Shown in pieces: positions 1-32,000 of a stretch of 32,000 nt of DNA; within the stretch, counting starts at the first letter, position 1, and each line of letters begins with the position of its first letter. The stretch is taken from assembly GCF_000018465.1 (NCBI RefSeq), contig NC_010085.1, forward strand, positions 150,001 to 182,000, written 5' to 3'. Both the position numbers and the translations under genes were made by a program. The notes under the pieces are model-generated. The model made no database searches and was not told the DNA's origin. It worked only from the letters and a program-made list of their open reading frames with translations. The stretch comes from Nitrosopumilus maritimus SCM1. Its GTDB lineage: Archaea > Thermoproteota > Nitrososphaeria > Nitrososphaerales > Nitrosopumilaceae.

Positions 1-347
1 ATAATGAAAAAATTGTATTGGGATCCTTATTTGATGGATTGGGATTTGGAAATTCTTCTACTACTTTAGGACATGCACTGTCCTATGTTTTTTCAAATGA
101 GGGAATTTCTCATGGTCATGCTTTAGCATTTACTACTTCTGCTGCTCACAAATTTAACAAATCAAAATATTTTGAACGATTTGAAAAACTAGTTTCTTTC
201 TTAGGTTTTGAACCCATCACATTAGAGCAATCATTAGATCATGCTACAGAAACAATCTTACCTGATAAAAAACACCTTGATAATAACCCAATTCCTGTAT
301 CGAAAGACGACATCTATAACTTGTTAAAAACAATTATTTCAAAATAA
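1..347 (+). CDS. iron-containing (group III) alcohol dehydrogenase, C-terminal fragment; the 5' end lies left of the window
   Basis: The frame of the listed 18..347 ORF stays open back to base 3, so the gene enters from the left edge. TAA stop at 345-347. The translation carries the Fe-ADH metal-site pattern LGHALSYVFSNEGISHGHALAF. Confidence 0.75.
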   Translation, partial: NEKIVLGSLFDGLGFGNSSTTLGHALSYVFSNEGISHGHALAFTTSAAHKFNKSKYFERFEKLVSFLGFEPITLEQSLDHATETILPDKKHLDNNPIPVSKDDIYNLLKTIISK

Positions 348-348
348 T

Positions 349-645
349 TTACTCATCAAAAATTATAACTTCATTTTGATTTTCGATGACTCTATAATTT
401 TTTAAATCTCTACCTGGATTAGTTACACAATTTCCTTTAGAAATATCAAATTCCCATCCATGACCCCCACAAGTTAATGTTTGTCCTTTAACAAATCCCA
501 ATTCTAATGGCCATTTGGCATGAGGACAGATTCCACTAACTGCAAAAATTTGTTCCCCGTTATTAAAAACAATAATTTTTGGACTGACTGATACTTCGAC
601 TAATTTACCAATAGGAATATCTTGTTTTTTTACAGTGAATTTCAT
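349..645 (-). CDS. Rieske [2Fe-2S] ferredoxin-like protein (98 aa)
   Basis: Both Rieske boxes are present with canonical spacing: GICPHAKWPL (CxH) and LTCGGHGWEF (CxxH), 16 residues apart. The ATG lies 2 nt after the stop of the upstream MBL-fold gene. Confidence 0.85.
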   Translation of the reverse strand: MKFTVKKQDIPIGKLVEVSVSPKIIVFNNGEQIFAVSGICPHAKWPLELGFVKGQTLTCGGHGWEFDISKGNCVTNPGRDLKNYRVIENQNEVIIFDE

Positions 646-647
646 AA

Positions 648-1970
648 TTAATGTAATCTATTATAGATTTTGTATATATTGCTAATTCTTGTTGGATCTG
701 GATCATATAGCAAATTAATGAAATGTTCGTTCCATTGATCAGGTTTTCTATCCCCTTGCCACCTAGCTGATAAAAATAATGTTTCCCAAAGTAGTTCATT
801 ATTAACTGCTTTTTGAACTAAATGTGCAGGGATTTTCATCCAATAATTCCAATCATCCGTTTTTCCTTCTGTTACAAAAGAACCTGATTCCTTATCTTTA
901 GAAATATCTAAAATATACTCTCCTCCATTTTTACCGTCTGCAATCAGTTGAACTTTCATATCGATATGTTTTCGTGCAACAGGGTTTTCAGAGATTATTT
1001 TGTTGAAATAATCATATATCTCATTAGATAATTTTTGTGAAGCTTCTCCTTCTTCCTTCCATCGTCTATTAAGATCTTCTTGAACTTGGATTGAAAACTC
1101 ATTTACTACATCTGTCTTGTCTGATGAAAAAATTGGATTATTATTTTTGGTGTGTGTGCCATCAATTGAAATTTCATCATCTGCTGCCATGGCTACCACT
1201 TCTGTTCCTAAATTTCCACTATTATCCCACGCCTTTTTTGGTTCATCAGGACATCCAAAAACTGAGATGGGATAGTTTAGTTTTAGTTGAGATTCATGAG
1301 GAAATAATGGGCCTCCAGCATACGGAATAGCAAATTTTGGTTTTATAGTATTTACATAATTTACAAATCCATTGATTTTATTGTCTTTTCTTTTAATAGC
1401 AATTTCATCTCGTTTCTCTTTTGAATAATTATATGCATCTGGATACCAGTTTGCCACAGAATACATGAAAAATCCAATATCTGGTTTTGCAGCATTTACT
1501 TTCTTAAGGGATTCAAAATCCATTTTACAATCAGTCTGACAAAAAACTGTTCCTTCTTTGCTTTTGATAAGTAAAGCGGAATCCTCAAACATCAAATCTG
1601 GGTTTTTAATAGATGTGATTTCTAAACCCTCATTAATTTTTTCAGGTTTCCAAGAGTCAAGAACAGTGATGTTAGAAAATCCTAATTCTTTGATAGCATT
1701 ATGAAATCTATTTGTTGGAAAATTACAAATATAGATTTGTGTTTTTTTATCAAATTGACATAATGATTCTGCTTGAAAATGATCTTCATGTTCATGAGAA
1801 ATGTAAATTGCGTCAACGTCAGTAGGAATGTTTTTCTTTGTAGCTGGTTCTCTTCTAAGTGTATACCATGTGTTTACATTGCAAGGACCAACAATCCATG
1901 GATCAACAATTATTCTAAAATTATTCGTTTCAATTAGTGTACAAGCTTGTCCTAAAAATCTTACAAACAT
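648..1970 (-). CDS. metallo-beta-lactamase-fold protein (440 aa) with a ~200-aa C-terminal extension of unknown function
   Basis: N-terminal FLGQACTLIE...IIVDPW followed by ISHEHEDHF (HxHxDH metal motif). Long uninterrupted ORF, tightly coupled to the Rieske gene downstream. Confidence 0.8.
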   Translation of the reverse strand: MFVRFLGQACTLIETNNFRIIVDPWIVGPCNVNTWYTLRREPATKKNIPTDVDAIYISHEHEDHFQAESLCQFDKKTQIYICNFPTNRFHNAIKELGFSNITVLDSWKPEKINEGLEITSIKNPDLMFEDSALLIKSKEGTVFCQTDCKMDFESLKKVNAAKPDIGFFMYSVANWYPDAYNYSKEKRDEIAIKRKDNKINGFVNYVNTIKPKFAIPYAGGPLFPHESQLKLNYPISVFGCPDEPKKAWDNSGNLGTEVVAMAADDEISIDGTHTKNNNPIFSSDKTDVVNEFSIQVQEDLNRRWKEEGEASQKLSNEIYDYFNKIISENPVARKHIDMKVQLIADGKNGGEYILDISKDKESGSFVTEGKTDDWNYWMKIPAHLVQKAVNNELLWETLFLSARWQGDRKPDQWNEHFINLLYDPDPTRISNIYKIYNRLH

Positions 1971-2014
1971 AAGTTTGTTTTAACCCAAATGGATTTAAAA
2001 GTTACATTAATTAT

Positions 2015-2839
2015 TCAACTAGAATTTTTCCCATTGATATATGATTTTAGAAGATCCGTTTTGGTAAGAACTCCCCAAATAATGTTGTTGTCATTTAATA
2101 CGCCTACTCCGTCAATTCCTTCTTTAAGTAATAATGAACAAACTTTAGAAAGATTCTCCATCATTGGAACTGAAATAATTTCTTTTGAGCTTAATTCCTG
2201 ACCTTTAATCTTATCTGAATAAAATCTCTCAAAAAGAAGTCCTGTATCTAATTCTTCACTTTGAATTGAACTAGTATTCAAATTTCTAAACCCTAACTTT
2301 AACAAATCTCTAATTGTAATAATTCCTGATGAAATCTCATTTTCTTCTTTAAGAATTAATCTGGATATGTTGAAATCAATCATTTTTTTAAAAATATGAT
2401 TGATTGGTAGATCTGAGAATTCCCATAAATAATCATTTGACATTATTTCAACAGCTTTTTTCTCTTTCAACTCTGCTTGAATATTTTTAACAATATCCGT
2501 TTTTGTTAAAATTCCATTAATTTTTTCAGATTTTATTCCTAAAGATCCAATATTTTTCTGAACCATTTCCTTTGTACATGATTTAAGATCTTCCTCAGCA
2601 TTAATAGAAAAAATTTTTTTTGAAATTTGTTCTATTGGAATTTTGTTAATTGATTCATTTTGTTTTTCAAGTAAAAAATGACAAATATCTTTTTCACTAA
2701 CGATTCTTGTTATAACGCTGTCTTCAGAAATCAAAACTCTACTAATTTTTTCTTTTAATAATTTTGAAATAGTTTCTCCAATACTTATTTTTTTGTCTAT
2801 TGTAATGGGTGAGTTCATTACATTTTTTGCAATTTTCAT
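2015..2839 (-). CDS. CBS-domain protein (apparently tandem CBS pairs, no other domain)
   Basis: Repeated CBS-like segments (...VLISEDSVITRIVSEKDI..., ...GILTKTDIVKNI..., ...GIITIRDLLKL..., ...WGVLTKTDLLKSY...). ATG at 2839. Ends 44 nt upstream of the MBL-fold gene on the same strand. Confidence 0.7.
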   Translation of the reverse strand: MKIAKNVMNSPITIDKKISIGETISKLLKEKISRVLISEDSVITRIVSEKDICHFLLEKQNESINKIPIEQISKKIFSINAEEDLKSCTKEMVQKNIGSLGIKSEKINGILTKTDIVKNIQAELKEKKAVEIMSNDYLWEFSDLPINHIFKKMIDFNISRLILKEENEISSGIITIRDLLKLGFRNLNTSSIQSEELDTGLLFERFYSDKIKGQELSSKEIISVPMMENLSKVCSLLLKEGIDGVGVLNDNNIIWGVLTKTDLLKSYINGKNSS

Positions 2840-2954
2840 AAATTATCTGAATTTAATTACTATATCAATTGATTATATATTATCAAGATTGAAACCATTC
2901 GTGCCTAAGTTTGCAGAAATTTAGTTTTAGTGAGATTTTCTATTTCAGCATTAT

Positions 2955-2961
2955 TTTAAAT
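2955..2961 (+). promoter_or_regulatory. TATA box (TTTAAAT) for the GT2/sulfotransferase transcription unit
   Basis: TTTAAAT starts 34 nt upstream of ATG 2989. This spacing fits an archaeal TATA at about -26/-30 and a leaderless or very short-leader mRNA. Confidence 0.4.
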
Positions 2962-2988
2962 AGTTAAAATTAAACAAAATGTACACTT

Positions 2989-3954
2989 ATGATGAATGAA
3001 ACCATGGAAACTAAAAAAAATTCTATGTCTGATGAAATCTTCGTTTGTATTCCTTCATATAATGCTGAATCTACAATTGAGGAAGCCATTAAACAATGTA
3101 AAAAATTTGCAACTAGTGTTTTAGTAATTAATGATGGTTCTTCTGATAAAACTGAAGAAATTGCAAAAAAAGCTGGAGCAGAAATTATTACACATAAACA
3201 GAACAAAGGATATGGTGGCTCTATCAAAACTGGTTTATCTGAGGCTTTAAGACGTAGAGCAAAAGTAACTATCACATTTGATGCTGATTTACAACATGAT
3301 TCAAATGATCTTCCAAAAATTATTCAACCAATTCTTACCAACAAAGCAGATATTGTTATTGGTTCTAGATTTTTAGAAGATAATGATAATGTTAAACCTT
3401 ATAGAAAATTTGGAATAAAATTGATAACACGACTAGTGAATTCTTTTTCTAAAAATAATATAAGAGATGCCGAAAGTGGTTTACGCGCTTATAACTATGA
3501 ATCTTTAAAAAAAATTGTTCCAAGTTTAGAAACACAAGGAATGGGAATGTCTGCTGAAATTCTTTTGAAAGCTGCTGTAAATCAATTAAAAATAATTGAA
3601 ATTCCTAGAAAAGAAATGTATCCTGATAATGTTCAAACTTCTTCTCAGAACCCCTTAAAACACGGTTTAACTGTAGTTTTAACAATCATCAAATTAATTA
3701 TTGAAACAAAACCATTACCTGCATTTGGAATTCCATCTCTTGTTTTTTTCTTTATAACTGGAATTAGTTCTTATTTTGTTGTTGAGTTTTACAATGAAAT
3801 TGGCAGACTTCCTGTAGGACTTACTATTTTTACTTTGAGCACTTTGACTATAGCATTTTTCTTAATAATGGTAGCAACAATTTTGTATGTATTGAGTAGA
3901 ATTTCTGCAAAGTTAAATTTTCAATTACATAATGATCTAAACTCAAATAATTGA
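2989..3954 (+). CDS. family 2 glycosyltransferase with C-terminal transmembrane helices (dolichyl/polyprenyl-phosphate sugar synthase type, GtrB/DPM1-like)
   Basis: GT2 signature VCIPSYNAESTIEEAI...VINDGSSDKTEEIA...NKGYGGSIKTG...FDADLQHD (DxD-like). The C-terminus has hydrophobic helices (LPAFGIPSLVFFFITGISSYFVV, LTIFTLSTLTIAFFLIMVATILYVL). A later start at Met13 (3025) is possible. Confidence 0.85.
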   Translation: MMNETMETKKNSMSDEIFVCIPSYNAESTIEEAIKQCKKFATSVLVINDGSSDKTEEIAKKAGAEIITHKQNKGYGGSIKTGLSEALRRRAKVTITFDADLQHDSNDLPKIIQPILTNKADIVIGSRFLEDNDNVKPYRKFGIKLITRLVNSFSKNNIRDAESGLRAYNYESLKKIVPSLETQGMGMSAEILLKAAVNQLKIIEIPRKEMYPDNVQTSSQNPLKHGLTVVLTIIKLIIETKPLPAFGIPSLVFFFITGISSYFVVEFYNEIGRLPVGLTIFTLSTLTIAFFLIMVATILYVLSRISAKLNFQLHNDLNSNN

Positions 3955-3959
3955 TGTAA

Positions 3960-4847
3960 ATGCTAGCTGCTACTTTTTCAAGAATGATAAGAAATGTATT
4001 TTTTTATTCATACCGATTGGCTACTAGCTTTTTTAGAATGACCCCTAATTTTATTATTATTGGGGCACCAAAATGTGGCACCACATCTCTATACAATTAT
4101 CTAATACAACACCCACAAATTTTGTCTTCTTCTAGAAAGGAACCAATGTTCTTTAGCATGTTTTATAATAAGAATCCATTATGGTATAAAATTAATTTTC
4201 CTATAAAATTTGGTCATTCTAAAAAAATTACTGGAGAAGCTTCTACATCCTATTTGATCTATCCAAATGTTCCAAAACTTGTTAAAGAAATGTTACCGGA
4301 TGTAAAAATTATCATTATGTTACGAAATCCGATTGATAGATCTTTTTCGCAATACACTCATCATTATAGATCTGGAGTTGAGACTTTGTCTTTTGAAGAA
4401 GCAATTAATGAAGAAGAAAAAAGACTTCAAGGTACTTTAGAAGAAATAGAAAACTCAAAACCTCTAAAAGGTTTTTCATACCTGAAGTCTCTTTTCTTTT
4501 TTAACCCCTCTAATATCTTAACATTTTCAAATTTATTTGGAGGCATTTATGTAGATCAAATTAAAAATTGGACAGATGTGTTTCCTTCAGATCAAATTAA
4601 AATCGTTTTTAGTGAGGAATTTTTTAAAGATTCAGACAAAATTTATCAAGATGTGTTAAAGTTTTTAGAACTTCCAAGCTACAAATTAATGAATTATAAA
4701 GCATTTAATGCAGATTATAAAAAAAATCCATCTGTTTCAAATCCAAAAATGAATATCGATACTCGCAAAAAACTTGTAGAATATTTTAAACCTCATAACA
4801 AACGTCTGAGTGATTTTTTAAATAAACCAATTAACTGGGATAGTTAA
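3960..4847 (+). CDS. PAPS-dependent sulfotransferase family protein
   Basis: 5'-phosphosulfate-binding loop FIIIGAPKCGTTSLYNYL and 3'-phosphate-binding motif IIMLRNPIDRSFSQY. Starts 5 nt after the GT2 stop. An alternative start at Met27 (4038) would remove a 26-aa N-terminal extension. Confidence 0.8.
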   Translation: MLAATFSRMIRNVFFYSYRLATSFFRMTPNFIIIGAPKCGTTSLYNYLIQHPQILSSSRKEPMFFSMFYNKNPLWYKINFPIKFGHSKKITGEASTSYLIYPNVPKLVKEMLPDVKIIIMLRNPIDRSFSQYTHHYRSGVETLSFEEAINEEEKRLQGTLEEIENSKPLKGFSYLKSLFFFNPSNILTFSNLFGGIYVDQIKNWTDVFPSDQIKIVFSEEFFKDSDKIYQDVLKFLELPSYKLMNYKAFNADYKKNPSVSNPKMNIDTRKKLVEYFKPHNKRLSDFLNKPINWDS

Positions 4848-5857
4848 TTAATTTTCTTCTTCAAAAATTCTATAGATTTTACTGGTGAAGGATCTATTTT
4901 TTCAATTATTGCTTTATAGATTGAAGAATAGTCTAACAAGTATATCAAGTAGACTAATTTTGTTAAAATAGAACCTGTTGGTGAGGAAATAACATTATAC
5001 TGAATATGGTTTTTCTTAAAATACTCTTTAACAATTTTTTGTAATTTTTTAGTTTTTATATAATCATCTTTTCCTTCCAACAATATTGGTTGTATTGAAC
5101 TAGTTTTTTCCCAAGAAACTATTCCATTATGTGACATTTCTATAATATCTTCAGACATGGCATGAAGTTTTGCATTTTCTTGTAATGAATTCTTGAATCT
5201 AATTGCAGCTGCTTTGAATCCATTTGGATAATATATTATTGGAATGTTATTGATCCATTTTGCAAGTTCTAATGATTTATTTTTTTTATCTAATTTGTGT
5301 GATGCAATATTTTTTGAAAGTTGTTCTAAATCATTAATTGATTTTAAGATAATATTTTGTTTTAATGGAATCATTGGTTCAAGAGTATTTAGAATTGAAT
5401 AAAAAAAGCTAACAAACGAAGCTCTAGGAGAATGTACTATAGGAATTTGTCTATATTCAATTTTATTATTATTACAGAATTTTTCAATTTTACCTCCTGA
5501 TGAAAATGCAATTATTTTACATCCTCTTTTTTTTGCTTGTTTTAAAACAGTATGTGTTTCAATAGTATTTCCTGAAACACTAATTGGAATTACAAGAGTT
5601 TTGGGATTAATAGATTCTGGTAGATGGAATCCTTTGATTGTTGAAACATTTAGATTAGTTTTAGAAAAAATAGATGAAAACCCATCTCCAATTGAACCTG
5701 AACCACCCATTCCAGAAAAAATTATTTCATTAATGTCCTTGAAATCTATTTTTTCCGTTGGTTGAAAAAATGCTTTACGTGCAAGTTCTGGCCATTTATC
5801 ATATACTTCACACATCTTCTGGGGATCATATTTTTTCAAATCTCTAGATGAAATCAA
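4844..5857 (-). CDS. SIS-domain bifunctional phosphoglucose/phosphomannose isomerase-like protein
   Basis: SIS sugar-phosphate binding pattern IIFSGMGGSGSIGD...VIPISVSGNTIETH...IIAFSSGG. TTG start at 5857. Its stop overlaps the sulfotransferase stop (TTAA at 4844-4847). Confidence 0.7.
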   Translation of the reverse strand: MISSRDLKKYDPQKMCEVYDKWPELARKAFFQPTEKIDFKDINEIIFSGMGGSGSIGDGFSSIFSKTNLNVSTIKGFHLPESINPKTLVIPISVSGNTIETHTVLKQAKKRGCKIIAFSSGGKIEKFCNNNKIEYRQIPIVHSPRASFVSFFYSILNTLEPMIPLKQNIILKSINDLEQLSKNIASHKLDKKNKSLELAKWINNIPIIYYPNGFKAAAIRFKNSLQENAKLHAMSEDIIEMSHNGIVSWEKTSSIQPILLEGKDDYIKTKKLQKIVKEYFKKNHIQYNVISSPTGSILTKLVYLIYLLDYSSIYKAIIEKIDPSPVKSIEFLKKKIN

Positions 5858-5949
5858 CTACGATAATCAATTTTATATGAAATATAATGTTTAGTTATTC
5901 CAAATAAACTAATTTCTTAAAATATTAGTGCCTATATTGTGAAATCTGT

Positions 5950-6876
5950 ATGAAAATTCTTGTAACTGGTGGAGCTGGATTTATTGGAAGGCACTTAATA
6001 AAAAAAATTAATAAAAAACATGAATTAATAATTTTTGAAAATTTTTCTAATAGTGATGAAAAAAATATTTCCTATTTATTAAATGATAAAACTAAATTAG
6101 TTAAAGGTGATCTAACTGATTTTTCTTTGATCAATTCTAGTTTATCTAATGTTGATCTTGTAATTCATCTAGCAGCAAAAATTGATATTTTGCAATCAAT
6201 TGAGCATCCTGATCAAACACATAAAATCAATGTAGAAGGAAGTTTGAATCTTCTTCGAGCTTGTGTAAAAAATAATGTTAAAAATTTTATTGCTGCTTCT
6301 TCTGCAGCAGTATATGGTAATCCAAAACAAATTCCTGTAACAGAGTTTACAATTCCTAACCCTGTATCACCATATGGTGCTGATAAGATTGCTTTAGAAT
6401 TCTATTTACGTGCTTTTTGTAATGCTTATGGAATTAATGGAATAGCATTAAGATTTTTTAATGTTTATGGACTTGGACAATCTAATGCTTATGCTGGAGT
6501 TATAACAAAATTCCTGAATCAAATTCATCAAACTAAACCATTAAGAATATTTGGAGATGGAAAAAACACTAGAGATTTTATTCATATTGATGATTTAGTA
6601 ATGGGAATTGAACAGTCAATTTCAAACATATCAGGTAAAAGAGGAAGTGTTTACAATTTAGCAAGTGGCAAATCTGTATCTGTTAAAGAATTAGCTAAAT
6701 TGATGCTAGAAATTTCAGACAAAAAATTAGAAATAAAATATGAATCTCCTAGAAAAGGTGATCTGCTTTATAGTTCTGCCTCAATTGATTTGGCCAAAAA
6801 TGACCTTAGTTTTGTGCCTAAAATATCTCTAAAAGATGGAATTTCTAGTCTAATGAAGGAAATAAATTATCAATAG
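5950..6876 (+). CDS. NAD-dependent nucleotide-sugar epimerase/dehydratase (extended SDR; UDP-glucose 4-epimerase-like)
   Basis: MKILVTGGAGFIGRHL Rossmann motif, catalytic SPYGADK (YxxxK), and FFNVYG / TRDFIHIDD blocks typical of GalE-like enzymes. Confidence 0.85.
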   Translation: MKILVTGGAGFIGRHLIKKINKKHELIIFENFSNSDEKNISYLLNDKTKLVKGDLTDFSLINSSLSNVDLVIHLAAKIDILQSIEHPDQTHKINVEGSLNLLRACVKNNVKNFIAASSAAVYGNPKQIPVTEFTIPNPVSPYGADKIALEFYLRAFCNAYGINGIALRFFNVYGLGQSNAYAGVITKFLNQIHQTKPLRIFGDGKNTRDFIHIDDLVMGIEQSISNISGKRGSVYNLASGKSVSVKELAKLMLEISDKKLEIKYESPRKGDLLYSSASIDLAKNDLSFVPKISLKDGISSLMKEINYQ

Positions 6877-6889
6877 ACAACTTGATTTT

Positions 6890-7927
6890 ATGGTACTAAA
6901 AACTGTCGAATGGAAAAATAATAAAGTTGTAATGATTGATCAAACCAAACTTCCAAATGAATTGGTGTTTGTAGAGTTTGATGATTTTAATCAAGTTGCA
7001 GATGCCATAAAAAATCTTGTAGTTCGTGGTGCACCTGCTATTGGTGTCTCTGGTGCTTTTGGTTTAGCTTTAGCAGTTTTACAAAGTGATGCAGAAACCA
7101 AACAAGATTTAATTTCTTATCTAGAAAATGCTAGAAAAATTCTATTTGAAACAAGACCTACTGCAATTAATTTAGGATGGGGTCTTAACAAAATAATGGA
7201 TGTTGCAAAACACTGTAACTCCATCCAAGAAATCAAAGAATCTGTAATTGCTGAAGCCAAAAAAATGGCTGAAGATGATATTGAAATTAATAAAACTATG
7301 GGAAAAAATGGCTCTGTTTTATTTGATAATAATGACACAATTATGACTCATTGCAATGCTGGAGCTCTTGCAACAGTGGCATATGGAACTGCGTTAGGAG
7401 TTATCCGAGCAACTAAAGAAAGTGGAAAGCAAGTCAAAGTAATAGCTACCGAAACACGACCTATTCAACAAGGTTCTAGATTAACAGCTTTTGAATTACA
7501 ACATGATGGATTTGATGTAAGTTTGATTCCTGATACTGCAGTTGGATATTCTATGGCTAATGGATTGGTGAATAAGGTAGTGGTTGGTGCAGATAGAATT
7601 GTAAAGACTGGACATGTTTTTAATAAAATTGGTACCTATCAAGTTGCAACTATGGCTAAACAACATGGAATTCCATTTTATGTTGCAGCTCCTCTTTCAA
7701 CTATAGATTTGAAAAGTAAAGCAGATGAAGTTATTATTGAAATGAGAAAAGGAAGTGAAGTTACGGGTATTGGTGATAAAAAAACTGCACCTGATGATGT
7801 TAATGTTATTAATCCTGCATTTGATATGACTCCTCCTGAACTAATTACTGGAATAATTACTGAAAAAGGAGTTGTCAGTTCACCATATGAAGAATCTATT
7901 CAAAAATTATTTGATGAAAACAATTAA
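6890..7927 (+). CDS. mtnA: S-methyl-5-thioribose-1-phosphate isomerase family protein (MtnA / eIF-2B-related sugar-phosphate isomerase)
   Basis: N-terminus VEWKNNKVVMIDQTKLPNELVFVE, then VVRGAPAIGVSGAFGLALA, THCNAGALATVAYGTALGV and VGADRI, characteristic of the MtnA branch of the eIF-2B family. The exact substrate is not determinable here. Confidence 0.8.
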   Translation: MVLKTVEWKNNKVVMIDQTKLPNELVFVEFDDFNQVADAIKNLVVRGAPAIGVSGAFGLALAVLQSDAETKQDLISYLENARKILFETRPTAINLGWGLNKIMDVAKHCNSIQEIKESVIAEAKKMAEDDIEINKTMGKNGSVLFDNNDTIMTHCNAGALATVAYGTALGVIRATKESGKQVKVIATETRPIQQGSRLTAFELQHDGFDVSLIPDTAVGYSMANGLVNKVVVGADRIVKTGHVFNKIGTYQVATMAKQHGIPFYVAAPLSTIDLKSKADEVIIEMRKGSEVTGIGDKKTAPDDVNVINPAFDMTPPELITGIITEKGVVSSPYEESIQKLFDENN

Positions 7928-7953
7928 AATTTATCCTCTATTTGAAATCTATA

Positions 7954-8940
7954 ATGATTATGAAAAATATTATGGTTGTAGGTTGTGGTGGAGTAGGAAG
8001 TCGTCATTTACAATCTTTAGCAAAAATTGATTTACCTGTTAATCTATATGCTGTAGATCCTGATGAGAATTCTTTAAAAAATTCTAAAAAACTTTTTGAT
8101 GAAATCCCTCAAAATCATAACATTAAACAAGTTAATTTTTTAAAAGAATTTCCAAAAGATGTGTTAAAATTTGATTTATGTATTATTGCAACTTCATCTA
8201 ATGTAAGATTAAAAGTATTGAAAAATGTTATAACAAATTTTACTATTAAAAATTTAATTCTTGAAAAAGTTTTGTTTCAATCTATTGAAGAATTAGATGA
8301 AGCGGATAAAATTATTGATCAAAAGAAAATTAATTGTTGGGTTAATTGTTATAGAAGAGAAGAAAAATGTTGGATAAATATAAAGAAATTTTTTGAAAAT
8401 AATTCTAACTCAAAATTATATTATGGAAATGCTGATTGGAGTATGTGCTGTAATACTATTCATATTGTAGATTTAGCTGTATGGCTTTTTGATAGTAAAG
8501 TAGAACAAATTGAAAATAAAGATATAGAAAATAAAATTTATACTTCTAAAAGAGATGGTTTTATCGAATTTAATGGCATTTTAAATGGATTTTTAAAAAA
8601 TGGAACAAAATTAAAACTTGAATCAAACAATAAAATTCCATTTGAAAATGTAGAATTTGAAATTGTTACTGATACAAGAAAATTAAGAGTTAACGAAGCT
8701 AAAGGTGAGGGCTTTTTATCTAGAAAAGAAACTAATTGGATTCCTGAAAAATTTTCGTTTCATATACCATACCAAAGTGAAAAAACCCATAAAATTGCAA
8801 AGAAAATTCTAGAAACCGAAAAATGTAATCTAACTACTCTAAAAGAATCAGTGGAGATTCATAAACCCATTTTACTGAGTTTTCTTAATCATCTGAACAA
8901 AATTTCTGATAAAAAGTATTCATACTGTCCAATAACATAG
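7954..8940 (+). CDS. NAD(P)-binding oxidoreductase, distant Gfo/Idh/MocA-like
   Basis: N-terminal Rossmann motif VVGCGGVGSRHLQSLAK and an EKP-like LILEKVLFQS. The track ORF begins at TTG 7942. I prefer the first ATG (7954); 7960 is also possible. Confidence 0.6.
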   Translation: MIMKNIMVVGCGGVGSRHLQSLAKIDLPVNLYAVDPDENSLKNSKKLFDEIPQNHNIKQVNFLKEFPKDVLKFDLCIIATSSNVRLKVLKNVITNFTIKNLILEKVLFQSIEELDEADKIIDQKKINCWVNCYRREEKCWINIKKFFENNSNSKLYYGNADWSMCCNTIHIVDLAVWLFDSKVEQIENKDIENKIYTSKRDGFIEFNGILNGFLKNGTKLKLESNNKIPFENVEFEIVTDTRKLRVNEAKGEGFLSRKETNWIPEKFSFHIPYQSEKTHKIAKKILETEKCNLTTLKESVEIHKPILLSFLNHLNKISDKKYSYCPIT

Positions 8941-8946
8941 AAAAAA

Positions 8947-9906
8947 ATGAATAAATCAAAAATTATTTTAATTGGGACCTCCTCCATAATGGAATTTCAT
9001 ATTCAAGCTTTGAGAAAATCTGGTTTGAATCCTATTGCGATTGCTTCATCAAATCCAAACTCATTAACATATGAAAAATTTGCTAAAAAAAATAAAATCT
9101 CAAAAACATTTCAAAATTGGAAGGATATGGTGAAAAATGAAAACTATGATGGGATATTAATTGCAACTAAAATTGAATGTACTTTTGAAATTTTGAATTT
9201 CTGTTTAAAAAAAAATGTTCCTATTTTAGTTGAAAAACCAGTTGGTTTTAATTCTATAAAATTGAAAAAAATTATTCAAAAATCACATGGAATGGTGATG
9301 GTTGGTTATAATCGAAGATTTTACAAACCTATTAATTATTTGAAAAACCTTTTATTAAAAAATTGTAATCCAGTTATAGCAAATATGGTAGTTCCAGAAA
9401 TTCCTGGAGAAAAAAATTTTTATTCAAATTCTACCCATAGTATAGATATCCTTAGATATATCTTTGGTGAAATAAAATTAGAATTTGTAAAAAAATTAAT
9501 AAAAAATAATAAAATCTTGGGTTTTGTTGCTACTTTTTCAAATCAAAATCAAGACTTGATAAATTTTATTGGAAATTGGAATTCTTCTGACAACTTTTCA
9601 TTATCTCTTTACCAAAATACTAAAAAATTTGAATTAAAACCATTTGAACAACTTAACATATTTGATGGAATTAAAATCATAGAGCCGACTAAAACAAATC
9701 CTATAAGACAATATGTTCCAAAATTACAAAAAACTATCACCTTGGATAAAATGGATGTACTCTTAAAACCCGGATTTTATTTACAGGCAAAAGCTTTTGC
9801 TAAACTCATTAAAACTAGGCAAAAAAATGATTATTCAGCTACGTTATCTGATGCTATGAAAAACCTCGAATTATGTGAGAAATTAATTGGGAAACTTAGA
9901 ATCTAA
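8947..9906 (+). CDS. Gfo/Idh/MocA family oxidoreductase
   Basis: N-terminal ILIGTSSIMEFHIQALRKSG, family-typical PILVEKPV (EKP motif) and VGYNRRF. Starts 6 nt after the previous gene. Confidence 0.7.
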   Translation: MNKSKIILIGTSSIMEFHIQALRKSGLNPIAIASSNPNSLTYEKFAKKNKISKTFQNWKDMVKNENYDGILIATKIECTFEILNFCLKKNVPILVEKPVGFNSIKLKKIIQKSHGMVMVGYNRRFYKPINYLKNLLLKNCNPVIANMVVPEIPGEKNFYSNSTHSIDILRYIFGEIKLEFVKKLIKNNKILGFVATFSNQNQDLINFIGNWNSSDNFSLSLYQNTKKFELKPFEQLNIFDGIKIIEPTKTNPIRQYVPKLQKTITLDKMDVLLKPGFYLQAKAFAKLIKTRQKNDYSATLSDAMKNLELCEKLIGKLRI

Positions 9907-9977
9907 TCTTTAAAAAACTGTTAATTTGAGCTAATTTTTAAAAAGTTTTTATTGTTTTTCAAATTGCTTGTAACAAT

Positions 9978-10616
9978 ATGAGTACAGTTTCTCCACAAGC
10001 AATTGAAAATTCATTAAAACAATGTATGGATCCTGAAGTTCCACTAAATATTGTTGAGATGGGATTAATCTATGGAATTGATGTGGCAGAAAATAATGAT
10101 GTTAATATCAAAATGACAATGACTACTCAAGGCTGTCCTCTTCATGAAACTCTAGTTTCTGATGCAACAAGATTTGTCAAAAAAGTTCCTGGAGTAAATA
10201 ATGTCAATATTGAGATCGTATGGGACCCTCCCTGGTCAATGGATAAAATGTCTGAAGAGGCAAAAATTAAAATCAAAAACATGGGTGCTGGAATGAATAC
10301 TCCTGCACCAATAAATTATGAAACTGCATTACCTCAAGGTGTTGGAAAACTAGTTCAACAAGAGGATGGTTCTATGGTATTAGCAAACGAACATGATCAA
10401 GGATTTATGGTAAATCAAGCAATAGTTGATTTTTGGAAATCATGTAATGGCCAACGTAAGGTTACTGATTTGGTTGAAATTTTTGCTCAACAAACAGGAC
10501 TACAAAGAAACCAAGTTGAAAAAGAAGTCATGCAATTACTTCAACAATTACGTGATGGTGGACTAATTGCAATTGCTGGACAGCCAGATGCTCCAAATGT
10601 TGAATTTAAAAAATAA
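9978..10616 (+). CDS. fusion protein: N-terminal DUF59/MIP18 (SufT-like Fe-S assembly) domain + C-terminal PqqD-like (RRE-type winged-helix) domain
   Basis: N-half: CMDPEVPLNIVEMGLIYGIDV...MTTQGCPLHETL...VWDPPWS (DUF59 pattern). C-half: VQQEDGSMVLANEHDQGFMVNQAIVDFWKSCNGQRKVTDLVEIFAQQTGLQRNQVEKEVMQLLQQLRDGGLI (PqqD family pattern). Confidence 0.65.
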   Translation: MSTVSPQAIENSLKQCMDPEVPLNIVEMGLIYGIDVAENNDVNIKMTMTTQGCPLHETLVSDATRFVKKVPGVNNVNIEIVWDPPWSMDKMSEEAKIKIKNMGAGMNTPAPINYETALPQGVGKLVQQEDGSMVLANEHDQGFMVNQAIVDFWKSCNGQRKVTDLVEIFAQQTGLQRNQVEKEVMQLLQQLRDGGLIAIAGQPDAPNVEFKK

Positions 10617-10618
10617 TT

Positions 10619-11266
10619 TTAGAAAATATAGTTTGAATTTGCACCATCAAAGTTTATTGTAACACCTGACAAGTATTTTATTTTATTTTGAACAATTGAC
10701 TTTACAAAATTTCCAATTTCATCAGGCTCTCCAAGTCTCTTCATAGGTAGTGATTTCTGATATTCTTCTACATTTTCTATTAATTCTTGAGTCCTGTCTG
10801 TGTTAATTGGTCCTGGAGCAATGTTAATACAACTAATTTGATTTTTAGCATATTCTTTACTTAATACTTTGAATATTTCTGCAAATGCTGCACGATATGC
10901 TGATGAAATTATTAATTTTGAATTTGGTTCTTTAATGACACTTGAACTAATTAGAAAAATATATCCTCCATTATTGATTTTGATATTTTGTAAAATTGTT
11001 ACAAATCCTAGGAATAATTGGTTGTGATATAATTTCCAATCATCTTCTGTAATTGTTGCAAATGGTTTTGGTTCTGGACCGCCTGTATTTAGAACCAAAA
11101 TATCTGTTTGATTATGATTTTTTAAAAATTCTCTCACACTGTCCAAATTTGATGTGTCAATGTCATTTTTTGATGCTGCAAAAACATCAATTTCTAATGA
11201 TTTTAGTGATTCAGAGATTGCTTTTCCTATGCCTCTAGAACCCCCTAAAACAATTGCACTAGTCAT
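10619..11266 (-). CDS. short-chain dehydrogenase/reductase (SDR) family oxidoreductase
   Basis: VLGGSRGIGKAI cofactor motif, NTGGP, SSAYRAAFAE (YxxxK-like region) and APGPINTDR. Confidence 0.8.
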   Translation of the reverse strand: MTSAIVLGGSRGIGKAISESLKSLEIDVFAASKNDIDTSNLDSVREFLKNHNQTDILVLNTGGPEPKPFATITEDDWKLYHNQLFLGFVTILQNIKINNGGYIFLISSSVIKEPNSKLIISSAYRAAFAEIFKVLSKEYAKNQISCINIAPGPINTDRTQELIENVEEYQKSLPMKRLGEPDEIGNFVKSIVQNKIKYLSGVTINFDGANSNYIF

Positions 11267-11292
11267 AATATACTCAAAATATTCTTTGATAA

Positions 11293-11532
11293 TTAAATTT
11301 CTTTAATCTCAGTTATTGTTCCTTGAACAGAATCCATCTTAATTATGGCTTTTTTTTCATCCCATCCTAATGCAACATACCAATCACCTGCATCTTCATG
11401 ATATTTTGTTTCTAGAGTTTCAATGGTATCTGGAACTGCATTGTATTTTTTTGCAATGCCTGATACTGCAAGAGCTATTGCATCTTTTTCTTTTTCTAGT
11501 CTTCTTTTCATTAATCCTATTCCAGGACTCAT
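11293..11532 (-). CDS. small hypothetical protein (79 aa), possibly PepSY-like fold
   Basis: Isolated ORF with no overlap. The pattern KDAIALAVSGIAKKY...DWYVALGWDEKKAIIKMDSVQGTITEIKE resembles PepSY domains. This is a weak call from pattern only. Confidence 0.45.
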   Translation of the reverse strand: MSPGIGLMKRRLEKEKDAIALAVSGIAKKYNAVPDTIETLETKYHEDAGDWYVALGWDEKKAIIKMDSVQGTITEIKEI

Positions 11533-11650
11533 AAAATTGCTAGATTGTTTTATCTAATATAGTTAATTCTAAAAATTAGCCACAAAGTTAATTTTTCCAA
11601 CTTGATATTTTTACAAGATTTCAAATACTCCTTTTTTCAAGTGCGAATAA

Positions 11651-12244
11651 ATGAGATTAATTCAACGAATTTCAAACTCTACACTTGTAAAATCTGGAAA
11701 TCTTGTACATATCATATGTATTCTATCTGTAATTGGACCTGTCATTACAGTTTCAGCAGGATTTTGGGATGCAATATCTCATCTTCAAAAAGAACCTGAA
11801 TTCTTCTGGAGTCCATCTCACATGATTGTATACACTGGGGTATCAATGACTGCAGTAGCTGCAGTACTAGGTGGCATGTTACTAATTCGAAAATCAGTTC
11901 ATCGTTCTCTAAAAACTGGAATTAAACTAGTAATGATTGGCTCTGTTATTCAAATAATTTCAGGTTTTGGTGATTCGCTATCTCATGAAGTCTATGGAAT
12001 TGATGGATTGATCTCTTGGTCTCATCAACCTTTAGAATTAGGACTTGTTCTTGGCTCCCTAGGTGGTCTGCTAATTTTAAAAAATAGAGAACACACTAAA
12101 CTCAAACTGTTGTTACCTTTCTCAATTGTTACCTTTTTGTTCTTTACAATATGGCTAGGATTTAATCTTGTTCTAATCTTTGGACACACAATTCAATGTA
12201 TTCCAGTCTATGAGATATTCTCATCAGGCTGTGCTATTTTGTAA
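11651..12244 (+). CDS. polytopic membrane protein, unknown function (recurrent Ser-His at helix ends)
   Basis: At least 5 hydrophobic helices, with motifs AISHL, SPSHM, DSLSHEVYG and SWSHQP. ATG start. Confidence 0.55.
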   Translation: MRLIQRISNSTLVKSGNLVHIICILSVIGPVITVSAGFWDAISHLQKEPEFFWSPSHMIVYTGVSMTAVAAVLGGMLLIRKSVHRSLKTGIKLVMIGSVIQIISGFGDSLSHEVYGIDGLISWSHQPLELGLVLGSLGGLLILKNREHTKLKLLLPFSIVTFLFFTIWLGFNLVLIFGHTIQCIPVYEIFSSGCAIL

Positions 12245-12699
12245 TTTTTTATTTTCAAATATGACATTACTATCATAGAAATAGATCCAACTAGAACCAT
12301 TATTCCTGGTGGGATCATCTCTTTTGAATTTGTATTTCCAAATTCTACCTCTAAACTAACTTGATTTTTTGCCAAATTTGTGACTTTTACAGTATACTCT
12401 CCATTCCCAACAAAATCAAAATATCCTACTGACATTCTTGTTTGAATGACTTGCTCCTGAATGACATTGTCACTAATATCTAAAATTTGTACAAATACTT
12501 CTTCTCCTGTAAATTCTGGCATGTGGATTTTGTAAAATCCAATATCCGTACCTGTAACTTGTGACTTTATTTCAAAAGAACTTGTTTGTTTTAGGATTGT
12601 TTCATCATAATTCTTTTCAGTATTTGCAAAAATAATTGAAATCCAAACCATTCCAACAATTACCAAAACCAATCCAATCTTAAATGGCGATATTTTCAC
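12208..12699 (-). CDS. bitopic protein with N- and C-terminal TM helices and a beta-rich ectodomain, unknown function
   Basis: N-terminal FKIGLVLVIVGMVWISIIF and C-terminal GIMVLVGSISMIVMSYL helices. Its 3' end overlaps the convergent 11651..12244 gene by 37 nt. Confidence 0.55.
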   Translation of the reverse strand: MKISPFKIGLVLVIVGMVWISIIFANTEKNYDETILKQTSSFEIKSQVTGTDIGFYKIHMPEFTGEEVFVQILDISDNVIQEQVIQTRMSVGYFDFVGNGEYTVKVTNLAKNQVSLEVEFGNTNSKEMIPPGIMVLVGSISMIVMSYLKIKNYKIAQPDENIS

Positions 12700-12742
12700 T
12701 TCATTTTTGTGGCAAACTATTTGCTTAATAAGATAATCTAAA

Positions 12743-12816
12743 GGGCTCGGAGGGCTTCGATCCCTCGACCTGGCGGTTCGAAGCCGCCCGCACTATCCAG
12801 GCTGTGCAACGAGTCC
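12743..12816 (-). tRNA. tRNA-Arg (anticodon TCG)
   Basis: The minus strand reads GGACTCG TT GCAC AGCCTGGATA GTGC G GGCGG CTTCGAA CCGCC AGGTC GAGGG ATCGAAG CCCTC CGAGCCC. This gives a full cloverleaf with perfect D, anticodon and T stems. There is one A3-C70 mismatch in the acceptor stem. Confidence 0.85.
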
Positions 12817-12860
12817 AAACAAGTAAGAATTTAACGGGCCTAAATATCTGTCTAGATACT

Positions 12861-14036
12861 TTGAAGGTATCAAAAAAAGTAGCAGGTGTAGAGTATGCAA
12901 TTAGAGATATTGTTCTTGCAGCAAGAAAAGTGCAACAAAAAGGAATGCAAGTCGACTATCTCAATATTGGTGATCCTGTCCAATTTGGTTTTCAACCACC
13001 TGATAATGTCAAACAAGCTTTGATTGATGCAATTAACAATGGCGAAAATTACTATTCCACTTCTGAAGGACTTTTAGACTTGCGACAAGAGATTGCTAAA
13101 AAAGAAAATACCAAAGGATTGTCAATTTCTGCTGATGAGATTCTAGTTACAAATGGTGTCTCTGAAGGACTAGATATGGTGATTTCTTCAATTGTAGAAG
13201 AAGGAGATGAAGTACTTCTTCCAGGACCCTATTATCCTCCTTATGCTTCATATGTTAGACTGCATGGTGGGGTACCTGTAGAATTTGCAGTTGACTTGGA
13301 TAATTCTACTCCTGATATTGATGATATAAAATCCAAAATCACTTCAAAGACTGTTGCCATCTGTTTGATTAGTCCAAACAATCCTACTGGTGTTGTATTT
13401 AATGAAAAATCTCTCAGAGAACTAGTAGATATTGCAAATCAACATAATCTCTACATAATTTGTGATGAGATTTATGATCAGATTGTCTTTGATGAAAAAT
13501 TTGTTGGAATTGGTAAAGTTGCAGGAGATTCTCCCGTAATCGTTCTAAATGGTTTTTCTAAAGTCCACTTGATGTCTGGTTGGAGAATTGGCTATATTGC
13601 ATTTAACAATTCACCAAAACTTGATGCAATAAGAGAAAATCTTCCTAAATTAGCTAGGGTGCGTATTGCAACAAGCCTGCCTATTCAACATGCTGCCTTG
13701 GAATCACTACGAGGTCCTCAAGACTATATCTCTAATTTTGTATCTGAAATCAAAAAACGTAGAGACTTGGTTGTAAAACGACTCAATGAAATGCCAGGAT
13801 TATCTTGCCCAAATCCAAAAGGTTCTTTCTATGCATTTCCAAAAATTGAAGACAATAGATTTGGAACAGACAAAGAATTTGTTACAAAACTTTTGGAATC
13901 AAAAGGAGTGTTAACTGTACATGGCTCTGGATTTGGAGAACAATATGGAAGTGGTCATTTCAGACTAGTTTATCTTCCTAGTCTTGAAATTTTAGATTCT
14001 GCAATGAACAAGATTGAAGAGTTTGTTAGTCAGTAA
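12861..14036 (+). CDS. class I/II pyridoxal-phosphate aminotransferase (archaeal alanine/aspartate aminotransferase-like)
   Basis: VEYAIRDIV...DYLNIGDP N-terminal block typical of archaeal AlaAT-like enzymes, NPTGVV, and FSKVHLMSGWRIGY (PLP lysine motif SK). The track start (12804) lies inside tRNA-Arg, so I moved it to the in-frame TTG at 12861. The start remains uncertain. Confidence 0.8.
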   Translation: MKVSKKVAGVEYAIRDIVLAARKVQQKGMQVDYLNIGDPVQFGFQPPDNVKQALIDAINNGENYYSTSEGLLDLRQEIAKKENTKGLSISADEILVTNGVSEGLDMVISSIVEEGDEVLLPGPYYPPYASYVRLHGGVPVEFAVDLDNSTPDIDDIKSKITSKTVAICLISPNNPTGVVFNEKSLRELVDIANQHNLYIICDEIYDQIVFDEKFVGIGKVAGDSPVIVLNGFSKVHLMSGWRIGYIAFNNSPKLDAIRENLPKLARVRIATSLPIQHAALESLRGPQDYISNFVSEIKKRRDLVVKRLNEMPGLSCPNPKGSFYAFPKIEDNRFGTDKEFVTKLLESKGVLTVHGSGFGEQYGSGHFRLVYLPSLEILDSAMNKIEEFVSQ

Positions 14037-14431
14037 CTCCACACAGAAACCTTTTCAGGAATAATTTCTATAATACAATCAGTATCCTCTAGTAATTCTT
14101 TAGCTGATTTGTTTTCTATTGTCTTAAAATAACGTAAAAGAATTTTTTTTGCTATAGTTTTTACTTTCTTTTTTTCTGTGATTAGATTTGATTTTCCTTG
14201 TCCCATGACACCGTATATGTTAGGTGCATTAACTCCTGTATCAACACAAAAAGAAACTCTGTTGTTTTTCTTTAGATTCTTTGCTTTTTGAGTTCTGGTG
14301 TTTGTTCCTATGTGGAATTTTTTTCCACTATATCTGTACCACACAGGAACAATATGTGGAGTTTTGTTTTTTCCAATAGTTGCTAAACGCAAAATCTTTT
14401 GTGTTTTTAGAAATTCATCTTTTTTGTTCAT
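14030..14431 (-). CDS. pyridoxamine 5'-phosphate oxidase (PPOX)-fold flavin/deazaflavin-binding protein
   Basis: LRLATIGKNKTPHIVPVWYRY...RVSFCVD is the split-barrel PNPOx/FDOR family pattern. The ATG at 14431 overlaps the upstream small ORF by 17 nt. Confidence 0.7.
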   Translation of the reverse strand: MNKKDEFLKTQKILRLATIGKNKTPHIVPVWYRYSGKKFHIGTNTRTQKAKNLKKNNRVSFCVDTGVNAPNIYGVMGQGKSNLITEKKKVKTIAKKILLRYFKTIENKSAKELLEDTDCIIEIIPEKVSVWSY

Positions 14432-14648
14432 GTTTTCTAAATCCTAATGCTATCATAAAAATACCAAATGCCAACATTGCCATAGAGACTTTTTCATTAG
14501 TAATTTCCCCATTAAACAAAAAATCTCCAACAAATTCTGGTCCCCATATCAGTAATTGTCTGATTAAAACAATTCCTGCCATAACAGAAAATAAAACGCC
14601 TATGGCAGTATACCAATTTCTGCCTCGCCTATAATACTCGTGGCTCAT
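14415..14648 (-). CDS. small two-TM membrane protein (77 aa)
   Basis: Two hydrophobic helices (WYTAIGVLFSVMAGIVLI, VSMAMLAFGIFMIALGF). Sits between npdG and the PPOX-fold gene, with a 15-nt gap upstream and a 17-nt overlap downstream. Confidence 0.5.
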   Translation of the reverse strand: MSHEYYRRGRNWYTAIGVLFSVMAGIVLIRQLLIWGPEFVGDFLFNGEITNEKVSMAMLAFGIFMIALGFRKHEQKR

Positions 14649-14663
14649 GATAAAAGAACAGAC

Positions 14664-15335
14664 TTAGATAATTTTGATTCCGGGATTTTTTATTTTGTTT
14701 TGAATCATTGCATTGAGTAACAATGGAGTTGACATTTCTGCCAAGTATGATAGTTCTATTGGTCCCAAGTAAATTGATCTTAATCCCCTTATCTCATCAA
14801 TTAGTGTATTCACAACACCTACTGCTTCTTTGTCATCTCCACAAACAAAAATGTCATAATCTAACTCTAAAGTTGGATTGACAAGTTTTTTCTCAGAGAT
14901 TACATGAAATGCTGATACTAGTTTTGATTTATTCTTCATATGATTTGATACAAGTTTGTATGAGAATGGTTTGTTGTCTTTAATTGAAACACACTCAAAC
15001 CCAACATCTGTTTTAGTCATTGGAACAATTGGTGATACTACAACACAATTGTCATTTACTTCTGGCAATATTCCAGAACACACTGAATCAATGTTCTCAT
15101 ATGGAATTGATAAAATTAACACATCACTTTCTTTTGCAACTGAAACATTGTCGTTTCCAGAAATACTTCCTTTAATTTCTCCAAATGCTTCTTTTGCCAA
15201 GTTTGTATATTCTACAGCTGATTCTGATGCTCTTGTAGCATCTCTAGAGCCAACTATTACATCATGATTTTGAGACCATCTTAATGCAAAACCTTTGCCC
15301 ATTCCGCCTGTACCGCCAATAATTCCTACTTTCAT
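14664..15335 (-). CDS. npdG: NADPH-dependent F420 reductase (F420:NADP+ oxidoreductase, NpdG family)
   Basis: MKVGIIGGTGGMGKGFALRW...DVIVGSRD N-terminus and overall ~220 aa length match the NpdG/Fno family pattern. Confidence 0.75.
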   Translation of the reverse strand: MKVGIIGGTGGMGKGFALRWSQNHDVIVGSRDATRASESAVEYTNLAKEAFGEIKGSISGNDNVSVAKESDVLILSIPYENIDSVCSGILPEVNDNCVVVSPIVPMTKTDVGFECVSIKDNKPFSYKLVSNHMKNKSKLVSAFHVISEKKLVNPTLELDYDIFVCGDDKEAVGVVNTLIDEIRGLRSIYLGPIELSYLAEMSTPLLLNAMIQNKIKNPGIKII

Positions 15336-15386
15336 GAATTAACTACAGATAATGTTATTATTATCTCTATTTGAATTTCGATTAGA

Positions 15387-16010
15387 TTGGGCCAAATAAT
15401 TTTCCTAAGACACGGTCAGGCAAAAAATAACACTGATAGAATATTGGCAGGTAGAACTGAAGGTGTGCCTTTAACTGATGTTGGTGAACAACAAGCACAA
15501 CATACTGCTGAACTACTTGAACACATGAACATCTCTGCAATTTACTCTAGTCCTATCCAAAGAGCAAAACATACTGCAGAAATCGTTGGAAAACACAACT
15601 CTATTGATGTTACAATTGATGATCGATTAATTGAACTTGATATGGGAAAATTTACTGGCATGGCATATGATGAAATTTTTAATGATCATGGAAACGTCTT
15701 TATGAAATTCTATCAAGGTGATCTTGAAATTGCTCATAATGGAGTAGAAACTTTTGATGAAGTCAAAAAAAGAGTTTTAGGAATTGTAGACCATGTAATT
15801 GAAAATCATCCTAATCAAAATGTTGTATTGGTTACTCATATGGATCCTATCAAGGCAATGTTGTCTACAGTAGTGGATCTATCGCCTACTAACCTCTTTG
15901 AGTTAATCATAGCAAATGCGTCTCTGAATCTCTTCAGGGAGAACAATCGAAAGTTCTCGATTTCCGGACTTAACGTAATGCACCCAACACGTTTCGATCA
16001 AGGTTGGTAG
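15387..16010 (+). CDS. histidine phosphatase family protein (phosphoglycerate mutase-like)
   Basis: Catalytic FLRHGQAKNN (RHG motif), SSPIQRAKHTAE and VLVTHMDPIKA. TTG start at 15387. Confidence 0.8.
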   Translation: MGQIIFLRHGQAKNNTDRILAGRTEGVPLTDVGEQQAQHTAELLEHMNISAIYSSPIQRAKHTAEIVGKHNSIDVTIDDRLIELDMGKFTGMAYDEIFNDHGNVFMKFYQGDLEIAHNGVETFDEVKKRVLGIVDHVIENHPNQNVVLVTHMDPIKAMLSTVVDLSPTNLFELIIANASLNLFRENNRKFSISGLNVMHPTRFDQGW

Positions 16011-16029
16011 CTAATAATCTTGAAAACCC

Positions 16030-16036
16030 TTAAATA
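16030..16036 (+). promoter_or_regulatory. TATA box (TTAAATA, context AAAACCCTTAAATAG) for the oxidase operon
   Basis: Starts 36 nt upstream of ATG 16066. The context resembles AAAACCTTTAAATCC at 20309-20323. Confidence 0.4.
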
Positions 16037-16065
16037 GAAATCAAAGGTCACGACATTCATTCACT

Positions 16066-16326
16066 ATGAAGGGTATAGTCGGGTTATTCTTAGTATTGGC
16101 AGTTATGGTAATAGTTCCTGCAGTAGAATACGCATTTGCTGCAGGTGATGAACCTGGTGAATATCTTGATCGTAGAGTAGTAATTTGGAACTTATTCTTT
16201 AGAATGATGACTATTGCATTTGTTGTAGGTGCAGTTGTATCAGGTACTATGATTTGGCAAGTTTGGAGATTTAGAGAATCTCATCCAAAAGCAAAACCAA
16301 CACCATATGAGGGGACTGACTGGTAG
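16066..16326 (+). CDS. small membrane protein (86 aa): signal-like segment + one TM helix. Candidate detached N-terminal part or accessory subunit of oxidase subunit II
   Basis: MKGIVGLFLVLAVMVIVPAVEYAFA (signal-like, AFA-A) then IWNLFFRMMTIAFVVGAVVSGTMIW. The TAG stop is followed by only 2 nt (AA) before the subunit II ATG. Confidence 0.6.
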   Translation: MKGIVGLFLVLAVMVIVPAVEYAFAAGDEPGEYLDRRVVIWNLFFRMMTIAFVVGAVVSGTMIWQVWRFRESHPKAKPTPYEGTDW

Positions 16327-16328
16327 AA

Positions 16329-16760
16329 ATGGGTGGACATTCTAACTGGCCTGAATGGATTTACGTTGGTGTTGTAATTGCTATCATGTGTTGGGTTGGT
16401 GCTGAAGCTTGGGAAGCAGAAAGACTAGTTGAGCATGTCCCTGAAGGTGCTGAAATTATCAAAGTAACCGGACAACAATGGTTCTGGACTTTTGAACATG
16501 AAGATGGTACTAAAGAAATTGGTGAATTACATGTTGAAAAAGGCAAAGCCTACAAATTTGAAATTCATTCAACTGATGTAAATCACTCTTTTAACATTCA
16601 CGATTATGTTGTTTTAATGGATGCAATTCCTGGTAGAGTTAACACTGTATGGTTTGCACCAACTGATGTTGGAGAACATGATATTCAATGTAGAGAATAT
16701 TGTGGATTAATTCACTATAACATGCGTGGAACGTTAATTGTGGAGGAACCACACTCTTGA
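16329..16760 (+). CDS. coxB: heme-copper oxidase subunit II (single TM helix + CuA cupredoxin domain)
   Basis: Complete CuA site: HSFNIHD ... CREYCGLIHYNM (CxExCGxxHxxM). QQWFWTFE is the aromatic entry motif. One N-terminal TM helix (WIYVGVVIAIMCWVGA). Confidence 0.85.
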   Translation: MGGHSNWPEWIYVGVVIAIMCWVGAEAWEAERLVEHVPEGAEIIKVTGQQWFWTFEHEDGTKEIGELHVEKGKAYKFEIHSTDVNHSFNIHDYVVLMDAIPGRVNTVWFAPTDVGEHDIQCREYCGLIHYNMRGTLIVEEPHS

Positions 16761-16797
16761 TAACGCTTTTATCCGAATCACTGGAGGGAATTAACTA

Positions 16798-18324
16798 ATG
16801 GTTCTGGAATTACAAAAACCACGTCCAATTTGGCAAATAATGTTCTCAACACATCACACTGATGTTGGTTTACTTTATCTTATCATGTCACTAGGATTCT
16901 TGTTCTTGGGTGGTGCGTTAGCACTTGCAATTAGAGCTGAATTATTCTTGCCAGGTGCACAAATCATTGGTGATGCAATGACCTTTAACAGAATCTTTAC
17001 AGTTCACGGAACTACTCTTATCTTCTTGTTTATCATACCATTTGCATCTGCTGTTGGTAACTACTTTGTTCCAATTATGGTCAGATACAAAGACATGGCT
17101 TATCCAAAACTCAATGCAATTGCATTTTGGATGATTCCTCCATCAGGAGCACTCATCTGGTTAGGCTTTGCAGACTTTACTTGGTATGCAACTCCTCCAT
17201 ATTCTATTATCAGTGCTCCAGGTCCAGCAGCAGACATGTGGATCTTTGGACTAAAGATTTTAGGTGTATCTTCAGTTCTTGGTGCAATCAACTTTGTCGT
17301 TACAATTCTCAAATGTAAACACCCAGACATGTCAATTGGTCAAGTACCGCTATTGGCTTGGTCCTTCTTGTCATCATCATTAATCATCCTTGTTGCAATT
17401 CCAACATTTGCAGCAGCACTGTTGATGTTGTTAACTGACAGACTCGGTGTAACTGGATTCTTTAATCCCGCAATGGGAGGAGATCCAATTGCATATGCAC
17501 ACTTGTTCTGGTTTACATTCCATCCAGAAGTATACGTTCTTGTCATTCCAGCTATTGGTATGATGTATGAAATTATTCCAAGATTCTCAAGAAAACCAAT
17601 TTACAGTTTCAACTCTGGTATCTTTGCCTTTGTACTATTATCTATTGTTGGTTTCTCATCATGGGCTCACCACATGTATGCAACTGGAATGTCCTTTACA
17701 GAAAAGACTGTATTCATGGTAGGAACTCTTGCAGCAGTTCCAGCATCTGCAATGCACGTCTATAACTTCATTGCAACAATGTGGAATGGTAGAATCAAGT
17801 TCTCAACTCCAATGATGTGGGCTGTTGGCGGAATTGCATTATTCTTCTCAGCAGGTGCAGGTGGTGTAGCAAATGCTGCAATGCCATTAGACTTTACAAC
17901 TCACGATACTTACTGGGTAGTTGGACACTTCCATCTCTTTGTGATGGGAACTATTGCATTTGGTTCAATCGGATTCCTTTACTACATGTACCCATATGTT
18001 ACAGGCAGAATGTACAATGAAGCCATGGGTAAGATTCACTTCTTCTTATCATTTATAGGAACAATTTTGGTATTCTTTACTCAACACGTACTTGGATTAT
18101 ATGGAATGCCAAGAAGAATATTTGATTATCCACCAATCCCAGAATGGATTGCAATGAACCAAATTGCATCAATTGGTGCAATGGTAATTGGTGTCAGTAT
18201 GGTTGTCTTTTTGGTTAACATGGTTTACAGCGCTGGAAAAGGAGAACCTGCAAACCCAGAGGATCCATTTGGTGTTGGAGGCAAATACTATTATCCGTTC
18301 GAGTCAAAGAACCCATCACATTAG
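16798..18324 (+). CDS. coxA: heme-copper oxidase subunit I
   Basis: WFTFHPEVYVLVIP (CuB His + Glu + cross-link Tyr), SWAHHMY (CuB His pair) and VVGHFHLFVMG (heme ligands), with 12 or more hydrophobic helices. GGAGG at 16783-16787 lies 10 nt before the ATG. Confidence 0.92.
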   Translation: MVLELQKPRPIWQIMFSTHHTDVGLLYLIMSLGFLFLGGALALAIRAELFLPGAQIIGDAMTFNRIFTVHGTTLIFLFIIPFASAVGNYFVPIMVRYKDMAYPKLNAIAFWMIPPSGALIWLGFADFTWYATPPYSIISAPGPAADMWIFGLKILGVSSVLGAINFVVTILKCKHPDMSIGQVPLLAWSFLSSSLIILVAIPTFAAALLMLLTDRLGVTGFFNPAMGGDPIAYAHLFWFTFHPEVYVLVIPAIGMMYEIIPRFSRKPIYSFNSGIFAFVLLSIVGFSSWAHHMYATGMSFTEKTVFMVGTLAAVPASAMHVYNFIATMWNGRIKFSTPMMWAVGGIALFFSAGAGGVANAAMPLDFTTHDTYWVVGHFHLFVMGTIAFGSIGFLYYMYPYVTGRMYNEAMGKIHFFLSFIGTILVFFTQHVLGLYGMPRRIFDYPPIPEWIAMNQIASIGAMVIGVSMVVFLVNMVYSAGKGEPANPEDPFGVGGKYYYPFESKNPSH

Positions 18325-18336
18325 GAGATTAATGAA

Positions 18337-19284
18337 ATGACTGAAAATCAATACTATCTAACAACCCCTGCAAGAACAGGAAAAATGATGGCAATTATGC
18401 TAGGTATTTGTATTGTAGGTGGAGCAATCTTCTTTTCACTTTGGGATTATTGGATTTCAGAACCTGCCCCAGTTGTTGCAATGATGGGAGGTGATTCTAC
18501 ACCAACTGCAGTTGCAGTTCACACTGGTGCAACCATTACATCTGATCTTTCATTTATCGAATCTTCTGACTTTATCACTTTAGCATTTAATGCATTACCT
18601 GGTGAACCTGGTAACAACCCAACAATCAACATGGAAGTTGGTGACAAAGTAATCTTTAACGTAGTAAATGATGGTGTATCATTCCACTCCTTTGGTGTTA
18701 CAGCAGACACTGAGGGCTTTGGAGGAATTTTCCCAGGAAGTGAAGTTGCAAGTCCAGCAAATCCTCTAAAATCAGGTGAAGGTGGAACTTCAGAATTTAT
18801 CGCAGGTGAAGAAGGCGTATTCTATTACATTTGTACAGTTCCTGGTCACAGAGAACAAGGAATGGTTGGAAAAATCATTGTAGGTGACGCCGAGGTTCCA
18901 GAAGAAGTTGTTGAAGCCGTACCAGAACCAATGGCAACTGAACCAGCCGAAGAAAAGGCTCCTGTTTCAACTGAACCAGTTGCATATGATGGTCCAATAT
19001 CCCTCCCAGAAGGCTCTGGAGTTCCTGGATGTCAGGAAACAAATGAATGCTATATCCCATATCATGTAACAGCACCAGCAGGAACCGAGATTGTTTGGTC
19101 AAATGATGACACTGCTGCTCATACTGTTACAAGCGGTTCTCCTGCAGATGGTCCTGATGGAATATTTGACAGTAGTATACTTGCTGGAGGTTTAACATTC
19201 TCTGTAACCCTTGATGAACCAGGTGAATATCCTTACTATTGTATAGTTCATCCTTGGATGGTTGGCAACATCACAATAGAATAG
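18337..19284 (+). CDS. membrane-anchored blue (type 1) copper protein with two plastocyanin-like cupredoxin domains
   Basis: N-terminal TM helix (MMAIMLGICIVGGAIFFSLW). Domain 1 ligands: FHSFGV ... CTVPGHREQGM. Domain 2 ligands: AAHTVTSG ... YYCIVHPWM. An acidic Pro/Glu linker (PEEVVEAVPEPMATEPAEEKAPVSTEP) joins them. AGGAG at 18323-18327 precedes the ATG. Confidence 0.9.
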   Translation: MTENQYYLTTPARTGKMMAIMLGICIVGGAIFFSLWDYWISEPAPVVAMMGGDSTPTAVAVHTGATITSDLSFIESSDFITLAFNALPGEPGNNPTINMEVGDKVIFNVVNDGVSFHSFGVTADTEGFGGIFPGSEVASPANPLKSGEGGTSEFIAGEEGVFYYICTVPGHREQGMVGKIIVGDAEVPEEVVEAVPEPMATEPAEEKAPVSTEPVAYDGPISLPEGSGVPGCQETNECYIPYHVTAPAGTEIVWSNDDTAAHTVTSGSPADGPDGIFDSSILAGGLTFSVTLDEPGEYPYYCIVHPWMVGNITIE

Positions 19285-19291
19285 AAAAATT

Positions 19292-19735
19292 TTGGCTATC
19301 CAATATCTTGCTCTAGCAACAATGATTGTATTGTATTCACTTATGTTCTTAGGTGGATATATTTCAGCAGCTGGATTGGGACTAACTTGTCCTGAATGGC
19401 CATTATGTCCAAATGGTGTAATGCCATCTGAAGAATATCTTATTGAATGGATTCATAGATTGGCAGCTGCTACTACAGGTGTTTTGGTTATTGCAACTAT
19501 GGTTGCAAGCTTTCTCAACAAAAGAGCTGATACAAAAATTAAAGTTACAAGTACACTTGCAACAGTATTTGTTATTACCCAAATTACACTTGGTGCACTA
19601 GTAATTGACACAAAACTTCATGCGGTTCTAGTTGCAATTCACTTGGGAATTGGAATATTGTTATTCTCAATGGTATTGTTAACTGCCTTGTTTGCCTTTA
19701 GAATTTCACGAGAATCCCAAGAGATCAAAGTCTAG
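19292..19735 (+). CDS. ctaA: compact (4-TM) heme A synthase-like protein (CtaA/COX15 family, half-size archaeal type)
   Basis: GLGLTCPEWPLCPNG...LIEWIHRLAA closely parallels the CtaA N-terminal Cys pair and EWxHR motif. There are four predicted helices and a second His in helix 4 (LVAIHLGIG). The TTG start at 19292 is uncertain; Met11 is possible. Confidence 0.6.
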   Translation: MAIQYLALATMIVLYSLMFLGGYISAAGLGLTCPEWPLCPNGVMPSEEYLIEWIHRLAAATTGVLVIATMVASFLNKRADTKIKVTSTLATVFVITQITLGALVIDTKLHAVLVAIHLGIGILLFSMVLLTALFAFRISRESQEIKV

Positions 19736-20249
19736 ATTTTTTGAAAATTTTTGGCATATAGATGTACAAGAATACTCCTGTCATCGATAGTGCTCCTATA
19801 GTAATTGCAATGATGAAAATCTGCCCAAACGGACTCTGAGTACCCATGTTAAACTTGAAGGAAAGTGGTTCGGGATTATTTGGCATATCGTACAAGTATA
19901 CATCTACAATATGATTTCCTGAATTTCTCCATACATAATCAAAGTCCCAATGGGATCCCTCTACTGATGTAGGTTGTATGGCATCCACTTGTTTTCCATT
20001 ATAGAATATTTTCATTCCCATTGTGAATCTATCAACATCTTCATAATCAAATCCTTCAGTCACTTTTACCAAAAATTGAGATGGCTCTCCGATCTGTGGA
20101 AATTCTGGGGCAGTTGCGACTTGGACTCTGTATCCTCCATTAGACTGCTCTGCAGAATTGAACATGGAGTGGGCAAATGCATCACCTAGTCCTGGAATTG
20201 AAAAAAGTATCAAAAAAGATAGGATCAAAACTGATCGCTTTTTTGCCAT
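19725..20249 (-). CDS. exported protein with signal peptide (AFA-H), beta-rich domain and C-terminal TM anchor; unknown function, candidate metallochaperone
   Basis: MAKKRSVLILSFLILFSIPGLGDAFA|HSMF signal peptide, C-terminal helix IFIIAITIGALSMTGVFLYIY followed by KKSR. Its 3' end overlaps the ctaA-like gene by 11 nt. Confidence 0.6.
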   Translation of the reverse strand: MAKKRSVLILSFLILFSIPGLGDAFAHSMFNSAEQSNGGYRVQVATAPEFPQIGEPSQFLVKVTEGFDYEDVDRFTMGMKIFYNGKQVDAIQPTSVEGSHWDFDYVWRNSGNHIVDVYLYDMPNNPEPLSFKFNMGTQSPFGQIFIIAITIGALSMTGVFLYIYMPKIFKKSRL

Positions 20250-20314
20250 ATGGAATAATATTGGAATTAGACGAATATATTGTAACTAGATTCCCTTCGG
20301 AAATCTTCAAAACC

Positions 20315-20321
20315 TTTAAAT
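20315..20321 (+). promoter_or_regulatory. TATA box (TTTAAAT) for the SRPBCC gene
   Basis: AAAACCTTTAAATCC lies 31 nt (TATA start) upstream of TTG 20346, implying a leaderless transcript. Confidence 0.4.
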
Positions 20322-20345
20322 CCTTATTGGCAAGACATTGAATCG

Positions 20346-20942
20346 TTGACCCTCGTAACAAAATCAATCGATATTAAGACACCTGTTGAGAATGTCTTTA
20401 CCTACTTTGCAAGACCAGAACATGTTTCTGATCAAATCAAAACTGATGCAGTAGGTATGACAGTAGTTCCTATGGATATTAAGGAAGGAATGGGTGTAGG
20501 TACAACCTTTAGAATTATCGGTGACTTTAGCGGTAAACGTTTAGAGTGGGATTGTGAGACAACCGAATTTGTTAGAAATGAGAAAATTACTGCAAAACAA
20601 ATTGAAGGTCCATTCAAGAAATGGCAAATCACTAATGAGTTCAAATCATTAGGAAATAACCTCACAAGAGTTACAATGTCAGTAGATTATGAAATGCCAT
20701 TTGGTCCACTAGGAGCAATTATGGATAAAGCAAAGTTTGCAAAATCTGCTGAGAGAGGAATGGAAACTGCCCTTTACAACGTTAGAGGTTTGTTAGAAGG
20801 AAATGGTTCAATTCCAGTATACATCACACTCGAAGCATACCAAAAACTTCTTGCCGAAAAGAAAAAGATGAATGATGTTCCAGTTTCAACTGCACTAACT
20901 GCAATCATTGAAAAATACAATGAAATTGAAGCTAAAGCATAA
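20346..20942 (+). CDS. SRPBCC (START/Bet v1-like) ligand-binding protein with a C-terminal ribbon-helix-helix-like tail
   Basis: SIDIKTPVENVFTYFARPEHVSD...WQITNEFKSLGNNLTRVTMSVDYEMPFG is the SRPBCC pattern. The last ~45 aa (IPVYITLEAYQKLLAEKKKMNDVPVSTALTAIIEKY) fit a beta-alpha-alpha RHH pattern. The RHH part is inference. Confidence 0.65.
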   Translation: MTLVTKSIDIKTPVENVFTYFARPEHVSDQIKTDAVGMTVVPMDIKEGMGVGTTFRIIGDFSGKRLEWDCETTEFVRNEKITAKQIEGPFKKWQITNEFKSLGNNLTRVTMSVDYEMPFGPLGAIMDKAKFAKSAERGMETALYNVRGLLEGNGSIPVYITLEAYQKLLAEKKKMNDVPVSTALTAIIEKYNEIEAKA

Positions 20943-21007
20943 AACATAATTTTCCTTTATTTTCCAAACTTAAGATTAATAACAACTCTAGGCATACCAT
21001 TTTTGGT

Positions 21008-21081
21008 GGGTCTATGGCGCAGCCAGGTAGCGCACAGGACTCTTAATCCTGCTGTCGTGGGTTCGAATCCCTCTAGACCCG
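21008..21081 (+). tRNA. tRNA-Lys (anticodon CTT)
   Basis: GGGTCTA TG GCGC AGCCAGGTA GCGC A CAGGA CTCTTAA TCCTG CTGTC GTGGG TTCGAAT CCCTC TAGACCC G. Canonical cloverleaf with a TTCGAAT T-loop and one T50-T64 mismatch. Confidence 0.9.
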
Positions 21082-21094
21082 CTATTATCAGTTG

Positions 21095-21116
21095 TTTTTT
21101 CAGAAGTATATTTTTT
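21095..21116 (+). terminator. oligo-T tracts downstream of tRNA-Lys (archaeal-type terminator)
   Basis: T6 at 21095-21100 and T6 at 21111-21116, beginning 14 nt after the tRNA 3' end. Confidence 0.35.
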
Positions 21117-21178
21117 CTAAATGTAGTTACAAAAATCTTCTTATACATTTGGAATACTTTTAGTTCAAGTGTTAAAGT

Positions 21179-22975
21179 ATGAATGAAAATTCTACCCTTA
21201 CAGAAAATGTGTTCTTTAAACAAAGTCATATTTTGCTCATGTTAATCTTAACGTTAGTATTTTTTACTGGACTATACCAACTAAGACCTTTTTTAGATGA
21301 TTCTCAATTTTCATGGATAACTATCCCTACCTACACTATTCTTCCTGCATTACTTTCAGGATATGCTTTTGTCTTAGCAATTCGATTATACAAACAACAA
21401 AATTTTCAAGCAAAAGCTTTTCTCGTGTTTGCAATTGGTTCTCTTTCTTGGTTTATAGCTGAACTGATTTGGTTAATGTACGAACAAGTTTGGATGAGGG
21501 ATCCATTTCCATCCGAAGCTGATATTTTTTATATTGCAGCCTATCCACTCATAACTTTATTTTTATTCATTTTACTAAAACCTATTTTTAAATCAATCAG
21601 CAAAAATGCTTGGTTATTTTCGATAGCTTTGTCTTTTTCTTTATTCATACCTTCTATCTTGGTTGCATATGATGATATTCAAGGGGATGAAGTGTTTGCA
21701 GTTTCAATTGCACTTGCATATCCTGCAATGTCTTCTGTCCAATTGGTTCCGGCACTTCTTGGTCTCTTTTACCTTGGTAAAAAGGCTGCAAATTTTTCGT
21801 GGATATTGTTTTTATTTGGAATTATTGTTTATAGCATATCCGACACATTCTTTCTATTTGCAGAATTAGATGGCTCATATTATGATGGTCATCCTGTCGA
21901 TTTACTCTATGTCTATAGTTATGTTTTATTGATTTTTGCACTTCTCGTTCGTTGGAAATTTGCGAATCAACCAACTGAAAAAAATCAAGAGATGTTTTTT
22001 TCTGAACATGTAAAATTTGAAACCATTACAAAATTTGGCATTCCTTTAACCTTGGCAATTATCGCAATGGTGATTTTCATCATTATGATTCAGGCAATTT
22101 TTATTCAATCTAATGAACAAATTTCACTATTCAATATTGTAATTGGAATTGTTGGCATGTTGAGTGTTTTTACCGCCATGATAGTAATTTTGAATAAAAA
22201 TCTCACAAAACTTGTACATATACGTACTGAAGAACTTGAAGAACAAAAAAGTAATTTAGAAAATCTTGTTGAAGAAAAAACACAGGAAATACTAAAACAA
22301 GAACGTCTTTCTGCAATCGGTGAATTATCTGGACGTCTTGCACATGATCTTAGAAATCCATTATCTATAATGAAATTGTCTGTGGAATTGTTAAAAAAAC
22401 AACCATCCGATAGAACTTTTTCTGATGCAGATGTACAAAAACGCCTTGACTTAATTGATAAAAGCATAACTAGAATTTCTCACCAAGTTGATGATGTCTT
22501 AGGATATGTTAGAAATTCTCCTCTAAGATTAGCAAACTCTTCAGTTCATGAACTTTTAAAAACTTCTATAGAAAAAATTAACGTTCCATCTAATGTAAAA
22601 ATCATCATCTCTGAAAAGGATGTGAACATCAATTGTGATCCTGTAAAAATTGATGCTGTCTTTATTAATTTCCTAATTAATTCAATTCAAGCACTGTCTG
22701 ATAACGGTGGTAAAATTACTATAGACATAAGTGAAACCGATGACAAAGTAAAATTAGAATTCTCTGATTCTGGTCCTGGAATTCCAGAAGATATTATTGA
22801 TAATGTCTTTGAACCTCTTTTTACCACTAAGCAGAAGGGTACTGGTTTAGGTTTGGCAAGTTGTAAAAATATTGTTGAACTGCATCAAGGAACTATTTCT
22901 GTCAAGAATAATCCTACAACATTTACTATAGAAATGCCAAAGTTGTTGTCTCAAGATAATAAAATTGAAACTTAA
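21179..22975 (+). CDS. sensor histidine kinase with a large polytopic membrane N-terminal domain
   Basis: About 330 aa with roughly 9-10 hydrophobic helices, then a coiled-coil (EELEEQKSNLENLVEEKTQEILKQ), the H-box GRLAHDLRNPLS, and HATPase_c blocks (INSIQA, DSGPGIP, GTGLGLASCKNIVELHQG). Confidence 0.88.
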   Translation: MNENSTLTENVFFKQSHILLMLILTLVFFTGLYQLRPFLDDSQFSWITIPTYTILPALLSGYAFVLAIRLYKQQNFQAKAFLVFAIGSLSWFIAELIWLMYEQVWMRDPFPSEADIFYIAAYPLITLFLFILLKPIFKSISKNAWLFSIALSFSLFIPSILVAYDDIQGDEVFAVSIALAYPAMSSVQLVPALLGLFYLGKKAANFSWILFLFGIIVYSISDTFFLFAELDGSYYDGHPVDLLYVYSYVLLIFALLVRWKFANQPTEKNQEMFFSEHVKFETITKFGIPLTLAIIAMVIFIIMIQAIFIQSNEQISLFNIVIGIVGMLSVFTAMIVILNKNLTKLVHIRTEELEEQKSNLENLVEEKTQEILKQERLSAIGELSGRLAHDLRNPLSIMKLSVELLKKQPSDRTFSDADVQKRLDLIDKSITRISHQVDDVLGYVRNSPLRLANSSVHELLKTSIEKINVPSNVKIIISEKDVNINCDPVKIDAVFINFLINSIQALSDNGGKITIDISETDDKVKLEFSDSGPGIPEDIIDNVFEPLFTTKQKGTGLGLASCKNIVELHQGTISVKNNPTTFTIEMPKLLSQDNKIET

Positions 22976-23530
22976 TTAGATCTTTTTTAGTAGCACAAAT
23001 CGTTTTTTCTCAGGTTCAATATCCTCATGCATATCCACATCACTCACAATTCTTACTTTGTAATTCATCCACCGTTTGACCATATTGCGAGATGTTTGAT
23101 TCTCATCAATTTTTTCTTCTATGTTGCTATATTTCTCACAATTCATGACATATTTTCCTGCCACTCTATACATCTCTGAAATCCCTTTTTCTAGTATATC
23201 TTCATCTAAATAATTCAATAACCCATGAGTAAAAACAAAATCTATTGATGAATCTTCAAATGGTAAATCTGTAATGCTTCCTTTTTTAAAATTAGCAACT
23301 GGGAATTTTTCTTTTGCCATGTCTAATGCATATTCATTTAGATCAACTCCATGAATTTGAAATGTATCTGGAAATAATCTTAAATCAATTCCAGTCCCAC
23401 ATCCAATTTCTAAAACACTTGTACATCGTAACGATATTGCAAGATCTTTTGTAAATTTTGCAAATTCTTCATTATACCTTGATTCATTCTCATCTGCATA
23501 TTTTCTCCAAAAACTTTCATCATAATTCAT
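22976..23530 (-). CDS. class I SAM-dependent methyltransferase
   Basis: Motif I VLEIGCGTGIDL, plus post-I HGVDLN and later FVFTHGLLNYL. I prefer ATG 23530 (MNYDESFW...) over the track's TTG at 23575, which would overlap the upstream small gene. Confidence 0.8.
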   Translation of the reverse strand: MNYDESFWRKYADENESRYNEEFAKFTKDLAISLRCTSVLEIGCGTGIDLRLFPDTFQIHGVDLNEYALDMAKEKFPVANFKKGSITDLPFEDSSIDFVFTHGLLNYLDEDILEKGISEMYRVAGKYVMNCEKYSNIEEKIDENQTSRNMVKRWMNYKVRIVSDVDMHEDIEPEKKRFVLLKKI

Positions 23531-23568
23531 GGATTTTTTTGAGATATAGCTGTATTTGATACTAATTG

Positions 23569-23730
23569 TTAGCAATTACATTTGCATGGAATGAGTTTTG
23601 TATCAAACGTACAGTCATGAGGACCATCTGATTTTCCTTGAGTGGGAATTTCCTTCATGCAATCTTCATGACGACCTTTTCTGCAAAACCAACAAATTTC
23701 TTGTGTGTCTCCGGTTGCACATGAATCCAT
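23569..23730 (-). CDS. Cys-rich mini-protein (53 aa from ATG 23730), probable zinc-binding
   Basis: MDSCATGDTQEICWFCRKGRHEDCMKEIPTQGKSDGPHDCTFDTKLIPCKCNC has 8 Cys and 2 His, including CxxC and a CKCNC terminus. The track's TTG start (23790) would overlap the ilvE 3' end, so the ATG is preferred. Confidence 0.5.
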   Translation of the reverse strand: MDSCATGDTQEICWFCRKGRHEDCMKEIPTQGKSDGPHDCTFDTKLIPCKCNC

Positions 23731-23771
23731 AATCTCTATGTATTTTTGTGGGTAAAAAACCTCTTGGAATT

Positions 23772-24686
23772 TTAGATGTATGTCAACCAAGGCAAGAATC
23801 TTTCATCTTTGCCCATAACTACATCCGTAAATGACTTCTGTAGTGCTTTTGTAATATGGCCCATCTTTCCATTACCGATTTTTACTTTGTCAATCTGTGT
23901 TACGGATTTTACTTCAGCAGCAGTACCTGTCATGAATATTTCATCTGCAGCATACAGATCATCTCTTTCCAAATCTCGTTCAATAACAAATCCACCATTT
24001 TCTTCAATGATTTGTATGACACTATCTCTTGTTATTCCTTCTAATCCTCCTGCAGACAATGGAGGTGTTTGAATAATGTCATCTTTTACAACAAAGATGT
24101 TCTCGGCACTACCTTCGGCAACTTTTCCGTGCCAATTCAACATGATTGCTTCATCATATCCGTTCTCTAATGCTTCCATTCTAGCTAATGCTGCATTTGC
24201 ATAGTTTGATGCTGCTTTTGCTTGTGTTGGTTGAGATCTGGAATCAATCTTTATCCAACTTGATACTTTACATTTTGCTCCTGAGAATTTCCCTGCTTTT
24301 GATTCACCCATCTTCCACTCCCAACATGAAATAGAAGCATCTACTTTGTTTTGTGTTGGAGTTAAACCCATTGTTCCATATCCATAGTATGCTAGTGGTC
24401 TAATGTAACACTCTTTGAGTCCACTTGCCTTTACTGTTTTGATGATTCCATCAGAAATTTCTTTTTTTGAAAACTGCATTTTCATGGAATACAATTTTGC
24501 TGATTTGAAGAATCTATCTACGTGTTCTGGTAGTCTGAAAATGGCAGAACCATTTGGCGTATTATAACATCTGATTCCTTCAAAGATTGATGTAGAATAA
24601 TGTAATGCATGAGTTAGAACATGAACTTTGGCATCCTTGAATGGTACTAATTTTCCATTCATCCAGATTTTTCCAACTTCTTTCAT
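23772..24686 (-). CDS. ilvE: branched-chain amino acid aminotransferase (class IV PLP enzyme)
   Basis: IWMNGKLVPFKDAKVHVLTHALHYSTSIFEGIRCY, YIRPLAYYG, KAASNYANAALA, EGSAENIFVV and GITRDSVI are classic IlvE blocks. Confidence 0.92.
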   Translation of the reverse strand: MKEVGKIWMNGKLVPFKDAKVHVLTHALHYSTSIFEGIRCYNTPNGSAIFRLPEHVDRFFKSAKLYSMKMQFSKKEISDGIIKTVKASGLKECYIRPLAYYGYGTMGLTPTQNKVDASISCWEWKMGESKAGKFSGAKCKVSSWIKIDSRSQPTQAKAASNYANAALARMEALENGYDEAIMLNWHGKVAEGSAENIFVVKDDIIQTPPLSAGGLEGITRDSVIQIIEENGGFVIERDLERDDLYAADEIFMTGTAAEVKSVTQIDKVKIGNGKMGHITKALQKSFTDVVMGKDERFLPWLTYI

Positions 24687-24709
24687 AGGAGAGGAAAAAA
24701 ACTATGCTA

Positions 24710-24716
24710 ATTTAAA
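24710..24716 (-). promoter_or_regulatory. TATA box (TTTAAAT on the minus strand) for ilvE
   Basis: The minus strand reads CTTTAAATTAG. The TATA starts 30 nt upstream of the ilvE ATG (24686). Confidence 0.4.
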
Positions 24717-24779
24717 GAATTATCTTTTGATGCAATTTCTAGTATGAAACTACATATCTGACTAGACTCAAATTGTGAT

Positions 24780-24986
24780 GTGGAGTGGACTTTGGGATAT
24801 ATTGCAATTGCACTACTTGTTATTGGGTTAATTGGTCAGGCATTTGAAATGAGAAAAATTCGTCAAACTACTTACAGAGATGAACAGCTAGGCTCGCCAA
24901 CAATTTTTACAAATAAGAAAAATTTCAAATGGTATGGAATTCTTGGTGTTGGAATAATTCTATGGTATTTTGCTGAGCGTATGTAA
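24780..24986 (+). CDS. small two-TM membrane protein (68 aa), hypothetical
   Basis: GTG start. Helices LGYIAIALLVIGLIGQAF and WYGILGVGIILWYFA. There is no competing ORF, but it is short with a non-ATG start. Confidence 0.4.
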   Translation: MEWTLGYIAIALLVIGLIGQAFEMRKIRQTTYRDEQLGSPTIFTNKKNFKWYGILGVGIILWYFAERM

Positions 24987-24987
24987 T

Positions 24988-25005
24988 CTGATCTATATAG
25001 ATCAG
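24988..25005. repeat. perfect 18-nt palindrome CTGATCTAT|ATAGATCAG
   Basis: Read directly. It begins 2 nt after the TAA of the 68-aa ORF, between two convergent genes. It could form a 9-bp hairpin or be a dimeric protein binding site. Confidence 0.6.
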
Positions 25006-25037
25006 CTCTAAATAGTAGCAAATGCAAAGTATAGTAT

Positions 25038-25130
25038 CGCGTGTTTAGGGTAACGCCGGACTGAATCTAGATAATGGTCCAAGAACAAACCCTTGATGGC
25101 GCTACTGGTGTGAAAACCCGTGCGCCACAC
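25038..25130. ncRNA. GC-rich structured intergenic segment, candidate small RNA or 3'-UTR structure (class unknown)
   Basis: A locally GC-rich island in an AT-rich spacer. Nested complementary pairs: AGGGT(25047-51)/ACCCT(25089-93) enclosing GGAC(25058-61)/GTCC(25077-80), then hairpin TGGCGC(25097-25102)/GCGCCA(25122-25127). I could not fit a tRNA, 5S or C/D-box pattern. Confidence 0.25.
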
Positions 25131-25135
25131 TTTCA

Positions 25136-26551
25136 CTAAATAAAATTAATTTCTGAAATCTCTTGGTGTATTGCACTGATTGCTTTTCTAATGTTGTCTT
25201 TTGTATCTTCTACAACAATAATTATTCTTGAAGTTTCTTCTTGTGCATCCATATTCAAAATATTCAATCCTGCCTCACCAATCTTTGCACTTGTTCTGGA
25301 TGCAACTTGTTGAACTCTCCACATTTCATCCCCGATTAATGTGATGACTCCTCTGTTGTATGTTATTGTTGCAAGAGAATCAAATCCTAACAAGTATTTT
25401 TCATTTCTTTTAACATAATCTCCATCCAAAAATAATATTCTTGAAAATTCTATACCATCTTTTGTAAATGGAGATAAAATCACAAATTCACTGTAACGCT
25501 TGTCTTTGTCTAATGATGTCAGTAATTTTTGTATTGAGTTTGTTTCTATTCTAAAAATTGCACAATTTTCTTTTCCTGTAACAATTTTGATAGGATGACC
25601 TTTTTGTTCGTCTAAAATTCTCTTTATTGTGGTAATTTTATCTGGATTTTTCATATTTGTAACTGTAATTGGCATATCGACACCATTTTCAACAATCTCT
25701 TTAATTGCTATTGGATCTAGTATCTTCATTCCAAACATTCCTGCAAGTCTTGCTTCATTGTATGATAATTGATGAACTTCTCTTAATCCTGATTCAACAA
25801 TTTTTGGATCAGCTGAAACTACTGCACTATCTTTTTCAAAATCAATACTAGTTTCATAACTTTTATGAAATAAAATGCCTAGATCTGCTGCAGTACGATC
25901 AGAGCCTCCACGCTCATATGTAGTTGTAACATTATCTACTGTTTTTCCAATGAATCCTCCTATTGTAACCACCTCGTTTTGTTCTACCAATTCTGCAGTT
26001 TTGTCCATTTTTGTGCGAGATTCTGATGTAAGAAAATTTGTTGATTCTATGTTGTTATCTGTGATAATAGGCCAATCCTCAAAATCCACGGTTTCTGCTT
26101 TGATCTTATTGCTTCTTAGAATGTAGTTCATTACATGTGACATCAAAATCTCTCCTGAGAATGCCAGTGCGCGTGAACGAACTTCATCAACAAACTCTTT
26201 GCTTTCAAATGCCTCATCTAGTGCTTTTTTTGCCTTTTCAAGATTCTGTTCAATTACATTTTCACATTTTCCTTTATTTTCATCATCAACTAACTCTAAA
26301 ATTTTCTCATATGTTGATTTGATTATATCTAATGATGGCGTTACGCCATTTTCAGCATTTCTTCCTTGTTCTAACATTACATCTGTTAGAGAACGTTTTT
26401 TCCCATTATCTAATGTCAAAGGGGCTGAAAAAACTGCAATAACTTTGGAGTCTTGTTTTAGATTAGTGATTCTTTGAATGATTTCTGGAATAGATACTCC
26501 ATTGGGACCTATTGCACTACCTCCAAATTTTGCTACTACCAGCTTTGTCAT
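25136..26551 (-). CDS. aspartate kinase (amino-acid kinase domain + C-terminal ACT-like regulatory region)
   Basis: VVAKFGGSAIG N-terminal kinase motif, GGSDRTAADLG, and a C-terminal pair of ACT-like segments (ITLIGDEMWRV..., IIIVVEDTKD...). The length (471 aa) is typical of monofunctional archaeal aspartokinases. Confidence 0.75.
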   Translation of the reverse strand: MTKLVVAKFGGSAIGPNGVSIPEIIQRITNLKQDSKVIAVFSAPLTLDNGKKRSLTDVMLEQGRNAENGVTPSLDIIKSTYEKILELVDDENKGKCENVIEQNLEKAKKALDEAFESKEFVDEVRSRALAFSGEILMSHVMNYILRSNKIKAETVDFEDWPIITDNNIESTNFLTSESRTKMDKTAELVEQNEVVTIGGFIGKTVDNVTTTYERGGSDRTAADLGILFHKSYETSIDFEKDSAVVSADPKIVESGLREVHQLSYNEARLAGMFGMKILDPIAIKEIVENGVDMPITVTNMKNPDKITTIKRILDEQKGHPIKIVTGKENCAIFRIETNSIQKLLTSLDKDKRYSEFVILSPFTKDGIEFSRILFLDGDYVKRNEKYLLGFDSLATITYNRGVITLIGDEMWRVQQVASRTSAKIGEAGLNILNMDAQEETSRIIIVVEDTKDNIRKAISAIHQEISEINFI

Positions 26552-26567
26552 AGTACTTTAACAAAAA

Positions 26568-27590
26568 TCAATAGTTATCTATTAAGCTTTGAATGATTTT
26601 TGCAGCTTTTACTGCACCTTCGGTATTGACTTTATTTCTCTTTTCTTCTAATTTTGATAGAATTAACTTGTCAAGTCTTTTGATATCTTCAAAAACAAAT
26701 CCTTGTTCTTTCGCATTATCCTCTTGTTCAAAATGACCTTTAATTGGAATGAATATTGCGGGCGTACCATATGCATTAGCCTCATCAATTGTTGATTTTC
26801 CTGCAAGTGAAATTAACACATCAGCTGCAAAAATTATTTCATGCAAATTTTCTACAAATCCCAAATTTTCTACATTCTCAAATTTTTTTTCAACTGATGG
26901 ACCTGAAACTAGTACAATTTTAACATCTTGATTGATTTTTGTAATTGCCTCTAGTGCTTTTTCAATTAAAAACAATCCTGCATCAGTTCCACCAATTGAA
27001 ATAACAATTGTTTTTTTATCAAATGAAAATTTTTCTCGTAATTGTTCTCTAGTGTGATCTGTTTGTCGTACTATGGGTCCTACTCTTTGTATGTTGTCTT
27101 GTGCATCACCTATTTCTGGCAATATGACAATTTCACATTTTTTTATGATCTCTTGCATTGATTTATTCATCTTTTTTTCGATAAATGATGCTAGACCTTT
27201 TGTAAAATGTGTCTCTAAAATATCAGTAACCAAAATAGTTGGAATTTTCATTTCTTGAGCTACTGTTAGTGAAGCAAAATCCTCATCACTAATCACAATA
27301 TTAGATCTATTTTTTTCTAAAATATTTCGTGAAATGTTTTTACAATCTTTATAGTATTGATAGTAATTCCAAAGCCATTTTGCAGGACTTTTCAATGTAC
27401 CATTCTCAACAATGAATGATGGTGGATGATATACATCATCAACCTGAATTTCTAATTTCTTTAGAATTTTAGCAGCACCACTACCTGTAACAAAATTAGT
27501 TGTAATATTTTGGAAATTATTCTTGATTGCAATATCTCTTGTTACATGACCTAATCCTATTGGACTAGAAAAAAAATTTACAAGAACCAC
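26568..27590 (-). CDS. GT-B fold glycosyltransferase (GT1/GT28, MurG/UDP-glycosyltransferase-like)
   Basis: N-terminal SSPIGLGHVTRDIAI (GxGH loop), C-terminal IVISIGGTDAG...ADVLISLAGKSTIDEANAYGTPAIFIP...EQEDNA donor-binding pattern. GTG start at 27590. Confidence 0.7.
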   Translation of the reverse strand: MVLVNFFSSPIGLGHVTRDIAIKNNFQNITTNFVTGSGAAKILKKLEIQVDDVYHPPSFIVENGTLKSPAKWLWNYYQYYKDCKNISRNILEKNRSNIVISDEDFASLTVAQEMKIPTILVTDILETHFTKGLASFIEKKMNKSMQEIIKKCEIVILPEIGDAQDNIQRVGPIVRQTDHTREQLREKFSFDKKTIVISIGGTDAGLFLIEKALEAITKINQDVKIVLVSGPSVEKKFENVENLGFVENLHEIIFAADVLISLAGKSTIDEANAYGTPAIFIPIKGHFEQEDNAKEQGFVFEDIKRLDKLILSKLEEKRNKVNTEGAVKAAKIIQSLIDNY

Positions 27591-27669
27591 AAAATTGCTG
27601 TTTTTTTATCAAATTTTTAGATTCTGACCTTTCTCAAAGTTTAAATGGTTTTTAACAACGTTGGTTTCT

Positions 27670-27744
27670 GGGCCCATAGTCCAGGTCGGTTATGACGTCG
27701 CCCTTACACGGCGAAGATCCGGGGTTCAAATCCCCGTGGGCCCA
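27670..27744 (+). tRNA. tRNA-Val (anticodon TAC)
   Basis: GGGCCCA TA GTCC AGGTCGGTTA TGAC G TCGCC CTTACAC GGCGA AGATC CGGGG TTCAAAT CCCCG TGGGCCC A. The acceptor, anticodon and T stems are perfect. Confidence 0.9.
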
Positions 27745-27762
27745 TATTTTCAAATCTTATTA

Positions 27763-28044
27763 ATGATAATTGGTATCATTATATGGTTCATTTTGGCAAA
27801 AAGAAGAATTCGAACTGGTCGGGGTACAAGAATAATTGAAGTTGATGACAACGATTCTGCTTGGGCAGGAAATGATTTCAAAAAACTTCAAGATGCAAGA
27901 AAAAAAGCAGCTTCTGACAAGTATATCACTGTAGGTAGAGGAACTGGTAAAATCAAATTCGGTGATATTGAAAGCACACCAACAAAATCCACTAAAGGTA
28001 TGTGGGTGAGTTCAGGTAGAGGAACTGGAAAAAGAAAACTCTGA
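27763..28044 (+). CDS. small N-terminally anchored protein (93 aa) with three GRGTG/R repeats
   Basis: MIIGIIIWFILAKRR TM helix, then TGRGTRIIEV, VGRGTGKIKFG and SGRGTGKRKL. The track ORF (27661) runs through tRNA-Val, so I trimmed it to the first ATG after the tRNA. Confidence 0.5.
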   Translation: MIIGIIIWFILAKRRIRTGRGTRIIEVDDNDSAWAGNDFKKLQDARKKAASDKYITVGRGTGKIKFGDIESTPTKSTKGMWVSSGRGTGKRKL

Positions 28045-28140
28045 TAGTCGATACAAACCAATCAATGAATGTACATTGCTTAGATAATCTTATCCAAGAT
28101 TTTAAAATAAAAAATTCATTAAAAAAATTTTGATTGTAAG

Positions 28141-28488
28141 CTACTTGAAAGAACGTACTTTTCTAACAACTTTGTTATGATCTAGAGAAGCAGTTGTAGT
28201 GATATACAGAATATGGTTTTTTCCAGCAGGAATAACTAGTCTCTTGACTTTGTCATATTCTGCAACAACATATTTGCATGGTCCCAAACTTCTCATCAGT
28301 TTTTTTCGTTGCTTCCAATCTTTTGCTGCAGCTTTTAATGATGCCACACTTTGTTTTTTTGACACCAAAAGATTTACCTTCTTAGAACGTGCTGAGTACA
28401 GTAATTTGCCTTTGAGATCACAGACACTTACTACTCTTACAGAAGGACTGACTTTCAAAATTTTTTCAACAGCATTCTGAATTTCCAT
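28141..28488 (-). CDS. hypothetical protein (115 aa), paralog of 28619..28984; possibly Roadblock/LC7-like fold
   Basis: Shares DWKxRK...LG...EYDKVKR...G..H.L...D.N.VV with the divergent neighbour. The N-terminus AVEKILKVSPSVRVVSVCDLKGKLLYSA resembles Roadblock-type openings (weak). Confidence 0.6.
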   Translation of the reverse strand: MEIQNAVEKILKVSPSVRVVSVCDLKGKLLYSARSKKVNLLVSKKQSVASLKAAAKDWKQRKKLMRSLGPCKYVVAEYDKVKRLVIPAGKNHILYITTTASLDHNKVVRKVRSFK

Positions 28489-28618
28489 AATTGTTAGAAA
28501 TCATTCTAGATGATAAGATTTTCTAAATTCATTTAAAATGTAGATTTTGAACATTTTTTTAAAAAACTGTGCCTGATTTGATTTTTCACTTTAATAATTC
28601 CTGTTTTATAGAAAATTA

Positions 28619-28984
28619 TTGGATTATGAAAAATTCTGCTCTCAGATTTTAGATGCTGATCCTAAAATTCGATTTGCTACCGTGTATGATGAATGGGCAG
28701 TTCATGTGGGTGGTGGTATGAGAGAAGGTGTAAAAAACTTGCTTTCAGACCATGCCGAAAAAGAACTGGTAAATTTATCCATACTAGATTGGAAAGCCCG
28801 TAAAGATATGTCAAAATGGCTTGGAAAAACTATCTACACTCTTGGTGAATATGATAAGGTTAAACGATTCTCATTTTATCTTGGTGATGATCATCTACTT
28901 CTTGTAAGTACTGAAAAAGATGACGATACTAATGTTGTAGTTGATGAAGTTATTCGATTATATTATGAAAATCAAGATAAATAA
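28619..28984 (+). CDS. hypothetical protein (121 aa), paralog of 28141..28488
   Basis: TTG start. Contains DWKARKDMSKWLG...GEYDKVKRFSFYLGDDHLLLVS...DTNVVVDEV, which matches the neighbour block for block. Confidence 0.6.
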   Translation: MDYEKFCSQILDADPKIRFATVYDEWAVHVGGGMREGVKNLLSDHAEKELVNLSILDWKARKDMSKWLGKTIYTLGEYDKVKRFSFYLGDDHLLLVSTEKDDDTNVVVDEVIRLYYENQDK

Positions 28985-28987
28985 TAT

Positions 28988-29500
28988 TCATCCTATTTTA
29001 CAACAACTTTTACTTTGTAATCCTCTTGCAATCCAATAAATAGAAAATATCAATACTCCTACTGAAACAAATTTCAATTCTAATCCTTGCATTGGGAATA
29101 ATGATAATCCTCCAATTGCACCTAAAATTACTGCAAGTGGTGCTGTACATGCAGGACATCCTGGAGTAAATGCTGCAAATGCTCCTCCTAAAACTGCTGA
29201 TGAGTTAGTCTTTACTGAATTCACCATCTTCATTCTTTTCATTTTAAATGCCATCATTGCAAAATTGATACCAGCTAACGCTGATATTACAACTGTTAAT
29301 GTAATTGATGTTGCAATGTATGATGGAGATATTTCTACTGCTACATCAAAATGTGAAGGAAGCATTGACATTGTTAAAAAATAATAGATGAAGCCCAGTG
29401 CTGTTCCACTAATTATTGCAATTGTGGCATATCTTTTCATGCCTAAAACATTTTGAATTAATTGTAACTTGCTTACCAAACAAGATATTTTACGATTCAT
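28988..29500 (-). CDS. polytopic membrane protein with an intramembrane CPAC motif and a C-terminal CC pair
   Basis: Four hydrophobic helices. FTPGCPACTAPLAVILG lies at a helix start, and the C-terminus is SKSCCKIG. An alternative ATG start at 29440 is possible. Confidence 0.55.
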   Translation of the reverse strand: MNRKISCLVSKLQLIQNVLGMKRYATIAIISGTALGFIYYFLTMSMLPSHFDVAVEISPSYIATSITLTVVISALAGINFAMMAFKMKRMKMVNSVKTNSSAVLGGAFAAFTPGCPACTAPLAVILGAIGGLSLFPMQGLELKFVSVGVLIFSIYWIARGLQSKSCCKIG

Positions 29501-29560
29501 TATATTTTAACTATATTTCTATAATCAAAGATTTTTAGCCTTAAACTACTTAGAATCATT

Positions 29561-29812
29561 ATGACCGAATTTTCTTCTGAGGAAAAAATAATCTTGATTC
29601 AATATGGAATCAAAAAATATGAGGATGAAGCCACTTTACTTGAGAAATTAAAAAGCATACTTTCTGAAAAAGACATTCAGCGAAATATAGATACCCTGAT
29701 TGGAACTCAAAGAGTCAGACGTATTGGTCCTGAAATTCTTCAAAATAATGAAAGCCATACGGAATTACCAGAATTACCAGACAATCTCAAGCCTGTAATT
29801 GATAGCTTGTAA
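29561..29812 (+). CDS. small acidic hypothetical protein (83 aa)
   Basis: ATG-initiated ORF in an otherwise empty interval. I recognised no motif. Confidence 0.4.
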   Translation: MTEFSSEEKIILIQYGIKKYEDEATLLEKLKSILSEKDIQRNIDTLIGTQRVRRIGPEILQNNESHTELPELPDNLKPVIDSL

Positions 29813-29849
29813 GTAAAAATCTTAAATTGACCTCTGGTTAATTTTTGAT

Positions 29850-30302
29850 ATGAATCGAATAATTTTATTTTCTAGTATTTTTGTTATGGCAATCTTTTTG
29901 TCATTATCTGTAGATTCAGCTTTTGCACATCCTCATTCTGGTCAAATAATGGTTAATGATCATACACATACATCCCAAACAGAAATCATTCCATTTAATG
30001 GGATGATGGGACTAGAAAAATCAACACTTGTTTTCCATGCCCCTGAAAATAACGATTTACCATGGGGATTTGTAGAAGGAAAGATTGCAAATCATGTTGA
30101 GGGATATCCAGTTATTATTCAGATTTTCCAAAATAATGATGCTGTTCACTTTGCTCAAACTGATGTAGGAGAAGATGGTACCTACGAATACAAATTCAGA
30201 GTTTTACACTCTGAAAACGGTGATACAAAGAAAATCTTTGATGGGGACTATTCTGTAACTATCTTCAAAGTAGTGTATATTTACCAAGAAAATTTTATCT
30301 AG
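29850..30302 (+). CDS. secreted protein (150 aa) with signal peptide (AFA-H) and a His-rich mature N-terminus
   Basis: MNRIILFSSIFVMAIFLSLSVDSAFA|HPHSGQIMVNDHTHTSQ, followed by a beta-rich body (GTYEYKFRV, GDYSVTIFKVVY). There is no C-terminal anchor. Confidence 0.6.
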   Translation: MNRIILFSSIFVMAIFLSLSVDSAFAHPHSGQIMVNDHTHTSQTEIIPFNGMMGLEKSTLVFHAPENNDLPWGFVEGKIANHVEGYPVIIQIFQNNDAVHFAQTDVGEDGTYEYKFRVLHSENGDTKKIFDGDYSVTIFKVVYIYQENFI

Positions 30303-31180
30303 AATCCTCTTAATCCTTGAGGACGCATAATTTCTGGATGTTGCTTCATCCATTCTATCTTATCTAACATTTCTTGTTTATCTTGAGGAAATGTACCTTT
30401 GATTGTATATGCATTTGAGCCATGGTTTGCTCTAAAAACAATCTCATCTGTGGTATCAATTTGTTCAATCAAACTTTGTAATTCTTCTAATGATTCATCA
30501 TCATTAATTCTCACAAATTCCCCTTGGTACTTGTCAAGAAATTCTTGCTTTATTCCATTTTCTAAATAAAGAGTTAATGCACCTACATAATTTGGTGAAC
30601 AAGCACTAATTACTTCAGCAGTGCCTTTGATATGTTCTTTAGAATATTTTCTACCTCCCAAACCTAAAATCACCATACATGACATAACATAACCTGCATC
30701 TTTTGCTTTGTTGACTGATTTAATGATAGTTTTTCCAATTGCTCCTTTTGTTACTTTTTTTAAAACAATATCTGAACCACTCTCAATTCCCAAATAAAAC
30801 ATGTCAAGACCTGCTTCATTCATCTTCTTTAATTCCTCAGAAGTTTTCTTTAGAATATTCATGGGCATTGCATAACAAGAAATTCTTTCAATCTTTGAGA
30901 ACTTCTCTCTAATGTATTTTACAATTTTTATCATGTATTCAGAGTCAAGATTTAATGCATCTCCATCTGCAAGAAAAACTCTTCTGGTATCTGGCAAATA
31001 TTTTGCCATCATATCAATTTCTGATTTTACTTCATCCCATGGTCTTTCAGAATATTCTTTTGATCTGTACATATCACAAAATGAACATTCGTTAAATGAA
31101 CAACCTAACGTGACTTGAAAAATTAATGACCTTGCTTCTGAAGGAGGTCTGTATAGTGGTGCATCATAATTTAACATCAT
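30299..31180 (-). CDS. radical SAM domain protein (unusual CX4CX2C cluster spacing)
   Basis: YRPPSEARSLIFQVTLGCSFNECSFCDMY (three-Cys cluster motif followed by an aromatic), FLADGDAL, and YLGIESGSD (GGE-like/ribose motif region), typical of the radical SAM TIM-barrel core. Confidence 0.8.
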   Translation of the reverse strand: MMLNYDAPLYRPPSEARSLIFQVTLGCSFNECSFCDMYRSKEYSERPWDEVKSEIDMMAKYLPDTRRVFLADGDALNLDSEYMIKIVKYIREKFSKIERISCYAMPMNILKKTSEELKKMNEAGLDMFYLGIESGSDIVLKKVTKGAIGKTIIKSVNKAKDAGYVMSCMVILGLGGRKYSKEHIKGTAEVISACSPNYVGALTLYLENGIKQEFLDKYQGEFVRINDDESLEELQSLIEQIDTTDEIVFRANHGSNAYTIKGTFPQDKQEMLDKIEWMKQHPEIMRPQGLRGF

Positions 31181-31243
31181 TTTTATTTCAGCTATTTTTG
31201 GACAATTATGTTTTTTATACTTTGGTTAACTTAACACAAAATA

Positions 31244-31251
31244 CCTTTTAG
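31244..31251 (+). promoter_or_regulatory. TATA-like element (CCTTTTAG, context AAAATACCTTTTAGT) for the ArsR-like gene
   Basis: Lies about 30-35 nt upstream of ATG 31280. Its context is similar to the other promoters called here, but it is a weaker match. Confidence 0.3.
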
Positions 31252-31279
31252 TGGTAGGCGAGAAGATTTTGCATTCATT

Positions 31280-31582
31280 ATGGCAAATGATCCTGATGCA
31301 AAACGATTACTCTGGTTCATTTTTGCTGGTTCTCGAGGAGGACTGACTAGATTAAAAATTATTTCAAAATTAAAAGAAAACCCACTAAACACTAACCAAT
31401 TGGCAAATGAGCTAGGTCTAGATTACAAAGCGATTCAGCATCATATCAAAGTTCTTGAGAAAAATAATTTGATTACAAAAACAGGTGAAAAATATGGAAT
31501 TATGTTTTTCATTTCTACCTTTCTTGAAGTAAATATGGAGACATTTGATAAAATTGAGGAAAAATTGGATAAAAGTAAATAA
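31280..31582 (+). CDS. ArsR-family winged helix-turn-helix transcriptional regulator
   Basis: LNTNQLANELGLDYKAIQHHIKVLEKNNLI is a classic ArsR/SmtB-type HTH recognition region. Confidence 0.75.
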   Translation: MANDPDAKRLLWFIFAGSRGGLTRLKIISKLKENPLNTNQLANELGLDYKAIQHHIKVLEKNNLITKTGEKYGIMFFISTFLEVNMETFDKIEEKLDKSK

Positions 31583-31607
31583 AAGCTCAAGAGGTGTTTT
31601 TCTCTAA

Positions 31608-31892
31608 ATGGAGCCTACATCTCTGATTTTGTCAATTGTCTCAATTATCAATATGGGGATATTGGGAATTTTGATTGCAATATTTGGAAATATGTATGGA
31701 AAAACAAGAGCTCAACTCCCACTTGGAATGATTGTTGTTGCAGCTATGTTGTTTTTGCATAATGTTGTTGGTGCAATGGCTTATTTCTCAATGGAACATC
31801 TATTTTCTAATGAAATATTCCCATACATGTTAGGAGTTGGTGTTGCTGAGTTGGTAGGATTGATAATATTCTTAAAAATCACTTTGGACTAA
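31608..31892 (+). CDS. small membrane protein (94 aa, ~3 TM), hypothetical
   Basis: Hydrophobic helices (LILSIVSIINMGILGILIAIFG, MIVVAAMLFLHNVVGAMAYF, LGVGVAELVGLIIFL). Starts 25 nt downstream of the ArsR-like gene on the same strand. Confidence 0.5.
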   Translation: MEPTSLILSIVSIINMGILGILIAIFGNMYGKTRAQLPLGMIVVAAMLFLHNVVGAMAYFSMEHLFSNEIFPYMLGVGVAELVGLIIFLKITLD

Positions 31893-32000
31893 TCTTAGTT
31901 TAATTGTAACAAAATCTGTCAAAACACATGCTGCAAGAATATCTAAAACTTAACAAGAATATTCTAATTGCTTTTGCTGCATCAATAACAATTTCTGCAG

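Follow-up and report, generated by a model that had tools for sequence, protein, structure and literature searches.

What reaction might a metallo-beta-lactamase (MBL)-fold protein and a small Rieske protein, encoded back to back in a marine ammonia-oxidising archaeon, carry out together? The question is raised by a 32,000-nucleotide stretch of the Nitrosopumilus maritimus SCM1 genome (NC_010085.1, positions 150,001 to 182,000), here called the window, to which all coordinates refer. Three adjacent ORFs lie on its minus strand: Nmar_0164, a 274-aa CBS protein (2015..2839), Nmar_0163, a 440-aa MBL-fold protein (648..1970), and Nmar_0162, a 98-aa Rieske [2Fe-2S] protein (349..645). Their products are 100% identical to ABX12060, ABX12059 and ABX12058 of N. 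maritimus SCM1, respectively; the source labels the CBS protein alone, and the tags Nmar_0163 and Nmar_0162 are assigned from the consecutive accessions. The ORFs, strands and spacings of the initial annotation were reproduced, with 2 nt between the MBL stop codon and the Rieske ATG and 44 nt between the CBS stop codon and the MBL ATG. Both motifs that it had listed are present: ISHEHEDHF (H59-x-H61-x-D63-H64) in the MBL protein and CPH-x16-CGGH (C41, H43, C59, H62) in the Rieske protein.

Nmar_0163 matches the Pfam family Lactamase_B_3 (E 5.5e-13). Over 95–98% coverage it aligns with Rieske-fused homologues of 514–520 aa, at 27–32% identity and with E-values of 1e-37 to 6e-53. These fused homologues (~515 aa) are built from an MBL domain, an SCP2-like domain and a Rieske domain, and several are named UDP-MurNAc hydroxylase in IMG; CMP-N-acetylneuraminate monooxygenase also occurs as a name. 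The two names point to NamH, the mycobacterial UDP-N-acetylmuramic acid hydroxylase (Rv3818 / MSMEG_6410), and to CMAH, the animal CMP-N-acetylneuraminic acid hydroxylase. Pfam detects no Rieske domain in the Nmar_0163 polypeptide itself. Judged at the sequence level, Nmar_0163 and Nmar_0162 are a split variant of the NamH/CMAH family, with Nmar_0163 homologous over its full length to the fused members; membership was assigned through proxies, namely a Pfam model built on Rv3818, the IMG names and the architecture, and a second homologue search retrieved no authentic NamH or animal CMAH sequence. The family comprises 869 representatives at E ≤ 1e-30, and among the best 150 of these most have the fused length (505–545 aa) and about one-quarter have 415–460 aa. 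One member with the CMAH order, in which the Rieske domain is N-terminal (P0059), matches Nmar_0163 with E 1.8e-12; another (P0060) bears an extra N-terminal GNAT acetyltransferase domain, which fits N-acyl chemistry. Family-specific positions are kept in Nmar_0163 (DPW 23–25, W35, D130-S131, D147, A173, P177, A218-G219 and R408), and together with HxHxDH they are at least 88% conserved among 139 diverse members (S131 88%, the rest at least 90%). Nmar_0163 deviates at T146, where 95% of members have an asparagine. An AF2 model of the protein has a pLDDT of 93.5.

The C-terminal ~200 residues, to which no role had been assigned at first, resolve into a helical linker (residues ~236–313) and a family SCP2-like domain (residues ~314–440; 651..1031, minus strand). 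Pfam PF25451 (SCP2_Rv3818) matches residues 316–430 with E 5e-5 and 23.9 bits, under the gathering cut-off of 28.2; the same model is matched by 28 of 42 family members, with a best E of 6e-11. A separate AF2 model of the domain (pLDDT 88) retrieves sterol carrier protein 2 structures in Foldseek (E 3e-5, TM ~0.6), as well as the SCP2 domain of SdsA1 alkylsulfatases.

The missing Rieske module is found immediately downstream. Nmar_0162 matches Pfam Rieske with E 8.8e-16, contains all four cluster ligands (C41, H43, C59 and H62), and in BLASTP hits the C-terminal Rieske domains of fused homologues with E 9e-10 and 1e-8; we regard it as the putative electron-transfer subunit. The junction, covering the MBL stop codon TAA and the 2-nt spacer (646..650, minus strand), reads ...cat TAA tt ATG aaa..., and the tight spacing suggests translational coupling. 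Fused homologues run on from SCP2 into Rieske at this position, which by alignment marks it as the point of fission. The pairing is stable: a Rieske orthologue of 97–99 aa follows the MBL stop codon by 1–7 nt in all seven distinct Nitrosopumilaceae loci examined. Of the original description as a split and order-swapped pair, the split stands and the swap holds against animal CMAH alone; because the Rieske domain is C-terminal in NamH and in most members from bacteria, the pair represents a simple fission in the common order. Elsewhere in the family a Rieske remnant trails a sister protein (P0070), and the genome scan found no Rieske gene within 1.5 kb of the closest bacterial relatives (L001–L008, L012 and L014), which indicates that Rieske dependence is not universal in this branch.

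Is the active site that of an oxygenase or of a hydrolase? The MBL-fold domain, delimited by conserved columns, Foldseek and the family profile, spans residues ~1–235 (1266..1970, minus strand). Its putative metal ligands are H59, H61, D63, H64, D130, D147 and possibly H225. Among the 139 diverse members, H59, H61, D63, H64 and D147 are conserved at 99–100% and D130 at 91%, and there is no conserved histidine at MBL motif 3 or 5; D130 occupies the place of the motif-3 histidine. The site thus retains HxHxDH, D130 and D147, whereas the canonical zinc-binding histidines are missing. We infer a non-heme iron centre instead of zinc, probably dinuclear and carboxylate-rich. When the family profile was compared with solved structures, the best matches were the MBL-fold diiron monooxygenases 8a90 (E 2.4e-13) and CmlA (E 2e-8), with the NAPE-PLD and UPF0173 hydrolases ranking below both. 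D147 aligns with D403 of CmlA, whose ligands we take to be H305/H307/D309/H310/E377/D403; the counterpart of E377 is N123 or E129/D130, depending on which of two HMMER alignments is used.

Public databases nevertheless name Nmar_0163 a hydrolase ('MBL fold metallo-hydrolase' or 'Zn-dependent hydrolase' at NCBI and UniProt). The top PDB matches of Nmar_0163 in Foldseek are the hydrolases TM_1162, Igni18, UlaG and NAPE-PLD, a search that has no power to separate oxygenase from hydrolase MBLs and in which matches to MBL-fold proteins, CmlA included, cover residues ~1–235. A hydrolytic UlaG/UPF0173/COG2220 or NAPE-PLD-type enzyme might act as a phosphodiesterase or sulfatase on surface polymers, with the Rieske protein functionally unrelated to it; the combination of MBL and SCP2 domains also occurs in SdsA1 alkylsulfatases, and some close bacterial relatives have no Rieske partner at all. 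Against this, NF001911, which models 'metal-dependent hydrolase' proteins of the UPF0173 type, reaches 33.6 bits where its cut-off is 144 and matches residues 1–67 alone, the motif-3 and motif-5 histidines are not conserved, the profile places diiron monooxygenases above hydrolases, and the Rieske module, which most representatives have fused to the same catalytic module, is encoded here 2 nt downstream and is co-conserved in all seven loci. We therefore consider a hydrolase highly improbable. The fused homologues, the SCP2_Rv3818 match and the family profile agree with the original placement of the MBL protein in the NamH/CMAH hydroxylase family and not among the hydrolases, and Nmar_0163 is probably misnamed by all three of its labels, 'MBL fold metallo-hydrolase', 'Zn-dependent hydrolase' and 'UDP-MurNAc hydroxylase'.

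The extent of the system upstream is a separate question. Nmar_0164 comprises four CBS stretches (Pfam CBS, E 1.9e-29), lacks any partner domain and stays below the threshold of every curated family. It had been seen as the leading gene of an operon, and such a protein could sense an adenosyl ligand and regulate the hydroxylase; the three genes do lie on one strand in N. maritimus, with the CBS–MBL gap of 44 nt. However, none of the six related loci (L081, L082, L083/84, L086, L087 and L088) has a CBS gene ahead of the MBL gene; its place there is taken by a divergently oriented GT2, a small ORF or a UDP-glucose dehydrogenase. The 44-nt spacer also contains a TATA-like TTTTAAAT (1993..2000, minus strand, 22 nt 5' of the MBL ATG), read from the sequence of an AT-rich genome and therefore weak evidence. 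This box, a candidate promoter of the pair's own, fits the absence of the CBS gene in relatives. A CBS-led operon is accordingly very unlikely: the MBL–Rieske pair is most likely transcribed as a unit by itself, and the CBS gene is probably a neighbour and not a conserved part of the system.

We favour, with somewhat better than even confidence, the view that Nmar_0163 and Nmar_0162 are the two subunits of a NamH/CMAH-family oxygenase. The 98-aa Rieske protein would take electrons from some cellular reductase and hand them to the non-heme iron centre in the MBL-fold domain of Nmar_0163; as the initial annotation had remarked, no reductase gene is visible near the pair. The iron centre would then activate O2 and hydroxylate an unactivated methyl group, with the SCP2-like domain probably helping to hold the substrate. 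By analogy with the sole characterised members of the family, that methyl group may belong to the acetamido (N-acetyl) substituent of a nucleotide-activated sugar, in which case the product would be an N-glycolyl sugar for a cell-surface glycan. We know of no characterised member with the split architecture and of none from an archaeon. Ammonia-oxidising Nitrososphaerota have S-layer envelopes, and to our knowledge ammonia-oxidising archaea do not make murein; UDP-MurNAc, the NamH substrate, is therefore very unlikely here, and the IMG name is most likely an over-annotation.

A surface-glycan role is consistent with one flank of the locus. As initially proposed, the pair abuts a glycan-building island (2989..6876, mixed strands), assigned by Pfam and made up of a GT2 (2989–3954, plus strand), a sulfotransferase (3960–4847, plus), a PGI/PMI-type SIS protein (4844–5857, minus) and an NAD-dependent epimerase (5950–6876, plus). 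The GT2, SIS and epimerase genes are syntenic in L081, L083, L086 and L088, and genes for GT4, sulfatase-family and phosphodiesterase proteins flank the Rieske-less bacterial relatives. What speaks against such a role is that a glycoproteomic study of the related N. piranensis detected no N-glycans whatsoever (PMC12153357).

Could the sugar be a sialic acid-like one, making the pair a true CMAH analogue that hydroxylates a CMP-nonulosonic acid (of the sialic, legionaminic or pseudaminic type) for an S-layer or surface glycan? One locus speaks for this: in L085, another ammonia-oxidiser-like genome, a fused homologue (~30% identical) has as its divergent neighbours NeuB-like, NeuC-like (Epimerase_2) and MptE-like genes together with a hexapeptide acyltransferase gene. 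A rough neighbour-joining tree, distance-based and without resampling support, also places the split clade with unfused members and two members in the CMAH order (N-terminal Rieske), apart from the NamH-type fused majority. On the other hand, neither the window nor any of the seven split loci contains NeuB or NeuC genes, and the window contains no nonulosonic-acid genes. We regard a CMP-nonulosonic acid substrate as decidedly unlikely.

The other flank introduces a different chemistry. The pair directly adjoins a methylphosphonate cluster that lies just outside the window and was read in an identical assembly (L091), where it encodes an Fe-dependent alcohol dehydrogenase (Fe-ADH), PEP mutase, Ppd, an NTP transferase, a sulfatase-family protein and the 457-aa MpnS (Nmar_0155). 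Its last gene, Nmar_0161 (tag inferred), points towards the Rieske gene in convergent orientation. The start of the window truncates Nmar_0161, leaving the 3' end of an Fe-dependent alcohol dehydrogenase (18..347, plus strand; Pfam ADH_Fe_C) that is probably a phosphonoacetaldehyde reductase. PEP mutase, Ppd, NTP transferase and sulfatase-family genes also follow the pair in L083/84, L086 and L087, and an NTP transferase gene with two sulfatase-family genes does so in L088. In L085, 1.9 kb separate the fused homologue from a homologue of MpnS (65% identity).

These neighbours raise the prospect that the pair serves the adjacent phosphonate pathway as a tailoring oxygenase and does not act on a sugar N-acetyl group. 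Its target could be the methyl group of methylphosphonate or of a CMP conjugate, or a 2-hydroxyethyl- or 2-aminoethylphosphonate derivative. Yet enzymes of this family are known only to hydroxylate the methyl group of an acetamido substituent. In L081 and L082, the DNA seen (5 kb and less than 1 kb downstream, respectively) contains the pair but no phosphonate genes, and a scan of 80 other genome loci (79 bacterial and one Nitrosarchaeum) found no PEP mutase within ~4 kb. Moreover, because the split loci have a common origin, the synteny among them amounts to one or two observations and not five, and adjacency may reflect only that phosphonate and glycan genes sit in one variable surface island. 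On balance, we judge a phosphonate-tailoring role unlikely.

The two flanks may also belong together. In a speculative scenario to which we give little credence, the split hydroxylase is a dedicated part of a methylphosphonate-glycan pathway of marine ammonia-oxidising archaea. The new primary hydroxyl of an N-glycolyl sugar may be the point at which methylphosphonate is esterified to a surface polymer, with the NTP transferase perhaps activating the methylphosphonate and the sulfatase-family enzymes perhaps transferring it; as a rarer alternative, the enzyme may hydroxylate the phosphonate methyl group itself. Either way, if true, this would define the methylphosphonate linkage in the cell-bound and dissolved polymers that are thought to fuel aerobic marine methane.

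The two-subunit NamH/CMAH-type oxygenase that we favour has consequences of its own. N-glycolyl sugars have been described in the sialic acids of deuterostomes and the murein of actinobacteria; from an intact, conserved enzyme of this type in abundant marine archaea, one would predict surfaces that bear N-glycolyl sugars or related hydroxylated N-acyl sugars. With the catalytic subunit and the small Rieske protein naturally separate, the metal centre and the electron transfer of this family could become easier to study. Adjacency to MpnS clusters in two lineages, one split and one fused, makes the pair a concrete candidate for a tailoring step in the synthesis of phosphonate-bearing polymers, which have been linked to the oceanic methane paradox.

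Each module of the pair has counterparts in known systems. SdsA1 alkylsulfatases likewise carry an SCP2-like domain C-terminal to their MBL catalytic domain and provide a structural precedent for SCP2 as a substrate-recruiting module. They differ in being hydrolytic di-zinc enzymes of another MBL subfamily with a dimerisation domain; no sequence-level relation of SdsA1 to Nmar_0163 was detected, and SdsA1 is missing from the top full-length matches. The stand-alone Rieske protein resembles the HcaC/AndAb ferredoxins, its best NCBIfam match (E 5.7e-12, 45.6 bits against a cut-off of 113), which are also [2Fe-2S] proteins of ~100 aa that pass electrons to a separate non-heme-iron oxygenase. Unlike theirs, the partner of Nmar_0162 is an MBL-fold protein and not a Rieske/mononuclear-iron alpha subunit, and the window contains no dioxygenase alpha- or beta-subunit or reductase genes.

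Among oxygenases, the CmlA/8a90-type diiron beta-hydroxylases share with Nmar_0163 the MBL fold and HxHxDH, with carboxylates replacing the zinc-type histidines. The similarity is confined to the MBL domain, with which Nmar_0163 begins; CmlA-type enzymes possess an N-terminal domain for carrier-protein-bound amino-acid substrates and lack both SCP2 and Rieske. Nmar_0163 is thus not a member of this group, although it may work in the same way. Animal CMAH, compared here through P0059 and architecture, has the same content of Rieske, MBL-fold and C-terminal domains. By analogy, the archaeal pair would, like CMAH, use O2 to hydroxylate the methyl of an acetamido group on a nucleotide sugar and would need an external electron-transfer chain. 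In CMAH, however, the Rieske domain is fused N-terminally and electrons arrive through cytochrome b5 and its reductase, neither of which is evident here, whereas in N. maritimus the Rieske protein has a gene of its own downstream. Neither CMAH nor NamH turned up in searches of the PDB, and according to a 2016 review no structure of CMAH had been reported by then (PMC4819959).

NamH, with an N-terminal UlaG (MBL) domain and a C-terminal Rieske domain (PMC10050696), matches the pair in layout. The order of a UlaG-like MBL domain, an Rv3818-type SCP2-like domain and a Rieske module is the same, HxHxDH and the other family-invariant residues are shared, and neither system has a dedicated reductase gene nearby. 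In contrast to NamH, the Rieske module here is a separate polypeptide with ~18 extra N-terminal residues, the host is an archaeon, and the surroundings are a surface-glycan and methylphosphonate island in place of cell-wall genes. The fused members are just 27–32% identical to Nmar_0163, in which a threonine replaces the Asn146 of the family consensus.

Three consecutive ORFs run along the minus strand near the start of the window, and the motifs and spacings attributed to them in the initial annotation were all recovered. Nmar_0164 (2839..2015, 274 aa, ABX12060) contains four CBS repeats (Pfam, E 1.9e-29). It is separated by 44 nt from Nmar_0163 (1970..648, 440 aa, ABX12059), a protein of the metallo-β-lactamase (MBL) fold that carries the motif ISHEHEDHF and matches Lactamase_B_3 over residues 3-165 (Pfam, E 5.5e-13). 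The MBL ORF terminates in ...CAT TAA, and the ATG of Nmar_0162 (645..349, 98 aa, ABX12058), a Rieske protein with the motif CPH-x16-CGGH (Pfam Rieske, E 8.8e-16), follows 2 bases on. An exact protein look-up in N. maritimus SCM1 returned the source label Nmar_0164 for ABX12060, and we infer from the consecutive accessions that ABX12059 is Nmar_0163 and ABX12058 is Nmar_0162. NCBI names the three products 'CBS domain-containing protein', 'MBL fold metallo-hydrolase' and 'Rieske (2Fe-2S) protein', respectively; no mention of Nmar_0161 to Nmar_0164 was found in the literature searched. The Rieske gene converges with a gene for an Fe-dependent alcohol dehydrogenase (Fe-ADH), and the two ends lie 1 nt apart (window 347-349). 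Terminators thus have no intergenic room, and the T-runs able to terminate the Rieske transcript sit within the opposing Fe-ADH coding sequence.

The MBL and Rieske genes are kept together in relatives. Exact-protein look-ups in public assemblies gave six Nitrosopumilaceae homologues of Nmar_0163, 59-80% identical to it (L081, L082, L083/84, L086, L087 and L088), making seven distinct loci with the window. In all seven, a Rieske gene of 97-99 aa begins 1-7 nt behind the MBL stop, which bears out the suspected co-occurrence of the pair. Each has its own start codon, and a frameshift artefact behind the split was rejected on these grounds. The proposal that a CBS gene leads this operon fared less well: all six relatives lack CBS upstream of MBL and carry a divergent GT2, a small ORF or a UDP-glucose-dehydrogenase-type gene there instead. 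In N. maritimus, the 44 nt between CBS and MBL also contain TTTTAAAT, 22 nt ahead of the MBL ATG. In a genome of 30% GC this TATA-like element hints, by its placement, at an archaeal TATA box serving a short-leader transcript. Because the CBS gene is absent in the relatives and the spacer contains TTTTAAAT, we consider that the conserved unit is likely MBL-Rieske and that the CBS gene just adjoins it; a conserved CBS operon leader was rejected.

The C-terminal extension of about 200 aa in Nmar_0163, to which the initial annotation assigned no role, consists of a helical linker and a family-defining SCP2-like domain. This assignment follows from three lines of evidence. Pfam PF25451 ('Rv3818-like, SCP2-like domain') matches residues 316-430 weakly (E 5e-5; 23.9 bits where the cut-off is 28.2); SCP2_Rv3818 matches 28 of 42 aligned relatives (best E 6e-11); and the last 200 residues, modelled alone (pLDDT 88), resemble sterol-carrier-protein-2 structures (E 3e-5, TM about 0.6). 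The AlphaFold2 model of the whole protein has a pLDDT of 93.5. SdsA1 alkylsulfatases have an SCP2-like domain that the C-terminal model matches too, but the likeness is confined to that domain, and an SdsA1-like alkylsulfatase was rejected. Rv3818 is NamH, the enzyme that hydroxylates UDP-N-acetylmuramic acid in mycobacteria.

A search of 5.8 billion proteins with Nmar_0163 returned two groups of homologues. The first comprises about 50 close relatives (55-86% identity), of which the full-length ones have 436-465 aa and no Rieske domain; their organism, where the source gives one, is Nitrosopumilus. The second contains proteins of 514-525 aa with 27-32% identity, several of which carry the IMG name UDP-MurNAc hydroxylase; the ones with 95-98% query coverage have E values of 6e-53 to 9e-37. 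According to Pfam, their Rieske domain is C-terminal, at about residues 440-505, behind the MBL and SCP2 parts; an N-terminal Rieske domain was seen among these homologues only in one protein of 565 aa, named CMP-N-acetylneuraminate monooxygenase. Neither authentic Mycobacterium NamH nor animal CMAH was retrieved by a second search, run with a diverse profile. One family protein from a Logan assembly (P0060, 623 aa) has a GNAT N-acetyltransferase fused ahead of MBL-SCP2-Rieske, and could carry out N-acetylation followed by hydroxylation of the new acetyl group.

The MBL fold alone would also fit a hydrolase, and the initial annotation had allowed for the case that only hydrolase-type families would match. 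That case did not hold up: the family profile ranked 8a90 ('non-heme diiron monooxygenase', E 2.4e-13) first among all PDB sequences, followed by CmlA (E 2e-8), with NAPE-PLD (2.4e-7) and UPF0173 hydrolases below them. The best PDB sequence match of Nmar_0163 as a single sequence is likewise 8a90, and NF001911, the NCBIfam model for UPF0173-type 'metal-dependent hydrolase', reaches 33.6 bits where its cut-off is 144. A Foldseek search of the PDB with the full model is non-discriminating, because it matched the MBL domain alone and hydrolases and CmlA scored alike (E 1e-10 to 1e-12). CMAH and NamH entries were absent from the results of both PDB sequence searches (single sequence, family profile); according to a 2016 review, CMAH was then without a reported structure (PMC4819959).

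Across 139 diverse members, His59, His61, Asp63, His64 and Asp147 are each conserved in 99-100%, and Asp130 in 91%, with asparagine in ten. At the positions of MBL motifs 3 and 5, histidine is not conserved. Two HMMER alignments disagree on the replacement of the motif-3 histidine, Asp130 versus Asn123. Position 225 is Asp, His or Glu in about 70% of members, and histidine in the window protein. The predicted residue set differs from the canonical di-zinc set and is reminiscent of the carboxylate-rich ligands in MBL-fold diiron enzymes. At the level of sequence, we infer with good support that Nmar_0163 relies on iron and oxygenase chemistry; the 'hydrolase' names given by NCBI and UniProt are probably wrong.

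Searched with a profile, 1.84 billion cluster representatives yielded 869 family members at E <= 1e-30. Among the best 150 of these, most have 505-545 aa, the length of fused proteins, and about a quarter have 415-460 aa. When 85 loci were scanned with family and Rieske HMMs, most bacterial members proved to be C-terminal Rieske fusions. The Rieske domain is fused N-terminally in one locus (Alkalicoccobacillus, L060) and encoded separately upstream in one other, from Helicobacter sp. 10-6591 (L069), where a Rieske gene of 119 aa (3648-4007) precedes the MBL gene (4058-5518) by 51 nt. The latter is a second kind of split, the CMAH order in two-gene form. About ten of the 85 loci (Binatia, Planctomycetota and others) lacked a Rieske within 1.5 kb. 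A rough neighbour-joining tree without resampling, to be read as a sketch, puts the split Nitrosopumilaceae proteins in one clade, with a 439-aa soil-metagenome protein (P0070) as sister. The 71-aa ORF downstream of the P0070 gene (L089, 2334-2549) keeps CPHAYWPL and lacks the second CxxH; it is the remnant of a Rieske partner or else a product of misassembly.

The closest bacterial relatives among the matches listed (L001-L008, L012 and L014; Binatia, Planctomycetota, Margulisiibacteriota and Brocadiaceae) mostly have about 417-460 aa, with neither a Rieske domain nor a Rieske gene within 1.5 kb. Such Rieske-less relatives are flanked by GT4 glycosyltransferases (L004 and L006) and by sulfatase or phosphodiesterase-family genes, with sulfatase and type I phosphodiesterase genes in L004.

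Within the window, the pair is followed by genes for a GT2, a sulfotransferase, a PGI/PMI-type SIS protein and an NAD-dependent epimerase; housekeeping genes appear by about 10 kb. A paper on the Nitrososphaerota glycoproteome gives no N. maritimus glycan (PMC12153357). Further along, a plus-strand ORF (9978-10616), kept in the related locus L086, fuses FeS_assembly_P (MIP18-like) and PqqD-like peptide-binding domains. The listed GTG start of a plus-strand class I/II aminotransferase ORF (12804-14036) is probably too far upstream, because it overlaps a minus-strand tRNA-Arg(TCG) (12742-12816; called by ARAGORN, absent from Rfam at gathering score). A plus-strand terminal oxidase cluster (16329-19735; COX2-like, COX1, a 315-aa protein with a C-terminal plastocyanin domain and a short CtaA-like protein) shows that core genes have resumed, about 10 kb away from the pair.

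On its other side the pair borders a different cluster. The window begins inside the Fe-ADH gene (18-347), the last gene of the methylphosphonate cluster, which places the pair on the boundary between that cluster and the glycan genes. Beyond the window start, the identical N. maritimus assembly (L091) continues in the order Fe-ADH, PEP mutase, two-part phosphonopyruvate decarboxylase (Ppd), NTP transferase, sulfatase-family protein and a 457-aa cupin/HTH protein. We take these genes to be the methylphosphonate pathway and the 457-aa protein to be MpnS (Nmar_0155), a pathway reportedly described in 2012. Immediately downstream of the pair, L083/84, L086 and L087 carry phosphonate genes like those of N. 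maritimus, and L088 carries an NTP transferase and two sulfatase-family genes. In L085, an ammonia-oxidiser-like genome of 1.61 Mb, a fused MBL-SCP2-Rieske homologue (P0055, 6001-7563) only about 30% identical to Nmar_0163 lies 1.9 kb from an MpnS homologue (9472-10848) with 65% identity to N. maritimus MpnS. The Ppd, NTP-transferase, sulfatase and MpnS genes there are 53-65% identical to their N. maritimus counterparts, and the fused gene divergently adjoins NeuB-like, NeuC-like and MptE-like genes, a polysaccharide deacetylase and radical-SAM genes. PEP mutase was found near none of the 80 other loci among the matches listed in a genome-contig scan, which covered 79 bacterial loci and one Nitrosarchaeum MAG, Nitrosopumilus genomes not being among them. 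Since the adjacency recurs in split and fused lineages, the enzyme might belong to a pathway that attaches methylphosphonate to a polymer, a role we consider improbable.

Most likely, Nmar_0163 and Nmar_0162 are the two subunits of a NamH/CMAH-family hydroxylase that uses non-heme iron and depends on its Rieske component. Electrons would reach it from an unlinked reductase and, if it acts as the two characterised members do, it would hydroxylate the acetamido methyl group of a nucleotide-activated sugar, giving an N-glycolyl sugar destined for a surface glycan. Candidate substrates are UDP-HexNAc, diacetamido sugars and nonulosonic acids. Murein synthesis is not known from ammonia-oxidising archaea, which makes UDP-MurNAc very unlikely as a substrate. 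The IMG name UDP-MurNAc hydroxylase is probably an over-annotation.

Nmar_0162 lacks a catalytic domain and was rejected as a Rieske oxygenase alpha subunit; BLASTP matches it to the Rieske domain at the C-terminus of fused proteins (E 9e-10 and 1e-8). Within the literature covered, the conserved split architecture, an archaeal host not known to make murein and the position at the edge of a methylphosphonate cluster all appear to be undescribed for this family. In NamH, the UlaG (MBL) domain is N-terminal and the Rieske domain C-terminal (PMC10050696). The domain order of NamH-type proteins, MBL-SCP2 then Rieske, equals the gene order of the pair, which, judged by its sequences, is a split NamH-type enzyme with its modules in the common order. 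The description 'order-swapped' in the initial annotation therefore holds relative to animal CMAH only, whose order differs from that of the pair.
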